This document shows, in pieces, positions 1 through 64,000 of a stretch of 64,000 bases of DNA. A program made the translations under genes and the position numbers. Source of the DNA: Alphaproteobacteria bacterium. GTDB lineage: Bacteria; Pseudomonadota; Alphaproteobacteria; Rickettsiales; SXRF01. The DNA lies in NCBI GenBank assembly GCA_033763775.1, contig JANRJW010000005.1:9230-73229 (forward strand), in the 5' to 3' direction. The notes below the pieces were generated by a model, which was not told where the DNA came from, did not search any database, and saw only the letters and a program-made list of their open reading frames with translations. Position 1 is the stretch's first letter, and each line of letters opens with the position of its first letter.

Positions 1-273
1 CTCGCCTATGAGGGGCACAAAACCAATGAGATCGTCAAAGTCCTCACGCTCATTTCGGCGATTTTCATTCCGCTGACATTTGTGGCCGGGGTGTATGGCA
101 TGAACTTTGACAATATCCCCGAGCTTCATTCCCCTTACGGCTATCCTGCAGTGATGGGCGCGATGTTTGCTATGGCGACCGGCATGGTGATTTTCTTTAA
201 GCGCCGCGGCTGGCTGGATAGCTTCTTCCCACCCAAAGCGCCGCCCGGCTCAGAGTATAAGCAGCAGGGCTAG
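1..273 (+). CDS. corA: Magnesium/cobalt transporter CorA, C-terminal part (5' end outside window)
   Basis: Frame 1 is open from base 1. The translation IFIPLTFVAGVYGMNFDNIPEL carries the CorA YGMNF signature, followed by a final TM helix (VMGAMFAMATGMVIFF). Confidence 0.85.
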   Translation, partial: LAYEGHKTNEIVKVLTLISAIFIPLTFVAGVYGMNFDNIPELHSPYGYPAVMGAMFAMATGMVIFFKRRGWLDSFFPPKAPPGSEYKQQG

Positions 274-283
274 AGCCGCACGA

Positions 284-578
284 AAAAATGTTTCACGTGA
301 AACAATGGCAGAAAATAAGCCTCATTATCCTATGCTAAGGCTCTGGGGCATAGTCCGAACCTTTTTCCTGAAAGGGAAAAGTAGACGTAATATTAATTTG
401 TTTCGCCAGTATTATAACGTCATCCCCGCGAAAACGGGGAGCCAGCGGCAAGCGCCTGCGAGCCAAAAGCTTTTTTCGCCGTTAATCGGGGCTTTGACTG
501 GATCCCCGCTTTCGCTGGGATGACATTACTTGCTTGATAGAGAATTGTTATAAAAATTATTTCACGTGAAACATTTTT
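284..578. repeat. 295-bp unit bounded by perfect 19-bp inverted repeats with a TTTCACGTGAAA palindromic core
   Basis: AAAAATGTTTCACGTGAAA at 284-302 is the exact reverse complement of 560-578. No credible CDS lies between them, and another palindromic repeat (419-524) is nested inside. Confidence 0.5.
419..524. repeat. 106-bp palindromic intergenic element with GTCATCCC termini
   Basis: GTCATCCCCGCGAAAACGGGGAGCC (419-443) is an imperfect inverted repeat of GGATCCCCGCTTTCGCTGGGATGAC (500-524). Each arm is itself a hairpin. Confidence 0.6.
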
Positions 579-614
579 GCCCTCTGCCTCTGAGAGGGGG
601 GTAGGGTGAGGGCG
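579..614. repeat. Partial copy of the GGGTGAGGG palindromic element family
   Basis: GCCCTCTGCCTCTGAGAGGGGGGTAGGGTGAGGGC shares the CCCTCTGCC / GAGGGG / TAGGGTGAGGG words with the copies at 20987-21048 and 48176-48239. Confidence 0.4.
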
Positions 615-637
615 CTTCGTTTTAGAACCGGGTGTTG

Positions 638-1282
638 TTATTCCCCGCGATAGACACCGCGTTCTAGATCGGGATCGGGCGTGCGGTCGGTCGGGCAGGC
701 GGCGGGGCGGGGACCATCCGGCGCGGCTTTCAGGCGCTGCGCGCATTCCAGATCACAGGCTTTGGCGCGAGTGGCCGCGATGGTGGAGTGCTTCGCCGCA
801 TGGCGCGCAAAATTACATTCGCTATGGCGGGAAAGCGCTGTTTTATTGTCGCTGCGTTCGACGATGGCGGCTTTGGGCGCGGCTTGTGCAGCAGCTGCGG
901 CGCCGGCGGCTTGCGCAGCAGCAGAGGCACTGGCAGAGGCCGGCTGAGCAGCCAGCCCCATGGCGGCAGGCGGCGCGGCGGCGGCCGTTGCCATGGGCGG
1001 CGGCGGCGCCGGATTGGTGATGTTATAGCCGTTATTGGCCATGCACTCGTTAAACAGGCTGATGAGCGCGGTCTTTTTATCACGCGTGGTGGCGGGGCCT
1101 TTCACCGTGCCGCGAATCTGCATGTCCTGCTTCAGCTCGGCATAATCGCGGCATTTATCGCGCTGCTCGATATAGTCGTGCTGGGTGGAGGTCTGATCCA
1201 TACAGAACATCCAGCAGCGGAAGCGATAGCCTGACGACATCGCCAGCACCGCAATCAAAAAACCAGCTTTAAGCCATTTCAT
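638..1282 (-). CDS. Hypothetical secreted Ala-rich, Cys-containing protein
   Basis: 214-aa ORF with an N-terminal hydrophobic signal-like segment (MKWLKAGFLIAVLAMSSG), a long poly-Ala/Pro tract and several Cys. No recognisable family. Confidence 0.5.
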   Translation of the reverse strand: MKWLKAGFLIAVLAMSSGYRFRCWMFCMDQTSTQHDYIEQRDKCRDYAELKQDMQIRGTVKGPATTRDKKTALISLFNECMANNGYNITNPAPPPPMATAAAAPPAAMGLAAQPASASASAAAQAAGAAAAAQAAPKAAIVERSDNKTALSRHSECNFARHAAKHSTIAATRAKACDLECAQRLKAAPDGPRPAACPTDRTPDPDLERGVYRGE

Positions 1283-1426
1283 ACGCCCTTATCATAACGT
1301 TTTTTGCTTAAAACGCAGCAACTAATTGCAGCGAACCGAAACATTCGGTTGATTATTTCATTTAAATATACAATTAATAGTATAGTAATGAGACACCGTT
1401 CTAGATTTGCCTAAAAGGATACCAAC

Positions 1427-2848
1427 ATGCAATATTTACTGGTTATCTGCGCTGAGCATGAGTTTGCCGCAATGTCGGAGACGCTGGATCATCAGCTGCC
1501 TTTCCGGCTGATGCACGCGCGCAGCGCCGCGGCAGCGCATCGTTTGCTGAATGATATGGATATATCCGAAATTGCTGCGCTGCTGCTCGATGCGCGGAGT
1601 TCATCCTCCAAGGCACCGGAGGTGATTCGCGGTCTTCGCTCGCTTTATCCGGCCTTGCCGCTCGTGGCTTTCACCGGCTACGCACAGGATGACATGGCGT
1701 GTGAGCTGCTCGCCGCTGGCGCGAGCGATTTTATTGCGATGCCGGCCTCGCTGGCGCGCCTTCGCCATAGTTTGCGCATGGTGCTGCGTATCCGTCATAT
1801 GGCTGATTATATGGGCTGGCTGGAGCGCAAACTTTCCGGCAGCATGGATTTCAGCGACCTGATTGGGCGTGACCCTCAGATGCAGCGTGTGATTGAAACG
1901 GCGCGGCAGGCCGCCGCATCCAAAATCCCTATCTGGATTGAAGGCGCACCCGGCACCGAGATGGAGCTGCTCGCCCGCGCCATTCATGGCGATAGCGGCC
2001 GCGCCAGCAAGCCGATGGTGGTGGTGAACTGCCGGATGATTTCGGCGGATTATGCCGAGGCGGTGCTGTTTGGTGGCGCTAAAGGTGCTGACCACGCCAT
2101 GCTCGGCAAACTGCGCGAAGCCGAGGGCGGCACGCTGCTGCTGGAGGAGGTTGGCGATCTGCCGGCCACGGCGCAGAGCCAACTGCTTGGCTTTCTTGAA
2201 ACCGGCATGGTGTTGCCGCTGGGCGCCGAAACGGCGATGAAGCTGGATGTGCGGATTATCTGCGCGTCTACCCGAAGCGTACCTCATCAGCCTTTCGATA
2301 CTCGCCGAGCGCACCCGCTCACACAGCGCCTGCGCTCAGTGGTGCTTACCCTGCCGCCACTTGCCGAGCGGCGCGGCGATATTGCGCTGATAGCACAATA
2401 CTGGCTGGCGCATCACAGCGCTTCTGAAATGAAAGTGGTTCAATCCATAAGCGCTGATGCTATGGCATGGCTCAGCCGCCAGCCCTGGCCGGGCAACGTC
2501 CACCAGCTGTCGGATGTGATCTGGCGCGCCGTGTGCATGGCTTCTTCGGCGCAGCTGGAACTGGCTGATTTTGCCGCATTATTGCCGCCACTAGCCAGCA
2601 CACCCACACCGCCCAATATTGTGGATGCGGAAGGAAAAATCAGGACACTGCGCTCGATTCAGGAGGAAGCAATACGTTTTGCGCTGCATCATTCCGGTGG
2701 TTGCATGACCCGCGCCGCGAAATATCTAGGGATTGGCCGCTCAACCCTGTATCGCAAGCTTGAAGAGCATCAGATTTCGCGGGCAAACCAGACCACACGT
2801 CCGATGATGATGGTATCATCCGCATCGCGCTCAAACATCGAATATTGA
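1427..2848 (+). CDS. NtrC-family (bacterial enhancer-binding protein-like) regulator with degenerate receiver and AAA+ motifs and an intact Fis-type HTH
   Basis: Architecture is REC-like N-terminus, an AAA+ core (GAPGTEMELLARAIH, GGTLLLEEVGDL) and a C-terminal HTH (AAKYLGIGRSTLYRKLEE). The Walker A GK is replaced by EM, and GAFTGA is replaced by GADHAM. Confidence 0.7.
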   Translation: MQYLLVICAEHEFAAMSETLDHQLPFRLMHARSAAAAHRLLNDMDISEIAALLLDARSSSSKAPEVIRGLRSLYPALPLVAFTGYAQDDMACELLAAGASDFIAMPASLARLRHSLRMVLRIRHMADYMGWLERKLSGSMDFSDLIGRDPQMQRVIETARQAAASKIPIWIEGAPGTEMELLARAIHGDSGRASKPMVVVNCRMISADYAEAVLFGGAKGADHAMLGKLREAEGGTLLLEEVGDLPATAQSQLLGFLETGMVLPLGAETAMKLDVRIICASTRSVPHQPFDTRRAHPLTQRLRSVVLTLPPLAERRGDIALIAQYWLAHHSASEMKVVQSISADAMAWLSRQPWPGNVHQLSDVIWRAVCMASSAQLELADFAALLPPLASTPTPPNIVDAEGKIRTLRSIQEEAIRFALHHSGGCMTRAAKYLGIGRSTLYRKLEEHQISRANQTTRPMMMVSSASRSNIEY

Positions 2849-3456
2849 GAATTATCCGACATCAGCCGCAGGCGGCGCTCGCCGGGCAGAAGCTCCAGCC
2901 GCCGCGCGGTGAGCCCCAGCCCATCAAAGCAGATGAAAATACCCGGCGGTGAGGGCGTTTTCTGGGTGGTGTCCACCATCACCATATCGTTATGGCAAAG
3001 CGTGGGTTCCATATTATCGCCGCGAATGTACATCAGCCGTAAATCTGACACGCTGACACCGAGATGATCCTGAATCCAGCTGCGGCGGAAATAATAGGCC
3101 TCGGCCTCATGCTCGCGGGCGGTGACGCGGTTGCCATCCGCCGTAATATCAACCGTGATGCGTGGAATTGTCACATAATCCTGGCTGGCATGCTCTGGCA
3201 GGGCAGGTGTGGTAGTCAGATCACTGCCAGCAAGGGCAGCAAGGCTGATATTCAGGCAATGCGCCACGCGTGCCAGTTTGATGGTGGAGGGGTTGGTCGA
3301 TTTTCCACTGATCACATCATATAGAAAAGACGGTTTAACATCCGCCTTTTTCGCCAGATCACCCACACTCATGCCGCAGCGCTTCATTTCCTGCTTGAGG
3401 CGTTGGCCAAGCGGGTTGGAGGCGGCGGGGTAAAATTCTTTCTGCATTGCACTCAT
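2770..3456 (-). CDS. XRE-type HTH / S24 (LexA-CI-like) repressor with substituted catalytic dyad
   Basis: HTH segment GMSVGDLAKKADVKPSFLYDVISGKSTNPSTIKLARVAHCL plus a C-terminal S24 fold (RGDNMEPTL ... TARRLELLPG). Start is set at the internal Met (MSAMQKEF); the ORF is open to 3552. Confidence 0.7.
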   Translation of the reverse strand: MSAMQKEFYPAASNPLGQRLKQEMKRCGMSVGDLAKKADVKPSFLYDVISGKSTNPSTIKLARVAHCLNISLAALAGSDLTTTPALPEHASQDYVTIPRITVDITADGNRVTAREHEAEAYYFRRSWIQDHLGVSVSDLRLMYIRGDNMEPTLCHNDMVMVDTTQKTPSPPGIFICFDGLGLTARRLELLPGERRLRLMSDNSQYSMFERDADDTIIIGRVVWFAREI

Positions 3457-3660
3457 TCGCTCACTATAAACCCCTTTATCTTCTTTGCCTAAAGTTTTTT
3501 CTGGGGAGCGCTGGGGCGGTTTTAGCTGTTCCATTTCAAAACAAGACAGCAAAGAACCATCTGAGCTGACAGCAAATTTACTAAATCTTTATCTTTCTGG
3601 CGCAATAGTGGGAACGTGAATTTCTTGGCAAGTGCTGGGCAATGTAATGCTGGATAGAAT

Positions 3661-4320
3661 GTGATGATTGACGAACTACGCATGGCTGAACTGCTTTCGA
3701 CCCGCCTGTGTCACGATCTGACGGGGCCTATTGGCGCAGTCAATAATGGTGCGGAATTTCTCAGCGAAGAAGGTGCGGGCATGCAGGCGCAGGCCGTGGA
3801 GCTGATTACCAGCAGCGCCTTTTCCGCGGTGTCGCGGCTGCAGTTTTATCGCATGGCGTATGGCCACGTCAAAGATCAGGGTGAAGCGAATCTTTCCGAA
3901 AAACAGCGTATCGCCGCAGATTTTTTTACCGGCAGCAAAATCTCGCTCGACTGGCCGGACAGCCACACCGAGGCCGCAGATGTTTCAATCAGTGTGAAAA
4001 TGTCGCGGCTGATTTTCAATCTGCTCATTGTGGCATCTTCCACACTCATTCGCGGCGGCAAGCTGATGGTACGCATCCGTCAGGATGAAGCAGGCCAGCG
4101 CCATGTTTCAGTGCAGGCCAGCGGCGCCGGCCTGAAATGGGAACCCGAAATGGAGCATATGCTGAGCGGCGCGGTTGAAACCTCGCAGCTGTCACCGAAA
4201 AACGTGCAGGTGTATCTCACCCGCCGCTTCGCAGAAGATCTTCGCAGCCGTGTGGAATATCGCATCGGTGCGGATGAAATGGAATTACTCGTCGTTCAAC
4301 CCAGAGCCCAGCAGGGCTGA
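3661..4320 (+). CDS. chpT: ChpT-family histidine phosphotransferase (HPt, PF10090-like)
   Basis: The motif LSTRLCHDLTGPIGAVNNGAEFL matches the ChpT phospho-His region (Caulobacter ARLCHDFISPASAIVSGLDLL). Downstream similarity continues (SSA...LQFxRxAxG, LDW). Size is about 219 aa. Confidence 0.7.
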   Translation: MMIDELRMAELLSTRLCHDLTGPIGAVNNGAEFLSEEGAGMQAQAVELITSSAFSAVSRLQFYRMAYGHVKDQGEANLSEKQRIAADFFTGSKISLDWPDSHTEAADVSISVKMSRLIFNLLIVASSTLIRGGKLMVRIRQDEAGQRHVSVQASGAGLKWEPEMEHMLSGAVETSQLSPKNVQVYLTRRFAEDLRSRVEYRIGADEMELLVVQPRAQQG

Positions 4321-4341
4321 TGGCACGCAGGAGGCAGGCAT

Positions 4342-7118
<2,777 letters not shown>

Positions 7119-7122
<4 letters not shown>

Positions 7123-7604
7123 GCACTCAAACCCAACAAGACAGCACTATTTCCCCAAGCGCCATGGCGATGGCCGACAGCCAGATGTTTGTGACCATGC
7201 GCATTGATCGCCAGCTGATTGGCATTCCTGTGCGCTTTGTACGCGATGTGCTGCGTGGCCAGAAAGTAACACCTATTCCGCTCTCGCCGCCCGAGGTGTC
7301 CGGCTCGCTGAACCTGCGCGGCCGCATTGTGACCGTGATTGATGTGCGCCGCCGCCTGCGTCTGCCGGAAATGAGCGCTGACGCAAAATATATGTTCGTG
7401 GTGGTGGATCATAAGGGTGAGCTTTACAGCCTGATGGTTGATCATGTGGGCGATGTGCTCACCGCGCCCAGCGCCGCGATTGAAAAAGTGCCAGCCAATC
7501 TGGGCGGCGCATGGAGAGAAGTGGCAAGCGGCATTTACAAAATGTCGGATGAGCTACTGGTGATTATTGATGTTGAAACTTTGCTTAAATTAAGGATGCA
7601 CTGA
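7119..7604 (+). CDS. cheW: Chemotaxis coupling protein CheW
   Basis: 161 aa, with a CheW-like pattern (IGIPVRFVRDVL...LNLRGRIVTVIDVRRRL). ATGA overlap with the cheA stop. Confidence 0.88.
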
Positions 7605-7972
7605 TGACCAATTCCTGCCTGATCGTCGATGATTCAAAAGTGGTGCGCAAGCTTGAGCGCCGCATCATGGAAGAGCTCGGCTTTACCTGCGAAGAAGCCG
7701 AAGACGGCAAGCAGGCGGAGACCTATTGCACGCACACTAAGCCCAAGCTGATTCTGCTTGATTGGCATATGCCGGTGATGAATGGTCTTGAGTTTATCAA
7801 AGTGCTGCGCGCCATGCCGGATGGCAATCTCCCTAAGGTGATTTTCTGCACCACCGAAAGCGAAATGAACAATATCATGCAGGCGCTATCCAGTGGCGCG
7901 GATGAATATGTCATGAAGCCGTTCGATGCGGAAATCATTAAAGGGAAATTGCAGCAGATCGGCATGCTTTAG
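7604..7972 (+). CDS. cheY: Chemotaxis response regulator CheY
   Basis: 122-aa single REC domain (IVDDSKVVR, LLDWHMPVMNG, YVMKPF). 1-nt overlap with the cheW stop. Confidence 0.9.
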   Translation: MTNSCLIVDDSKVVRKLERRIMEELGFTCEEAEDGKQAETYCTHTKPKLILLDWHMPVMNGLEFIKVLRAMPDGNLPKVIFCTTESEMNNIMQALSSGADEYVMKPFDAEIIKGKLQQIGML

Positions 7973-7993
7973 AACCCATCCGCAGGTAGTATT

Positions 7994-9118
7994 GTGCCCA
8001 TTCGTGTTCTGATTGTTGATGATTCTGCGGTGATACGCGGCCTGATGAATAAGGCGCTCGCAGCGGATTCATCGATTATGGTGGTTGGTAGCGCCTCCAA
8101 CGGGCAGATGGCTATTTCGCTTGCGGCGGATCTGCGTCCGGATGTGATGGTGCTGGATATTGAAATGCCGGTGATGGACGGCATCACCGCCCTGCCTGAA
8201 ATTATTCGTGTCTCGCCCGCAACCAAAGTGATTATCGCCTCCACCCTTAGCCTGCGCAATGCAGAGATCAGCATGCGTGCGCTCTCGCTTGGCGCCACCG
8301 ATTACCTGCCCAAACCTACCGCAAGGCTGGGCGGCGAGGTGGACAATTTTTACCGCGACCTGATCGCCAAGGTGAAGGCACTGGCGCCATCGCCCTCGGG
8401 CACTGCAATTCAGTCTCAGACAGCAGCTACGCTGCAATTTGCTGCTACACCTGCTGTTGCATCGCCCGCGGCCGCTGCGCCCACACCGGCGCGCCCCGTT
8501 TCGATGGTGGTCAATAGTTCGCCGCTGCATGTGACTGGTGTCAAAGCGCTTGCGATTGCATCCTCAACCGGCGGCCCTCAGGCGCTAATGAAATTATTTG
8601 GCGACATCAAAGGCCGTCTGACGAATATTCCGATTTTTATCACGCAGCACATGCCGCCCACCTTTACCACCATTCTCGCTGGCCACATCACCAAAGCTGG
8701 CGGTCGCGAATGCAGGGAAGCACAGGAAGGCATGCAGGCCGTGCCCGGCGAGGCCTACATTGCTCCAGGCGATTATCATCTGATACCGGAAAAAACAGCA
8801 GCTGGGCAGGTGGTGCTGCACACCACGCAGGATGCGCCGGAAAATTTCTGCCGCCCGGCAGCCGATCCGATGCTGCGCGCACTAAGTAGCATTTATGGCC
8901 GCCAGCTGGTGATTGTGGTACTCACCGGCATGGGTTCGGATGGCGCCGAAGGCGCTAAAATTGCCGCAGCAAACGGCGCTAGCGTGATTGCGCAGGACGA
9001 AGCAAGCTGCGTGGTGTATGGTATGCCGCGTGCCGTTGCAGAAGCGGGCATTTGTCGCGCTGTGTTGCCGCTTGCGGATATCGGTGCTTATCTCACCCGT
9101 GAAATCGAAGGACGCTGA
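7994..9118 (+). CDS. cheB: Protein-glutamate methylesterase CheB
   Basis: REC domain (LIVDDSAVIRGL, VLDIEMPVMDG), Ala/Pro linker and a methylesterase domain (IASSTGGPQAL, FITQHMP, GMGSDGA). GTG start. Confidence 0.9.
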   Translation: MPIRVLIVDDSAVIRGLMNKALAADSSIMVVGSASNGQMAISLAADLRPDVMVLDIEMPVMDGITALPEIIRVSPATKVIIASTLSLRNAEISMRALSLGATDYLPKPTARLGGEVDNFYRDLIAKVKALAPSPSGTAIQSQTAATLQFAATPAVASPAAAAPTPARPVSMVVNSSPLHVTGVKALAIASSTGGPQALMKLFGDIKGRLTNIPIFITQHMPPTFTTILAGHITKAGGRECREAQEGMQAVPGEAYIAPGDYHLIPEKTAAGQVVLHTTQDAPENFCRPAADPMLRALSSIYGRQLVIVVLTGMGSDGAEGAKIAAANGASVIAQDEASCVVYGMPRAVAEAGICRAVLPLADIGAYLTREIEGR

Positions 9119-9120
9119 TC

Positions 9121-9933
9121 ATGCAACCTGCTGATTTCCAGTTTCTTTCCGACCTGCTTAAAAAACGCTCTGGTCTTGCGCTGACTGAGGATAAAGCCTA
9201 CCTCATTGAAAGCCGCCTGACGCCGATTGCGCGCGCGCAGGGGCTCGCTGATGTCACTCAGCTTTGTGGCCATATCCGCGCCGGTACCAAGGAAGAGCTT
9301 CTGGTGGAAATTACTGAGGCGATGACGACCAACGAATCGTCGTTCTTCCGCGATATCAAACCCTACGAATCACTGCGCAAGCAGGTATTTCCGATGATGA
9401 TGCAGGCAAGCGGCGCAGCTCGTCGCATGCGCATCTGGTCGGCGGCTTGCTCCACGGGGCAGGAACCTTACACCATCGCTATCTGCATCGAAGAAGATAA
9501 AGCGAAAATGCCCGGCTGGAGCTTCGAGATTATCGGCACCGACCTTGCAAAAAAAGTCGTCGACAAGGCAAAGCAGGGCATTTATTCGCAATTTGAAGCG
9601 CAGCGCGGCCTGCCCATTCAGATGCTGGTGAAATACTTCACCTCACTGCCCGATACCACCTGGCAGCTGAAGGATATGATTCGTTCGCAGGTGCAGTTTA
9701 AAACGCATAACTTGCTTGAGGATTACACCGCGCTTGGCAAGTTCGATATTGTTTTCCTGCGCAATGTGCTCATTTATTTTGATGACGCTACCAAAGCTGG
9801 CATCACCGATAAAATGGCGCGTACGCTGCAACCGCATGGCATTCTGATCATTGGTTCAACGGAAAGTCTGGTGGATCCCAAGGGGCTCTTTAAACCGCTG
9901 GATGATTTCCGCGGCGCATATCAGCTTAAATAG
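9121..9933 (+). CDS. cheR: Chemotaxis protein methyltransferase CheR
   Basis: 270 aa. CheR N-terminal helix bundle plus a SAM-binding domain (TTNESSFFRD, RIWSAACSTGQEPY, FLRNVLIYFD). Confidence 0.9.
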   Translation: MQPADFQFLSDLLKKRSGLALTEDKAYLIESRLTPIARAQGLADVTQLCGHIRAGTKEELLVEITEAMTTNESSFFRDIKPYESLRKQVFPMMMQASGAARRMRIWSAACSTGQEPYTIAICIEEDKAKMPGWSFEIIGTDLAKKVVDKAKQGIYSQFEAQRGLPIQMLVKYFTSLPDTTWQLKDMIRSQVQFKTHNLLEDYTALGKFDIVFLRNVLIYFDDATKAGITDKMARTLQPHGILIIGSTESLVDPKGLFKPLDDFRGAYQLK

Positions 9934-9999
9934 GCATTGGGGATTAGGCACTGGGGATTAGGTATAATGCCCTAATCCCTGATGCCTAATGCCTTTTTA
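9932..9999 (+). terminator. Rho-independent terminator between convergent cheR and ctrA
   Basis: Long GC-rich hairpin. The left arm holds two tandem GGCAYTGGGGATTAGG words (9932-9962) and the right arm is CCTAATCCCTGATGCCTAATGCC (9971-9993), followed by TTTTT (9994-9998). Confidence 0.7.
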
Positions 10000-10000
10000 A

Positions 10001-10720
10001 TCATGCCACTTCGCCCGCAACTTCGCGGCTGTCGGCGCTTTCGGCTTCCGGATCCTTCAGCACATAGCCGCGACCCCAGACTGTTTCGATATAATTATCG
10101 CCGCCGGCAGCGGTCGCCAGCTTTTTGCGAAGCTTGCACACGAACACGTCAATGATTTTCAGCTCTGGCTCGTCAATGCCGCCATAAAGATGGTTAAGGA
10201 ACATCTCTTTGGTAAGCGTGGTGCCTTTGCGAAGCGACAGCAGCTCAAGGATGGAGTATTCCTTGCTGGTCAGGTGCAGCGGCTTGCCATCCACCTCAAT
10301 CGAGCGTGTGTCAAGGTTAACAGCCAGTTTCCCAGTGCGAATGATTGATTCGCTGTGGCCTTTACTGCGGCGGACAATCGCCTGAATGCGGGCAATCAGC
10401 TCACCTTTGTTAAAGGGTTTGGTGAGGTAGTCATCCGCGCCGTAACCCAGACCTTTAATCTTCTGGTCAGGGCCGGAAAGGCCAGAGAGAATAAGAATCG
10501 GTGTGGTCACGCGGGCGGCGCGGAAACGGCGCAGAACCTCATAGCCATCAATATCAGGCAGCATCAGATCAAGAATAATGATGTCGTAATCGTAAAGTTT
10601 ACCAATTTCGAGCCCTTCTTCACCGAGCTGGGTGGTATCGCAGATGATGCCCTCAGACGCCAGCGACAGTTCAATGGCTTTAGCGGTGGACGAATCATCT
10701 TCAACTAATAGAACGCGCAT
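10001..10720 (-). CDS. ctrA: Cell-cycle / motility response regulator CtrA (OmpR family)
   Basis: MRVLLVEDD...[20 protein letters not shown]...DDYLTKPF...[51 protein letters not shown]...[11 protein letters not shown] is the highly conserved CtrA sequence. Confidence 0.93.
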
Positions 10721-10732
10721 GCGGCTCTCCCC

Positions 10733-10797
10733 TTAAGTTTTTATTAATTTAGCAGGCTTGCTGGATGCAAACCATTAACAGATTAAAGATTAGTTAA
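10733..10797 (-). promoter_or_regulatory. Two TTAA-N7-TTAA (CtrA-box-like) motifs upstream of ctrA
   Basis: TTAAgtttttaTTAA at 10733-10747 and TTAAagattagTTAA at 10783-10797, plus a TTAAC half-site at 10775-10779, in the AT-rich ctrA/fliI divergent spacer. Confidence 0.35.
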
Positions 10798-10890
10798 TCA
10801 CAAAAATTTCATTCAAACAATCTTTAAGTGCATTTTTTTTGAAAAATATCTATAGTTGCTGGTATCTTTGCAACAGTACCCCAATAGGTA

Positions 10891-12246
10891 GTGGTTTCCC
10901 CCATGCTGGCTGATGACTTGAGTCATATTCAGGAGGTGCGTGTTTCGGGCACGGTGACTGCGGTTCTCGGCATGCTCATTGAATGTAGCGGCATGGAGAG
11001 GCTTCTGTCTGTGGGCGCGCGCTGCCGTGTCGTTGGCACAGCACGGCCAGGTATTAAAACGCCAGAGATGATGGCCGAGGTGGTGGGGTTCGGTGAAAAT
11101 AAAGCGCTGCTCATGCCGTTTGATTCGCTGGAAGGTATCGGCCCTGGCGCGAAGGTCTATCTCGAAGAGTCAGCTTCCGTCGTTTATCCTTCGGATGCAT
11201 GGCTCGGCCGCGTGATTAACGCCATGGGCGAGCCGGTGGACGGGCAGGGGCCGCTGCCGCGGGGAGGCGCGCCCTATCTGCTGCGCAGCCATCCGCCCGA
11301 TGCCCATTCACGCCAGCGTGTCAAGGGTAAGCTCAACCTTGGCGTGCGTGCGATTAACACGTTTCTTTCGTGCTGCCGCGGCCAGCGTATGGGTATTTTT
11401 GCCGGCTCCGGAGTGGGTAAATCGATCCTGATGTCCATGCTCGCGCGCAGCTCACAGGCGGATGTGAACGTCATCGGCCTCATCGGTGAGCGCTCGCGTG
11501 AGCTGCAGGAATTCATTGAAGATGATCTGGGTGAGGAGGGGCTGAAGCGCTCGGTCATCATCGTTGCCACCTCGAGCGAATATGCGCTGCTTCGCCGGCA
11601 GGCTGCCTACATGACCATGTCGGTGGCGGAATATTTCCGTGATCAGGGTAAAGACGTTTTATGTCTGATGGACTCGGTCACGCGTTTCGCGATGGCGCAG
11701 CGCGAAATTGGTCTTTCAGCAGGGGAACCCCCTACCAGTAAGGGGTATACCCCTACCGTGTTTGCTGAGCTGCCCAAACTGCTGGAGCGTGCTGGCCCGG
11801 GTAAGAAGGGGCAGGGCAGCATCACTGGCCTATTTACAGTGCTGGTGGAAGGCGATGATACCAACGAACCTATCTCCGACACAGTGCGCGGTATTCTGGA
11901 TGGCCATATTATTCTCGATCGTGCTATTGCGCAGCGCGGGCGCTATCCTGCGATTAATATTCTGAAAAGCGTCTCGCGTACCATGCCCGATTGCAATAGC
12001 GAGCAGGAAAATGCGCTGATTCGTGTGGCACGCGGTATGCTATCTACTTATGAGGACATGGCGGAGATGATCCGCCTCGGCGCCTATAAAAAAGGCACCA
12101 CCCCCGAGGTTGATCAGGCGATGAATTATTACCCGGCGATTGAGCGTTTCCTAAGCCAGCGCAAGGACGAAAAAACCAGCCTTGACGAGGGCTATGACCA
12201 GCTCGCCGCGGTGTTGGGGATCAAGGATTGGCGCGGCAGTAAATAG
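10891..12246 (+). CDS. fliI: Flagellum-specific ATPase FliI
   Basis: Walker [12 protein letters not shown], Walker [13 protein letters not shown], and the F1/T3SS ATPase pattern ([15 protein letters not shown]). The start may instead be the ATG at 10903. Confidence 0.9.
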
Positions 12247-12247
12247 A

Positions 12248-12328
12248 GTGGACGGTGGACGGCGGACGGTGGACAGTATACAATAAACTGATCATTTTTT
12301 TGTCCACTGTTTACCGTTTGCTGTCCGC
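12248..12328 (+). repeat. Heptad-repeat hairpin in the fliI-fliJ spacer
   Basis: GTGGACG GTGGACG GCGGACG GTGGACA (12248-12275) faces TGTCCAC TGTTTAC CGTTTGC TGTCCGC (12301-12328). Allowing G-U pairs, about 27 of 28 positions pair, and only in the + strand transcript. Confidence 0.55.
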
Positions 12329-12331
12329 CGT

Positions 12332-12760
12332 ATGAAAGGCCTCTTAACGCTTATCAAACTATCCAAGCGCCGGCTCGATGAGCTCCGCCGCAAGCTCGGC
12401 AATCTCGAAGGCCAGAAAGCGCAATTGGAAGAAGTGCTGCGCAGCTTGTCTGCTGAGCTGGCAAAAGAGCTTGAACTAGCGGGAGGGCAACCAGAGATGA
12501 GCGGCTTTTTTGGCGGGTTTGCCAAGCGTATTCAGCAGCGTCAGGACGCCATTCATCAGGAGATTAAAAAGATAGAAATCGAGATCACCAAAACGCGTGA
12601 TGAAATTTCTGATGCATTCAGCGAACAGAAAAAATATGAGATAGCTGCGGATAATGCCAAGAAGCGCGCCGCCGAAGAACAAAACCGCAAAGAAACGCTC
12701 GCGCTTGATGAAGTCGCTGAGCAGCAACACCGCCGAAAAAACAAAGAGGAAAATGCCTGA
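12332..12760 (+). CDS. fliJ: Flagellar export protein FliJ
   Basis: 142-aa coiled-coil protein directly after fliI (RRLDELRRKLGNLEGQKAQLEE...). Size, position and charge pattern are typical of alphaproteobacterial FliJ. Confidence 0.7.
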   Translation: MKGLLTLIKLSKRRLDELRRKLGNLEGQKAQLEEVLRSLSAELAKELELAGGQPEMSGFFGGFAKRIQQRQDAIHQEIKKIEIEITKTRDEISDAFSEQKKYEIAADNAKKRAAEEQNRKETLALDEVAEQQHRRKNKEENA

Positions 12761-14031
12761 TGTTCCTGCTTGCCACCCGCCGCTTTGCGCCACTTTTTAT
12801 CACGCAGTTTCTCGGTGCCTTTAACGACAATATTTTTAAAAATGCCCTCGTGATGTTCATCACCTACAAGCTGGCAACGCATGAATCCGGCAATGCACAA
12901 ATTCTGGTGACGCTGGCAGGCGCACTCTTCATCCTGCCTTATTTTTTGTTTTCGGCGATGGCTGGTCAGTTCGCCGACAAATACGATCGCGCGCGCATCG
13001 CCCGCATCACTAAAGTATGGGAGATGGTGGTGGTGGCTGTGGCGGCCGTGGGGCTTTATAGCGGCCATGCCTATTTCATGTTGTTTGTGCTGTTTTGTTT
13101 TGGCGTGCAATCAACTTTCTTCGGGCCAGTGAAATACACGCTGCTGCCGCAGCACCTTCATGAGAATGAACTCATCGCCGGCAATGCATATATCGAAGCC
13201 GGAACGTTTCTTGCCATTCTGCTCGGCACCATCCTTGGCGGCATCCTGATCATGACGCAGGGCGGTGAGCATCTGGTGGTGGCGGCGATGGTTGTGGTGT
13301 CGGTAGCGGGGTATCTTGCCAGCCGCTACATACCCCCAGCGCCAGCCCCCAGCCCGCAGCTTAAAGTCGGCTATCATATTGTGCGCGAAACCTGGGTGAT
13401 GGTATCGCATGACCGCGAAAACCGCCGCGTGTTCAGAAGCATCATTGGCATTTCGTGGTTCTGGCTCGTGGGCGCGACGTTTCTTTCGCAGTTCCCGACT
13501 TACGCAAAAGATATATTACTCGCTGACGAAACGCTTGTGACATTATTCCTCACAGTCTTTTCTGTGGGCATCGGGATTGGATCATTCGCCTGCAATGCAC
13601 TGCTGAGGGGTAAGGTCAGCGCTGCCTATACGCCATGGGCGGCCGCCGGGATCACGCTATTTACGCTGGATCTTGTGCTGGCAAGCGCCGGTGCCGCACG
13701 CGGCACACCGGACGCGCTGATCTCCGCAGGCCAGTTTCTCGCGCACGCAGCCAACTGGCGTATCCTGTTTGATATGCTGATGGTCGCCATCTGCGGCGGC
13801 ATCTTCGTCGTGCCGCTTTATTCCATCATGCAGCATGATAGCGCGCCCGAAAGCCGCGCGCGCACCATCGCCACGAATAATGTGATGAATGCGCTTTTCA
13901 TGGTGGCGGCGGCGCTCGTGACCGTGCTGCTGCTGGAGATGAATCTATCGGTGCCGCAGGTGTTTGGCGTGCTTGCACTCGCCAATGGGCTGGTGGCGCT
14001 GTATTGCCGCAGGCTTACGCGGCCTGCTTAA
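12760..14031 (+). CDS. MFS transporter, LplT-like (lysophospholipid transporter family)
   Basis: 423 aa, about 12 TM helices. The N-terminal RRFAPLFITQFLGAFNDNIFKNAL is typical of LplT / Aas-associated MFS domains. The start overlaps the fliJ stop by 1 nt. Confidence 0.7.
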   Translation: MFLLATRRFAPLFITQFLGAFNDNIFKNALVMFITYKLATHESGNAQILVTLAGALFILPYFLFSAMAGQFADKYDRARIARITKVWEMVVVAVAAVGLYSGHAYFMLFVLFCFGVQSTFFGPVKYTLLPQHLHENELIAGNAYIEAGTFLAILLGTILGGILIMTQGGEHLVVAAMVVVSVAGYLASRYIPPAPAPSPQLKVGYHIVRETWVMVSHDRENRRVFRSIIGISWFWLVGATFLSQFPTYAKDILLADETLVTLFLTVFSVGIGIGSFACNALLRGKVSAAYTPWAAAGITLFTLDLVLASAGAARGTPDALISAGQFLAHAANWRILFDMLMVAICGGIFVVPLYSIMQHDSAPESRARTIATNNVMNALFMVAAALVTVLLLEMNLSVPQVFGVLALANGLVALYCRRLTRPA

Positions 14032-14326
14032 ACAGCTCTTCCAGCTCGGCCACTTTTTCTGCGCGGTTTTTCTTTTTATCCAGCTGCACCACCTCATCAA
14101 GCGCGGCTTCAAGATGCGCGCGCACAATGCGTGATTCAATGGCGCGCAGGCCGGAATGAATCGCCTTGCATTGAATCAGCACATCGCTGAGCTTGCGGCC
14201 ATCTTGCATCATCTTGCAGATGCCGTCGATCTGGCCGTTGATCCGGTTCAGCCGTTTGATTTCGTCGCCGAAATCAATGGCTGATTTCTGCTGCTGTTTT
14301 TTTTCTTTTTTATCTTTTTTTGCCAT
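14015..14326 (-). CDS. CsoR/RcnR/FrmR-family (DUF156) metal-sensor-like repressor, non-canonical ligand set
   Basis: RLNRINGQIDGICKMM...DVLIQCKAIHSGLRAIESRIVRAHLEAAL aligns with the CsoR helix bundle. There is a Lys-rich N-terminal tail, and SD GGGAGGGG lies upstream. Confidence 0.75.
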   Translation of the reverse strand: MAKKDKKEKKQQQKSAIDFGDEIKRLNRINGQIDGICKMMQDGRKLSDVLIQCKAIHSGLRAIESRIVRAHLEAALDEVVQLDKKKNRAEKVAELEELFKQAA

Positions 14327-14425
14327 ATACCCCTCCCTGAAACGTGGACTACCTCTATAGGGTATAAATGCGCGCCATGCAATTGCTGCGTGGGGGAGTG
14401 GGAAAAACCCTTGTCATTAAGGGGG

Positions 14426-14454
14426 TTGACAACGGTTCGTTTGCCACTTAATTT
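14426..14454 (+). promoter_or_regulatory. Sigma-70-type promoter of tRNA-Ala(GGC)
   Basis: TTGACA-N17-TAATTT ends 17 nt before the mature tRNA 5' end. The same -10 hexamer occurs in front of the second tRNA-Ala (60930-60957). Confidence 0.55.
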
Positions 14455-14471
14455 CACCATCCCTTTGGATT

Positions 14472-14548
<77 letters not shown>

Positions 14549-15026
14549 TTCCACCCTAGTGGAGTGGAAATAGAACCGGCCACTTTCTATAATTGGAAGA
14601 GATGCTTATATTCTCTTTTCAGTATCACTGACTTAGGAGTTAGCCAGGCATCTTGCCCATTAGTTCCGGCTGAAACGGGGACAGCTACCGGGTATGGCTT
14701 GCCAGACACTAAGGTCTGAACAATAAAAACTTCTCTTAAGCCTCTGTTTCCGGGAATTATAAATGGTGGGTTCTGCATCTCCACGCATAGACAATCAAAG
14801 TCAACCCCTCTCGTTTTCGCGGCTGATACGGCGTGTTTTTTCCAAAGTATTGGTAAGTTCTGAGTCATGAATTCAGTCTATATCAAAACCCTCGAGAAAA
14901 CAAATTACCCCCTACTTAAACTTTACAATTAAGAAAAAATAGTCCAACTTTATGCAGTCCTTGATATACCAATATACATGATTGAAGTAATTTCACCGCA
15001 GCCCACCATTAACGATAAAAATTGAT

Positions 15027-15554
15027 ATGAAGAAGAGCTTTTTATTTTTTTCACTACTCATATCGGTGACTGCCTGTATGGTTAAAACGCCTCTTGATGA
15101 TATGACCCCACAACAGCTATCCGCACTTCCCGCTAAAGAGCTGTGTTATTGGGCAAACCTTGGTGATACTGTTGCAATCCCAGAAGCAAGAAGAAGGCAG
15201 GTTAATTGTGCACCTGAATATTTGTATTGTGTAGACAACGGATTCAAACCCGGTTCGAAGAACTTTCTTGAATGCATAAGTAAATATAACCAGTCCGCTG
15301 CTGCGGAACGAGCACAAAAGCAGCAATATTACCAAGAACAGGAACAACTAAGGCGCGATGCAGAAGTGTGCAACTACAGCACACGTGCTTATGCTACCCA
15401 ACCTGGAGGAGATTTTAACGACTGTATACAAAAACTTAAATACTATCGTGCAAATCCTTCCGCACCACCAATCTACACGCCACCCCCTACTCAAAACACT
15501 CAACACACGACATGCGAAATAATTGCTGGTAGATTGGAATGCACTACAAGATAA
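15027..15554 (+). CDS. Hypothetical lipoprotein (low-GC islet)
   Basis: MKKSFLFFSLLISVTAC has a lipobox-like SVTA-C. 175 aa, Cys-rich, and AT-rich codon usage unlike the neighbouring genes. Confidence 0.55.
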   Translation: MKKSFLFFSLLISVTACMVKTPLDDMTPQQLSALPAKELCYWANLGDTVAIPEARRRQVNCAPEYLYCVDNGFKPGSKNFLECISKYNQSAAAERAQKQQYYQEQEQLRRDAEVCNYSTRAYATQPGGDFNDCIQKLKYYRANPSAPPIYTPPPTQNTQHTTCEIIAGRLECTTR

Positions 15555-15686
15555 AAACTGTATAGCTATACAACAAGATCTTCGTGTAGAAACATCATCC
15601 TAATACTATGCAATCCCTCTAAGGATTAGTACGCTCGGCTCGATCTTATTCCACTACAGTCCACCATTTATCAGTATTGTATCGAT

Positions 15687-17458
<1,772 letters not shown>

Positions 17459-17459
<1 letters not shown>

Positions 17460-17968
17460 TATAACGACAGATGTCGTTCCAGTTGCCCTAGGCGCTCCAG
17501 CTCTTCGTTGGTAAGTCGTCCATCACGGATGACCAACTTATTCGCCAGTTCAACAAACTTCTTCAGCAAATCATTCGCAAGGATGCGATTGCCGTGATGC
17601 CCCTCTACCCAGTCTCTCAACACGCGCTGACTTAGCAGAATTGGTGTACTGCCGTCTTCTTTTGTTAGCTGCTCAGCAAGCGAGCTATCGATAGCAGCCA
17701 GCTCATAATCATAAGGCATGTGATCATACTCAGTACGAAGGCACGCAACCATTTCAGAAAGCAATTTATTTTCGAGCGCGCGTGATACCTGATCGGCCGC
17801 TAACATGTAGCTGCCGACTTTTATGACATCTGCAGCGAGGCAATCTTCGGGTTTTTGTGGCAGTTGGGGATCGCTTTGCCCACCTAACCAAAGCTGATAA
17901 ACAGGGGTAAAGCTGGCGACCATTTGATCAATGGTTTTTTTGAGTTCTGGATCGATCATCAAGGCCAT
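17459..17968 (-). CDS. Hypothetical cytoplasmic protein translationally coupled to lepA and the ABC exporter
   Basis: 169-aa ORF. SD TAGGAG overlaps the lepA stop codon, and its own stop overlaps the ABC start (TAATG). There is only a weak TerB-like flavour (VIRDGRLTNEELERL). Confidence 0.55.
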
Positions 17969-17976
17969 AAAATCTC

Positions 17977-19779
17977 CTATTCATCACCCATTTTTAGCGC
18001 AGAGAGGAAGGCGCTTTGGGGGATATTCACGTTGCCGATCTCGCGCATTTTCTTTTTACCTTTTTTCTGCTTTTCAAGCAGTTTGCGTTTGCGCGTCACG
18101 TCGCCGCCGTAACATTTCGCGAGGACGTCTTTGCGCAGCGCTGAAATGGTTTCACGCGCGATGATCTTGCCGCCGATTGCTGCCTGAATGGGAATCGCGA
18201 ACATATGTTTGGGAATCAGGTCTTTCAGGCGCTCGCACAGCCTGCGGCCACGGAAGTCCGCCTGCGTGCGGTGGACGATGAGTGCCAGCGCATCTACCGG
18301 CTCGCCGTTCACCAGAATGTTCATTTTCACGAGGTCGGATTCCTGATAGCCCGCCATCTCGTAATCGAAGCTGGCATAGCCTTTGGAGCAGCTTTTCAGG
18401 CGATCGTAAAAATCAAACACCACTTCGTTCAGCGGCAGCTTGTAGACCAGCATGGCACGCGAGCCGACATAGGTGAGTGTTTCCTGAATGCCGCGTTTTT
18501 CTGTGCACAGCGCGAGGATGTTGCCAAGGTAATCATCCGGCGTCATGATGGTCGCTTTGATCCACGGCTCTTCAATATGCTCGATTTTCGTGACATCCGG
18601 CATGTCATTCGGGTTGTGCAGCTCGATCGACTCGCCGTCGGTCAGCATGATGCGGTAGACAACGCTCGGGGCGGTGGTGATCAGGTCAAGATCAAACTCG
18701 CGCTCGAGGCGCTCCTGGATAATCTCCAGATGCAGCATGCCAAGAAAGCCGCAGCGAAAACCAAAACCGAGCGCGGTCGAGCTTTCGGTTTCAAACTCAA
18801 AGCTGGCATCATTCAGGCGCAGCTTGCCAAGGGAGTCTTTGAGGTGTTCAAAGTCGCCAGCATCGGTGGGGTATAGCCCGCAGAACACCACCGACTGCGA
18901 TGGCTTAAAACCGGGCAGGGGGGATTCGGCCGGGCGGCGTTCCTCGGTAATGGTATCGCCCACACGGCAATCCGCAACCAGCTTGATGCCGGTGATGATA
19001 TACCCTACCTCCCCGGGGTATAATGACTCCACGGGTATTTTCTTCGGCGTAAACACACCAAGCTGTTCCACGGTGTGGGCGGCGCCGGTGGCCATCATGC
19101 GGATTTTAGCGCCTTTGGAGAGTGTACCCTCCATTACACGCACCAGAATAATCACGCCGAGATAGGTATCATACCAGCTATCCACCAGCAGTGCCTTAAG
19201 AGGCAGGCTGGCATCACCTTTAGGCGCAGGAAGGCGCGTGACAATCGCTTCCAGAATATCTTCAATGCCAATGCCCGCTTTCGCAGAGATGGGCACGGCC
19301 TCTGAGGCATCGATGCCAATCACATCTTCAATCTGCTGCTTGGCGCGGAGGGTGTCCGCGGCGGGCAGGTCAATTTTATTTAAGACCGGTACCAACTCAT
19401 GGCCGGAGTCCATGGCCTTATAGACGTTGGCAAGGGTTTGTGCTTCCACCCCCTGCGATGCATCGACCACCAGCAGCGACCCCTCACAGGCAGCCAGGCA
19501 GCGCGACACTTCATAGCCGAAATCCACATGTCCGGGTGTATCCATCAGGTTCAGAACGTAGGTTTTGCCATCCTTGGCCTTATATTTCAGGCGTACTGTT
19601 TGTGCTTTGATGGTGATACCGCGCTCTTTTTCAATCTCCATGGAGTCGAGCACCTGCTCGGTCATTTCGCGTTTTTCCAGCCCGCCGCAAAACTCGATCA
19701 AACGGTCGGCGAGTGTCGACTTACCGTGATCAATATGGGCAATGATGGAAAAATTTCGGATGAGGGAAAGGTCGGTCAT
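17977..19779 (-). CDS. lepA: Elongation factor 4 (LepA)
   Basis: [34 protein letters not shown] and the conserved LepA C-terminal domain ([32 protein letters not shown]). Confidence 0.95.
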
Positions 19780-19876
19780 AGAAGTGAGATGATTGGATGT
19801 TTGGATGATTTGATTATTCGATTAGTGCTTAAACCTCAACATTTAAACATCTATTCATCTAATAATCCAATCATCA

Positions 19877-19909
19877 TCTCGCAAACACTGCCACCAGCTT
19901 CAGATGCGC
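19877..19909. repeat. Upstream copy of a 33-nt imperfect direct repeat (relic of the rumA-like 3' end)
   Basis: ATCTCGCAAACACTGCCAC is identical to 20362-20380, and 10 of the next 14 nt match. Read on the minus strand it encodes HLKLVAVFAR-stop, compared with HLEIVAVFAR-stop in the real gene end. Confidence 0.65.
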
Positions 19910-19923
19910 AGCAACTTATCTTC

Positions 19924-19964
19924 TCCCTCTCCTGCTTTAGCGGTGCAGGGGCGGGAGAGGGTAG
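19924..19964. repeat. Degenerate hairpin related to the CCCTCTCC/GGAGAGGG palindromic family
   Basis: CCCTCTCCTGC (19926-19936) pairs with GCAGG (19946-19950) and GGAGAGGG (19955-19962). Confidence 0.4.
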
Positions 19965-20079
19965 CTATCTTTGAAACACAGTTACCATCAACAGAAATGT
20001 TTGCTGCAAGAAATAAGCATTGAAAACGCTTCTTAAGTGATGTTAATTATTGGCAATAAACTAAGTTTTTGGAGGAGTT

Positions 20080-20349
20080 ATGTTTTACACGGTTATGAAA
20101 CGACCATTCTATGATAAAGCTGATCCAGTTGACGTAAATCAATATTTTAAACCCGCATCGCTAGTGAGGCAAAGTTACTTTGACCTTAAATCCGCTGTAG
20201 AAGAATTAAAAGAAAGCTTGGATAACGGCGATAGAGCGAGCGCTAGAAAAATTGCCAAACAAGTAGCATCGCTTGTCCAAGATATCCAAGATGAATTGGA
20301 ACCTAGGAGGGGGCGTTCAAGTGGGCGGGAAAGAAGCAGATCAAGGTAA
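20080..20349 (+). CDS. Orphan 89-aa protein with an Arg/Ser-rich tail
   Basis: Strong SD GGAGGA lies 6 nt before the ATG. The ORF is AT-rich and sits inside the repeat-flanked insertion. No recognisable family. Confidence 0.5.
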   Translation: MFYTVMKRPFYDKADPVDVNQYFKPASLVRQSYFDLKSAVEELKESLDNGDRASARKIAKQVASLVQDIQDELEPRRGRSSGRERSRSR

Positions 20350-20359
20350 ATAAATCGTG

Positions 20360-21622
20360 TTATCTCGCAAACACTGCCACAATCTCCAAATGCGGGCTGT
20401 AGACGAACTGGTCGATCGCTTGCGCTGAAATAAGGCTGAAACCTGCCTGTTTCAGGATTTTGGCGTCGCGGGCGAAGCTCGCCGGGTTGCAGGAAACCAT
20501 GACCACACGGGATAAAGTGGATTTGGCGATTTCTTCTACTTGCGCCTTGGCGCCCGGGCGCGGCGGGTTGATGACCGCTGCATCAAAGCGCGCAAGCTCA
20601 CCCGCGCGCAGCGGCGCCGCAAATAAATCCCGCGTTTCGGCGCTAAGGCTCGTGATGCCCAGCTTTTTGGCCTGCTGCTTTAAGTTATGAGCCATGGTTT
20701 TATCCAGCTCGGCGCCATGCACCAAGGCTTTCTGGCTGAGCGGAAAGCTGTAGGTGCCAATGCCGCAGAAAAGATCCACCACGCTTCTCGCGCCCGCGCA
20801 GCCCGCGAGCACCGCTTCCACCAGCAACTCCTGCCCCTTACGGCTTGCCTGCAGAAAGGCATCTGGCGGCAGGGGAATATCATGGTTGCCAAGGCGCATG
20901 GTGATGGGGGTACGTTCAAAAAGAATCTCGCCATCCTTTGATAGGCGAGAGATGTTAAGAGTTTCTGCGAGCGCCATCATCCATTGACCCTCACCCGCTC
21001 GCAGGCTCGCTTCCCTCTCCCTATAAGGCAGAGGGGTAGGGTGAGGGTGTGACGTCGTCAGCGCCATCTCAATGCCGCTATCGGCCGCGGTCAGGCGAAT
21101 GGTTTTGATGCTGGCGCCATGCTGCCATTGTTGCAGCGTTTTGGCGAGTGGCGCAAGCAGCGCCGCAAGCTGCGGCTCAAGAATCAGGCAGCTATCAATG
21201 GGTACGAGGCGACGCGTCCGCGAAGCATAATAGGCGAAGCGCTCGCCGTCCCATTTCAGCTCCACGCGCCGGCGCGAGGCTGCCGGAAGAAAGATGATAT
21301 CGAGCGGCGTATCGGCAAAACCGGCATGCGCTAGCGCATCTGCCGCCACTTTGCGCTTATGCGCCTGATAGGTGCTTGTGCTTAGATGCTGCAGGCTGCA
21401 ACCGCCGCATGATCCATAGTGCTGGCAGGGCGGGTTGATACGCGAATCACCAGCTTTGATAATCTCTTCAATCTCGCCGCGGGAAAATTCCCTGGTTTCC
21501 TGGATCAGCCGAATGCGCAGCACATCACCCGTGGCTGCTTTTTCAACAAACACGGGCTTGCCATCAAGCTGGCCGATGCCATCGCCGAGGCCGCCCAGTG
21601 AGTTGATGTGGAGTTCAGGCAA
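20360..21622 (-). CDS. TrmA/RumA-family 23S rRNA (uracil-C5)-methyltransferase
   Basis: TRAM-like N-terminus, Fe-S Cys cluster CQHYGSCGGCSLQH, SAM motif VVDLFCGIGTYSFPL and catalytic MVSCNPASFARD. Confidence 0.85.
   Translation of the reverse strand: MPELHINSLGGLGDGIGQLDGKPVFVEKAATGDVLRIRLIQETREFSRGEIEEIIKAGDSRINPPCQHYGSCGGCSLQHLSTSTYQAHKRKVAADALAHAGFADTPLDIIFLPAASRRRVELKWDGERFAYYASRTRRLVPIDSCLILEPQLAALLAPLAKTLQQWQHGASIKTIRLTAADSGIEMALTTSHPHPTPLPYREREASLRAGEGQWMMALAETLNISRLSKDGEILFERTPITMRLGNHDIPLPPDAFLQASRKGQELLVEAVLAGCAGARSVVDLFCGIGTYSFPLSQKALVHGAELDKTMAHNLKQQAKKLGITSLSAETRDLFAAPLRAGELARFDAAVINPPRPGAKAQVEEIAKSTLSRVVMVSCNPASFARDAKILKQAGFSLISAQAIDQFVYSPHLEIVAVFAR
20362..20394. repeat. Downstream copy of the 33-nt direct repeat (true 3' end of the rumA-like gene)
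   Basis: See 19877-19909. Confidence 0.65.
20987..21048. repeat. 62-bp GGGTGAGGG-family palindromic element lying inside the rumA-like CDS
   Basis: ACCCTCACCC (20987-20996) and GGGTGAGGGT (21039-21048) are perfect inverted termini, with an inner CCCTCTCCC/CAGAGGGG hairpin. The architecture matches the intergenic copy at 48176-48239. Confidence 0.75.
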
Positions 21623-21818
21623 TGATGTCAGGATAAATCTGGTGTTCGAGACGGATAATCTCGTCGCGCAGCTGCAGCTTCATTTTCTTGAAGCGCTGTT
21701 TGGAAAATTCATCAATGCCGTTAAGTTTGATTTTTTCATCCAGTTCACGGTGCTGATCGCGGAGCGTTTCCAGCTGTTTTTGGAGCAAAAGGTCTTCGTT
21801 CATGGAATGAGTATCCAT
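21615..21818 (-). CDS. DUF465 (YdcH-like) small protein
   Basis: 67 aa. LETLRDQHRELDEKI...FKKMKLQLRDEIIRLE is the typical DUF465 pattern. 8-nt overlap with the downstream methyltransferase start. Confidence 0.7.
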   Translation of the reverse strand: MDTHSMNEDLLLQKQLETLRDQHRELDEKIKLNGIDEFSKQRFKKMKLQLRDEIIRLEHQIYPDIIA

Positions 21819-21909
21819 CTTAAGGTTTTGATCTATCGAAAGATGTGCGAATTATACCAAAAAATTCGCCAAAAGCCCACACTTTTATCACATTCTTAAG
21901 GCTTGGTTT

Positions 21910-22497
21910 CTAAACTTCCACACCCTGCCAGCGTTTCACCAGCCCGGCCTCGATATCAAACATATCCAGCATGCGCCCGACCGTATGCCTTATCATCGCC
22001 TCAATGCTGGTGGGTTTGCTGTAAAAAGCGGGCACAGGCGGCGCGATAATCACCCCCATGTCCGAGAGGGTGAGCATGTTGCGCAGGTGAATGGAATGAA
22101 GCGGTGTTTCCCGCACCATCAGCACCAGCCGGCGGCGCTCCTTGAGGATGACATCCGCCGCGCGCGTGATCAGGTTGGTGGAGTTGCCGGTGGCGATTTC
22201 AGCCAGCGAGCGCATGGAGCAGGGCGCGACAATCATACCGTCTGTTTTAAATGATCCGCTGGCGATACTGGCGGATAAATCACTCACGGAGTAATAGTAA
22301 TCCGCCAGCGCATGCACCTGCGGCAGCGTGTAATCCGTCTCATGCGCGATGGTGATTTGCGATGTTTTGCTGATGACCAGATGCGTCTCGACACCCGCCG
22401 CCTTCAGACTCTTCAGCAGCTCAATGCCATAAATCGCGCCGGAGGCACCGCTGATGGCAACAATGATTTTTTTTTGTGTTTGTTGACTCATGGACAT
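21910..22497 (-). CDS. ubiX: Flavin prenyltransferase UbiX
   Basis: [36 protein letters not shown] and [16 protein letters not shown] are UbiX/Pad1 motifs. Confidence 0.88.
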
Positions 22498-22542
22498 AGA
22501 TAAAACGAACCATATGATTATATTAATTCTGTGTGGGCAGGA

Positions 22543-22575
22543 AAATAAAAAGGCGACGCCGTATGCGCCGCCTTT
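22543..22575 (-). terminator. Rho-independent terminator after the Gly-rich secreted protein gene
   Basis: On the minus strand, AAGGCGGCGC-ATACG-GCGTCGCCTT is followed by TTTTTATTTT. Confidence 0.7.
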
Positions 22576-22598
22576 GTATTGTTCATCAGAGTGACGAA

Positions 22599-23540
22599 TT
22601 AGATATCAGAATCACCACCGGCGCCGCCGCAGCGACCGCGAAGTTCTGCGCTTGCCCAGCCATTCTGCAGGTAAGAGTTCATGCAGGCAATGCTTTCATC
22701 ATTCGCATTTAGACCACCCTGACCTGCACCGCCACCTGCGGCTGGAGAGAGGGCGCCGAGCTGTTCAGGCGTGAGCTGACCACCAGCCGGAGCGAGCGCT
22801 GCTAGCTGATCAGGCGAAGCGCCGCCGGTTGCACCAGCAAAGAAAAGATCCTGAGTGGGAGGAGTGATACCACCAACTGGGCCGATGACCGAGCTTTGCA
22901 GCACTTCAATCAGGTTGATATCAGGTGTGGTGCCTGTGCCGGCCGGAGGAGTGCCACCACCATTATTGCCGCCGCCACCCGGTGGTGTAATTGAAACGCA
23001 GCCGCCGGAAGAGGAAACGCCGGATGAACTGTTCAGTACACCGCAATTAATGGCAGCATCGCCCCTGTTATTCGGGCGAATTTGCGCGGTGTTCTGGTCA
23101 CCTTGCTGGCCACCATCCTGCTCTGGCAGTGTCGCTCCATTGGATCCTCCAGAATTAGATCCGCCAGACGAGCCTGGGTTGGAAACAATCGCCGGAGTAT
23201 CCGGAAAGACAGTAATGCCGTCGCCACCACCACCGGTGCCGCCATTGTCAATTTCCGGCATGGTGACAGTTGGTTGTGGAGTGGGTGCGGGCGGTGGGGA
23301 TGGAGGAAGAGGAATATTGCCACCAATAATGATGTCGTTTGAGCCATTGACAATGTTCAGCAGGTTGCCCGTGGGAGCGCCTTCCAACAGAGGGAAATTG
23401 ACACTATCAATAACCGGGTTAATTTGCTGAGAACCTAAATCTATGCCCTCGAGGCTGTTCGCGGCAGCGCCGAACGGCGCAGCAATCACGGTGATGGATA
23501 AAATTATCGATTTAAAACAATTGCTTGCTGGCTTTTTCAT
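22599..23540 (-). CDS. Secreted Gly/Pro-rich protein, putative atypical cargo of the adjacent TpsB
   Basis: Start is set at [29 protein letters not shown] (signal peptide; SD AGGAAA). The ORF's upstream Met lies inside the predicted promoter. The sequence has long G/P/S/T low-complexity tracts and four Cys in two pairs. Confidence 0.6.
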
Positions 23541-23586
23541 GGGATTTCCTGAAATACGCTGTGAAACTCTCTGGTAATACTTTATT

Positions 23587-23615
23587 AATATATACGACTT
23601 GGTGTCAGGGGTCAA
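23587..23615 (-). promoter_or_regulatory. Sigma-70-type promoter for the Gly-rich protein gene
   Basis: On the minus strand, TTGACC-N17-TATATT lies about 45 nt upstream of the ATG at 23540, in an AT-rich 141-bp spacer. Confidence 0.45.
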
Positions 23616-23681
23616 TCAAATTGTATCTATTTATTTACTAAATATTAACAATTGATTTTGCTCTGATACTATTTGAAGGAT

Positions 23682-25358
23682 TTAGAAGCGAGTTGTTGCT
23701 CCCAGAAACACGCGTGGACTGTCACCGTGATTCCCTTCATTGCTGACGTTCTTCGTCAGCGGCTGTGCAATCTCGATATTAGTTGATACTTGCTGATAGA
23801 TCTGCGCACGAACGCCAAGTCCTACCGAAGATAGGCTGTCATCCGTTGAGTTGTTGCCACGCGTCCAGACGCGGCCTGCATCAAGAAAGCTGTAGACCTG
23901 ATAGCTTGGCATAACAGGTAGTGTGGTGGCACGGTTGTAGCGAAGCTCAACCTTACCGCCAAGCCCGTGGTCGCCAGCGATTTCAGCGGGGTTATAGCCA
24001 CGACCGAAGCCATAGCCACCAAAGCTGATCTGCTCAGCACCCAGCAGTCGATCTGATGCGAACTGGCCTGTAGCGCTGGTCAGCAGGCTTAGCCCGGCGA
24101 CGGGCAAGTAATGCGTACGAGACACGTCGATATTAATTTTTGAAAAATCACCATCAGCACCGCTGCGCGAAGTATCATCGCGCTGCTCAGAGGCGCCCAG
24201 AGCCTTAATGCCTTGTGACAGCTCAACATCAATAATATTAGCGCCGTTCAGCCCGTCGGAAAATTCATAATTCAGACCGCCGCGAAGGGTTCTGATATTG
24301 TCCTTGCTGGTGACAACACCGGCAGTTTTGACATCAGTATTGCGTGCATCAACAGCGCCGCGCACGCTAAGAGTTTTCAGGCGCTCACGGAGCAGCGGGT
24401 GCGTGTAACCCAGCTGTGTGTAGTTAGAATTCGCGGTAATATTCGAAGCGCTGAGGGTTGATTTCGGCTCTGTCTTCGAGAGAGAGCCTGTGGCGGTCAC
24501 TTTGCCACCCTCGGATCCAACCGGCATCTGGTGGTAAATATCGAAGAAACGCAGCTCGGTGGTTGGGCTGGTGGTGACAAAACGCGCTGTTGTACGATCA
24601 CTGCGGTCAAACAGAGAATTAGCCGATGCGGCAAAGCTATGTTGAACCGGGCCGATCAGCTTGCTGCCGCGATTATCTACATTATAGCTGCCATCAAATC
24701 GGCGCTCGCTGAGTGATACCACCAGCTGCGCCGTTCCATCAAGGTTAGCGGAAGGAGTTACTGCGCCGCTGGCACGTACGCCTGGCAAATCATTTAAAAG
24801 CAGCAGAAAGCGCTCAATGTCCGTATTACGCACCGGCCGGGTTGCTGTCAGTTTGTTGGCATAAGCCAGAATAGTAGCGTTCTGTGGTTGGCCGCTGGCA
24901 AAGCGAACCTGGCTGATGGCGCCTTCATTAATCACAATATCCAGCGAGCTGCGATTTGCGGCGGGTTTCAACGCAGCCTGCGCCAGAACAAAGCCTTCAG
25001 CGCGATAAGCGGAAACAATAGCACGCTGAATTTTCTGTGCTGCAGCGCGATCAAGTCGCTTGCCGATGAATGGTTGGTAAGCTTTTTCGAGTGATGAAGT
25101 CGCGATGGCGTGGTTGCCCTTAAGTGTCACATTACGCAGCACAAAACCGAAGCGCTGGGTCACATCAGCGGCAGGTGCCGCTGCTTCTACGGCTGGAAGT
25201 GGCGCGGGTTGTCCGGGGAGTGGGGCTGCTGTTTCACGATCAAATCGACGCTCCACCTGCGCTGGGTCGACTGAAACCGGCTGAGCAAAAGAAGCCGCAG
25301 GCAATAATGATGCGCCGGCGGCGAGAGCAAATAAAAAAACACGGTTTGATACGGACAT
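23682..25358 (-). CDS. ShlB/FhaC/HecB-family outer-membrane transporter (TpsB of two-partner secretion)
   Basis: Signal peptide (ASFAQP), POTRA-like segment (RFGFVLRNVTLKGNHAI...VINEGAISQVRF), conserved L6-like motif FGGYGFGRGYNPAEIAGDHG, and a beta-barrel with C-terminal ...TTRF. Confidence 0.8.
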   Translation of the reverse strand: MSVSNRVFLFALAAGASLLPAASFAQPVSVDPAQVERRFDRETAAPLPGQPAPLPAVEAAAPAADVTQRFGFVLRNVTLKGNHAIATSSLEKAYQPFIGKRLDRAAAQKIQRAIVSAYRAEGFVLAQAALKPAANRSSLDIVINEGAISQVRFASGQPQNATILAYANKLTATRPVRNTDIERFLLLLNDLPGVRASGAVTPSANLDGTAQLVVSLSERRFDGSYNVDNRGSKLIGPVQHSFAASANSLFDRSDRTTARFVTTSPTTELRFFDIYHQMPVGSEGGKVTATGSLSKTEPKSTLSASNITANSNYTQLGYTHPLLRERLKTLSVRGAVDARNTDVKTAGVVTSKDNIRTLRGGLNYEFSDGLNGANIIDVELSQGIKALGASEQRDDTSRSGADGDFSKINIDVSRTHYLPVAGLSLLTSATGQFASDRLLGAEQISFGGYGFGRGYNPAEIAGDHGLGGKVELRYNRATTLPVMPSYQVYSFLDAGRVWTRGNNSTDDSLSSVGLGVRAQIYQQVSTNIEIAQPLTKNVSNEGNHGDSPRVFLGATTRF

Positions 25359-25425
25359 GACTCACCTTTGATTATGTTTGGTCAGGATTACTGCGCTGTT
25401 CGCGCGAGTAAGTCAAGCTGATATA

Positions 25426-26499
25426 TCAGGCGGAGATGATTTTCGCGGCACCTGTTGCAAAATAACTTAGTATTACACGTGCGCCGGCACGTTTGATGGC
25501 GATTAAGCTTTCGATCATCGCGGCATCCTCACTCAGCCAGCCTTTTTCTGCAGCAGCCTTGATCATCGAATATTCCCCACTCACCTGATAGGCGAGCACG
25601 GGTAGCGGGCAAGCTTGAGACACTCTATATATAATGTCAAGATAGGTGCCTGCTGGCTTCACCATCACCATATCTGCGCCTTCCGCGACATCTAGTGCGA
25701 CTTCGCGCAGCGCTTCATCACGATTTCTAAAATCCATCTGGTAGGTTGCCTTTAAAGATGCCCCCGCGAAAGCCTGCTGGCTTTCGCATGGGGCGCCGCT
25801 TCGCGGGCTCATGGCTGTCGCGGCTTCTGCCGCGCGCAAGGCTGCGCTTGAGCCCACCGCATCGCGAAATGGTCCATAAAAATTGGAGGCGTATTTTGCG
25901 GCGTAAGAGAGAATGACGGTGTCCTGAAAGCCTTCAGCCTCAAGCGCCCGGCGGATGGCGCCGATACGACCATCCATCATATCGCTGGGGGCGACGATAT
26001 CGCAGCCCGCACGCGCCTGATTGATCGCCTGCTGGCAGAGAATCTCCACCGTTTCGTCATTGAGAATAATGCCGTTTTTCACCAGCCCGTCCTGCCCATG
26101 CGAGGTGTAGGGATCCAGCGCCACATCGGTGATGATGCCCAGCTGCGGCACGGCATGTTTAAGCGTTTTAATCGCGCGGCAAACGAGATTATCGGGGCTT
26201 AGCGCTTCATCCCCACGCTCGGTTTTAAGCTTGGCGTCGATCACCGGAAATAAAGCAACCGCCGGAATGCCGAGCGCTGCGGCTTCTTTTGCCTCCTTCA
26301 CCAGTAAATCAATCGTCAGGCGAAACACGCCGGGCATCGAAGCAATCGGTGTCGCGGTGTTAGTGCCTTCCTGAATAAAGACCGGAAGAATCAAATCGGA
26401 CGGATGCAGCCGAACTTCAGCGGCCATCTCGCGCAGCCACGGCGCGCGGCGAAGCCTGCGCAGGCGTGTGGATGGAAAGGAGAATGAATAATCTGACAT
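25426..26499 (-). CDS. hemB: Porphobilinogen synthase (delta-aminolevulinate dehydratase) HemB
   Basis: RLRRLR, DVALDPYTSHGQDG, YAAKYASNFYGPFRDA, ATYQMD, GADMVMVKPA and AYQVSGEYSMIK are conserved HemB blocks. Confidence 0.93.
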   Translation of the reverse strand: MSDYSFSFPSTRLRRLRRAPWLREMAAEVRLHPSDLILPVFIQEGTNTATPIASMPGVFRLTIDLLVKEAKEAAALGIPAVALFPVIDAKLKTERGDEALSPDNLVCRAIKTLKHAVPQLGIITDVALDPYTSHGQDGLVKNGIILNDETVEILCQQAINQARAGCDIVAPSDMMDGRIGAIRRALEAEGFQDTVILSYAAKYASNFYGPFRDAVGSSAALRAAEAATAMSPRSGAPCESQQAFAGASLKATYQMDFRNRDEALREVALDVAEGADMVMVKPAGTYLDIIYRVSQACPLPVLAYQVSGEYSMIKAAAEKGWLSEDAAMIESLIAIKRAGARVILSYFATGAAKIISA

Positions 26500-26540
26500 G
26501 ACCGCTTTCTAGCGGCTCACGGGGGTAAGCGCAAGCGCAG

Positions 26541-27617
26541 CTAGTTCAGGCTGGGTGATTTTTCTTTCGCTTCCAGCTTTTCAAACAGCCTGTCATAGGC
26601 CTTGCCATAAAGCTCGGCCTCGGCGGTGTAGAGGCAAAACGCCACGTGGTTGGAATATTCTTTGGTGAGGTTTTTGAGAAAACTATGCTCAAAGGCTTTC
26701 ACATCGCCAACTTTAGCGCGCGAATAGCGCTGAACGGCAAGGTAAGGCGCAAAGCCAGCCAGCACCGAGCCGACGCGGCGGAACACAATGCGTCCCACAC
26801 CGTCATCGGTGAAAAACCCGAATTTTTTCTTCTCACCGTAATGCGCAGGGTCTTTGACTGGTGAATACATCTTATCCACCGGATCTTTGCCGCCGCTGAT
26901 ATTGGCATAAGCACGGTCGTTGGCCTCAAAGAACGCTGAGTAAGCTACGGTGGCAGCAGTCAGATCATGAAGATAACCGGCTTTGGCGGCGGCGAAGTTG
27001 CCATCGAGGGCGGCAGGAGCCAGCCCGCCGGCCGGAGGGTTTAGCCCCAGGCGCACACACGCTAGTATAGGCGCCGCAAGGAAGGTGCTCGAAAATTCAT
27101 GCGGGATGATGTCTTTGGCATCAGGGATGATGTTGGTGGGGATATGCGCCACCGCATCAATCGCCTCGGCTTCGGTTTTGGCATCTTTGAACACGCGGTC
27201 ATAGGCGCGCTGCCAGAATTTGATGAAGGATCGGTACGTCGTAAAACCGGCGACCACGAAGCTGGTGTTTTCAATCGCAAGGCCAAGATAGGGCTTGGCA
27301 AGAATTTCTTTGGCTTTTGGTGCGAGATAGTGCCCCAGCTTGGCTTCTTCTCTCAGCGCTTTGAACAAATAGCGGTTGCCGGTGAAGGCAACGACCGTGG
27401 GCACCCACGCCACCGTGCCCTTGGCGATGTTGCGCCATAAGATACTGCCGGTGGTGCTGTTGAAATGGTCGCGATGTTCAAAAGCAAAATGGCCGAGCTT
27501 CTTCGCCCAGTCCGGCGCGTTTGAGACATCCGGCTGCGCTTTCGGCATATCACTGGCCGCCGCCTGATTCTCAGGCGGTTTTGGTTTGTTTTCAGCGTTA
27601 TTGACAGCCACAACCAT
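26541..27617 (-). CDS. Hypothetical protein (358 aa), several hydrophobic/amphipathic segments
   Basis: Long ORF with native-like codon usage and no shadow explanation. No motif that I recognise. Confidence 0.5.
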   Translation of the reverse strand: MVVAVNNAENKPKPPENQAAASDMPKAQPDVSNAPDWAKKLGHFAFEHRDHFNSTTGSILWRNIAKGTVAWVPTVVAFTGNRYLFKALREEAKLGHYLAPKAKEILAKPYLGLAIENTSFVVAGFTTYRSFIKFWQRAYDRVFKDAKTEAEAIDAVAHIPTNIIPDAKDIIPHEFSSTFLAAPILACVRLGLNPPAGGLAPAALDGNFAAAKAGYLHDLTAATVAYSAFFEANDRAYANISGGKDPVDKMYSPVKDPAHYGEKKKFGFFTDDGVGRIVFRRVGSVLAGFAPYLAVQRYSRAKVGDVKAFEHSFLKNLTKEYSNHVAFCLYTAEAELYGKAYDRLFEKLEAKEKSPSLN

Positions 27618-27739
27618 CGTCTAAACACGACTCCTCATTTTCAAATCTAGCATGAAAATAGGCAAAATCATGTGACGATTTGGTGACAATTCAGCCACTT
27701 AAAAAAGCGCTGTAAACTTATGATGTTACTGCTATATCC

Positions 27740-28747
27740 ATGCCCATGACCTCCATGACACGCATTCTTTCCGGCGTTCAGCCGACCGGCAACCTCCATC
27801 TGGGCAACTATCTGGGCGCCATCCGCCACTGGGTAAAGCTTCAGGAATCCGCCGAATGTTATCTGTTTCTCGCGGACATGCACGCCATCACCGTGTTTCA
27901 GGATCCCTCTAAGCTGCGCGCCAGTGTACGCGAAACCGCCGCGGCCTACATCGCCTGCGGTATCGATCCTGAAAAAAGCGCGATCTTCCCACAATCCTGC
28001 GTAAGTAGCCATGCCGAGCTCGCATGGATTTTAAACTGCCACACGCCTCTGGGCTGGCTGAACCGCATGACGCAGTTCAAGGAAAAAGCAGGCAAGCACC
28101 GCGAAGAAGCGGTGCTGGGGCTGTATGGCTATCCGGTGCTGATGGCGGCGGATATTCTGCTTTACAAGCCGAGCCACGTGCCGGTGGGTGAGGATCAGAA
28201 GCAGCATCTCGAACTATGCCGCGATATTGCGGGCGCGTTTAACCGCGCTTATGGCGCGGAATTATTCCCGCTGCCTGAGCCCGCCATCATGGGCGAGGCG
28301 ACGCGTGTGATGAGCCTTCGTGACGGTTTGAAAAAAATGAGCAAGTCCGATGAGTCCGACTATTCGCGCATCAACCTGACGGATGATGCCGACGCGATCG
28401 CGCTGAAGTTCCGCAAAGCCAAATCCGATATGGTAGAGGGTATGAGCTATGATGAGGCGGCGAGGCCGGAAGCCTCGAACCTTATCAATATTTACGCGGC
28501 GCTGAAAGCCATCAGCCGCGAGCAGGCGCTTGCCATCGTCGCCAGTATGAATTTTTCAGCTTTCAAAAAAGAGCTGACGGATGTGGCCGTTGCCCATCTC
28601 TCGCCGATCACCGCAAAAATGAGAGAGCTGATGGCCGATCAGGCCTATCTTGATGCGATTCTGACCAAAGGAACTGAGCGCGCACGCGCACGTGCCAATG
28701 CCACTATGAAAGAGGTCAAAGATTTGGTAGGATTCGTTTCACTTTAG
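27740..28747 (+). CDS. trpS: Tryptophan--tRNA ligase
   Basis: Class I signatures [13 protein letters not shown] (HIGH-like) and KMSKS. About 335 aa. Confidence 0.93.
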
Positions 28748-28764
28748 AACTTCACACACCTTTC

Positions 28765-30213
28765 ATGCAGCCGGCGCCCAATATTCCGTTTATCACTGTC
28801 ATCAAAACCATGCTGGTGCTCACCAGCCCGGCGCTGGTGGTGCTTGCGGCGCTGGTGCTGCTGGGGGATATGACGCTGCATCATTTCGGCTATGCGTATG
28901 GCGGCATTGCGCTGGTGTCGCTGCTGCTTGCGCTGCCGTTTCTTTCCAATATCTCGGCGCTCACGCGCTATGTGAATGATCTGGCGCAGGACAAGCGCGT
29001 GCGAGCGCCAGATCTCAGCGTGCTGTCGAATGTCGGCGAGCTTTCCGGCGCGCTCACCCGCCTACAGCGCTCATGGGAAAACAAGCGCCAGGAGATGGAA
29101 ACCATCATCACCGAGCGCGAAATTCTGGTGGATACGCTGCCGGATATTCTGATCATGACGAATGATGATAAGCTGATCGTGCGCACCAACCGCGCCGCAC
29201 GCAACATCTTCGGCCAGAATCTCGCTCATCGCCACTTGCGTGATATTATTCCCAATGAAAAGCTGCTTTCTGCCATCACGGCGGTGATTGAAGATTTGAA
29301 CGGGCAGGCGGTGGAGTTTCATCTCGAAGAGCCGATCTCGCGCGATTTTCAGGCGGTGATTGAGCGCTTCCCGATTCCCTCCGAGGGCGGTATTTCCATC
29401 GTCATCACCATGACCGACATCACCTCCCAGAAGCGCATCCAGCACATGCGTGCGGATTTTGTGGCCAATGCCAGCCATGAAATTCGCACGCCGCTTGCCT
29501 CCATTATCGGGTTTATCGAAACGCTGCGCGGCCCCGCAAAAGATGATCCGGTGGCGCGCGAGGAATTTCTTAAAGTGATGGCCGATCAGGCTGAGCGTAT
29601 GTCGAAGCTGGTGGCGGATTTGCTGTCGCTGTCGAAAATTGAAATGAACGCGGCGAGCAAGCCGCAATCGAAGGTGGATTTACTACGCATTATCCGTGCG
29701 GAAAAGCAGCATTTCGAGTGGGCGTGCAAACAGAAAAATGTGAGCATCCGCTTAAAGCTCACCGATTCACTGCCTGCCACCAAAGGCGAGGATGAAGAGC
29801 TGGCGCAGGTGGTGCGCAACCTGCTGGGCAACGCCATTAAATACACGAACCCTGATTCCGAGATTGTGGTGACCGCTAGGATCAGCAACGACATTCCCAA
29901 AGACCCGAGCCTCAGGAACTTAACCCGCGCCATTTGTTTCTCGGTCGAAGATCAGGGTGAGGGCATCCCCAAAGAACATATCCCGCGCCTCACCGAGCGT
30001 TTCTACCGTGTGGACTCCGCTCGCACGCGCAAAGTTGGCGGCACTGGCCTCGGACTTGCGATTGTGAAGCACATCCTAAACCGCCACCGCGGCGTGCTGA
30101 CCATTGAAAGTGAAGTCGGGCAGGGCAGCATCTTCAGCGTCTACCTTCCGGTGTATGAGGATGCGCTTGAGCTCGAACAAAAACAGAAAGATTACTTGGC
30201 GGAAAAAGTTTAG
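28765..30213 (+). CDS. phoR: Phosphate-regulon sensor histidine kinase PhoR-like
   Basis: Two N-terminal TM helices, a PAS-like region, an H-box FVANASHEIRTPL, and N/G boxes (NLLGNAIKY, DQGEGI, GGTGLGLAI). It lies directly upstream of pstCAB. Confidence 0.8.
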   Translation: MQPAPNIPFITVIKTMLVLTSPALVVLAALVLLGDMTLHHFGYAYGGIALVSLLLALPFLSNISALTRYVNDLAQDKRVRAPDLSVLSNVGELSGALTRLQRSWENKRQEMETIITEREILVDTLPDILIMTNDDKLIVRTNRAARNIFGQNLAHRHLRDIIPNEKLLSAITAVIEDLNGQAVEFHLEEPISRDFQAVIERFPIPSEGGISIVITMTDITSQKRIQHMRADFVANASHEIRTPLASIIGFIETLRGPAKDDPVAREEFLKVMADQAERMSKLVADLLSLSKIEMNAASKPQSKVDLLRIIRAEKQHFEWACKQKNVSIRLKLTDSLPATKGEDEELAQVVRNLLGNAIKYTNPDSEIVVTARISNDIPKDPSLRNLTRAICFSVEDQGEGIPKEHIPRLTERFYRVDSARTRKVGGTGLGLAIVKHILNRHRGVLTIESEVGQGSIFSVYLPVYEDALELEQKQKDYLAEKV

Positions 30214-30504
30214 AGCCAACCATCGCCTTTGGGGTGGCTGGGTCTGCAAGCGCGCCTTGCGAATGCGCGCTTGCCGCCACGTAGTGAGCGTCATCGTTTT
30301 TTAATCGATGACTATCGATTAGACCTCCTGCATAACTCTACTTTGACTTCAAATCTGCTTTCGATAGAGTCTCCCTCGAAAACGTCATGTGCCTGCTTGT
30401 ACACTCGTTTTCTCGTACTCTATCGCTTCGCGCTTTTTCGCCAAAGCGAGTTCTGCAGGAGGTCTATTGAAAAGCAGTTGAGTTTAGGCTAGTGTCGCGC
30501 CCGC

Positions 30505-31458
30505 ATGACGGCACGCTCGCTCAGAACACAAACAGTCAGCCCGCACACGCAATATACCCGTATGGGGGTATATGCGCTCCTTTGGCTGGCTTCTGCCGCT
30601 TCGATACTCATCACGCTTGCCATTGTGTTTTCGGTGCTGTTTGAAGCGCTGCGGTTTTTTGCGCAGGTGCCACTGTTTGATTTTTTAACCGGGCTTCAGT
30701 GGAGCCCGCAGATGGCGATTCGCGATGATCAGGCGGGCTCCAGCGGCGCGTTCGGCGCGGTGCCGCTTTTTCTGGGCACATTGCTGATTACGCTGATCGC
30801 GATGATGATTGCGATTCCCGTGGGGCTTTTTTCCGCCATTTATCTTGCGGAATATGCCGGGCAGAAAACACGCACCAGCCTGAAACCCGCGCTTGAAATA
30901 CTCGCCGGCATTCCCACGGTGGTGTATGGTTATTTTGCTATCATACTGATAGCACCGCTGCTGCGCGGCCTTGGCCAGAGCATCGGGCTTGATATTTCAA
31001 CCGAAAGCGCGCTCACCGGCGGCATCGTCATGGGCATCATGATCATTCCGTTTGTTTCTTCGCTGTCCGACGACATTATCACCGCGGTGCCGCGCAGCCT
31101 TCGCGATGGTTCCTATGCGCTGGGCGCTACCAAATCCGAAACGATTCGCCGCGTGGTACTGCCGGCGGCGCTGCCGGGCATCATGGGCGCGGTGCTGCTT
31201 GCCGTCTCGCGCGCGGTGGGCGAAACCATGATTGTGGTGATGGCTGCCGGCATGGCCGCCAACCTCACCTTCAACCCGCTCGAATCAGTCACCACCGTCA
31301 CGGTGCAGATCGTGAAGCTCCTTGTGGGCGACCAGGAATTTAACAGCCCGAAAACCTTGGCGGCGTTTGCCCTCGGCCTCACGCTGCTGTGCATCACACT
31401 GGTGCTGAATATTATTGCGCTTCGTATCGTCAAAAAATATCGGGAGCAATATGACTAG
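30505..31458 (+). CDS. pstC: Phosphate ABC transporter permease PstC
   Basis: Six-TM permease with the EAA-like loop (ALGATKSETIRRVVLPAALPGI). Confidence 0.88.
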   Translation: MTARSLRTQTVSPHTQYTRMGVYALLWLASAASILITLAIVFSVLFEALRFFAQVPLFDFLTGLQWSPQMAIRDDQAGSSGAFGAVPLFLGTLLITLIAMMIAIPVGLFSAIYLAEYAGQKTRTSLKPALEILAGIPTVVYGYFAIILIAPLLRGLGQSIGLDISTESALTGGIVMGIMIIPFVSSLSDDIITAVPRSLRDGSYALGATKSETIRRVVLPAALPGIMGAVLLAVSRAVGETMIVVMAAGMAANLTFNPLESVTTVTVQIVKLLVGDQEFNSPKTLAAFALGLTLLCITLVLNIIALRIVKKYREQYD

Positions 31459-32731
31459 TCATTCACTGCGAAAACATAATCAGCATTTAGAGATTCGCCT
31501 CAACGCGGAAAAGCGTTTTCGCTGGTATGGCAGGGCGGCGCTCGGCTTTGCGGTGCTGGTGCTGGTGCTGCTGATTGGCAGCTTGTTTCTGCGCGGCGCG
31601 CCCGGTTTTGTGGCCAGCAAAGTGATATTGCCTGTTCAGCTTGACGCCGCGCTGCTGGATATGGACGAGGGACGCCATCCCGGCTCGCTGCCGCCTGCTG
31701 CTTATAATCGTATGATTCAGCAGGCGCTTAAAGCACAGTTTCCTGAAGTGACGCAGCCCTCTGAGCTACGCAGGTTGTATGGCTTGGTGAGCGCCAGCGC
31801 CGGGCTTTCCATCAAGCGCCTGCTTCAGGACGACAGCAAGCTGCTTGGCACCACCCAGACTATCACGCTTTATCTTTCCAGCCATGCTGATTTATATTTT
31901 AAAGGGCAGGTGGATGAGGCGGCGCCTGAATCTGAGCGCCGGCTTTCCAACCAGCAGATCAGCTGGCTGAAGCAACTGGAATCCAAGGGCATGATCCAGC
32001 TTTCCTTTAACGAACTTTTTTTAAGTGAAGGCGACTCCCGCACGCCAGAGCGCGCAGGTTTTCTGGGGGCGATGGTTGGCTCCGCGCTCACGCTCATCAT
32101 CTGCCTGCTGGTCGCATTTCCGCTGGGAGTAGCAACTGCCGTGTACCTTGAGGAATTTGCTGGCAAGGGGCGCTTTGTCGATATCATTGAAGTGAATATC
32201 AATAATCTCGCGGCGGTGCCATCGATTGTCTTTGGCCTGCTTGGGCTTTCGATTTACATCAATGTGATGGGGCTGCCGCGATCAGCCGCGCTGGTGGGCG
32301 GCGCTACGCTGGCGCTGATGGTGCTGCCGGTGATCATCATTGCCACGCGTTCTTCCTTGCGCGCCATTCCTGATTCGATTCGCGACGCGGCGCGCGCGCT
32401 CGGCGCTTCGCCGCTGCAGGTGGTGTGGCATCATACGCTGCCGCTTTCCATGCCCGGTATCATGACCGGCACCATCCTCGGCATGGCGCGCGCTATCGGC
32501 GAGACGGCGCCGCTGCTCATGATCGGCATGGTGGCCTTTGTTGCGGATGTGCCGCGCGGCTTTACTGATCCTGCCACGGCCATGCCGGTGCAGATTTTCC
32601 TCTGGGCGAGCAGCCCTGAGGCGGGCTTTGCTGAAAAAACTGCGGCGGGCATTCTGGTGCTGCTGGTGTTACTCCTTGCCATGAATGCGCTGGCCATTTA
32701 TTTACGCAAAAAATTTGAGGTTCGTTGGTGA
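31451..32731 (+). CDS. pstA: Phosphate ABC transporter permease PstA
   Basis: Start at the ATG with SD GGGAG, 8-nt overlap with pstC. EAA loop [22 protein letters not shown]. Long periplasmic insertion after TM1. Confidence 0.85.
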
Positions 32732-33486
32732 TGACAAAACTTTCTGCAGAGCATGTGAATGTGTTTTATGGTGCCAAACAGGCGCTGTTTGACGTGAATA
32801 TTCAGGCTGCCGACAAAACCGTCACTGCCCTTATCGGGCCTTCCGGCTGCGGCAAATCCACTTTTCTTCGCTGCATCAACCGCATGAATGACACGATTGA
32901 AGGCTGCCGTGTGGAGGGTAAAATTCTGGTCGATGGCGAGGATATCAACGACCCATCGCAGGATGTGGTGCAGCTTCGCTCGTGGATCGGCATGGTGTTT
33001 CAAAAACCCAACCCCTTTCCCAAAACGATTTATGAAAACATCGCCTACGGCCCGCGCATTCACCACATGGTCAGTGGTAAGGCAGAGATGGATGCGCTGG
33101 TGGAGCGCAGCCTGATGCGCGCTGGGCTATGGGATGAGGTCAAAGATCGCCTGCATGATATGGCAACCGGCCTGTCCGGCGGCCAGCAGCAGCGTCTGTG
33201 CATCGCCCGCACACTGTCGGTCAATCCGGAAATCATCCTCATGGATGAGCCGTGCTCGGCGCTCGACCCGATCGCCACTGCGCGCATCGAAGAGCTGATT
33301 ACCGAGCTGCGCCAGCATTATACCATTATTATTGTGACCCATTCCATGCAGCAGGCGGCTCGCGTTTCGCAGCAGACCTGTTTTTTCCATCTCGGCAAGG
33401 TGATTGAAACGGGCGACACCAAGCAGATTTTCTCTGCCCCTGTCCATAAACAGACGCAGGACTATATCATGGGACGCTACGGCTGA
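32731..33486 (+). CDS. pstB: Phosphate ABC transporter ATPase PstB
   Basis: [33 protein letters not shown] and VTHSMQQA. The ATG overlaps the pstA TGA by 1 nt; a TTG at 32725 is an alternative start. Confidence 0.92.
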
Positions 33487-33562
33487 TCCTGAGGCCTAGA
33501 CCTGGCGCTGATTTTCTGCTATAATAATCCATAAAATTTTATCTATTTCAGGATGTTATGCT

Positions 33563-34024
33563 ATGGGTTTTCCGGTCAACGAGCGCCGCATCACCGTCAG
33601 GCTCATGGCGTATTGGGAAAAGATCAGAGCCGGCCGGCCTATGCCGCGTGAGCAGGATGTGGATCCGGATGCGATCGCTGACCTGTGGGACTACTGTTTC
33701 CTGCTAAGCGTTAAAGATATGGGCAAGGAAGGCTACCAATATACCTATCTCGGCTCTGAGATTAAAAAAGCCTATCAGGGCGGGCTTTCCGAGGCGGACA
33801 CAGGCGGGCTGATCTCGCCCAATGCGGATCGCCTGGCGGATTGCTACATGGAAATTATCCACACGAAAGCGCCCGTGGTGGATGAAGGCGAGTTTCGTAA
33901 TAGCATCGGTGATATGGTCAAGTATCGCCAGTGCCTGCTGCCCCTTGGCGAGGATGGCGCGGTGAAGGCCGTTTTTGGCGGTATGCGCTATAAAATCTTT
34001 ACGGCTCAAATTATCCCCAAATAG
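33563..34024 (+). CDS. Small PAS_5-type (PF07310-like) PAS domain protein
   Basis: 153 aa. L..YW..IR.GR.MP.R.D.DP..I...W.. followed by a PAS-like core, a pattern common in alphaproteobacteria. Confidence 0.55.
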   Translation: MGFPVNERRITVRLMAYWEKIRAGRPMPREQDVDPDAIADLWDYCFLLSVKDMGKEGYQYTYLGSEIKKAYQGGLSEADTGGLISPNADRLADCYMEIIHTKAPVVDEGEFRNSIGDMVKYRQCLLPLGEDGAVKAVFGGMRYKIFTAQIIPK

Positions 34025-34103
34025 CTGTTGACTTGGCCAGCGCCATCCAATAGATTCCAGCTCCTTTTTTAGCAAATCGACTGTTTTTTATAGTGGTTTT
34101 TTT

Positions 34104-34565
34104 ATGCAGACCTATTCAGCTAAGCCTTCTGAAGTAAACAAGAAATGGCTTTTGATTGACGCCGATGGCGTCGTGCTTGGACGCCTCGCTTCGCACGTGG
34201 CGAAACTGCTTCGCGGCAAGCACAAAACGATATTCACTCCGCATATCGACACCGGCGATCATGTCGTTGTCATCAATGCCGAGAAGGTCAAAATGACCGG
34301 TAAAAAACGTTCGGTGAAGCAGTATCACCGCCATACCGGCTTTCCCGGCGGCATCAAAAGCCCCACCGCGGAATTCATTTTGAGCGGCCCGTTCCCTGAG
34401 CGCGTGATCGAAAAAGCGGTCGAGCGTATGATGCCGAAAGAAAGCCCGCTCGCTCGCCAGCAACTCACCAAACTCCGCGTTTATGCCGGCTCTCAGCACG
34501 AGCAGGAAGCGCAAAAGCCGGAAGTGTATAACTTCGCGGCCATGAATCCTAAGAATAAGAGGTAA
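34104..34565 (+). CDS. rplM: 50S ribosomal protein L13
   Basis: [40 protein letters not shown] is the L13 signature. Confidence 0.95.
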
Positions 34566-34568
34566 TCT

Positions 34569-35060
34569 GTGGCAACCGTGAAACCAAAAACCGGCAAAGC
34601 ACCGGCGTCTGTTAAACCTGCAGCTGCTCCTGTGAAGGCGGCAAAGCCGGCGAAAGAAAAATCGGCTTCGAACGAGCTCATCACCTATGGCACCGGCCGT
34701 CGCAAAGACGCGGTTGCACGTGTGTGGCTGAAGCGCGGCAACGGTAAAATCACCGTGAACGGCAAAGCCTTTGAAGTGTATTTTGCGCGTCCTGTGCTGC
34801 GCATGATCATCAACCAACCATTTCTCGCTGTGGATCGTATCGGCAACTTCGACATTAACTGCACGGTTGTTGGTGGTGGCCTTTCTGGTCAGGCTGGCGC
34901 TGTTCGTCTCGGCATCAGCCGCGCGCTGGACGAATATGATTCGATCTTCCACGGTGCACTTCGCAAAGGTGGCTTCCTTACCCGCGACAGCCGTGTGGTT
35001 GAGCGTAAGAAATACGGCCACAAAAAAGCACGCCGTAGCTTCCAGTTCAGCAAGCGCTGA
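34569..35060 (+). CDS. rpsI: 30S ribosomal protein S9 (Lys/Ala/Pro-rich N-terminal extension)
   Basis: [21 protein letters not shown] and the C-terminal [25 protein letters not shown]. Confidence 0.95.
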
Positions 35061-35085
35061 TTTGGGTGTCTTTCATTCGAAAAAA

Positions 35086-35110
35086 AAGGCGCCAGCTGGC
35101 GCCTTTTTTG
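35086..35110 (+). terminator. Rho-independent (bidirectional-looking) terminator after rpsI
   Basis: AAAAAAAAGGCGCCAGCTGGCGCCTTTTTT is a perfect GGCGCCAG/CTGGCGCC stem flanked by A and T runs. Confidence 0.85.
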
Positions 35111-35125
35111 TTATAAGGAGTGTGT

Positions 35126-36169
35126 ATGCAGCCTAGCATCAACATCGCTATTTTAGGAGCCTCAGGCTATACCGGAGCAGAGCTGCTGAGGCTTCTACTT
35201 GTACACCCGTATGTCAATATTGCCGCCCTGACGGGCGATTCGCAGGCGGGAAAGCCCATCGAGTCCGTCTATCCACATCTTTACGAAAAAAAACTCCCTG
35301 CGCTGGTCAGGCATGAGGAGGTGGATTTCACAGCCATTGATCTGGTCTTTGCCTGCCTGCCACATGGCGAGACTCAGGCGGTTATTGCAGCGCTTCCCGA
35401 TCATCTGAAGATCATCGATTTATCTGCCGATTTCCGGCTATTTGATCCCAAGCTTTACGAAACATGGTATGGCCATCCACACCGCGCCATGCACCTGCAG
35501 GGCGAGGCGGTCTATGGTCTTGTCGAACATGCCCGCGCTGATATTCGAAAAGCACGCCTGATTGCCAATCCCGGCTGCTACCCCACCTCTGCTTTGCTGC
35601 CGCTTCTGCCTTTACTAAAAACTCATCATATACTCCCTGATGGTATCGTGATTGATTCAAAATCGGGTATCACTGGCGCGGGTAGAAGTGCCAAGCAGGC
35701 AAGTTTATTTGCTGAAATTGATGGCGGCATGTCGGCATATGGCGTCGCATCCCATCGCCATGCGCCGGAAATTGAGCAATCGCTCGGCTGGGCGGCGAAG
35801 CAGGATATCGTGGTGTCTTTCACTCCGCATCTGATACCGATGAATCGCGGCATTCTTTCCACCATCTATTGTACGCTTTCGCCGGCGCATAGCGCGGCAG
35901 ACGCGCGCCATGTGCTGGAGCAAACCTACAAACATGAAGCTTTTGTCGATATACTCCCAGAGGGTATCATGCCCTCTACCCATCAGGTGCGCGGCACGAA
36001 TCGCTGTGTTATTAATCTTGTTGCTGATCGCACGCGCGGCAGGCTGATTATTGTTTCTGTGATTGACAACCTGGTGAAAGGTGCGGCCGGGCAAGCAGTA
36101 CAGAACATGAATGTGATGGTCGGTTGGCCAGAAGAAACCGCACTCAACTACACGGCATTATTTCCATGA
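35126..36169 (+). CDS. argC: N-acetyl-gamma-glutamyl-phosphate reductase
   Basis: INIAILGASGYTGAELLRLL (NAD-binding), active site ANPGCYPTS, and GKGAAGQAVQNMN. Start at the ATG, 5 nt after SD AAGGAG. Confidence 0.9.
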   Translation: MQPSINIAILGASGYTGAELLRLLLVHPYVNIAALTGDSQAGKPIESVYPHLYEKKLPALVRHEEVDFTAIDLVFACLPHGETQAVIAALPDHLKIIDLSADFRLFDPKLYETWYGHPHRAMHLQGEAVYGLVEHARADIRKARLIANPGCYPTSALLPLLPLLKTHHILPDGIVIDSKSGITGAGRSAKQASLFAEIDGGMSAYGVASHRHAPEIEQSLGWAAKQDIVVSFTPHLIPMNRGILSTIYCTLSPAHSAADARHVLEQTYKHEAFVDILPEGIMPSTHQVRGTNRCVINLVADRTRGRLIIVSVIDNLVKGAAGQAVQNMNVMVGWPEETALNYTALFP

Positions 36170-36726
36170 ACGCTCCCATCATTCTTCCTTACCGTGGTGA
36201 ATATGCCCCCGAGGGGGTATCGCCTGTTATTTCGCCCAAGGCATGGGTTGCCCCCGGTGCGGTGGTGGTGGGGGATGTGCATATTGGCGCGGGCACAGGG
36301 GTGTGGTTCGGCTGCGTCATCCGCGGTGATGTTGCGCCAGTTCGTATCGGCAGCCGCACCAACATTCAAGACGGCACCATCATCCATGTCACGCGTAGTA
36401 CCGGCCCCACAACCATCGGCTCCAACATCACCATTGGCCATGCGGCGCTGCTTCATGCCTGCATGCTCGAAGATGACTGTTTTGTCGGCATGCGCGCCAC
36501 GATCATGGATGGCGCGGTGGTCGAAAGTGGGGCGATGGTGGCGGCCGGAGCGCTGGTTACGCCCGGAAAGCGCATCCCCAGCGGGCAGCTCTGGGCAGGT
36601 AATCCTGCTAGATATTTCAGGGACTTAAGCCCGCAGGAAAAAGCTTTTATCGCCATTTCCGCCGAGAATTATTACAAACATATTGCAGAATATCAGGCGC
36701 TTAACCAAACCGCCGCGACGTCATAA
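36166..36726 (+). CDS. Gamma-carbonic-anhydrase-like / hexapeptide-repeat (LbH) protein
   Basis: Left-handed beta-helix repeats (VVGDVHIGAGTGVWFGCVIRGD...IGSRTNIQDGTIIH...ITIGHAALLHACMLEDDCFVGM). ATGA overlap with the argC stop. Confidence 0.8.
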   Translation: MNAPIILPYRGEYAPEGVSPVISPKAWVAPGAVVVGDVHIGAGTGVWFGCVIRGDVAPVRIGSRTNIQDGTIIHVTRSTGPTTIGSNITIGHAALLHACMLEDDCFVGMRATIMDGAVVESGAMVAAGALVTPGKRIPSGQLWAGNPARYFRDLSPQEKAFIAISAENYYKHIAEYQALNQTAATS

Positions 36727-36786
36727 AACTTTCACATTTCTAGCGCCGCTTTTGAGTTACAATACAAAAGTGGAGAAACTTATCTC

Positions 36787-37914
36787 ATGTCGCAAGTGTT
36801 AGAAAAAGCTGGCTCTGCGCTTCACACAGGAACCAAGGAACTGGTTCAGGTGGGCGGCGATAAAGCCACATTCACCGCTTTTATGGCGGCGTCGAATCCT
36901 GCAGGCACAGCCGCGGGGACAGGCGCAGGCGCGGCCAGCGCCGGTGCGGCCTCTGTATCCGGCTCGGCATTGCTTGGCGGCGTGGGGGTGGGTGCGGCAG
37001 TCAGCGCGATTGTCGCGCAGATGGAATATGTTGCCAAGAAGCGCGACATTCGCAACATGCTGAGGCAGGAAATTGCCGTATCACAGTCCAAGACGCTCGA
37101 TGCGGTCACCAACGACGATGTCGACAGCCTCTCGAAAAAGAGCGGCGTGATCGCCATCCAGATGGAAAAGAATAAAAAAGAACGCAACGTCTCCATCGGC
37201 ACAATTTTCATTGCCACGGTCGCCACGGCTGCATTGCTTACGGTCATGTCGGGCGGCTTTGGTATTCTGGCGACAAGCATGTTTGCGCCGGTGGCAGCCT
37301 ATGGTGAGATCGCCGTGTTCGCCGCCAAGGTGGCAACCAGCTTGCTGGCTTTTGGCGCTATTAAAAAACCACTCACCATGATTGCTGAAAAAGCGTTTGG
37401 TTTAGATAAGAAAACAACCTTCGAGCGCATTGCCTCCATTGCTAAAGACCGCGAGGATGACCGCAAAATTACAAAAGAGCGTGTGATGTCCGTGTTTGTG
37501 AGCGCCAATCCGGAGATTGATGATTACATCACTGCGACTTATGGAAATAGTTTCGATAAACTCAAAGTTGCAGATAAGGAAACGATCATTCAGACACTGG
37601 GTGAAAAACTCGGTATCACGGCGATAACGGATGACATCAACGCTGGCCGCATCCGTGCGACCGAGCTGACCTTTAAAGTCGAGGGTAAAGCTTCCGGCGT
37701 GCTGCCGACGGCGGGCGAAAAACCCAACCATACCGTGCTCATGACCATCAAGGAGCGGCTGCATCAGGTGGCAGAGCATCTTCCTGGCCATCACCACCAT
37801 GATCAACCGCAGCGAAGCTTTGTCGAGCGTGTTGCGCGCGTACCAGCAGAGCAGGTGGGCTATGTGCAGCGCCTGAATGAATCACGCGCAGCCGAAGCAG
37901 CAGTCCAGCGCTAA
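36787..37914 (+). CDS. Hypothetical membrane protein with Ala/Gly-rich N-terminus, about 55-aa bilobed hydrophobic block and His run
   Basis: 375-aa ORF with SD GGAGA. Hydrophobic stretch IGTIFIATVATAALLTVMSGGFGILATSMFAPVAAYGEIAVFAAKVATSLLAFGAI, and HLPGHHHHDQ near the C-terminus. No family recognised. Confidence 0.5.
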   Translation: MSQVLEKAGSALHTGTKELVQVGGDKATFTAFMAASNPAGTAAGTGAGAASAGAASVSGSALLGGVGVGAAVSAIVAQMEYVAKKRDIRNMLRQEIAVSQSKTLDAVTNDDVDSLSKKSGVIAIQMEKNKKERNVSIGTIFIATVATAALLTVMSGGFGILATSMFAPVAAYGEIAVFAAKVATSLLAFGAIKKPLTMIAEKAFGLDKKTTFERIASIAKDREDDRKITKERVMSVFVSANPEIDDYITATYGNSFDKLKVADKETIIQTLGEKLGITAITDDINAGRIRATELTFKVEGKASGVLPTAGEKPNHTVLMTIKERLHQVAEHLPGHHHHDQPQRSFVERVARVPAEQVGYVQRLNESRAAEAAVQR

Positions 37915-38723
37915 TTGCCGTTAAATTTCCCGACAGTAAAACCGTGGCCAAGAGGCCCGTGGCCATTGCCAAGCTGCGGCGCATGGGTGATCGCCTGCTG
38001 CACATAACCATGAGCACGTTTTACTGCTGCCGCAAGTGGCATGCCCTGAGCAAGGCCGGTGGCAATTGCCGAGGCGAGCGTACAGCCGGTGCCATGAGTG
38101 TGGGGGGTATCTCGTTTTGGGCTTCTAAGCCAGAGCATCTGCTCGCCATCCATCAGCAGGTCACTTAGCGCATCCCCCTCAAGATGTCCGCCCTTCAGCA
38201 GCACTGCGCGGCAGCCGAGCGACTGTATGGCGCGAGCGGCCTCAGGCATATCGTCCGTGCTGCCAATGGTCATACCGCTTAAAAATTCCGCTTCTGGAAT
38301 ATTGGGGGTGATAATGGTTGCTAGCGGAATCAGTGTATTTTTCAGCGCAGCCAGCGCGCCTTTTTCCAGCAGCGCTGCGCCGCCCTTCGCAAACATCACC
38401 GGATCAAGCACATAAGGAATATTCGGATAACGGCGTATCTCACTGGCTACTTTTTCAATCACGCTGGCGCTGTGCAGCATCCCGCTTTTAAAGCTGTCAG
38501 CGCCGATATCGCTCATGACCGATTCAATCTGCTGAGCAATGAAGTCAGGGGCAATGGGCAGAATAGCCTGCACCCCCAGAGTGTTTTGTGCGGTGAGTGC
38601 CGTGATCGCGCTGGCGGCATAACCGCCAAGGCAGGTCACTGTTTTAATGTCGCCCTGAATACCAGCGCCTCCGCCAGAGTCTGATCCCGCGATGATCAGC
38701 ACACGGCCAGATGCGGCTTTCAT
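37911..38723 (-). CDS. thiD: Hydroxymethylpyrimidine/phosphomethylpyrimidine kinase
   Basis: VLIIAGSDSGGGAGIQGDIKT, LDPVM..KGG and HGTGCTLASAIA motifs. Confidence 0.9.
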   Translation of the reverse strand: MKAASGRVLIIAGSDSGGGAGIQGDIKTVTCLGGYAASAITALTAQNTLGVQAILPIAPDFIAQQIESVMSDIGADSFKSGMLHSASVIEKVASEIRRYPNIPYVLDPVMFAKGGAALLEKGALAALKNTLIPLATIITPNIPEAEFLSGMTIGSTDDMPEAARAIQSLGCRAVLLKGGHLEGDALSDLLMDGEQMLWLRSPKRDTPHTHGTGCTLASAIATGLAQGMPLAAAVKRAHGYVQQAITHAPQLGNGHGPLGHGFTVGKFNGN

Positions 38724-40063
38724 CAGGCTGCTTTCTCTAGTGATTCACAGATGGAGGCAACGACGCCTTGCACCATATCCGGGCTTTCGGCCTCTGCCAT
38801 GACGCGTATCAGAGGTTCGGTGCCGGATTCACGGATGAACACACGCCCGGCGCTGCCGAGTGTTTTTCTGGCACGCTCAATGGCTTCCTGCACCGAACTA
38901 TTTTTCAGCGGGGAAGTGCCTTGATAAGGAACATTGCGCAGCAGCTGCGGCAGGGGTGTAAAAAGCCTGCTGCACTCTGAAATTCTGCGCCCATCTTCGC
39001 GGGCATAGGCCAGTAGCTGAAGCGCAGCGATGATGCCATCGCCGGTTGTTGCATAGTCAGAAAGGATGACATGGCCAGACTGCTCGCCGCCAATATTATA
39101 GCCTTCAGCGCGCATGCGCTCCACCACATAGCGATCGCCCACCTTGGTGCGCGCCAGCGATAAGCCAAGGCTGGCGAGATAACGCTCAAGCCCCATGTTG
39201 GACATATCGGTGGCGACAATACCCCCACCCCGTATCGTGCCCATATGGTGACAATGCGTGGCAATCATCGCCATCACCTGATCGCCATCCGCGAGATGGC
39301 CAGTTTCATCGCACACCACCAGCCGGTCTGCATCACCATCCAGTGCGATGCCAAGATGGGCTTTTTCCTTAACCACCGTGTCACACAGCAGCTTGGGGGA
39401 AGTGGAGCCGCAGCCTTCGTTGATGTTAAAGCCATCCGGCGTCACCCCTATCGCCACAACCTCTGCCCCCAGCTCGCGCAGGATGGTGGGCGCCACCTGA
39501 TAGGCAGCGCCGTTGGCGCAATCAACCACAATCTTCATGCCTTCAAGCGTGAGCTGCTTGGGGAAGGTGGCTTTGGCAAATTCAATATACCGCCCCTGGG
39601 CATCATCCAGGCGTCTGGCACGGCCTAATTTATCAGCCTTGGCGCAGGCTATATCCTGCGAGGCAAGGATCATTGCTTCAATTTTGTTTTCGGTGTCATC
39701 CGAAAGTTTGTAGCCGTCCGGGCCAAAGAGCTTAATGCCGTTATCATGATAGGCGTTGTGCGAGGCAGAAATCATCACCCCGAGATCCGCTCGCATGGAT
39801 TTCACCAGCATGGCAACGGCCGGTGTTGGCATGGGGCCGACCAGCACCACATCCATGCCCACAGCAATGAAGCCAGCCGTCAGCGCCGGTTCAATCATGT
39901 AGCCGGAAAGGCGGGTGTCCTTGGCGATGACCACGCGGTGGCGATGATTCCCGCGTAGAAACTGCGTGCCTGCGGCCATGCCAACTTTCAGGGCAAGTTC
40001 GGCGGTCATGGGATATTCTCCAGCCGCGCCGCGTATGCCGTCTGTGCCGAAGAGCCGCGCCAT
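38723..40063 (-). CDS. glmM: Phosphoglucosamine mutase
   Basis: LFGTDGIRG, active-site [22 protein letters not shown] and GGEQSGH. Confidence 0.93.
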
Positions 40064-40065
40064 GA

Positions 40066-42006
40066 TCAGGCCGTCGGCTGGTCGTCGGTGCCGGTCTTCT
40101 TGCTGCGTGAGGAGGGCAGGGAAGACTTCACCAGCGTGGGCTTTTTAACGCCGCCATCATCTGGTTTGCTGCGGATTGGCTCGCCCTTGATGATGGCCTT
40201 AATCTCATCACCCGAGAGGGTTTCATACTCAAGCAACGCTTTGGCAATAGCGTGCAGCTGGCCCAGGTTGTCGTTTAATATCTGGCGCGCCTTTTCATGA
40301 GCGCCCTCAACGATTTTTTTCACCTCGTCATCGATCATGTTCGCCATCTGCTCAGATACTGCCTGCGACTGCTGTCCCATGCTGTAGCCAAGGAAAACCT
40401 CCTGCTGGTCGGAGCCATAAAAAAGCGGGCCAATCTTATCGGACATACCCCATTCCGTGACCATCGCACGGGCGAGTTTGGTTGCGTATTTGATATCACT
40501 GGAAGCGCCGCTGGAAACTTTTTCGTAACCGAAAATAATTTCTTCTGCGACACGGCCGCCCATGGAAACGGCAAGATCGGCATACATTTTTTCGCGCTTG
40601 TAGGAAAGCTTATCGGATTCCGGCAGGCGCATCACCATACCCAGCGCGCGGCCACGCGGGATGATGGTCGCTTTATGAATCGGATCCGACGCCGGTTCGT
40701 AAAGCGATACCAGCGCATGGCCACCTTCGTGGTAGGCGGTCATGGTTTTTTCTTCTTCACTCATCACCATCGATTTGCGCTCAGCGCCCATCATGACCTT
40801 GTCTTTGGCTGCTTCCAGATCACGCATGGTGACCACTTTCTTGCCCTGACGCGCAGCAAGCAGCGCGCTCTCGTTCACGATGTTCGCAAGATCAGCGCCA
40901 GAAAAGCCGGGGGTGCCACGTGCGATCACGTGTGCATCCACATCCGGCGCTTTGGGCACTTTTTTCAGATGCACTTCAAGAATTTTGGCACGGCCGTTGA
41001 TGTCTGGGTTGGGTACGACAATCTGGCGGTCAAAGCGACCCGGGCGCAGCAGCGCCGGATCCAGCACATCGGGGCGGTTGGTTGCCGCCACGATAATCAC
41101 TGATTCATTGGCCTCAAACCCATCCATTTCCACCAGCAGCTGGTTTAAGGTCTGCTCACGCTCGTCGTTACCGCCGCCAAGGCCAGCGCCGCGATGACGA
41201 CCCACCGCATCAATCTCATCAATGAAAATAATGCAGGGAGCATTTTTTTTGCCCTGCTCAAACATATCACGCACGCGCGACGCGCCCACCCCCACAAACA
41301 TCTCCACAAAATCTGAGCCGGAGATGGTAAAGAATGGCACCTTCGCTTCACCAGCAATGGCGCGGGCAAGCAGGGTTTTACCGGTGCCTGGTGGACCCAC
41401 CAGCAAACACCCCCGGGGTATCTTGCCCCCCAGGCGCTGGTATTTCTGCGGGTCTTTGAGAAAATCAACAATCTCCACCAGCTCATCTTTGGCTTCTTCG
41501 ATGCCGGCCACATCATCAAAAGTCACGCGCTCGGTGCGCTCGGTGAGGAGCTTGGCGCGAGACTTGCCAAAACCCAGCGCGCCGCCACGGCCGCCGCCGC
41601 CCTGCATCTGGCGCATGAAGAAAACATACACCCCAATAAGAAGCAGAATGGGAAACCACGAAGCAAGCACGCTCCAGAACGAACTCATCGCGCCATCATC
41701 GCTGCTTGCGGAAATTTTAACGCCTTTATCGGCCAGTTTTTCAACGAGGTTCGGGTAGTCGGGCGATTGCGTGATAAACGCCGCGCCATCGCTCATATGG
41801 CCGGTGATCACAGAGCCTTTTGACTGAGTGCTTTTGATGGTGACATCGCTGACCTGCCCTTGATCGACTTTGCTCAGGAAATCAGAAAAAGCGAGGCGGT
41901 TATAGCCCGCTGTTTGCGCGCCATCCTGAAACATATTGAACATGGCCACCAGCATGATGCCGATCACCAGCCACACAAAAACATTCTTTCCGAAATTCGT
42001 AGGCAT
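40066..42006 (-). CDS. ftsH: ATP-dependent zinc metalloprotease FtsH
   Basis: Two TM helices, AAA+ domain ([28 protein letters not shown]), SRH, and the Zn motif HEGGHAL. Confidence 0.96.
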
Positions 42007-42065
42007 GTAGGATCCCTATATGAAATGCGCTTAGGGTAAAGAATATGGCACTATGCCATCGTTTT

Positions 42066-43019
42066 TCAAGTCTTTCCGCTGATTTTAATTGCATCCACTC
42101 CGATTCGCTTAAAACCAAGCCCGGCCAGCTCGTAAGCGGTAAAATCTTCATCTTTCAGGCATCTGGCAAGGCGCGCGAGTTTAGCGCTGCGCGGCGGGTG
42201 GGTATCGCCTGTAAGCTGCGTAATCAGGCGGGCGAGCATGAGCAGCCCAAGTTCGCAGGGAAGATGTTTAAAGCCAGACAGGCTTAGTATCGCGTGCCCG
42301 CCATCCATCCGCGTCGTTTCTGCCAGCGCCGCTGACAGCTGATGTTCTACATGCCCGCGCATGCGGCCGAAAAACTCGGCGAGTCCGGCTGCGCGCGCTT
42401 CGATGCGCTCATAGTCGGGGTGCTGCTGTAATGCCTGGCGCAGTACATTGCGAACATAGCGCGGGCTATGGTTGCTTTCATCTTCCAGCCATGGCTGGTT
42501 TTGCGTTTGAAGATAATTTATCAGCTGCGATTTAGGGATGTTCAGCAGCGGCCGCACTAAGCTGATGCCGTGGCGCTGCGACAAGGGCGCTATCGAGGCA
42601 AGGCCGAGCAATCCGCTGCCGCGCCCCAGCCGGAAAAACAGTGTTTCGGCCTGGTCGCCGCGATGATGGCCGGTGGCCAGCGCCGGATAGCCATTGGCCG
42701 CACACCAAGCACTCAGCAGCTGGTAACGCGCCTCGCGTGCATCGGCCTGCCTGCGTTTAATCGCTATCCCCATGGCCGCTGCGCTCAGAATATGATGCGA
42801 AACCCCCAGCTGATGACACCAGACAGCCACTTGCTTCGCCTCAGCGGCGGCGGCTTCTCTCAGGCCGTGATCCACCGTCAGTGCGGCTATCTCACCGCCA
42901 TGCGCCGCTGCCCATGCGCGCGCAAGCAGCAACAGCGCCATGCTGTCAGCACCGCCAGACACAGCAATCGCCACGCGGCAATCAGTAAAATGAACGGCTA
43001 AGGGTGCGTCAGCAGCCAA
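42066..43019 (-). CDS. tilS: tRNA(Ile)-lysidine synthase (short form)
   Basis: PP-loop IAVSGGADSMALLLL. The position between cpoB and ftsH is the usual alphaproteobacterial one. Confidence 0.8.
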   Translation of the reverse strand: MAADAPLAVHFTDCRVAIAVSGGADSMALLLLARAWAAAHGGEIAALTVDHGLREAAAAEAKQVAVWCHQLGVSHHILSAAAMGIAIKRRQADAREARYQLLSAWCAANGYPALATGHHRGDQAETLFFRLGRGSGLLGLASIAPLSQRHGISLVRPLLNIPKSQLINYLQTQNQPWLEDESNHSPRYVRNVLRQALQQHPDYERIEARAAGLAEFFGRMRGHVEHQLSAALAETTRMDGGHAILSLSGFKHLPCELGLLMLARLITQLTGDTHPPRSAKLARLARCLKDEDFTAYELAGLGFKRIGVDAIKISGKT

Positions 43020-43890
43020 CGCGCTGCCGCTCCTGTTCTGCTTTTTCGGTAATGGCAGGGGATTTTTTCTTGAAACGACTCACCACCTGACCCAGCACCA
43101 CGCAGGCCTCCTTATCGCGTTGCAGCGCGCTGAGCGACATAGCAAGCTTCAGCAGATTATCGCCAGCTTTCTGCCCATTGGGCATGACTTCGAATCCCTG
43201 CCGGAAATGATCCGCCGCCTGCACATAGTCACGGCGGATATAGTAGGTTTCACCCTGCCAGTAATAGGCATTACCAATCAGCGGATCTTTGGGATGGCGT
43301 TTGATAAAGTCAGCAAAAGTTTTGGAGGCTTCATCGTAGTTGGTCTGCTGCAGCAGTCGAAACGCATGCTGATAATGCTCGCGGGGTGTTGCAAATTCAG
43401 TCGTCTTAGCTTCAGCCGGTGGTGTTTCTGGCTTGCTTTCTGCGAGGTTGCCGGTGAGTGGCTTGCGCTCTGTTTTGCTGGTATCGGCCGCTGTGGCTGG
43501 TGCGTCCGTTGCTGCGGGCGATACTGCTGCTTTGCCCTCATTGAAGCGGAACTCAGTATCGCGCTGGAATTTTTCAAAATTTTCAGCGAGCTGGCGGTTT
43601 TTAAACTCCACTTCTTCGACTTTTCCGCGCAGCGCGCGCATTTCTTCTTCCATCTGGCTCAGCCGCACACCCAGTGCTGCTGGCCCGCCGCTTTCGGCAA
43701 TCTCATTGTCATTCAGTGGGGTTAGGGTAGCGGTAGGCGTTTCGCCGCGCGCCATCTGACGCTGTAGCAGCTGCAAATCACGCTCCAGACGCTCCATGCG
43801 CAGCATGGTCGCTTGATTCTCAGTCAGCTGAGCGTAGGCGGGGGAGCAGATAGAGGCAGCGACGTAAACAACAAACAGCAGGCGTTTCAT
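43009..43890 (-). CDS. cpoB: Tol-Pal system protein CpoB/YbgF (coiled coil + TPR)
   Basis: Signal peptide MKRLLFVVYVAASICSPAYAQ, a coiled-coil region, and C-terminal TPRs (YQHAFRLLQQTNYDEA...AYYWQGETYY). Start is chosen downstream of the pal terminator. Confidence 0.8.
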   Translation of the reverse strand: MKRLLFVVYVAASICSPAYAQLTENQATMLRMERLERDLQLLQRQMARGETPTATLTPLNDNEIAESGGPAALGVRLSQMEEEMRALRGKVEEVEFKNRQLAENFEKFQRDTEFRFNEGKAAVSPAATDAPATAADTSKTERKPLTGNLAESKPETPPAEAKTTEFATPREHYQHAFRLLQQTNYDEASKTFADFIKRHPKDPLIGNAYYWQGETYYIRRDYVQAADHFRQGFEVMPNGQKAGDNLLKLAMSLSALQRDKEACVVLGQVVSRFKKKSPAITEKAEQERQRVGC

Positions 43891-43950
43891 AACAAACCTA
43901 TGGCTGATTAATAGTGCAGGAAGAATAGCGATGTTTTTAGAAAACGACAC

Positions 43951-43985
43951 AAAAAAAATCGCCCTGCCGCTGGGGCAGGGCGATG
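43951..43985 (-). terminator. Rho-independent terminator/attenuator after pal
   Basis: On the minus strand, ATCGCCCTGCC-CCAGC-GGCAGGGCGAT is followed by TTTTTTTT. Confidence 0.75.
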
Positions 43986-44001
43986 TTTTGTCAGCTGATC
44001 A

Positions 44002-44484
44002 TTAGTTGCTGAGAACCGTTACGCCGCGGCGATTCTGGCTCCATGCCGACTCGTCCGAACCAATCACAGCTGGGCGCTCTTTGCCGTAGCTGATGGTGGA
44101 GACGCGGTTGGCGGCAACGCCAAGACCAACCAGATATTTTTTCACAGCCGATGCACGACGCTCACCGAGCGCGAGGTTGTACTCACGGGTGCCGCGCTCA
44201 TCCGCATGGCCTTCAACGGTCACGTTCATGTTGCCATACTGCTTCAGCCATGCAGCCTGACGCTCGAGCGTGCGCTGGCCTTCCGGAGTGATGGTCGCGC
44301 TATCGAAATCAAAGAACACGCGATCACCCACGTTCTGGGCAAGGTCTTCCTGAGTGCCGGGGGCTGCATTGCCACCTGCGCCGCCGCGGCCATCCGCGCC
44401 AGAGGAACCGCCCGGGGTGGTTTCGCACGCTGCGAGCAGCAGAACAGCAGAAGCAATAGCAAGAGATTTGGTAAAAATATTCAT
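44002..44484 (-). CDS. pal: Peptidoglycan-associated lipoprotein Pal
   Basis: Lipobox LLLAAC. OmpA-like domain (VFFDFDSATI...VTVEGHADERGTREYNLALGERRA). Confidence 0.9.
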   Translation of the reverse strand: MNIFTKSLAIASAVLLLAACETTPGGSSGADGRGGAGGNAAPGTQEDLAQNVGDRVFFDFDSATITPEGQRTLERQAAWLKQYGNMNVTVEGHADERGTREYNLALGERRASAVKKYLVGLGVAANRVSTISYGKERPAVIGSDESAWSQNRRGVTVLSN

Positions 44485-44642
44485 AAACAAGCTCCTAACG
44501 GGTAAGTGGTGTATAACGCGCAGCCCTTGCAGGCTTTTAAAAACGTCTACCAATTAGTGTAATCCACGAGCAAATCAACAGGAACCGGTAGCCACCTTTC
44601 CGAAAAACCCCCAATGTGCCAAAACGGCAACAGTTGAAGTTG

Positions 44643-45941
44643 TTACATCGGTAGCAGCGGCGACCAGGTGGGATCCGATCCATCCATCGGGGTGACTATT
44701 TCCCTCAGGTTGTAGCCGGTCAGATCAACGGAATAGAGGCGGGTGCGACCTGATCGGTTGCCGCGGTTCGGCTCCGATCGGTGGAAAACAATCACGCGAC
44801 CGTTGGGCGACCAGCTGGGGCCTTCATCAAGGTAGCTCTCGGTGAGCAGGCGTTCACCGCTACCATCCGGACGCATGACGCCGATAAAGAAGCGACCGCC
44901 GCTCATTTTAGTAAAGGCGATTAAATCGCCGCGCGGTGACCAGACTGGGGTGCCATAGCGCCCATCGCCGAAGCTGATGCGCTTCACACCCGAGCCATCA
45001 GCATTCATCACATAAAGCTGCTGTGAGCCGCCGCGGTCAGAGTTGAAGACAATCTGACTGCCATCGGGCGAATAGCTGGGCGAGGTGTTAATACCAGCGC
45101 CATCGGTGAGCTTGACCATGCGGCGCGAGCGCAGATCCATACGGTAAATCTGGGTATTACCGCCGTTAGCAATGGACATGATGATGGTATTGCCATCCTC
45201 GGCAAAGCGCGGGGCAAACGACATGCCTTCAAATACGCCGAGTGATTCCTCGCGGCCGGTCTGCAGATCACGCAAGAATACGCGTGGTTGCTTGCCAGCA
45301 TAGGAGAGATAGAGAATTTCCTGAGAGTTAGGCGAGAAGCGGGGGGTCAGCACCAGAAAACGGCCATCGGTGAGGAATTTATGGTTTTCTCCGTCCTGAT
45401 CCATGATGGCAAGGCGCTTGATGCGTTTGGTATCGGGGCCGGATTCTGCAATGTAAACAATGCGAGAATCAAAATAACCATCTTCACCCGTCAGGCGCTT
45501 GTAAATTTCGTCGGACATGATGTGGGCGATGCGGCGCCAGTTGCTTTTAAAGGTATTATATTCTTTGCCGGCAATCTGCTGCTCGCCCACCACATCCCAT
45601 AGCCGGAATGATACTTTCAGCTTATCGCCGCCCTCACTGGTGACTGAGCCAGTGACCAGTGCTGCGGCATTGATGCGCCGCCAGTCGCCAAAGCGGGGGA
45701 TGCCGGTTTGCGACGTAATTTGCTCAATAAATGCATCTTTGGGAATCGGTTTAAACAGGCCGGAGCGCTCAAGATTGGCGGCGACCACACGCATGATATC
45801 TTCACCTGCTGGATTGCCCGCGAGATCCGGCAGCGCAATCGGCAGCGGATCGACATTGCCGCGCGTAATATCAATACGCAGCGCGGCGTTGGCGGGCAAT
45901 GAAAATAGAAGCGAAAGAAAAGCAGCAATCACTATGCGCAT
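44643..45941 (-). CDS. tolB: Tol-Pal system beta-propeller protein TolB
   Basis: Signal peptide [19 protein letters not shown], TolB N-domain and repeated PxWSPDG-type blades ([36 protein letters not shown]). Confidence 0.92.
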
Positions 45942-45984
45942 AAAAATTCCTTGAAATGAAAATGACAATTCAGCGAACCATATA

Positions 45985-46016
45985 CCAACAACTAACAACC
46001 AACAACTAACAACTAA
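45985..46016 (-). repeat. Tandem heptamer array (TTAGTTG x4.5) starting at the tolA stop codon
   Basis: The minus strand reads TTAGTTG TTAGTTG TTGGTTG TTAGTTG TTGG. The tolA TAG stop is part of the first unit. Confidence 0.6.
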
Positions 46017-46834
46017 TTAAGCATGTATTTCGGATCAAAATGCAGCTCGAGCTGGCTCCAGCCATTGTAGCGATCCGCAGGCAGGCCTTTCAGCGGGCTG
46101 CACATTTTCACTGCGCGGATGGCAGAATCCGCAGCTGCGCGGAAGAAGCTGTCGCGGCTGTAGCGCGACTTGCTTTCATCCGAAAGTTCCACGCGTGCGT
46201 AGCTGCCGTCCGGATTCATATCCACCATCACCACTACCACTAGATTCTGTGCATCTTTGGCACCGGCGGGAACGCTCCAGCATTTGGCAATCTGACTCAT
46301 GATCGCATCGCGCTCACTCATCGATAGCTGCATGGATGGGTCGAAGCGGTTTGAAAAACTTTTGCTCTTGCTGCTGGCGGTATCGCTTTCTTTTTTGCTG
46401 GTATCATCCTTTTTCTTCTGCGCCGTGTCTTTGACGGCTTTCAGCACAGCGTCCAGCGCTTCTTCTTTCTTTTTCTTGTCGTCTTTCTTTTCTTCTTTCT
46501 TGGGCTCAGGCTTTTTCTCTGCCGGCTTTTTCTCTGGTTTCACCACTTCCGGCTCTTTGGGCGCTGGCTCGCTTTCCGCCTGTTTCACCGGCGGGCTCGG
46601 CTTGGCCTGCTCTGGCTCTGGTTTTTCTTCTTTCTTTTCCTCTGGGGCAGGCGGCTGCTCGGATGGTTTAACATTCGTGATCCCGGTAATCGGGAGAATT
46701 TCTACCGTAATAGCCGCGGGCATAATCGGTTCATCGCGCTTCAAAAAATCAGGCAGGCCGAAAAACGCCAGCAAAAAAAGCGCAAGATGCAGGGCTGCGG
46801 AATAAATAACGCCGGTTTGACGCTCCTGTGCCAC
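46013..46834 (-). CDS. tolA: Tol-Pal system protein TolA
   Basis: N-terminal TM anchor ([15 protein letters not shown]), a Lys/Glu/Pro/Ala-rich domain II, a small C-terminal domain, and its position between tolR and tolB. Confidence 0.85.
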
Positions 46835-46836
46835 GG

Positions 46837-47295
46837 TCAGCGCGCCTGCCTCGCCGGCTGCGAAGACTCCGTAAGCAGCGCGACTTTGGTAAAGCCGGCG
46901 GCATTGATTTCGCTCACCACCTGCATGATGCGGCCATAATCGACGGTGCGGTCGCCGCGCACAAAAATCCGCGTATCTTTTTTCGCACCGGCGATGGCGG
47001 TAAGGCGTGTCTGCAGCTCCGCCAGCTGCACCTCAGTTTTCTGAATGAAGACTTTGCCATCCGGCGCGATCGAAACCGCGAGCGGCTCATCCTGCCCCTG
47101 CACGGGCGATGATGATGTTTTCGGTAAATCGACAGTCACGCCGGTGGTCATCATCGGTGCGGCCACCATGAAAATCACCAGCAGCACCAGCATCACATCC
47201 ACAAAGGGGGTGACGTTAATGTCCGTGAATTGTGGCTGCGCAAAGCCGCGCCGCGAGCGCCTGCTAGAAGAACCACCGCCAAGTTTGATTGCCAT
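46837..47295 (-). CDS. tolR: Tol-Pal system protein TolR (ExbD family)
   Basis: INVTPFVDVMLVLLVIFMV TM helix with the conserved Asp. ExbD fold. Confidence 0.9.
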   Translation of the reverse strand: MAIKLGGGSSSRRSRRGFAQPQFTDINVTPFVDVMLVLLVIFMVAAPMMTTGVTVDLPKTSSSPVQGQDEPLAVSIAPDGKVFIQKTEVQLAELQTRLTAIAGAKKDTRIFVRGDRTVDYGRIMQVVSEINAAGFTKVALLTESSQPARQAR

Positions 47296-47298
47296 GGC

Positions 47299-48051
47299 TC
47301 AGGCCTCCAGCTGCCGCGAAAGAATCGTATCGAACTCGGTCGAGAAATCATCCAGCTTGTTGGAAAAGCGAGAGACTTCGCTCGAGAATTTATTATAGGC
47401 AATCACCGCAGGAATCGCTGCAAACAAGCCGATGGCTGTAGCAAAAAGCGCCTCCGCAATGCCGGGCGCCACGGCGACCAGCGAGGTATTCTGCGACATG
47501 GCAATCGAATGGAAGCTGTTCATGATGCCCCACACGGTGCCAAACAGACCGATAAACGGTGCGGATGAGCCGACCGTTGCCAGAAAGCCGAGACCTTTCT
47601 CCAGGCTTTCCACTTCGCGGTTGCGCGCCACCATCATCACCTGCACGATGCGCTCGCGGAGGCTCAGGCGCAGCCCCTGCGGGGTCTGGTTTGCTGCGTT
47701 TTTTGAGCGGAACCATTCCTCCATGGCGGCCACAAAAATCACGGCCATGGGATGGCTTGCGCGTTTTTTAGATTTTTCATAAAATTTATCCAGCGCCTCC
47801 GACGACCAGAAATCGCTTTCAAAGCGAGCGGCCTTGGCCTTGATGCTGCGGAAGAGAAAGTATTTTTCAAATATAATCGCCCAGCACCAGAACGAGGCGA
47901 GTACCAGTAGAATCATGACCGATTTCACCACCCAATCGGCCTGCATGAACATGCCCCACATCGAAAAATCGATTTTGGCGACACTTCCGGCCAGCGTGGT
48001 GGACTCAACACCGGAAACAGCGGTGGAAACAGCTTGGTTTGCAGCAGTCAT
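47299..48051 (-). CDS. tolQ: Tol-Pal system protein TolQ (MotA/ExbB family)
   Basis: Three TM helices, with LATVGSSAPFIGLFGTVWGI and APGIAEALFATAIGL. Start at the ATG preceded by AGGAG. Confidence 0.9.
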   Translation of the reverse strand: MTAANQAVSTAVSGVESTTLAGSVAKIDFSMWGMFMQADWVVKSVMILLVLASFWCWAIIFEKYFLFRSIKAKAARFESDFWSSEALDKFYEKSKKRASHPMAVIFVAAMEEWFRSKNAANQTPQGLRLSLRERIVQVMMVARNREVESLEKGLGFLATVGSSAPFIGLFGTVWGIMNSFHSIAMSQNTSLVAVAPGIAEALFATAIGLFAAIPAVIAYNKFSSEVSRFSNKLDDFSTEFDTILSRQLEA

Positions 48052-48175
48052 GGAACTCCTCTTTTCAAGACGAACAAAGCGCACATCCTATAGAGCAAAC
48101 TACGTGCGGCGGCGAGTGAATTTTTTGTCATGGCGCTTAACAAAAAGTTAGACATATCATTTGGGTCGCAAGGCG

Positions 48176-48239
48176 ACCCTCACCCTAACCCTCTGCCTTA
48201 AAGGGAGAGGGGAGCGCGCTTAAGCGCGCGGGTGAGGGT
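48176..48239. repeat. 64-bp GGGTGAGGG-family palindromic element (intergenic copy)
   Basis: ACCCTCACCC (48176-48185) ... CCCTCTGCC TTAAA GGGAGAGGGG ... GGGTGAGGGT (48230-48239). The termini are the same as in the copy inside the rumA-like gene. Confidence 0.75.
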
Positions 48240-48260
48240 GTCTATTTCTCATTAAACACT

Positions 48261-48680
48261 CTAGGATTGACTAAATACAGCTTGAAGGGTTTCTCTAAGT
48301 TTGCCGTCAAGCTTTACTGGTTCAAACTGCCGATTCACAATCACGAGTTTCACCTCAAGCTTTGCGAGTAACAGCGAGTCGCGCAGGATGGATTGGCTCA
48401 GTGTGATACTTGCCTTACCCAGCGCTTCAAGCTGGGTGGTGACATGCAGCAGGTCGTCGAGACGCGCGGGTTTCAGGTAATCGATGCTGGCATGGCGCAC
48501 CACAAAACCAATCCCTTCATGCTCCAGCATTTCCAGTTGTGTCAGACCGGCAGCGCGCAGCGCTTCCGTGCGCGCGCGCTCGGCGAATTTGAGATAATTC
48601 GCGTAATATACCACGCCGCCAGCATCGGTATCTTCGTAATAGACGCGGATGGGGAAGGCAGAAGGGTTATTCATGCTCAT
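48261..48680 (-). CDS. ybgC: Tol-Pal-associated acyl-CoA thioesterase YbgC (4HBT family)
   Basis: [27 protein letters not shown] is the hot-dog fold signature. It lies upstream of tolQ. Confidence 0.88.
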
Positions 48681-49710
48681 CTATGAGCGGCAGGGCTGCA
48701 AGGCTTGCCGGTGGTTTCAGGCCGAGATGGCTGAAGCAGCCCGGCGTTAAGCAGCGTCCGCGCGGCGTGCGCTGGATAAAGCCCACCTGCAGCAGGTAGG
48801 GCTCGATGGTTTCTTCAATTGCATCACGCTGCTCAGAAAGCCCGGCGGCGATGGTTTCCACACCGACTGGCCCGCCCTGATAATGCTCGGCGATGTAGCG
48901 CAGGTAGCGGTGATCGGCGGAGTCCAGCCCCAGCGCATCTACCTCCAGCTTCATCAGCGAGCTATCCGCCAGTTTCTGATCAATGGTCTTGCTCCCAGCG
49001 CTGTCCGCATAATCGCGCACACGGCGCAGCAGGCGGATGGCGATTCTTGGCGTGCCGCGCGAGCGGCGGGCAATTTCATGCGATCCATCTTTGCTGATGC
49101 CGATCTCAAGCAGGCTGGCGGCGCGCTCAATCACTTTTTGCAAATCGGGCACATCATAAAATCTCAGGCGCAGTGGAATGCCAAAACGATCACGCAGCGG
49201 GCCGGCAATCAGCCCGAGGCGGGTGGTCGCGCCCACCAGCGTGAATTTGGGCAGGTCGATGCGCACGGTGCGCGCCGCCGGGCCTTCACCAATCAAGAGG
49301 TCGAGCTTGAAATCCTCCATCGCCGGATAGAGCACTTCCTCCACCGCAGGCGAGAGGCGGTGGATTTCATCGACAAACAGCACATCATTCGGTTGCAGGC
49401 TGGTGAGGATGGCAGCAAGGTCGCCAGCTTTGGTCAGGATCGGCCCTGAGGTTGGCTTGAATCCCACCCCCATTTCGCGCGCGATAATCTGGGCGAGGGT
49501 GGTTTTTCCCAGCCCCGGCGGGCCGTAAAGCAGCACATGATCCAGCGCGTCTTTTCGCTTTCTCGCCGCGCCGACAAACACGCGCAGATTCTCGCATACC
49601 TCGGGCTGGCCGGTGAAATCCGAAAACGATGTCGGGCGCAGCGCGTGCTGGCTGGCATCATCATCCCGCGTATCGGGCGTTATCAGGCGTTCGGCGGTTT
49701 CATTTACCAT
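48667..49710 (-). CDS. ruvB: Holliday junction helicase RuvB
   Basis: [28 protein letters not shown] and TLVGATTR.G....PLRDRFG. Confidence 0.96.
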
Positions 49711-49713
49711 AAT

Positions 49714-49778
49714 GTCATCCCGAGCGTAGTCGAGGGATCTTTAAGATCCTTCGACGCGCTTTGCTTGCTCAGGATGAC
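49714..49778. repeat. 65-bp palindromic intercistronic element (GTCATCC...GGATGAC family), ruvA-ruvB spacer
   Basis: GTCATCCCGAGCGTAG-TCGAGGGATCT-TTAAG-ATCCTTCGAC-...GCTCAGGATGAC. Its reverse complement aligns along its whole length with 55257-55321. Confidence 0.8.
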
Positions 49779-49789
49779 AATGAAAGATT

Positions 49790-50416
49790 TCATCCTCGCG
49801 CCAACTCCTTCAAACTAATCCTAATCATCTCATCCAACCCTTTCGCGACTTCGCTGGCTTTCAGCGCCGCTGCGAAAGCTTCCGTGCGCGAGTAGCCAAG
49901 GTTGACGAGGGCGGAGATGGCATCTTCGGTGGACGGTGAACGGCTAACGTTTGACGGTTTTTGACTTGGCATTGCTTTCTTATCATCCGTCATCCGCAAT
50001 CCGTCTACCGGCATCTTCGCCACCTTGTCTTTCAGCTCAGTGACGATGCGTTCGGCAAGCCCGGCGCCAATGCCCTTAATGCGCGAAAAGGCGGTGGTAT
50101 CCTTCGCCAGAATCGCCTGCGCCATCTGCTGCGGTGTGTAGGCGTTCATGATCTGCAGCGCTACTTTATTGCCCACACGCTGCACAGTGGTGAGCAGGCG
50201 AAACCATTCGCGCTCGGTTTTATCAGGGAATCCATAAAGCTGCTGGGTATCTTCACGCACAATCATCTCAATATATAACTCAGCCGCATCGCCCTCCTTG
50301 CCAAGCGCTGCCAGCGTGCGCTGTGAGCAAAACACCAGGTAGCCGACACCGCCCACATCCAGCAGCAGGCTGTCTTCTTCTTTGTCATCGATGTGTCCGC
50401 GGAGTTTGCCGATCAT
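49790..50416 (-). CDS. ruvA: Holliday junction DNA-binding protein RuvA
   Basis: MIGKLRG......LLLDVGGVGY.V, HhH motifs (IKGIGAGLAERIV) and C-terminal domain III. Confidence 0.93.
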   Translation of the reverse strand: MIGKLRGHIDDKEEDSLLLDVGGVGYLVFCSQRTLAALGKEGDAAELYIEMIVREDTQQLYGFPDKTEREWFRLLTTVQRVGNKVALQIMNAYTPQQMAQAILAKDTTAFSRIKGIGAGLAERIVTELKDKVAKMPVDGLRMTDDKKAMPSQKPSNVSRSPSTEDAISALVNLGYSRTEAFAAALKASEVAKGLDEMIRISLKELARG

Positions 50417-50931
50417 GCGTATGCTCTCATTGTTCGCATATGTGAATGCGTAATGGCAACGGCCAGCGCATCGGCGCTGTCAGCGCTTGCGGCGTTGCTT
50501 GCGGGTAGCAGGGTTTTGACCATCATCGCAATCTGCTCTTTGCTGGCATGGCCGGAGCCAACCACGCTCTTTTTGACCTGCGTGGCACTATACTCAGAAA
50601 GCGCAAGGTTGGCCAGCGAAACCGAAAGCATCAGCGCGCCGCGCGCTTGCCCCAGCTTCAGCGACGAGGCACCGCTGACATTGACAAAGGTTTCCTCCAT
50701 GGCGGCTTCCTCGGGCCTGTAAAGAGCAAGCACGCGGGAAAGTTCGTCGTGCAGGTGCTTGAGGCGCAGCGCCATCGGCGCTTTCGCGGGCGGGGTGATG
50801 CGGCCACACGCCACAAATGAAAGGCGGTTCTGCTGGCTGTCGATGATGCCCCAGCCGGTGTGGGTGAGGCCGGGGTCGATGCCGAGGATGCGATAGTGGG
50901 GTGAAGGGCTAAGAGAGTGTTTGGAAATCAT
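50413..50931 (-). CDS. ruvC: Holliday junction resolvase RuvC
   Basis: [26 protein letters not shown] and [10 protein letters not shown] (catalytic acidic residues). Confidence 0.93.
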
Positions 50932-51686
50932 GCGGCGCTCGAATCATCGAACAATCGAATCATCGAATCATCAGCAACGTTAGTAAATACTTCCTGCACA
51001 TCATCGTTATCTTCAAGCGTTTCGATGAGTTTAAGCAGCAGGCGCGCCTGCTCGTCGCCAACGGCAACGGTGTTTTTCGGTTTCCACACCATCTTGGCAG
51101 AAAGCGGTGCACCATAATGTTTCTCAAGCGCCGCCTGCACGCTGCCAAACTGTGTTGGTGCAGCGATAATCACATGCTGATCAGCTTCAAAACCGCAATC
51201 ATCCGCGCCTGCTTCAATTGCCGCCTCGAACATGCGCTCAATGGGGGCGACTTTCGCGTCAAAAATAATCATGCCCACTTGATCAAACATGAAGCTCACG
51301 CTGCCAGTCTCACCCAGATTACCGCCATATTTAGTGAAGGCGGCGCGCATTTCGGGAGCAGTGCGGTTGCGGTTATCGGTCAGCGCCTGCACGATGACCG
51401 CGGTGCCGCCCGGGCCGTAGCCTTCGTAGCGTACAGGCTCGAACTTGTCGCTATCCGTCTGGCCGCTGCCGCGCTTAATGGCCGCATCGATTTTATCACG
51501 CGGCATATTTTCTTCACGCGCCCACCCGATGGCGGCGCGCAGGCGCGGATTCATCGAAGGATCCGGCGCACCGGTTTTGCACGCGGAGATAATCTCGCGC
51601 GCGACCTTGTTCAGCACCTTGGCTTTTTTGGCATCCTGTGCGCCTTTGCGGCGCATGATGTTTTTAAATTGGGAATGGCCTGCCAT
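50928..51686 (-). CDS. yebC: YebC/PmpR-family transcriptional regulator
   Basis: [23 protein letters not shown] is the invariant YebC N-terminus. ATGA overlap with ruvC. Confidence 0.93.
50939..50970. repeat. Four tandem octamers (TCGAATCA / TCGAACAA) inside the yebC 3' end
   Basis: TCGAATCA TCGAACAA TCGAATCA TCGAATCA. These encode the repetitive tail [11 protein letters not shown] just before the yebC stop / ruvC start. Confidence 0.6.
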
Positions 51687-51773
51687 AGTAGTTTTGATGA
51701 AAGATGATTTGATGAAGGATGAGCCGATGATTATCTTTTTATCAGTTAATCATTCATCCGTTCATCAATCCAT

Positions 51774-53147
51774 CTATCTTTCCCCCTTCACCACAAACAC
51801 ATCCACACGATCAGCTTCGCCGCCGGGATTTTTGTTTCCCTCAGCCTGAACATTGATGGCGAGCTTATCGACGCCTTTTTCAATCAGATAAGCGCGAACA
51901 GCCAGCGCACGGGAAAGCGAAACGCGGCGCGCCGTGCTTGCTTGTTCCTCGGTACCGGAGGCATAAGCAATCAGGTTCACGCGGGATCCGGCATTGGCTT
52001 TGATGCGTTCAGCTGTTTCGTCCAGCTGTGACTTCATCGTCAGCGGTACGGATGTCTCCGTCGGCTTAAATACGATGCTGAGATCCGCCTTTGCGGTTGC
52101 AGGCGCGGCAATAGCCGCTTCCATTGCTTTTTCTGCCGGCTGCTGTGTGGCGGTTGCTGCAGGTTCTGGCTTTTTAGCCTCAGGCTCAGCTGGCGGCGCA
52201 GGTGGCGCGGCTGGCGCAGGAGCAGGTGCTTCGGCGACAGGCGAGGCCTGCTCCTCTGCAATCAAGGGTGCATCATTCGCTGCTGGAGCTGCTGGCGTCT
52301 GTTCTACCGTAGGTTTCGGCGCAGCAGGGGGGGCAGGGGGAGCTGGCGGTGCGGGTGGCGCCGGAGGTGCGGGTGGCGTTGCAACGGCTGGCGGCGGCGG
52401 TGGCGGAGCCGGCTGTTGTGGCGCTGCGGGTGGCGCCGGAGGTGCGGGCAGTGCAGGCGCCGGATCTGCTGCCTTTGGCGCTTCAGCTGCTGGCGCGGCT
52501 GGTGGTGGTTCTTTGGCCTCCTGCTTCGCGGATGCGTCCTGTGCCGGAGTTTCTGCCTGTTCTGCTGCTGCTGGCTTTTCTTCGGCTTTGGGCTCTACTT
52601 TTACCTCAGCTGCTGGTGCCTGTTCTTTGGTCTCAGGGGTAGGCGCTGGCGGCTCCTTTAATTCCACGGCCTGCGGCGCTTTCGGAAGTTGCTGTTGCGT
52701 GGCGCTGATTTCTGGAGTTTCCTGCACTTCTTTCTTGATTTCTTTAGCGGCGCTATCCTTGAGAGTGTCTGGTTTTTTTACGACTTTAGGCTTGGCATAG
52801 CCGGGCTGCTGCGATGGACGCTTGCGCAGCGCGCGTTCCTGTTCGGCGGTCAGTGGTTTGCCTTCCGGGCCTTTTACCCAGATTAGCTTTTCGCCGGTGC
52901 TGCTGACAGCAGCCAGCGGTGCGGCGCTATCCGTGGCTGGTGGAGCCGTAGGTGTTGGGGTGGGCTCAGAGGCAAGTGGCGCTGCGATGACAGCGGGCTT
53001 AGCTGCAGCATTATTTGGTGCTTGCAGCACATCAAGATTAAGCTCAATCGACGGCTGAGATGCGTGGGCTTGAGAACCAATAGCCCAAACTGGAGAGAGC
53101 AGAACAAGAAGTGATACAGCATTGCGCAAGCGAGAAGTGATGGTCAT
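51774..53147 (-). CDS. OmpA-family (peptidoglycan-binding) protein with a long Pro/Ala/Lys-rich spacer
   Basis: Signal peptide (LLVLLSPVWAIGSQAHA), PAPPAPPAPPAPP repeats and a C-terminal OmpA-like domain (RVNLIAYASGTEEQASTARRVSLSRALAVRAYLIEKG). Confidence 0.75.
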   Translation of the reverse strand: MTITSRLRNAVSLLVLLSPVWAIGSQAHASQPSIELNLDVLQAPNNAAAKPAVIAAPLASEPTPTPTAPPATDSAAPLAAVSSTGEKLIWVKGPEGKPLTAEQERALRKRPSQQPGYAKPKVVKKPDTLKDSAAKEIKKEVQETPEISATQQQLPKAPQAVELKEPPAPTPETKEQAPAAEVKVEPKAEEKPAAAEQAETPAQDASAKQEAKEPPPAAPAAEAPKAADPAPALPAPPAPPAAPQQPAPPPPPPAVATPPAPPAPPAPPAPPAPPAAPKPTVEQTPAAPAANDAPLIAEEQASPVAEAPAPAPAAPPAPPAEPEAKKPEPAATATQQPAEKAMEAAIAAPATAKADLSIVFKPTETSVPLTMKSQLDETAERIKANAGSRVNLIAYASGTEEQASTARRVSLSRALAVRAYLIEKGVDKLAINVQAEGNKNPGGEADRVDVFVVKGER

Positions 53148-53159
53148 AGGTTGAGCCCG

Positions 53160-53198
53160 AAAAAAAGTTTTTGCCAGCTCTATGACTTAAGGCAAAAC
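53160..53198 (-). terminator. Rho-independent terminator after suhB
   Basis: On the minus strand, GTTTTGCC, a 15-nt loop and GGCAAAA are followed by a T run. Confidence 0.55.
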
Positions 53199-53221
53199 GC
53201 CCCCTGACCGCAAGCAAAAAT

Positions 53222-54025
53222 CTAGACGTGTTTGCTCAGCAGTTTCTTAACCGGATCGTTAAGGTGTTTATTGCTGGCAACCAGACCGTTGCTGTCCATC
53301 GTTAATGTACTGCCAGAAAGATCACTGACCAGACCACCGGCTTCCTGGACCATCAGCGCACCGGCAGCGATATCCCATGGTTTGATGCTGTAATACCAGC
53401 AGGCATCGATGCGGCCAGCAGCAAGATGGGCAAGGTCAAGAGCGGTGGCGCCAAAAATGCGCATCGTCGCACCGCATTCATGAATGACCGAAAGCAGCGA
53501 CGGGCTGTAGCGCTCTTTCGGCGATCCGCGCAGACCGCCAGTGACCAGCATAGCATCTTCCAGCTTATCGCGGCCGGAAACCAGCATGCGGCGGCTATTC
53601 ACAAAAGCGCCTTTGCCTTTTTCCGCGGTGAAAAGTTCGTTGTTGATTGGATCAAAAATCACCCCGGCAATAATTTCGGTATCGCCATTGCGGTAACGCT
53701 GTTCGACAGCAATTGAAATACAGAAATAAGCGGTGGCATGGATAAAGTTGGTGGTGCCATCCAGCGGATCAATAATAAAACGAAACTCATCTTTTTTCCC
53801 CGGCATTTCACCGCTTTCTTCCATCAGAAAGCCGAAATCTGGCCGCGCTTTAGAAAGCTCGCGGTGTAGCAGCTTCTCAGTTTTGAGGTCGGCCTGCGTC
53901 ACAAAGTTAGAGGTGCCCTTGCGGGAAACCTGCAGGTGGTCCACTTCCGAAAAATCGCGCAGCAAGCCCTTGCCAGCCTTAATGGCTGCGCCGGACATGA
54001 CATTGATGAGAGGGGATTGACTCAC
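53222..54025 (-). CDS. suhB: Inositol monophosphatase family protein (SuhB-like)
   Basis: IIDPLDGTTNF and WDIAAG motifs. 267 aa. Confidence 0.88.
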   Translation of the reverse strand: MSQSPLINVMSGAAIKAGKGLLRDFSEVDHLQVSRKGTSNFVTQADLKTEKLLHRELSKARPDFGFLMEESGEMPGKKDEFRFIIDPLDGTTNFIHATAYFCISIAVEQRYRNGDTEIIAGVIFDPINNELFTAEKGKGAFVNSRRMLVSGRDKLEDAMLVTGGLRGSPKERYSPSLLSVIHECGATMRIFGATALDLAHLAAGRIDACWYYSIKPWDIAAGALMVQEAGGLVSDLSGSTLTMDSNGLVASNKHLNDPVKKLLSKHV

Positions 54026-54031
54026 GTTGCG

Positions 54032-54601
54032 TTACGAAGCCTTTGCACGCTCAACATATTCCAGCGTGTCGGTATCAACCACGATCATTTCACCGGCTGG
54101 AATAAACGGCGGCACCATCACGCGCACGCCATTTTCTAAAATGGCAGGCTTATAGCTGGAGGCAGCGGTCTGGCCTTTCACAACTGGGTCGGCTTCCACA
54201 ATTTTCAGCTTCACTTTCTGCGGCAGCTTCACCGAAAGCGGCTTGCCTTCATAGGTTTCCATCTCAACGGTCATGCCGTCCTGCAGGAATTTGACACGCT
54301 CGCCGAGCATGTCCTGATGCATGGTGAACTGCTCATAGTTTTCATTATCCATGAAGGTGAGCATATCGCCATCAGCATAAAGGAAGTTGCATTGCTTGGA
54401 ATCCAGCGAGACGCGCTCGATTTTTTCAGCGGATGAAAAGCGCGGCGTGTTTTTCGTGCCAGTGCGGATATCTTTCAGCTCCACCTGGTTAAACGAACGA
54501 AGGTTGCCCGGGGTGCGGATTTCGTGCTTCACCACCAGCCACAGCTTGTCCTGCCATTCAATTACCATTCCCATGCGCACTGCGCTACCATCGATTTTCA
54601 T
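54032..54601 (-). CDS. efp: Elongation factor P
   Basis: 189 aa, with ...HEIRTPGNLRSFNQVELKDIRTG and the C-terminal OB domains (VKLKIVEADPVVKGQTA). Confidence 0.92.
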   Translation of the reverse strand: MKIDGSAVRMGMVIEWQDKLWLVVKHEIRTPGNLRSFNQVELKDIRTGTKNTPRFSSAEKIERVSLDSKQCNFLYADGDMLTFMDNENYEQFTMHQDMLGERVKFLQDGMTVEMETYEGKPLSVKLPQKVKLKIVEADPVVKGQTAASSYKPAILENGVRVMVPPFIPAGEMIVVDTDTLEYVERAKAS

Positions 54602-55254
54602 ATTGCTGTTCTTTCTATCGCCCGATTAAATTCTTCCACCGCCTTCTTTGGCCCATCCGGGTGCTCCCATACCGCTGTAATCACAGCGATGAAATCGGCT
54701 CCAGCTTTGGCCAGCGGCGCTGAGTTGGCAGGGGTCATACCACCAATCGCCACACAGGGCAAGACGGTATTTTCAGCCCACCAGCTCAGGATTTCCGCTG
54801 TTGGCACGCCATATTTCGCCAGTTTGGCGGCATCTTTGCTTTTGGTCGGGTAAAACGCGCCGAAGGCCACATAATCCGCACCCGCTTCGCCAGCGTCCAT
54901 CGCCAGATGCCGCGAATCATGGCATGACACGCCGATGATTGATTGCTCGCCGATGATCTCGCGCGCTTTTGAGATGGGCATGGTTTCCAAATCTTCCTGG
55001 CCTAGATGCACACCGTCCGCACCACATTTGACGGCTAGATCCGGCCGGTCATTCATGATAAATGCCGTCCCATGTGCATGGCAGATTGGAATCAGTTTTT
55101 CTGCTGCCTTCATCACCTCAGCATCGCTCGCATTTTTCAACCGCAGCTGAAACGAGCCCACATCGCCGCCATCAAACGCTGCCTTCAGCGACTCAGCGAA
55201 TTTCGGCAGCTCGATCGCGGGCGGGGAGATGAGGTAGAGGCGGCAATGGTTCAT
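54598..55254 (-). CDS. thiE: Thiamine-phosphate synthase
   Basis: RLYLISP, FIMNDRPDLA, GVHLGQED and IGGM motifs. Confidence 0.85.
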   Translation of the reverse strand: MNHCRLYLISPPAIELPKFAESLKAAFDGGDVGSFQLRLKNASDAEVMKAAEKLIPICHAHGTAFIMNDRPDLAVKCGADGVHLGQEDLETMPISKAREIIGEQSIIGVSCHDSRHLAMDAGEAGADYVAFGAFYPTKSKDAAKLAKYGVPTAEILSWWAENTVLPCVAIGGMTPANSAPLAKAGADFIAVITAVWEHPDGPKKAVEEFNRAIERTAI

Positions 55255-55256
55255 GT

Positions 55257-55321
55257 GTCATCCTGAGCGTAGCGAAGCGAAGTCGAAGGATCTAAGATGC
55301 CTCGACCGCGCTCGGCATGAC
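55257..55321. repeat. 65-bp palindromic intercistronic element (same family as 49714-49778), fbaB-thiE spacer
   Basis: GTCATCCTGAGCGTAGCGAAGCGAAG-TCGAAGGATCT-AAG-ATGCCTCGAC-CGCGCTCGGCATGAC. It fills the 69-bp gap to within 2 nt of each flanking codon. Confidence 0.8.
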
Positions 55322-55323
55322 AA

Positions 55324-56283
55324 TTATAGTTTGCTTTGGTAAACCCCAATAATGTTCTCGAGCAGCTTCAGCGCCTCGGCGCGCGGGCGCTGGAAGGTGT
55401 TGCGGCCGATGATTGAGCCATTGCCGCCACCATCACGAATCGCGCGGGCTTCGTTCATAATGTCGTCTTCGCCCTTGGCCACGCCGCCGGAGAACACGAC
55501 AATGCGTTTACCCGCGAAGCAGGCCTGCGTGATGTGGCGGAAGCGCGCTTCAGGGGTTGAGACATCAATCTTTTCCGATTCATAGACTTTCTTGGCTTCT
55601 GCCTGCTCAATGAACGCGGTGGGCGGTTTCACCTTGATGATGTGCGCGCCCATCAGCGCCGCCATGTGTGCGGCGTAAGCGGTGATGTCGATCGCGGTTT
55701 CACCCTCTTTGGAAATATCCGCCCCGCGCGGGTATGACCACATGACGACTACCAGGCCAGCCGCTTTGGCTTCCTCGGTCATCTCGCGGATTTCTTCCAT
55801 CATGTTCAGGCACTCGGCCGAGCCGGGATAAATCGTAAAACCAATGGCCGAGCAGCCAAGGCGCAAAGCTTCTTTCACCGAGCCGGTCACCGCCTGGTTC
55901 GGCGCGGAGGCTTTCGGCGTGAGCGAGTTGGAGCTGTTGACTTTCAGGATGGTGGGAATCTGTCCGGCAAAGCTGTCCATGCCCGCTTCTAAAAAGCCCA
56001 GCGGCGCGGCGTAAGCTGATAAGCCAGCATCAATCGCGAGCTGGTAATGATAATGCGGGTCGTAGGCGGCGGGGTTTTTGGCGAAGCTGCGCGCCGGGCC
56101 ATGTTCGAAGCCTTGATCCACCGGCAGGATCACGAGTTTGCCCGTGCCACCGAGCTTGCCCTGCATCAGGATGCGCGTCAGGTTCTCACGCGTGCCGTTA
56201 TTCATGCCCTCATAATGGGAGAGAATTTTTTTCACTTCCGGTGTCATGCTGCTCACCTCTTTCATTTTTGCCATGGCGTTCAT
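55324..56283 (-). CDS. fbaB: Class I fructose-bisphosphate aldolase (FbaB/DhnA type)
   Basis: GKLVILPVDQGFEHGP, IPTILKVNSSNSL, IIKVKPP (Schiff-base Lys region) and FSGG...GRN. SD GGGAGGA. Confidence 0.8.
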   Translation of the reverse strand: MNAMAKMKEVSSMTPEVKKILSHYEGMNNGTRENLTRILMQGKLGGTGKLVILPVDQGFEHGPARSFAKNPAAYDPHYHYQLAIDAGLSAYAAPLGFLEAGMDSFAGQIPTILKVNSSNSLTPKASAPNQAVTGSVKEALRLGCSAIGFTIYPGSAECLNMMEEIREMTEEAKAAGLVVVMWSYPRGADISKEGETAIDITAYAAHMAALMGAHIIKVKPPTAFIEQAEAKKVYESEKIDVSTPEARFRHITQACFAGKRIVVFSGGVAKGEDDIMNEARAIRDGGGNGSIIGRNTFQRPRAEALKLLENIIGVYQSKL

Positions 56284-56292
56284 ACTTCCTCC

Positions 56293-57516
56293 CTACTTAT
56301 TCATAATCATTTTGCTGTTATTTGCTTTAGACAACGACAAAACCCCCGGCAATTCCTTGCCCTCCAGCCACTCCAGAAACGCGCCGCCGGCGGTGGAGAT
56401 GTAGCTGAAATCAGACAGCGCCGAGTGCGATAGCGCCGATACGGTATCGCCGCCACCGCCAATGGAGCGGATTTTCTTCTGCCGCGTGAGTTTGGCGACG
56501 ACGCGCGCAAGCATGATGCTGGAGGCGTCAAACGGGCTGATTTCAAATGCGCCCATGGGGCCATTCCACACCACGGTTTTGGATCGGGCAATCTCCTCAG
56601 AAAATAGCTGGATACTCGAAGGCCCGACATCAATCGCAATACCCCAGCTGGGTATGTCATCCACATCCGCAACCACGCAGGGCGAGCGCGTCTCGAAGGC
56701 CTTCGCGATCACCACATCGGTCGGCAGCAACACACGGCAACCATGCTTTTCTGCCGCTTTGAGGATTTTGAGCGCTGTCGCCTTCAACTTTGGCTCGTGC
56801 AGCGAATTTCCGACCTTGAAACCCTGCGCGTATAAAAATGTGTTCGCCATCGCACCGCCGATGATGATGCTGTCCATCTTTTTGACCAAATTATTCAGCA
56901 GGTCGAGCTTGGTCGAAACTTTCGAGCCGCCAACGATCGCAGTGATGGGTTTTTGGGGCTGGCTGAAAATGGCGGAAAGCTGAGTGAGTTCTTCCTCCAT
57001 CAGGCGGCCGGCGACTGTGGGCAGAAACTCGGCGATTCCGGTGATGGAAGCATGGGGGCGGTGCGAGCAGGAAAAGGCATCGTTCACAAAAATATCGCCA
57101 AGGCTAGCCAGATCGCGTGCGAAGGCTTTATCCCCTTTTTCTTCTTCGGGATGAAAGCGTAAGTTCTCCAGCAGCACCATTTCACCGGCTTTGGTTTTTT
57201 TGACAGCTTCACTAGCCGCTGGGCCTACACAATCAACCCCGAACCTCACCCCTGAAACGCCGTAAGCGGCTGCCAGCGTATCCACCAACGGCGCCAGCGA
57301 CATGCTGGGCACAAATTTGCCTTCCGGCCGCCCGAAATGCGACAGCAGCACAATCCTCGCTTTTTTCTTAAGTAAATAATCAATGGTAGGCTTCAGGCGA
57401 ACAATGCGTGTGTCGTCGGTCACTTTGCCGCCCTGCATCGGCACGTTGAGATCCGCGCGCAGCAGCACCGTTTTGCCGGAAAAGCTGATATCGTCGAGAC
57501 GCAGGAACTCGGACAT
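56293..57516 (-). CDS. pgk: Phosphoglycerate kinase
   Basis: GKTVLLRADLNVP, SHFGRP, FVNDAFS.SHR and GGGDT. Start at MSEF, overlapping the gap stop (TGATG). Confidence 0.93.
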   Translation of the reverse strand: MSEFLRLDDISFSGKTVLLRADLNVPMQGGKVTDDTRIVRLKPTIDYLLKKKARIVLLSHFGRPEGKFVPSMSLAPLVDTLAAAYGVSGVRFGVDCVGPAASEAVKKTKAGEMVLLENLRFHPEEEKGDKAFARDLASLGDIFVNDAFSCSHRPHASITGIAEFLPTVAGRLMEEELTQLSAIFSQPQKPITAIVGGSKVSTKLDLLNNLVKKMDSIIIGGAMANTFLYAQGFKVGNSLHEPKLKATALKILKAAEKHGCRVLLPTDVVIAKAFETRSPCVVADVDDIPSWGIAIDVGPSSIQLFSEEIARSKTVVWNGPMGAFEISPFDASSIMLARVVAKLTRQKKIRSIGGGGDTVSALSHSALSDFSYISTAGGAFLEWLEGKELPGVLSLSKANNSKMIMNK

Positions 57517-58544
57517 CAGAGGGTGCTCCACAGCTTGGCTACATCCAGCATGCGGCAGGAAAAGCCCCACTCATTATCATACCACGCAGCCACACGCCCG
57601 ATATTGCCGGTCATGTAGGTGCCGGTGATATCCACGATGCTGCTATACGGGGTATGGGTATAATCAATCGACACTAGCGGCCGGCGTGAAATATGTAAAA
57701 TATCTTTCAGCATGTCTGTTTCGGCGGCCTGATTCAGCGCATCGTTGATCGCCTCTTTGCTGGCGGTTTTTTGCGTCGTGAAGCTTAAATCCACGAGCGA
57801 CACGTTCGGCACCGGCACACGAATCGCAATGCCGTCCAGCCTGCCTTTCAGTTCGGGAATAATCAGCCCGATGGTTTTGGCGGCGCCGGTGGAGGTGGGG
57901 ATCATCGACATGGCGGCTGAGCGCGCACGGCGTAAATCTTTGTGGGAGTTATCAACGAGGTTTTGATCCCCCGTGTAAGCATGGATGGTGGTCATGAAGC
58001 CGGACTCGATGCCGAACGCTTCATGCAATACTTTAGTAACGGGCGCTAAGGCGTTGGTAGTGCAGGATCCAACTGAGATCACCTGATGCTCTTTTTTCAG
58101 CATGGCGTTGTTCACGCCGTAAACAATCGTGCTATCCGCATCTTCCGCTGGCGCAGAAATAAGTACACGCTTCGCACCGCCTTGGAGGTGTTTTGCTGAT
58201 TCGGCGCGTTTGTTGAATTTGCCGGAGCATTCCAGCACCACATCCACACCCATAGCCCCCCAGGGTATCTGCGCCGGATCTTTGAGGCGTGTGAGCTTCA
58301 CCGGTTTGCCCGCGATGCGTAGCACATCCTCACCATCGGCTTCCAGCTTGGTGCCAAACCGGCCATGCACCGAATCATACTTCAGCAAGTGCACATGGGT
58401 GGCGATATCTGCCGGGCCGTTCACTGCCACCAGCTCGATATCAGCCCCGCCGAATGGCGGGGTCTGGTTTTGTGTTTCATAAATCGCGCGCAGCACACAG
58501 CGGCCGATTCTTCCTAATCCATTAATGCCTACACGAATCGTCAT
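57516..58544 (-). CDS. gap: Glyceraldehyde-3-phosphate dehydrogenase
   Basis: INGLGRIGR, active-site SCTTNALAP and WYDNEWGF. Confidence 0.95.
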   Translation of the reverse strand: MTIRVGINGLGRIGRCVLRAIYETQNQTPPFGGADIELVAVNGPADIATHVHLLKYDSVHGRFGTKLEADGEDVLRIAGKPVKLTRLKDPAQIPWGAMGVDVVLECSGKFNKRAESAKHLQGGAKRVLISAPAEDADSTIVYGVNNAMLKKEHQVISVGSCTTNALAPVTKVLHEAFGIESGFMTTIHAYTGDQNLVDNSHKDLRRARSAAMSMIPTSTGAAKTIGLIIPELKGRLDGIAIRVPVPNVSLVDLSFTTQKTASKEAINDALNQAAETDMLKDILHISRRPLVSIDYTHTPYSSIVDITGTYMTGNIGRVAAWYDNEWGFSCRMLDVAKLWSTL

Positions 58545-60571
58545 GCCTTATACCCCATCACCGCATCTACCACCGCTTCCGCTGTGATACAAAAATGTTT
58601 GTATAAATCCGGGGCAGGGGCGGAGGCGCCGAAGCCACTCATGCCGATGAACGCACCTTTATCGCCTAAGTATTTTTCCCAGCCAAAACCGCTGGCGGCC
58701 TCGATGGCGATACGTGGGCCGCTACCCAGCACCTGCCTGCGGTAGCTTTCCGGCTGCTGGTCAAACAGCTCCCAGCATGGCATGGATACCACGCGCGCGG
58801 CGATGTCTTTTTCCGCGAGCAATTTTTTCGCTTCGACGGCAATCGAAACTTCTGATCCGGTCGCAATCAGTGTAAAGACCGGCGCAGAATCCGCAACCTC
58901 GGCCTCGCGCAGCACATACCCCCCGCGCGCGCAGAGATTATCCGGCGTGTAAGCGGTGCGCAGCGCTGGCACATTCTGGCGCGTCAGTGACAAAATGCTG
59001 GGTGTCGTCCCCGAGGTCAGCGCGAGTGCCCAGCACTCGGCTGTTTCCGTGGCATCACATGGGCGGAAAACATTCACATTCGGCATGGCGCGAAGCGAGG
59101 CGAGATGTTCAACGGGCTGATGCGTGGGGCCATCTTCGCCAAGGCCAATGGAGTCATGCGTCATGACATAAATCACACGCTGCTGCATGAGCGCCGAAAG
59201 GCGAATGGCGGGGCGGCAATAGTCGGTGAAGACGAGGAAGGTGCCCCCGTAGGGTATAAACTCGCCGTGCAGCGCAAGGCCGTTCATGATCGCGCCCATC
59301 GCGTGCTCACGTACGCCGTAATAAATATAGGAACCGCTGTAATTTTTGCTGCTGATCGGCGCCTGAATTTTGGTTTTGGTGTTGTTGGAGCCGGTTAAAT
59401 CCGCTGAGCCACCAATGAGTTCAGGAATCGCTTCGGTGAGCAGACTGAGCACATTTTCCGACGATTTGCGGGTGGCCTCCGCCGGGGCTTTATCAGCCAG
59501 CTGCTTTTTGAATTCATTCAGTTTGGCAAGCCAGCCTTCTGGCAGTTCGCGCCGCTGCAGCCGCTCAAACTCAGCGCGCTTTGATGCGTCCACACCGCTG
59601 TAGCGCTTGCTCCAGCCATGATAGGCATCATGGCCTTTTTTACCAACAGCGCGCCATGCTTCCAGCACCTGCTGCGGCACATCAAACTCACCGTAGCTGA
59701 TGCCAAGCTTTTGGCGAGCGCCGGCGATTTCTTCTTTTCCCAGCGGCGAGCCATGGCATTTTTCAGAATTTTCCTTGGTGGGGGCGCCATAGCCAATTTT
59801 AGTAGCGCAGGCAATCAGCGAGGGTTTGTCGCTTTTCTGCGCGCTGGCAATCGCGCGGCGAATCTCTTCAGGGTTGTGGCCATCTACGCTCTGCACATTC
59901 CAGCCGCATGCGCTAAAACGCATCAGCTGGTCTTCGCTGGTGGCAAGCGAGGTCGGGCCGTCGATCGAGATTTTGTTATCGTCCCATAGCACGATGAGTT
60001 TGTTTAGTTTCCAGTGCCCTGCCAGCGAGATCGCTTCCTGCGAGATGCCCTCCATGAGGCAGCCATCACCGGCGATCACATAAGTATAATGTTCAGCAAT
60101 ATCGCCAAAACGCGCCGCCATCATGCGTTCGGCCAGCGCCATGCCAACGCTGTTCGCCAGCCCCTGGCCGAGAGGGCCGGTGGTGGTTTCAATGCCGCTG
60201 GCGTGGCCATATTCAGGATGGCCGGCTGTTTTCGCGCCGAGCTTGCGGAAGTTTTTGATGTCTTCCAGCGTCATGTCGGGATAGCCGGTGAGATAGAGCA
60301 GGGCGTATTGCAGCATCGAACCGTGACCCGCCGAGAGAATAAAGCGATCGCGCGCCGGCCAGAGCGGATGCTGCGGATCAAACTTTAGAAAATCGCGGAA
60401 AAGCACCGTGGCGACATCGGCCATGCCCATCGGCATGCCAGGATGGCCGGAATTGGCGCGCTCCACCGCGTCCATCGAGAGGGCGCGGATGGCACCCGCC
60501 ATCTCCGTATGGGTAGCAGAAGAGTCAGGCGAGGGTTTAGCTGCAATCGAGGCTGTAGACATTGAAATCAC
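58541..60571 (-). CDS. tkt: Transketolase
   Basis: RALSMDAVERANSGHPGMPMG, GDGCLMEGIS and THDSIGLGEDGPTHQPVE. GTG start at 60571 or ATG at 60562. Confidence 0.95.
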   Translation of the reverse strand: MISMSTASIAAKPSPDSSATHTEMAGAIRALSMDAVERANSGHPGMPMGMADVATVLFRDFLKFDPQHPLWPARDRFILSAGHGSMLQYALLYLTGYPDMTLEDIKNFRKLGAKTAGHPEYGHASGIETTTGPLGQGLANSVGMALAERMMAARFGDIAEHYTYVIAGDGCLMEGISQEAISLAGHWKLNKLIVLWDDNKISIDGPTSLATSEDQLMRFSACGWNVQSVDGHNPEEIRRAIASAQKSDKPSLIACATKIGYGAPTKENSEKCHGSPLGKEEIAGARQKLGISYGEFDVPQQVLEAWRAVGKKGHDAYHGWSKRYSGVDASKRAEFERLQRRELPEGWLAKLNEFKKQLADKAPAEATRKSSENVLSLLTEAIPELIGGSADLTGSNNTKTKIQAPISSKNYSGSYIYYGVREHAMGAIMNGLALHGEFIPYGGTFLVFTDYCRPAIRLSALMQQRVIYVMTHDSIGLGEDGPTHQPVEHLASLRAMPNVNVFRPCDATETAECWALALTSGTTPSILSLTRQNVPALRTAYTPDNLCARGGYVLREAEVADSAPVFTLIATGSEVSIAVEAKKLLAEKDIAARVVSMPCWELFDQQPESYRRQVLGSGPRIAIEAASGFGWEKYLGDKGAFIGMSGFGASAPAPDLYKHFCITAEAVVDAVMGYKA

Positions 60572-60591
60572 CGATGCTAGGATGAGAAGCT

Positions 60592-60924
60592 ATGGTTCAA
60601 GCACAGGCGAAGGCACTTCTCAACCAAAAAAACGAGTCCAGCGAGGCGCTAGCGCAGGCGGCCGAACGGCTGGTTGCCGCGTTAGATATGCTGGAGGATC
60701 GCCTCAGCCACTGCCAGGCGCCGCCACCAGCCACCGAGCATGAATCCGGACAGCTGGCGTTATTTGCGCAGGAAAATGAAACACTGCGAAGCGAGCAGGC
60801 GGATCTGCGTGAGACAATCCGCGAGCTTCAGAGCCAGTATGATGACCTGCACAAAGTCGCGGCGACCATCTACAACAAGCTCGAAGATTCGATTAAACGC
60901 CTGACGCGGATTATGGAGCAATAA
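60592..60924 (+). CDS. DUF4164-like coiled-coil protein divergent from tkt
   Basis: 110-aa coiled coil (ENETLRSEQADLRETIRELQSQYDDL). Its position divergent from tkt matches the alphaproteobacterial DUF4164 gene that usually precedes zapA. Confidence 0.6.
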   Translation: MVQAQAKALLNQKNESSEALAQAAERLVAALDMLEDRLSHCQAPPPATEHESGQLALFAQENETLRSEQADLRETIRELQSQYDDLHKVAATIYNKLEDSIKRLTRIMEQ

Positions 60925-60929
60925 ACCGC

Positions 60930-60957
60930 TTGACTATCTTGTAGAGATGTCTAATTT
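60930..60957 (+). promoter_or_regulatory. Sigma-70-type promoter of tRNA-Ala(UGC)
   Basis: TTGACT-N16-TAATTT ends 20 nt before the tRNA. The -10 hexamer is the same as at 14449-14454. Confidence 0.5.
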
Positions 60958-60977
60958 CTCGCCTCTGCTTTTGTTGT

Positions 60978-61053
<76 letters not shown>

Positions 61054-61258
61054 TTTCACAGCAAATCAAGTCGCTCCTTTAATATTTCATCGATTCTTTA
61101 TTTTATGGCTCATGTCACGTTGCCCAAGCTGCGCTAGTGTTTCGGCTTGTGGTAATCGGGCGGGAAAGCATGCAACCGGCGCTCACCAAGTTTGCAACCT
61201 AATCCACCGCGCTAATTCAGCCTGAACTTGAGGCCGTGACTAAAATACCGGCAGAGCG

Positions 61259-63382
61259 TTACGCAGCACGCACACGGCGCAGGAAGCTATCCACCTGTGT
61301 ATTGAGCTCTTCCGCTTGCTTGGAAAGCTCCTTTGAGGCGGAAAGCATCTGCTCAGAGGCGGAACCAGCATGGGATGATGCCGCCTGTACATCGCCAAGG
61401 CTATCTGCGATGGACTGCGTGCTGGAAGCCGCGGTCTGCATATTTTTTGAGATCTCGCCGGTCGTGGCTGACTGCTCTTCCACCGCCGAAGCGACACTGG
61501 AGGTGGCCTCAGAAATGGAGCCGACTGACCCGCCAATTTCTTTCAGTGCGCTGATGATGGCATTGGCGGCTTGTCGCATTTCTTCCACCACCTGCTGAAT
61601 TTCTTCGGTGGTTTTGTTGGTCTGGCTTGCGAGGTTTTTGACTTCGCTGGCGACCACAGCAAACCCTTTGCCCGCCTCACCTGCGCGGGCGGATTCGATG
61701 GTGGCGTTGAGTGCCAGCAGGTTAATCTGCCCGGCAATGCTGGAAATCATATCCATGGCGGTCGCAACTTTACTCATCGCTTCGTTGAGCGCGCTGGCAA
61801 CAGTGTCGGCATTACGTGCTTTTTCTTGTGATTCATGCACGAGGTTGGTGGTTTTTTGCAGCTGCGATGAAATTTCTTTCACCGTCGCGGCAAGTTCTTC
61901 GGACGCCGCTGCAACGGATTGCACACTCGCCGTAGTGCTGGCGGCGGCGCCGCTGGCATGGGAGGCTTTCTGGTTGCTATCGCGCGCGGTGTTCACCATG
62001 CTTTCTGCCGTTTGAGCCAGCTCGGTGGCGGCCGCTGCAACTACGTTGACAATGGACTTGATGCTTTGCTCAAAGTCGTTTGCCATGCGCTGCTGCACTT
62101 GTTTTTTATCTTTCTCCAGCTCAATTTTTTCATAGTCTGCGAAAGCAAGCTTGTTCTGCAGTGCGCGGATGCGGGTGAGAATTTCCTCGAATTCGTCGGT
62201 GCCTTGTTCCACCTCGGTTTTATAATTACCGTTGGCGATGGAGGTGAGCGTCTGGTTCATATAGCCGAGCCTGCGCTGCAGCAATTTTTTGATGCGGCTG
62301 GTGTCCATCATCCCAACAGCAATAGCAACAAGCAGTGTCATAATCACAATGGCAAGCTCAATAATTTCACCACTTTTGGCCGATTCATAGCGCTCCTGCG
62401 CACTATCCATCTGTAGTTTGCTAAGCTCGTTACTTTTTGCTTTGATGCCATCAATCAGCGGTTTGCTTTTGGTTATCAGGGCAGTGATTTCTGTCTGCCT
62501 GCCCTCATTAGCAAGAATGAGTGCAGGTTTGGCAAAGGATTCCATATAATCTTTTTGAGCATTGGCAAAGCTATCGGCCAGTGCTTTTTCCTCCTGCGAG
62601 AGTGGCGCAGCACTGTAGCTGCTCCATAGCTTGTCGATGCTGGCCATCGAATCATTGACACGAGCGGAAAGTTCATTTGCATTACCGCCGGTGGCGGCGA
62701 ACTGGCTCAGCGTCAGCGTTGTATCCTGAAGTAGCCCACGAATTTCTGCCATTTGCGCTGCGGGTAGGGCACTTTCAAGATAGACGCTATGCAGCGATTC
62801 GGTTGATCGATGGTTGAAATAAAGCCCAACCGCGGCGTTGACTAGCACCATGGTAATAAGCATGTAGCCCATCACGGCAATCTGGTTGCTGATGCAGCCC
62901 AGCCAGCGACGGCGGCTAGCACTACGGCTGCGATCAACCACCTGGCCATGCTCAATAGCAAGGCTGCCTGCTTTGCCTGCCCGGAATTTGCGGTAAATAT
63001 CCTCCACGGCCTTGACAATATCGGCGCGCGGCTTATTGCGCACGGACATGTAGCCGGTAACCTGCCCATTTTCAACAATCGGCATGGCATTAGCGTGCAC
63101 CCAGTAATGATCCCCGTTTTTAACGCGGTTTTTTACATAACCACTCCAGGGCTTTCCGGCTTTCAGGTCCCGCCACATATCGGCAAAGGCCTCGGGCGGC
63201 ATGTCGCTGTGGCGAATGAGATTATGCGGCTGGCCGATCAGCTCATCATTGGTGAAGCCGGAGATATCGATAAAATCTTTGTTCACCGATTTAATTCTGC
63301 CCTTATCGTCCGTCACCGAGACGATCATCGAGCCTTCATCCATCACTACTTCACGTTGGGTAACGGGGCCGTTATCGCGCAT
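61259..63382 (-). CDS. Methyl-accepting chemotaxis protein with N-terminal Aer-like PAS domain
   Basis: PAS domain ([76 protein letters not shown]), two TM helices flanking a helical sensor region, HAMP, and the MA signalling domain ([33 protein letters not shown]). Confidence 0.9.
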
Positions 63383-63450
63383 ACATTGCCTCCATAGCGA
63401 ATAATTATTTATTCTATCTAGTCCTATTGTATTAATTATATACTAACGAA

Positions 63451-63466
63451 TGCGATAATTGTGCCA
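63451..63466 (-). promoter_or_regulatory. Candidate sigma-54 (-24/-12) promoter upstream of the PAS-MCP gene
   Basis: On the minus strand, TGGCAC-AATTA-TCGCA has correct GG-N10-GC spacing and one mismatch to TGGCAC-N5-TTGCA. It lies about 70 nt upstream of the start codon. Confidence 0.45.
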
Positions 63467-63482
63467 AAGTAATGCAGATTTT

Positions 63483-64000
63483 TTACTTGCGTTGCCTCAG
63501 CTCAGCTTTCAGTTCCCGTAATTCCTCTAGAATCTGACGCTCCGTATCTTCCATCGCGGCTTCATGTTTTTTGTGCTCACTTTGCATCGCTTCCACAATC
63601 ACCGCGATGAATAAATTAAGCACGGTAAAGGTCGCCGCCAGAATATAAACAACAAAGAAAATCCAGGCGTTTGGATGGGTGGTGAGAATCTGGCGCACCA
63701 TATCCGCCCAGCCTTCCAGTGTCATGATCTGAAACAGGGTAAAAAACGAGTTGCCCAGCGTGCCGAACCACTCAGGGTAGGCGGCGCCGTAAAGCTTGGT
63801 CGCCATCACAGCAAACACATAAAAAATCAGCATCATAATCAGTGCAATGGAGGCGATGCCGGGAATCGCGCCCACCAGCCCCTGTACCACCGAGCGCAGG
63901 CGCGGGAATGCTGAAATAAGACGCAGTACACGTAAAACGCGTAGCGCGCGCAGCACTGAAAATCCCTCCTGCGCCGGCACCAGTGACACGCCCACAATCG
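63483..64000 (-). CDS. Voltage-gated cation channel (BacNav/NaChBac-like), C-terminal part; 5' end outside window
   Basis: S4 with an Arg every third residue (RALRVLRVLRLISAFPRLR), pore/selectivity segment FTLFQIMTLEGWADM, S6, and a C-terminal coiled coil. The ORF is open to the window edge. Confidence 0.8.
   Translation of the reverse strand, partial: IVGVSLVPAQEGFSVLRALRVLRVLRLISAFPRLRSVVQGLVGAIPGIASIALIMMLIFYVFAVMATKLYGAAYPEWFGTLGNSFFTLFQIMTLEGWADMVRQILTTHPNAWIFFVVYILAATFTVLNLFIAVIVEAMQSEHKKHEAAMEDTERQILEELRELKAELRQRK

Follow-up and report, generated by a model that had tools for sequence, protein, structure and literature searches.

A 62-bp palindromic repeat of the BoxC/PIT/TMECO family, read in frame within rlmD of an alphaproteobacterium

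A 62-bp palindromic element lies within the rlmD (rumA) gene of this alphaproteobacterial genome and leaves its reading frame open. With a probability of about 0.8, it is a long form of the selfish, structured BoxC/PIT/TMECO repeat that has been filtered for frame by selection and is tolerated by the protein as a loop, resembling the Rickettsia palindromic elements (RPEs) but built of unrelated DNA. Repeats of this family are non-coding and structure-forming, and their core consists of a hairpin and a third segment that mirrors its purine arm; the long form adds a second hairpin position and is closed by 10-bp inverted termini. These repeats probably multiplied recently in this lineage and may land anywhere, genes included. 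Within genes, the survivors would be those with a net length that is a multiple of three, no stop codon and a tolerant loop as their site. In rlmD, the element would have replaced about 6-8 residues of a strand-helix loop in the central domain and would now be translated as a 21-residue loop of Pro, Gly and charged residues with a short helix, leaving the enzyme intact.

To our knowledge, the function, origin and protein partner of the BoxC/PIT/TM repeats have all been unexplained for about 30 years, and we know of no view of in-frame "coding palindromes" so far other than as a peculiarity of Rickettsia. The present data suggest that repeats described as strictly intergenic can be read through on a large scale inside essential genes. 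They also reveal a repeat family that turns over between sister species and whose DNA is more constrained than its host genes.

The rlmD element and its family

The features found in the 64,000-nucleotide stretch of DNA analysed here (the window) are listed in Table 1. The full sequence of the rlmD element is ACCCTCACCC-GCTCGCAGGCTCGC-TT-CCCTCTCCC-TATAA-GGCAGAGGG-GTA-GGGTGAGGGT. The first-pass annotation had described a 62-bp element with perfect inverted termini and an inner hairpin, and both parts are confirmed: the termini form a perfect 10-bp inverted repeat, comparable to the terminal inverted repeats of MITEs, and CCCTCTCCC pairs with GGCAGAGGG as hairpin A. Unlike the rlmD copy, other long-form copies carry a perfect G+C-rich hairpin at the hairpin B position. 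The pattern ACCCTCACCC-N30-60-GGGTGAGGGT matches twice in the window (at 20987 and 48176) versus no match in 100 shuffles, and the 9-mer GGGTGAGGG occurs 6 times versus 0.24 expected. Computed hairpin folding gave -15.8 and -18.5 kcal/mol (z = -3.3 and -4.7). Rfam at gathering thresholds returned only two tRNAs within the window, the element matching no known RNA family.

Table 1. Coordinates of the rlmD element, its parts, its host gene and related copies in the window
Feature	Position	Strand	Remarks
Host gene RlmD/RumA, 23S rRNA (uracil1939-C5)-methyltransferase	20360..21622	-	420 aa, intact
Long-form element, 62 bp	20987..21048	+	residues 191-211; + is the canonical triplex unit orientation, host gene on minus strand
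Left terminus ACCCTCACCC	20987..20996	+	complement of third-strand segment
Hairpin B position, GCTCGC-AG-GCTCGC	20997..21010	+	direct repeat, not inverted
Hairpin A: CCCTCTCCC, loop TATAA, GGCAGAGGG	21013..21035	+	8/9 paired; 9/9 in sister species G002
Right terminus GGGTGAGGGT	21039..21048	+	third-strand segment; mirror image of purine arm, 8/9 allowed triplets
Intergenic long-form copy, 64 bp	48176..48239	-	between ybgC-like gene and tolQ
Solo core unit CCCTCTGCC-TCTGA-GAGGGGGG-TA-GGGTGAGGG	580..612	+	

Membership was judged against the published triplex consensus, 5'-CCCTCNCCC-N3-6-GGGNGAGGG-N3-GGGNGAGGG-3' (Holder 2015, PMC4666352), with one mismatch allowed. Positions 21013-21047, CCCTCTCCC-TATAA-GGCAGAGGG-GTA-GGGTGAGGG, fit it with one mismatch, and the orthologous stretch of the sister species (G002) fits it perfectly. 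Its sequence places the rlmD element in the BoxC/PIT/TMECO triplex-motif family known from the literature. A unit within argJ matches TMECO no. 12 of E. coli MG1655 base for base, and 4532 of 5426 E. coli genomes contain the family core. The family is repeated across the present genome, as had been supposed: the strict consensus finds 45 units (versus 3 for the pattern read backwards), exact copies number 34 (versus 0 for the control), and a general triplex definition gives about 64 units. Compatible triplets were taken to be G*G:C, A*A:T and T*A:T (class II purine motif), with the third segment mirroring the purine arm. By this measure, all nine triplets are compatible in 137 of 349 candidate hairpins (for the rlmD copy, see Table 1). 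In five subfamilies, the third segment keeps its mirror relation to the purine arm, with 8.84 compatible triplets compared to 7.96 after re-pairing (highest of 1000 re-pairings, 8.14).

The repeats known from E. coli and other Proteobacteria belong to the same sequence family and, as here, are multi-copy, lie on both strands and often form inverted pairs; their copy number also differs sharply between close relatives and their loci are unusually variable. However, Holder et al. (PMC4666352) reported that TMECO are "always located intergenically" in E. coli, whereas about 40% of the units here lie in frame within genes. The long form, with its second hairpin position and 10-bp inverted termini, is an architecture absent from the description in that paper. 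Nor does the paper link the repeats to a mobile element, whereas DUF559 cassettes, here and in relatives, have these units as their ends.

The intergenic copy at 48176-48239 had been credited with the same family and architecture as the rlmD copy. The family is indeed the same, but the inner 44 bp are oppositely oriented. Its hairpin B is perfect (GCGCGC-TTAA-GCGCGC), and a further hairpin, GGGTCGC-AAG-GCGACCC (48163-48179), overlaps with its end. What had been called a partial copy at 579-614 is actually a solo core unit, complete in itself, rather than a truncated long form. A palindrome, TTTCACGTGAAA (560-571), adjoins this solo unit.

In-frame copies and their turnover

Among the approximately 64 units in the genome, 30 are in long open frames, and about 24 of those are in plausible genes. 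The rlmD copy and these others depart from the intergenic location reported for E. coli. Family models confirmed twelve host genes in addition to rlmD, and for these 12 only are the coding ORF calls backed by homology; they include LeuRS, HSDH, an RlmI-like protein, a PuuD-like protein, TrmJ, ThiL, ArgJ, DnaX, GpmI and CoaBC (NCBIfam) and a Methyltransf_28 protein (Pfam). By gene name, the hosts include leuS, argJ, coaBC, gpmI, dnaX, thiL and hom. Units spanned by ORFs with implausible translations (C4:96262-97176, C4:130961-131605 and C8:23325-23708) were discarded as non-coding, and a 673-aa membrane-like host on C2, with no Pfam match, was counted as possible only.

Element turnover between sister species is fast. 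In G002, 25 of 52 clusters are in long open frames, and about 13 of the 52 have a recognisable unit at the corresponding site of the present genome (G000), where flank identity is 91-99%. At about 27 sites, G000 is shorter than G002 by 19-280 bp. The LeuRS insert is absent even from G002 (93% identical), and four other relatives lack the inserts of ArgJ and CoaBC. This turnover is filtered for reading frame: 17 of 20 G002-only inserts at G000 open-frame sites keep the frame open (binomial p = 3e-6, null 1/3), the length differences at those in-frame sites being multiples of three. Flanks adjacent to inserts are unusually diverged or replaced. The leuS site has no target duplication and 24 replaced bp, as at rlmD, and recent intergenic inserts have duplications of 2, 6, 7, 7, 11 and 30 bp, not the fixed-length duplication typical of MITEs. 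In such comparisons, what separates alleles with and without the element is a replaced block, not a clean insertion. For leuS, purH, hemF and gpmI, full and empty alleles can be paired, giving a natural system useful for studying both the absorption of random loop insertions by proteins and the movement of repeats.

Elements shared by G000 and G002 are more conserved than their flanks (97.6% versus 92.4%, p = 3e-13), including surrounding coding DNA, which is not predicted for a purely neutral passenger. Moreover, one relative matches the rlmD element at 57/62 positions while sharing only 68% identity in RlmD. Together with the triplex geometry preserved by three-way covariation in the five subfamilies, this is consistent with the possibility that the element persists because it serves a function as DNA or RNA, its peptide being a by-product. 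As a triplex or cruciform, it could promote local recombination or mutation, pause polymerases or ribosomes, or bind a protein (for example, DUF559); the diverged or replaced flanks would fit the reported link of TM motifs to local instability (PMC4666352). Nevertheless, we regard this possibility as unlikely. First, the high conservation may also be explained by recent spread or by gene conversion among copies. Second, the small share of G002 clusters that have a unit at the G000 site argues against a site-specific function, and neither the host genes nor the insert positions show a common theme. Third, Holder et al. (PMC4666352) and the earlier work cited there found neither promoter or terminator activity nor a stable triplex in vivo.

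The insert in RlmD

As first described, the element lies within the CDS without breaking the frame: the intact 420-aa ORF reads it as HPHPTPLPYREREASLRAGEG, with no stop. The protein retains the conserved Fe-S cysteines (C66, C72, C75 and C145) as well as C378 and E413, the catalytic and Fe-S residues being invariant. The AF2 model of the protein has a mean pLDDT of 94.9, with its sole dip (74) at residues 191-210, and a TM-score of 0.84-0.86 to the RumA structures 1uwv/2bh2. Structural evidence on the insert consists of pLDDT and secondary structure. The insert had been placed between domains, separating the Fe-S/central region from the SAM-binding domain, but its actual position is within the central domain of that fold (RumA), following strand 184-190. 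As read from the open frame, the 21-residue segment is probably translated and harmless to RlmD.

In an alignment of about 85 orthologues, the segment is present only in this genome, in G002 and in one metagenome relative. It is lacking in 22 of 24 genome relatives, being found only in G000 and G002, and in 59 of 62 database homologues, being found only in P0001, P0002 and P0003. The segment is therefore lineage-specific. The first-pass reading was to be refuted by orthologues that conserve the peptide without the palindrome, or by a family not repeated elsewhere in the genome; neither was the case, orthologues without the palindrome being also without the peptide. In the sister clade member P0004 and in the outgroups, 6-8 codons of unrelated sequence occupy the place of the element. 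P0004 is the closest insert-free allele, with 24 unrelated bp where the element would stand, and neither a clean empty site nor a target duplication could be recovered among the compared alleles; the "insertion" is therefore really a replacement, and the event itself cannot be reconstructed.

Some observations might suggest that the inserted peptide was recruited as a useful module of RlmD and other hosts, for example as a new interaction or flexible surface loop. The same RlmD loop holds element-derived inserts in three lineages (P0001/P0002, P0003 and P0045), the G000 and G002 peptides are identical, their single DNA difference being synonymous (CTG/CTC, Leu), and the AF2 model has a short helix in the segment at pLDDT about 74 instead of disorder. 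Such recruitment is nevertheless very improbable, given that in P0003 the same DNA stands in the opposite orientation and is read as a different peptide, HPHPLASSLPSPFKGEGQGEG, that in different genes the same units use three reading frames or more, that inserts are gained and lost between sister species, and that most orthologues work without the segment. A two-state invertible switch was rejected, since in each lineage the opposite orientation would put a TAG or TAA stop into the host frame.

It is hardly credible that nothing was inserted, the region being an ancestral variable loop palindromic by chance, a pseudogene or an assembly artefact: E. coli RumA has a similar residue number in the region and total protein length is about equal to that of relatives, but the DNA matches a multi-copy family to the base, is absent from P0004 and the outgroups and is carried by two independent assemblies and a metagenome contig, the frame is intact with all invariant residues and a high-confidence model, and the presence/absence data and the genome-wide unit census already contradict such a reading. 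A practical consequence of in-frame elements concerns annotation, as the segments split HMM matches and are mistakable for frameshifts or low-complexity domains.

Related repeats and possible mobilisation

The likeness to in-frame RPEs that had been noticed at first holds for the way of working, given the number of in-frame units and confirmed hosts. According to what PMC10969869 summarises of RPEs (Ogata et al. 2000, 2002), both are palindromic repeats in frame in many unrelated housekeeping genes, translated as extra segments compatible with the fold, and both are present or absent among close relatives with no transposase known. The present element has each of the corresponding properties: in-frame palindromic repeats, many unrelated housekeeping genes and lineage specificity. 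However, the DNA appears unrelated, the units here being G+C-rich and 35-65 bp long, compared to about 150 bp for RPEs in that summary, and this size difference makes homology of the 62-bp element to RPEs implausible. Further, the host is not Rickettsia (genome 1.87 Mb, 54.5% G+C), and the units are read in several frames and both orientations, whereas RPEs have one conserved peptide per family. The three-way (triplex) constraint and a candidate partner nuclease also set the present family apart.

REP/BIME and MITEs (ERIC, Correia and Coxiella QMITE; PMC10969869, PMC5896051) are likewise small, non-autonomous and hairpin-forming, with inverted termini, and their occasional intragenic copies produce in-frame fusions. 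In contrast to them, the present family has neither a RAYT (PF01797) nor a known parent IS, and in contrast to MITEs it shows 2 to 30 bp duplications or replaced flanking DNA. The 100%-complete genome contains no match to the RAYT family (PF01797, Y1 transposase), which a control search detected in 6 of 14 known genomes, and a REP/RAYT system was rejected on this ground.

A search for a parent transposase with the same termini found no partner; the one gene observed between such termini is DUF559, which is not a known transposase. Cassettes of DUF559 flanked by ends of the BoxC-like family occur in G021, in G016 and at Roseomonas ruvC, and were not found in the literature searched. Such cassettes, too, are read in frame within genes; the rlmD copy carries no nuclease gene. 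That copy is solo, with no adjacent DUF559 ORF, and the nearest PF04480 matches are on other contigs. In this genome, the two DUF559 cassettes end in poly-C/poly-G, not in CCCTCTCCC/GGGTGAGGG, so that no cognate autonomous copy was found here.

Spread probably depends on an enzyme acting in trans, for which the DUF559 (Vsr-like) nuclease would be the best candidate. The junctions, with 2-30 bp duplications or 15-100 bp replaced, resemble the products of break repair or template switching more than those of classical transposition. A broader scenario can be offered tentatively. BoxC/triplex repeats may be the ends and solo derivatives of a pan-bacterial cassette driven by DUF559, spreading through break-and-repair or template switching that leaves variable duplications or replaced flanks. 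A recent burst in this alphaproteobacterial genus may have rewritten surface loops of dozens of essential proteins, with the DNA under selection or concerted evolution for triplex geometry. Read on the gene strand, the rlmD element (hairpin A, hairpin B, GGGTGAGGGT) corresponds to one end module of a DUF559 cassette, and the order of its parts is the one seen at the ends of L070 and of this genome's own cassettes.

A BoxC/PIT/TMECO repeat in rlmD

The end-pair pattern of the 62-bp rlmD element, in which the terminal 10-mers are perfect reverse complements, is found twice in the window, at 20987 and in the intergenic copy at 48176, and never in 100 dinucleotide-preserving shuffles. This bears out the inverted termini and the kinship of the two copies proposed in the first-pass annotation. 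The 9-mer GGGTGAGGG is present 6 times in the window against an expected 0.24. When folded as single-stranded DNA, both strands of the rlmD element form a closed junction of an outer stem and an inner hairpin (-15.8 and -18.5 kcal/mol; z = -3.3 and -4.7). Owing to a perfect second hairpin, the fold of the intergenic copy is much more stable (-27.6 kcal/mol, z = -7.9).

Features in the window and at related loci (C, contigs of the genome under study; G and L, related genomes and extracted loci)
Feature	Location	Strand	Sequence or evidence
62-bp long-form element	window 20987-21048		ACCCTCACCC-GCTCGCAGGCTCGC-TT-CCCTCTCCC-TATAA-GGCAGAGGG-GTA-GGGTGAGGGT
rlmD/rumA host ORF, 420 aa	window 20360-21622	minus	TIGR00479, PF05958, RumA alignment
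Small ORF just downstream of rlmD (region 19877-20394)	window 20080-20349
Extra hairpin at intergenic long forms	window 48163-48179; flanks of C8:45349, C8:46566, C13:29613, C13:292186		GGGTCGC-N3-5-GCGACCC
Palindrome	window 560-571; regions at C3:151645, C6:25560, C8:134631, C12:4663, C12:199429		TTTCACGTGAAA, usually AATGTTTCACGTGAAACATTT
argJ unit	C8:133542-133577		Identical to TMECO no. 12
purH-like gene, site without insert	C14:149066-149196
DUF559 in frame inside genes (L152, L151)	C7:23619-23939; C13:167124-167447		PF04480
DUF559 cassette, same-family relative (L216)	G021:C1:128800-129480		CCCTCTCCC/GGGTGAGGG units at both ends
DUF559 cassette in ruvC, Roseomonas genomospecies 6	L070:81-1148		RuvC and DUF559 by Pfam
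RlmD homologue P0003 with element	L153:340-1599		Element 57/62 identical

The whole genome (1.87 Mb, 14 contigs, 54.5% G+C) contains 90 copies of GGGTGAGGG, most of them within a unit of about 35 bp consisting of CCCTCTCCC, a loop, GGGAGAGGG, N2-3 and GGGTGAGGG. Holder et al. 2015 (PMC4666352) list 23 copies of the TMECO repeat in E. coli MG1655, with the consensus CCCTCNCCC-N3-6-GGGNGAGGG-N3-GGGNGAGGG. The rlmD core differs from this consensus at one position, and its orthologue in the sister species G002 is a perfect match. A blastn search with a core unit as query gave hits in 4532 of the 5426 complete E. coli genomes, at a median of 9 places. At no more than one mismatch per stem the genome under study has 45 units, compared with 3 for the pattern read backward, so the family is indeed repeated elsewhere in the genome, as had been claimed.

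An intrastrand purine-motif triplex requires a third segment that is the mirror of the purine arm. The third segment of these units does mirror the purine arm, and the rule is kept by five subfamilies in our genome and the G002 loci taken together, with a mean of 8.84 compatible triplets observed against 7.96 after re-pairing.

Triplex-unit subfamilies in the genome under study and its sister species
Purine arm	Third segment	Units
GGGAGAGGG	GGGTGAGGG	93
GGGAGAAGG	GGATGAGGG	23
GGGGGAGGG	GGGTGGGGG	7
GGGGGAGGA	AGGTGGGGG	5
GGGGGGAGG	GGAGGGGGG	3

The rlmD copy is of the long form: ahead of its core unit stand ACCCTCACCC, which is complementary to the third segment, and a second hairpin position. 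Eight long-form copies with exact termini are present in the genome, together with a few more degenerate ones, and in a scan of species-representative genomes the arrangement was found at more than 120 places across phyla, among them Azospirillum, Sphingomonas, Chloroflexota, Dehalococcoidia and Burkholderiales. The rlmD element is best filed as a long-form BoxC/PIT/TMECO member that behaves like a Rickettsia palindromic element; the first-pass finding is real and its reading is supported.

Two other repeats accompany these units. First, intergenic long-form copies are bordered by an extra hairpin and, at their other end, often by GATTKAATCATGC, which hints that they belong to a larger composite element some 100 bp long. 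Second, the palindrome TTTCACGTGAAA/AATGTTTCACGTGAAACATTT has 30 copies in the genome, 6 of them within 60 bp of a triplex unit, and one insert in G002 (L191) is made up of a triplex unit and a second copy of the palindrome. The palindrome may serve as an operator or form part of a composite element.

The host protein and the distribution of its extra segment

The host ORF scores 188 bits against TIGR00479 (cut-off 183.55 bits), matches PF05958 and aligns over its full length with E. coli RumA (1uwv/2bh2). It retains every column invariant across 62 homologues, including four cysteines, Cys378 and Glu413. The four cysteines are counterparts of the RumA Fe-S ligands, and Cys378 is catalytic. 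The element is in frame, as annotated, and reads as HPHPTPLPYREREASLRAGEG, residues 191-211 of the protein. An AlphaFold2 model based on the 62-homologue alignment (mean pLDDT 94.9, pTM 0.91) superimposes on RumA with a TM-score of 0.84-0.86, and its sole pLDDT dip is at residues 191-210 (block means 74 and 74). A strand (184-190), a coil (191-199), a short helix (200-207) and the native helix (211-221) follow one another in the model, which places the insert within a strand-to-helix connection of the central domain. The gene looks functional, and its sequence suggests that the segment is translated and harmless.

Among 24 RlmD orthologues from 40 related genomes, the segment is found only in the genome under study and in G002, whose RlmD is 96% identical; two other members of the genus, at 56-58% identity, and the orthologues from every other genus carry 6-8 unrelated residues at this position. 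Among the 62 database homologues it is present only in P0001, P0002 (95%) and the metagenome relative P0003. Both alignments show this stretch of about 20 residues to be lineage-specific. The maximum-likelihood tree is ((P0001,P0002),(P0003,P0004)), supported at 96/95. P0004 shares 89% identity with P0003 and lacks the element, its DNA (L154) having 24 unrelated bases there. The 62-bp element of P0003 is at exactly the same rlmD codon position, inverted relative to the gene, and yields a different peptide, HPHPLASSLPSPFKGEGQGEG. In a third lineage, P0045, this loop independently contains two related units of the CCCCTCCCC type, in frame and inverted with respect to each other. These sequences indicate that the central-domain loop of RlmD has been colonised more than once. 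The elements of our genome and P0003 may stem from a single old event, with one flip and one loss besides, or from two events at the same position.

Coding copies and their turnover

In the genome under study, 16 of 43 core units are enclosed by reading frames that stay open for 60 codons or more in each direction. In a census of coding versus intergenic copies under a general triplex definition, which adds 63 units to that of rlmD, 30 are spanned by ORFs and about 24 lie in plausible genes. Ten hosts were identified by NCBIfam (LeuRS, homoserine dehydrogenase, an RlmI-like methyltransferase, a PuuD-like amidotransferase, TrmJ, ThiL, ArgJ, DnaX, GpmI and CoaBC), in several of which the profile match is broken exactly at the insert, and a Methyltransf_28 protein was added by Pfam. 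These other hosts support the suggested resemblance to the in-frame Rickettsia elements of housekeeping proteins. In contrast, TMECO copies in E. coli are always intergenic (Holder et al. 2015, PMC4666352), and no report of coding copies of BoxC/PIT/TMECO was found in the literature searched.

The units are read as at least three peptides, NPHPxPLPxRERG, (L)SPxGRGxGEG and TLTPTLSxKGRG. The LeuRS copy is a long form with the orientation and frame of that in rlmD (HPHPTPLPDREREAAQSAAGEG), and is missing from G002 despite 93% identity of the two LeuRS proteins. The inserts in ArgJ (50 aa) and CoaBC (21 aa) are common to these two species only. In G002, 25 of 52 clusters are spanned by ORFs, and a purH-like gene, a hemF-like gene and a second gpmI site, among others, carry inserts at sites empty in our genome.

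About 13 of the 52 G002 clusters have a recognisable unit at the orthologous site (flank identity 91-99%), and at about 27 sites our genome is shorter by 19-280 bp. Junctions mapped by X-drop fall into two classes: direct duplications of 2, 6, 7, 7, 11 and 30 bp border several intergenic inserts, and the remainder are replacements, in which a stretch of 48-178 bp that includes the element stands where the allele lacking it has 15-100 unrelated bp. Length differences at ORF sites are all multiples of three (72, 90, 120, 84, 66, 51, 33, 57, 87, 78 and 126); the leuS site has 66 bp against 24 bp in G002, and the rlmD site 63 bp against 24 bp in P0004. A frame test restricted to G002-only inserts whose empty site lies in a long open frame is independent of coding calls in the insert-bearing genome. 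The frame stays open in 17 of 20 cases (binomial p = 3e-6, null 1/3), the three exceptions being apparently spurious ORFs of our genome. Such an outcome is expected if selection acts on translated genes, and it speaks against the inserts being removed from the RNA or the protein. Between the two species, identity is higher in shared elements (1203/1233 sites) than in their flanks (5489/5941 sites; Fisher p = 3e-13), and the sole difference within the rlmD element is synonymous. Beside the G002-only purH-like insert (L177), about 11 codons are only about half identical in a gene otherwise about 95% identical, a case of local divergence adjoining an insert.

DUF559 cassettes

No RAYT was found in the genome under study. 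Its two DUF559 cassettes, one in a lipB-like gene and the other in a class-I aaRS-like frame of 1351 aa, have poly-C/poly-G ends made of a hairpin, a second hairpin and a G-run, the order of the rlmD element on the gene strand; neither has ends of the rlmD type. Such ends are found in two same-family relatives (G021:C1 and G016:C2) as unit(+), DUF559, unit(-). In Roseomonas genomospecies 6, a cassette fused in frame to ruvC ends in ACCCTCACCC, hairpin B and hairpin A, the long-form modules of the rlmD sequence family. Strong DUF559 matches occur in 10 of 11 relatives with the exact unit and in 10 of the 30 that lack it (Fisher p = 0.0014, overstated because the relatives are non-independent and other subfamilies were left out). 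Judging from these arrangements, cassettes encoding DUF559, a Vsr-like predicted nuclease, may be the route by which the elements move. A direct repeat of 24 bp, TTGGCCGAYGCGGAGTAYAGRTRA, with 20 of 24 positions identical, borders the G021 cassette (L216) on both sides.

Follow-up and report, generated by a model that had tools for sequence, protein, structure and literature searches.

A complete TpsB transporter and its miniature, TPS-domain-less partner: a probable surface-tethered type Vb system in uncultured freshwater alphaproteobacteria

Organisation of the locus

The two genes described here lie in a 64-kb stretch of DNA (referred to below as the window) and belong to the gene order hemB–tpsB–small gene–ubiX found in uncultured freshwater alphaproteobacteria. 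The surroundings of tpsB are of the housekeeping type (hemB ... ubiX, lepA) and do not represent an accessory island; the gene located 3' of the small gene encodes a conserved ubiX-type flavoprotein. The module is composed of the following elements:

23682–25358, minus strand: tpsB, encoding a 558-aa FhaC/CdiB-type Omp85 transporter (open reading frame, Pfam, AF2 model)
22599–23540, minus strand: miniature cargo gene, 313 aa, an eroded TpsA descendant (open reading frame, family, dN/dS)
23541–23681, minus strand: AT-rich spacer between tpsB and the small gene, 30% GC
23615–23587, minus strand: promoter-like TTGACC-N17-TATATT within the spacer (pattern scan)
22549–22575, minus strand: intrinsic-terminator-like hairpin with a T-run at the end of the module (pattern scan)

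The position of the 313-aa ORF on the same strand, 141 bp downstream of tpsB, was given correctly by the first-pass annotation; this length is counted from an ATG preceded by a GGAA Shine–Dalgarno-like element, and an upstream TTG start would give 338 aa. The promoter and terminator that had been ascribed to the small gene were both recovered by pattern scan. Since nine promoter-like sites were observed in the 3.4-kb region against 2.9 expected, the intergenic promoter is suggestive only. The terminator hairpin has an 11-bp stem with seven GC pairs followed by TTATTTT, and the same scan gave no terminator-like site in the interval between the two genes. The spacers at all eight orthologous loci are 97–174 bp long with 22–33% GC, and most of them contain a −35/−10-like pair when read by eye.

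No large TpsA gene had been noticed in the window, and the TPS profile agrees with this: searched against the six-frame translation of the whole 64 kb it found nothing (best E 0.31). A TPS-domain gene is also absent from 13–21-kb flanks around orthologous loci.

The TpsB transporter

The hallmarks by which the 558-aa protein had been recognised as a TpsB (a signal-like segment, the L6 motif and a C-terminal Phe) are all present, together with matches to Pfam ShlB (PF03865, E 2.5e-31; residues 217–517, profile positions 11–310 of 311) and POTRA_2 (PF08479, E 2.9e-08; residues 72–146). Its parts are arranged as follows:

25284–25358, minus strand: tpsB signal peptide, MSVSNRVFLFALAAGASLLPAASFA (read from the sequence)
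25236–25283, minus strand: predicted H1 plug helix region, QPVSVDPAQVERRFDR (AF2, low confidence)
25146–25235, minus strand: periplasmic linker rich in Pro and Ala, where TpsB diverges most
24702–25145, minus strand: POTRA1 and POTRA2, the presumed cargo-recognition module (Pfam and AF2)
23970–24056, minus strand: loop L6 with a GRGY version of the VRGY/F motif (sequence)

The AF2 model (pLDDT 84) has two POTRA domains and 16 strands, the second POTRA being a beta-alpha-alpha-beta-beta unit at approximately residues 147–219 with pLDDT about 90. In Foldseek, the best match to this model was CdiB 6WIM (E 6.9e-31, TM 0.74/0.77), followed by FhaC 4QL0/4QKY, and the TpsB family profile ranked the PDB sequences in the same way (CdiB 1e-60, FhaC 1e-39). 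Near the N-terminus, AF2 predicts a helix at residues 32–40 and then a disordered Pro/Ala-rich segment at 41–65, with pLDDT of 30–60 there. The window, L006 and L001 orthologs have the same H1 segment (100% identity), and the signal peptide is 100% identical to that of the L006 ortholog, which does not hold for the rest of the gene.

The L6 stretch reads GFGRGYNPAEIAGDHG and includes FGRGY (R453 and Y455), with G instead of V at the first motif position, and its partner motif FLDAG (F/GxDxG type, D493) is located on strand 13; both motifs are used here as defined for L6 and strand 13 in PMC5422565. In an alignment of 30 TpsB sequences, the conservation of R453, Y455 and D493 is 90% or higher, and the dN/dS of tpsB between L001 and L006 is 0.06. 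The 558-aa protein is, by family membership, a complete and constrained FhaC/CdiB-type TpsB. It shares with FhaC, CdiB and ShlB the same Pfam domains, the predicted architecture (a signal peptide, two POTRA domains and a 16-strand barrel, with an H1 helix and linker predicted at low confidence) and the conserved residues of the L6 (V)RGY and strand-13 F/GxDxG motifs, but differs from them in its housekeeping neighbourhood and in having no TPS-domain protein as its neighbour.

The small partner protein

In the small protein, ahead of its C-terminal module, the following features were distinguished:

23460–23540, minus strand: Sec-type signal peptide with a cleavage-type site (read by eye)
23313–23360, minus strand: 16-residue predicted beta-hairpin, a speculative candidate for a minimal recognition segment (AF2)
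22998–23045, minus strand: internal Cys loop C166...C181 with a Gly/Pro-rich spacer after it (sequence)

A comparable basic and hydrophobic N-terminus opens all the full-length family members. The earlier description of a low-complexity protein with two Cys pairs and repeated units proved accurate: the mature protein consists of ~63% G/P/S/T/A/N, has the pairs C166/C181 and C286/C304 in addition to C8 of the signal peptide, and contains two repeat-like units of 11 and 12 residues. The family is acidic, with a net charge of −8 to −28 in 12 of 14 members and few Lys/Arg. A Cys loop with a G/P-rich tract can be seen by eye in most family members. In the TPS-bearing L011 protein, reading by eye finds CTLVNGTGDCG and then PAPAPAP after the beta-helix.

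The cargo lacks a detectable TPS domain. It has no match in Pfam (searched at E<=1), NCBIfam or PADLOC; hhalign finds no similarity to five neighbouring TPS domains (probability 0.05–0.1%), and hmmsearch with the TPS profile gives a non-significant E of 1.4. The profiles themselves are effective, as P0048, a related protein that served as positive control, reaches 93% and 29.5 bits. The motifs NPNG(I) and NPNL are missing from the cargo sequence, in which the closest approximation, a 12-residue stretch, is not significant by hhalign, and the AF2 model (pLDDT 36, 4-sequence alignment, low confidence) contains no beta-helix. The absence of these motifs and of a recognisable TPS domain, as reported in the first-pass annotation, is thus upheld by the sequence itself and by Pfam, hhalign and hmmsearch. 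The faint resemblance of a 17-residue stretch to the TPS core is not: hhalign places its sole alignment on the NxNG(V/I)xFG region, with a probability of 0.05% and E 0.8. Conservation of the predicted hairpin (strands 61–65 and 68–72, low confidence) is confined to the type-I relative P0002, the hairpin's hhalign match to TPS domains is not significant, and no N-terminal recognition motif common to the whole cargo family was found.

The C-terminus is the conserved part of the protein:

22602–22919, minus strand: conserved C-terminal module (EVLQSSV...PxQDLF...) (family profile)
22629–22685, minus strand: terminal Cys pair C286-x17-C304, a putative disulfide-locked helical hairpin (anchor or stopper) (family alignment)

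Among four proteins whose N-terminal parts barely align, the module is 69–78% identical, and its profile recovers 17 proteins from 1.84 billion representatives, always at the C-terminus. The Cys pair, which in the cargo ends nine residues before the C-terminus, occurs in 18/18 family members with a spacing of 17–20 residues and a distance of 6–10 from the end; AF2 predicts helices at 281–293 and 297–304 with pLDDT of about 50–55. The last 57 cargo codons differ from those of L006 by 22 synonymous and 8 non-synonymous changes, and the C-terminal core is invariant despite these 22 synonymous changes. As a stopper, the C-terminal Cys pair could hold the cargo on its TpsB. The module profile found no HxuA chain among PDB sequences at E<=10 and resembles no PDB chain beyond a short LTPEQ-type motif; therefore, the anchor role is an analogy only. 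This module, the wider family and the joint allele replacement described below had been overlooked in the first-pass annotation.

Low-complexity composition, lengths of 99–409 aa across the family and very fast N-terminal divergence may give the impression of a decaying pseudogene or of a chance ORF in GC-rich low-complexity DNA. Such an origin is hardly credible for a gene with a dN/dS of 0.11–0.2 and a C-terminal core that withstood 22 synonymous changes, with a signal peptide and ORF intact in every lineage and promoter-, Shine–Dalgarno- and terminator-like signals around it.

Family and descent from TpsA

The cargo family comprises 18 unannotated proteins of 99–409 aa, all metagenomic. Wherever the upstream DNA is readable (8/8 members), the gene lies directly 3' of an orthologous tpsB, so that the two genes are strictly adjacent. 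In every lineage the cargo has an intact signal peptide and an uninterrupted ORF, and both genes are under purifying selection, with dN/dS of 0.06–0.2 (the cargo, 0.11–0.2), dS being saturated in most comparisons.

The origin of the family is revealed by P0048 (L015, 409 aa), which occupies the same hemB–tpsB–x–ubiX locus. This protein keeps the last third of the TPS domain (hhalign 93%, E 2.9e-7; hmmsearch 29.5 bits), is similar to the L011 TpsA (BLASTP E 7e-6, with a further match in the signal region at E 0.002) and carries the C-terminal module of the cargo family (E 1.3e-4). In addition, all five examined TpsB relatives (L008–L012; 34–41% identity) neighbour PF05860 proteins, and TpsBs whose partners are TPS-bearing, partly eroded or TPS-less are intermingled in a single clade of a rough neighbour-joining tree. 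From the P0048 fragment and the PF05860 partners of the TpsB relatives it follows that the cargo family represents eroded TpsA; the lineages preserve the intermediate stages, namely the full TPS domain, one third of it and none. Descent from TpsA is demonstrated for the family and extends to the window protein through its membership.

It had been proposed that the TpsB is an orphan or was recruited for another substrate. An ordinary TpsB serving a novel small substrate of unrelated origin would agree with the window protein itself, which has no significant similarity to any TpsA. We consider this very improbable in view of the significant TPS fragment and TpsA-like signal region of P0048 at the orthologous locus and of the Cys loop with a G/P-rich tract that also follows the beta-helix in the TPS-bearing L011 protein (by eye). 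Taken together, the P0048 fragment and the L011 loop and tract make gradual erosion the simpler history, and the notions of an orphan and of recruitment do not hold for a small protein that descends from the TpsA partner. The suggestion of a small-cargo TPS-like pair stands in so far as a genuine TpsB is accompanied by a miniature secreted-type partner lacking a TPS domain; the idea of an unrelated substrate gives way to TpsA descent.

A divergent allele cassette

Comparison with the near-conspecific contig L006, whose LepA is 99.2% identical to that of the window genome, delimited one further feature:

22550–25246, minus strand: divergent allele cassette, spanning tpsB from codon ~40 onward and the entire small gene (compared with L006)

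The flanks are 94–100% identical at the nucleotide level and the cassette about 30–75%, with a sharp drop at ~25246; dS is 0.14–0.23 in lepA/ubiX/hemB and ~1.5 in tpsB; for the small gene it is saturated. The tpsB gene from codon ~40 and the whole small gene represent one old divergent allele, replaced or inherited together, the replacement being seen as a single event.

The divergence between the two TpsB allele types is uneven. Identity is 20% in the linker (dN 1.0, dS 1.5 between window and L006), 44–55% in the POTRA domains, 63% in the barrel strands, 72–75% in the predicted surface loops, as assigned from the AF2 model, and 90% in L6. Purifying selection still acts on the POTRA domains (omega ~0.12); alternatively to co-divergence with the cargo, their faster evolution could reflect constraint that was partly relaxed once the TPS domain had been lost.

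Allele replacement between close relatives, and CdiB as the best structural and sequence match of the TpsB, may recall a miniature CDI-like or polymorphic-toxin TPS system, in which the variable part would be a delivered effector and the replacement would correspond to toxin/immunity diversification. However, the polarity is opposite to that expected, as the C-terminus is conserved and the N-terminal body varies; the variable part is of low complexity, with no VENN-type junction or toxin domain, and the adjoining gene is the ubiX-type flavoprotein gene instead of an immunity-like ORF. Unlike CdiB-CdiA-CdiI, the locus shows neither a polymorphic C-terminal toxin nor a downstream immunity gene, and we regard a CDI-like role as very unlikely.

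Discussion

The presented data are best explained by a miniaturised, TPS-domain-less type Vb module made up of a complete TpsB and a TpsA remnant, with the mechanism outlined below; we give this explanation about an even chance of being correct. By analogy with known tethered systems, the pair is probably a surface-tethered miniature type Vb system.

The cargo no longer has the TPS beta-helix domain of roughly 250 aa, and most of the passenger is gone as well; it retains a Sec signal peptide, an acidic and largely disordered Gly/Pro/Ser-rich body with one Cys loop, and the conserved C-terminal module with its predicted Cys-x17-Cys helical hairpin. We suppose that Sec exports the cargo, whose chain would remain extended in the periplasm. 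The co-diverging POTRA domains may then capture an N-proximal linear segment by beta-augmentation, displacing the linker, and the chain would thread through the TpsB barrel. The C-terminal disulfide-locked hairpin would stall translocation and stay in the periplasm or pore, as in HMW1/HxuA. Because of this stalling, the variable acidic disordered part would be displayed at the cell surface, tethered to TpsB, where it may serve as a surface coat, adhesin or recognition tag.

POTRA domains bind TpsA segments that are extended and unfolded, probably by beta-augmentation; the secretion signal has been called “imperfectly defined” (PMC5422565). According to the same source, all TpsA proteins have a TPS domain, which is regarded as the minimal region for TpsB-dependent secretion. 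Two facts count against export of the cargo: this minimal region is missing from it, and a disordered chain gives no beta-helix folding energy as a drive.

According to the main alternative, the small protein is derived from TpsA, is no longer a TpsB substrate and resides in the periplasm or envelope after Sec export, having its own role via the C-terminal module. The TpsB would then owe its retention to the secretion of a canonical TpsA from another locus or to some other function. This assumption is supported by the undetectable TPS domain, considered necessary for secretion (PMC5422565), by the promoter-like elements belonging to the small gene itself and by the disulfide-bearing C-terminal module, which would fold in the periplasm; moreover, 64 kb of the genome are in view, and a canonical TpsA could be encoded outside. 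Nevertheless, the two genes remained adjacent in 8/8 readable cases, in lineages that share hardly any recognisable N-terminal sequence, both were replaced as one allele with the POTRA domains and linker diverging most, the TpsB is strongly constrained, and neither the 64 kb nor 13–21-kb flanks of orthologous loci contain a TPS-domain gene. We find a relic partner rather unlikely, and continue with the miniaturised secretion module as the preferred explanation.

The cargo resembles canonical TpsA proteins (FHA, ShlA, CdiA and the PF05860 neighbours in L008–L012) in its Sec signal peptide, in its same-strand gene adjoining tpsB and, via the partially eroded P0048, in common descent. It differs from them in being 3–10 times smaller, in lacking the TPS domain, NPNL/NPNG and beta-helix, and in being conserved at the C-terminus instead of the N-terminus. 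Passage of a disordered polypeptide through a type V pore is not without parallel: Kang'ethe & Bernstein 2013 reportedly had an intrinsically disordered passenger exported through the autotransporter pathway, in which charge is said to matter. The cargo family described here is strongly acidic. That construct was reportedly an engineered type Va system, whereas the present pair is a natural type Vb one.

For tethering, the closest model is provided by HMW1/HxuA, TpsA proteins that are held by a C-terminal disulfide loop (PMC3983070, PMC3297439, PMC5422565). The cargo has a Cys pair within its last ~30 residues, near the C-terminus and family-wide, which presumably forms a disulfide. However, its loop spans 17–20 residues and that of HMW1 nine; HMW1/HxuA are large, beta-helical and have a TPS domain or pro-piece, whereas the cargo is 313 aa long, disordered and TPS-less; and no HMW1C-like glycosyltransferase gene adjoins the pair in the window.

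A more general proposition is that there are natural TpsB substrates without a TPS domain, for which a short linear segment of a disordered acidic chain suffices for POTRA recognition and export, and in which a C-terminal disulfide knot turns the transporter into a permanent surface anchor. We put this forward as tentative, a possibility somewhat short of an even chance. If such substrates exist, the co-diverging alleles of the POTRA/linker region and the cargo N-terminus would supply matched and mismatched natural pairs that reveal the minimal type Vb secretion code, and the two allele types would permit specificity-swap experiments on POTRA–cargo recognition. For surface display, a 558-aa transporter together with a cargo of ~290 residues that anchors itself by a terminal knot would make an attractive minimal scaffold.

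The biological meaning of the locus is in a TpsB kept intact under strong purifying selection while its partner lost the supposedly minimal secretion domain. Should the small protein not be exported, the locus records how a secretion partner decays into a new envelope protein with its transporter persisting. An exported small protein would define a natural minimum of what a TpsB must recognise, and would show that export can be driven without beta-helix folding. Since the cargo lacks the TPS domain and the two genes are conserved and travel together, the pair may show how little signal the two-partner secretion pathway needs.

Locus Organisation and Identity of the Transporter

The hemB-ubiX interval of the window is arranged as follows:

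25426..26499, minus strand: hemB (Pfam ALAD)
23682..25358, minus strand: tpsB, the 558-aa ORF, 3' of hemB
between tpsB and the small ORF, minus strand: AT-rich spacer of 141 bp
23615..23587, minus strand: promoter-like TTGACC-N17-TATATT within the 141-bp spacer (pattern match only)
22599..23540, minus strand: small ORF, 313 aa from its ATG
22575..22549, minus strand: strong hairpin and T-run 3' of the small ORF (pattern match only)
21910..22497, minus strand: ubiX-type flavoprotein gene, the last in the order hemB-tpsB-small gene-ubiX

No terminator-like site was found between tpsB and the small ORF in the pattern scan. The descriptive statements of the first-pass annotation on this locus (ORFs, spacer, promoter and terminator patterns, Cys pairs, duplicated units, and composition) are all correct.

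The proposal that the 558-aa ORF is a TpsB is borne out by Pfam (ShlB, E 2.5e-31; POTRA_2, E 2.9e-08) and by structural matches. Its AF2 model (30 homologs; pLDDT 84) consists of a short N-terminal helix, a disordered Pro/Ala-rich linker, two POTRA domains, 16 strands, and a long L6; the top Foldseek matches are CdiB 6WIM (TM 0.74/0.77) and FhaC, which are also found when the family profile is run against PDB sequences (1e-60 and 1e-39, respectively). The hallmark residues of TpsB proteins are the L6 Arg/Tyr and the strand-13 Asp (PMC5422565); here they stand in FGRGY and FLDAG, and these residues are at least 90% conserved across the family. Sequence and model together identify the protein as a genuine, intact TpsB-family transporter; six-frame translation of the 64 kb revealed no second one.

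The N-terminus of the small protein, as read from the sequence, resembles a Sec signal, and the mature part is composed of G/P/S/T/A/N to ~63%, with a net charge of -19. It carries two Cys pairs (Cys166/Cys181 and Cys286/Cys304) and one duplicated unit (two copies, 11 and 12 residues), and its AF2 model (pLDDT 36) is too poor for a fold search. PADLOC gave no match for either product. As regards phase variation or repeat-driven variability, homopolymer and SSR tracts are absent, the sole repeat being a 15-nt sequence in two copies.

Search for a TPS Domain

The small protein has no Pfam or NCBIfam match. With a TPS-domain alignment of the proteins adjoining five related TpsBs, the profile-profile comparison of the small-protein family gave a probability of 0.05%, while the single sequence gave 0.1% in hhalign and an E of 1.4 in hmmsearch, all of which agrees with the earlier view that a recognisable TPS domain is lacking. 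The sole aligned stretch (12 residues against NxNGVxFG) is without statistical weight. It is the stretch in which the first-pass annotation saw a faint likeness to the TPS core (17 residues); that likeness is not significant (0.05%), and the stretch was rejected as a core remnant on its non-significant hhalign alignment. No TPS domain turned up when the TPS profile was run against all six translated frames of the 64 kb. A TpsA is defined by its TPS domain; judged by its sequence, the small protein lacks one and is not to be classed as a TpsA.

The Small-Protein Family and Its Conserved C-Terminus

A word-indexed search returned three relatives only, which share mainly the last ~100 residues (69-78% identity over this C-terminal module), the N-terminal parts scarcely aligning. 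The module profile, run against 1.84 billion representative proteins, found 17 proteins of 99-409 aa, with the module at the extreme C-terminus in 17/17; family members bearing a name are all called "hypothetical protein". The short fragments P0045-P0047 and P0049, encoded on contigs of 1-4 kb, may be the C-termini of longer proteins. The module, with the signature LSPEQLGALAPAAGG...C-x17-C, is the sole strongly conserved part of the family: its terminal Cys pair occurs in 18/18 members, 17-20 residues apart and 6-10 from the end, and is preceded by the motif LSPxQLGALAPAAGG. AF2 renders it as a helical hairpin at low confidence.

A reading of the locus as a CDI-like system was rejected: the polarity of conservation is reversed, and no immunity gene is present.

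Against PDB sequences the module profile gave weak matches only, to TALE repeats and a designed helical repeat (per-repeat E of at least 0.5), the matched repeated unit being (L)TPEQLGAL(A/S)PAAGG (window 22740-22810, minus strand, residues ~244-270) versus LTPEQVVAIASxxGG of TALE. Kinship with TALE repeats was rejected as a likeness at motif level, and the LTPEQ-type resemblance is probably a shared helix-capping motif, not homology.

The small gene lies directly 3' of an orthologous tpsB in all eight distinct family members with readable upstream DNA (the count took in the window and contigs L001-L005, L006/L007, L013, L015, L016, L017, and L018). Downstream, where the contig continues, the order is ubiX-DUF465-methyltransferase-lepA. 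Scans of a 185,579-species genome collection for the TpsB and the C-terminal module gave no relative; the lineage is represented only by metagenomes and by MAGs labelled "Rickettsiales bacterium" or "Alphaproteobacteria bacterium", which also supply the nearest named LepA sequences, and several source samples of the compared loci, 3300031787 among them, are JGI freshwater metagenomes.

Contig L019 (2 Mb, LepA 83% identical), from a less closely related genome, retains DUF465-methyltransferase-lepA and has no hemB-tpsB-small gene-ubiX block within 10 kb upstream of lepA; thus, the ancestral state of the locus is not readable there. In this 2.05-Mb MAG contig (7241-11803), lepA is preceded by an inserted ParA/CbiA-type gene, and the upstream place expected for ubiX is taken by a SocA_Panacea-domain gene.

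Descent from TpsA

TpsB relatives at 34-41% identity, including those of Nitrosococcus wardiae and Elioraea rosea, adjoin PF05860 proteins of 1110, 1896, and 2160 aa, two more being cut by contig ends. The key family member is P0048 (409 aa; contig L015), which carries the C-terminal module and is encoded in the same context as in the window (hemB-tpsB-x-ubiX-DUF465-lepA). Residues 133-218 of P0048 align with the final third of the TPS domain (hhalign 93%, E 2.9e-7; hmmsearch 29.5 bits), and BLASTP relates it to the TPS-bearing protein of contig L011 (E 7e-6, plus a signal-region match at E 0.002). Since the other family members do not rise above noise with these TPS profiles, P0048 serves both as a positive control and as an evolutionary intermediate. 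The alternative that the TpsB exports an unrelated new substrate, raised in the first-pass annotation as recruitment of a TpsB for another substrate, is contradicted by P0048, which keeps a TPS fragment at the orthologous locus.

In a small, rough neighbour-joining tree without resampling support, the L015 TpsB clusters with the L011 and L012 TpsBs, which have TPS-bearing partners, and this group is also the nearest one to TpsB fragments from L016 and L018, two TPS-less loci. Erosion of the TPS domain therefore seems to have occurred within a single TpsB clade, perhaps in more than one event. By eye, the L011 protein has a Cys loop and then a Pro-rich tract after its beta-helix, the same arrangement as in the small-protein family. 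Taken together, the sequence comparisons identify the family as eroded TpsA.

The L011 partner (2254-3897), adjoining a 41%-identical TpsB, scores 21.5 bits for Pfam TPS, below the 33.5-bit cut-off; it continues with the Cys loop and a PAPAPAP/DAPPP tract, the contig breaking off ahead of the C-terminus, and may represent the small-protein family in full length. In L008 (8001-17677) and L009 (4954-17773), 34-35% identical TpsBs stand in clusters of tpsB, a giant TPS protein, and CHAT/caspase-like genes (Peptidase_C14, WD40, or TPR), a TPS arrangement of several genes that recurs; in Nitrosococcus wardiae, CHASE2-guanylate cyclase and DUF928 genes come before the cluster.

Selection and Probable Allele Replacement

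Nei-Gojobori estimates of dN/dS, rough because dS is saturated in several pairs, are 0.06-0.2 for tpsB and 0.11-0.2 for the small gene, which contradicts the reading of the latter as a pseudogene. In its last 57 codons, 22 synonymous and 8 non-synonymous codons differ between the window and contig L006, and a 23-residue core is unchanged. L006 comes from a near-conspecific organism, and the gene-by-gene comparison is as follows.

Table. Amino acid identity and dS between the window and L006
lepA: 99.2%; dS 0.16
ubiX: 97.9%; dS 0.14
hemB: 94.1%; dS 0.23
tpsB: 62.7%; dS ~1.5
small gene: 51.6%; dS saturated

Nucleotide identity falls from 100% to ~45% at window ~25246 (~codon 40 of tpsB, just past the signal peptide and H1 helix) and near the terminator is again as high as in the flanks. 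The cassette of L006 is similar to the L001 one (both proteins 82% identical, aa). L001 is more distant, its flanks having only ~80% nt identity to the window or L006. The nearest known cargo to the window's is the type-I relative P0002 on L013. The simplest history suggested by these identities is that the window lineage swapped the mature tpsB and the whole small gene for a divergent homologous pair through recombination in conserved flanks.

Comparison of the two allele types gives a TpsB identity of 20% in the linker, 44-48% in POTRA1, 52-55% in POTRA2, 63% in barrel strands, 72-75% in model-predicted surface loops, and 90% in L6, and omega for L001 versus L006 is ~0.12 in the POTRA domains and ~0.04 in the barrel. 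Divergence is thus concentrated in the periplasmic substrate-binding part, not the exposed face. Such a pattern would result from co-evolution with a cargo N-terminus that changes fast, a partial relaxation of constraint being an alternative cause. The substitution patterns indicate that tpsB and the small gene are both functional and evolve as one unit. The main rival explanation, less probable but plausible on the 64 kb of the window, is that the small protein is a relic no longer using the TpsB, which would serve a canonical TpsA elsewhere.

Other features were noted in the window. The tRNA-U5-methyltransferase-like gene (20360-21622, minus strand) is only 66% identical to its L001 counterpart (11706-12950), compared with 90-92% for the lepA, ubiX, and ABC genes, and 96% identical to that of L006; either it evolves fast, or one lineage has replaced it. 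Between trpS and hemB, outside the divergent cassette, 26541-27617 (minus strand) encodes a 358-aa protein with no Pfam match, kept in position in L001 and L002 (83.5% identical to the L001 copy); L015 has at this position a 279-aa ORF, also with no Pfam match. The region 14001-16000, between the tRNA-Ala gene (GGC, 14472-14547) and an ABC-transporter gene, has the lowest GC of the window (47% versus ~55%) and contains an ORF (15027-15554, plus strand) for a Cys-rich 175-aa protein that begins like a lipoprotein (MKKSFLFFSLLISVTAC) and has no Pfam match. In L001-L003, the corresponding place 3' of this ABC gene is occupied instead by a DUF2924/serine-recombinase element, and the region looks like a variable or integration hotspot.

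Proposed Mechanism and Significance

In known systems, the POTRA domains bind TpsA in an extended form, probably through beta-augmentation, the linker sits in the POTRA2 binding groove, and the actual TpsA secretion signal is imperfectly defined (PMC5422565). In the HMW1 and HxuA subfamily, TpsA is held to its TpsB by a small disulfide-bonded C-terminal region that remains behind in the periplasm or pore, the HMW1 tether being the last 20 residues with Cys1518-Cys1528 (PMC3983070, PMC3297439, PMC5422565). The terminal Cys-pair module of the small-protein family matches such a region in its position and its Cys pair.

From this background and the conserved terminal Cys pair, we propose an export-and-arrest model, the functional statements on the pair being computational inferences. 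The cargo would be exported by Sec, and an N-proximal linear segment would be captured by the cognate POTRA domains; the acidic, disordered body would then thread through the TpsB barrel until arrested at the disulfide-locked C-terminus, so that the variable body would be displayed on the surface. By analogy, the cargo probably works like a tethered HMW1/HxuA-type partner. The family has a strong net negative charge and few Lys/Arg, and this composition would fit disordered passengers that cross a type V pore, for which charge reportedly matters.

In the searchable literature, whose incomplete coverage gives no proof of absence, we found no precedent for a TpsB partner without a TPS domain or for an orphan TpsB with a small partner, and looking for genome-wide surveys of two-partner secretion yielded none either; a conserved TpsB/TPS-less pair is undescribed there, and no source names any family member. 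The pair bears on what a TpsB minimally recognises and on the need for passenger folding, and its two allele types represent natural pairs for testing both.
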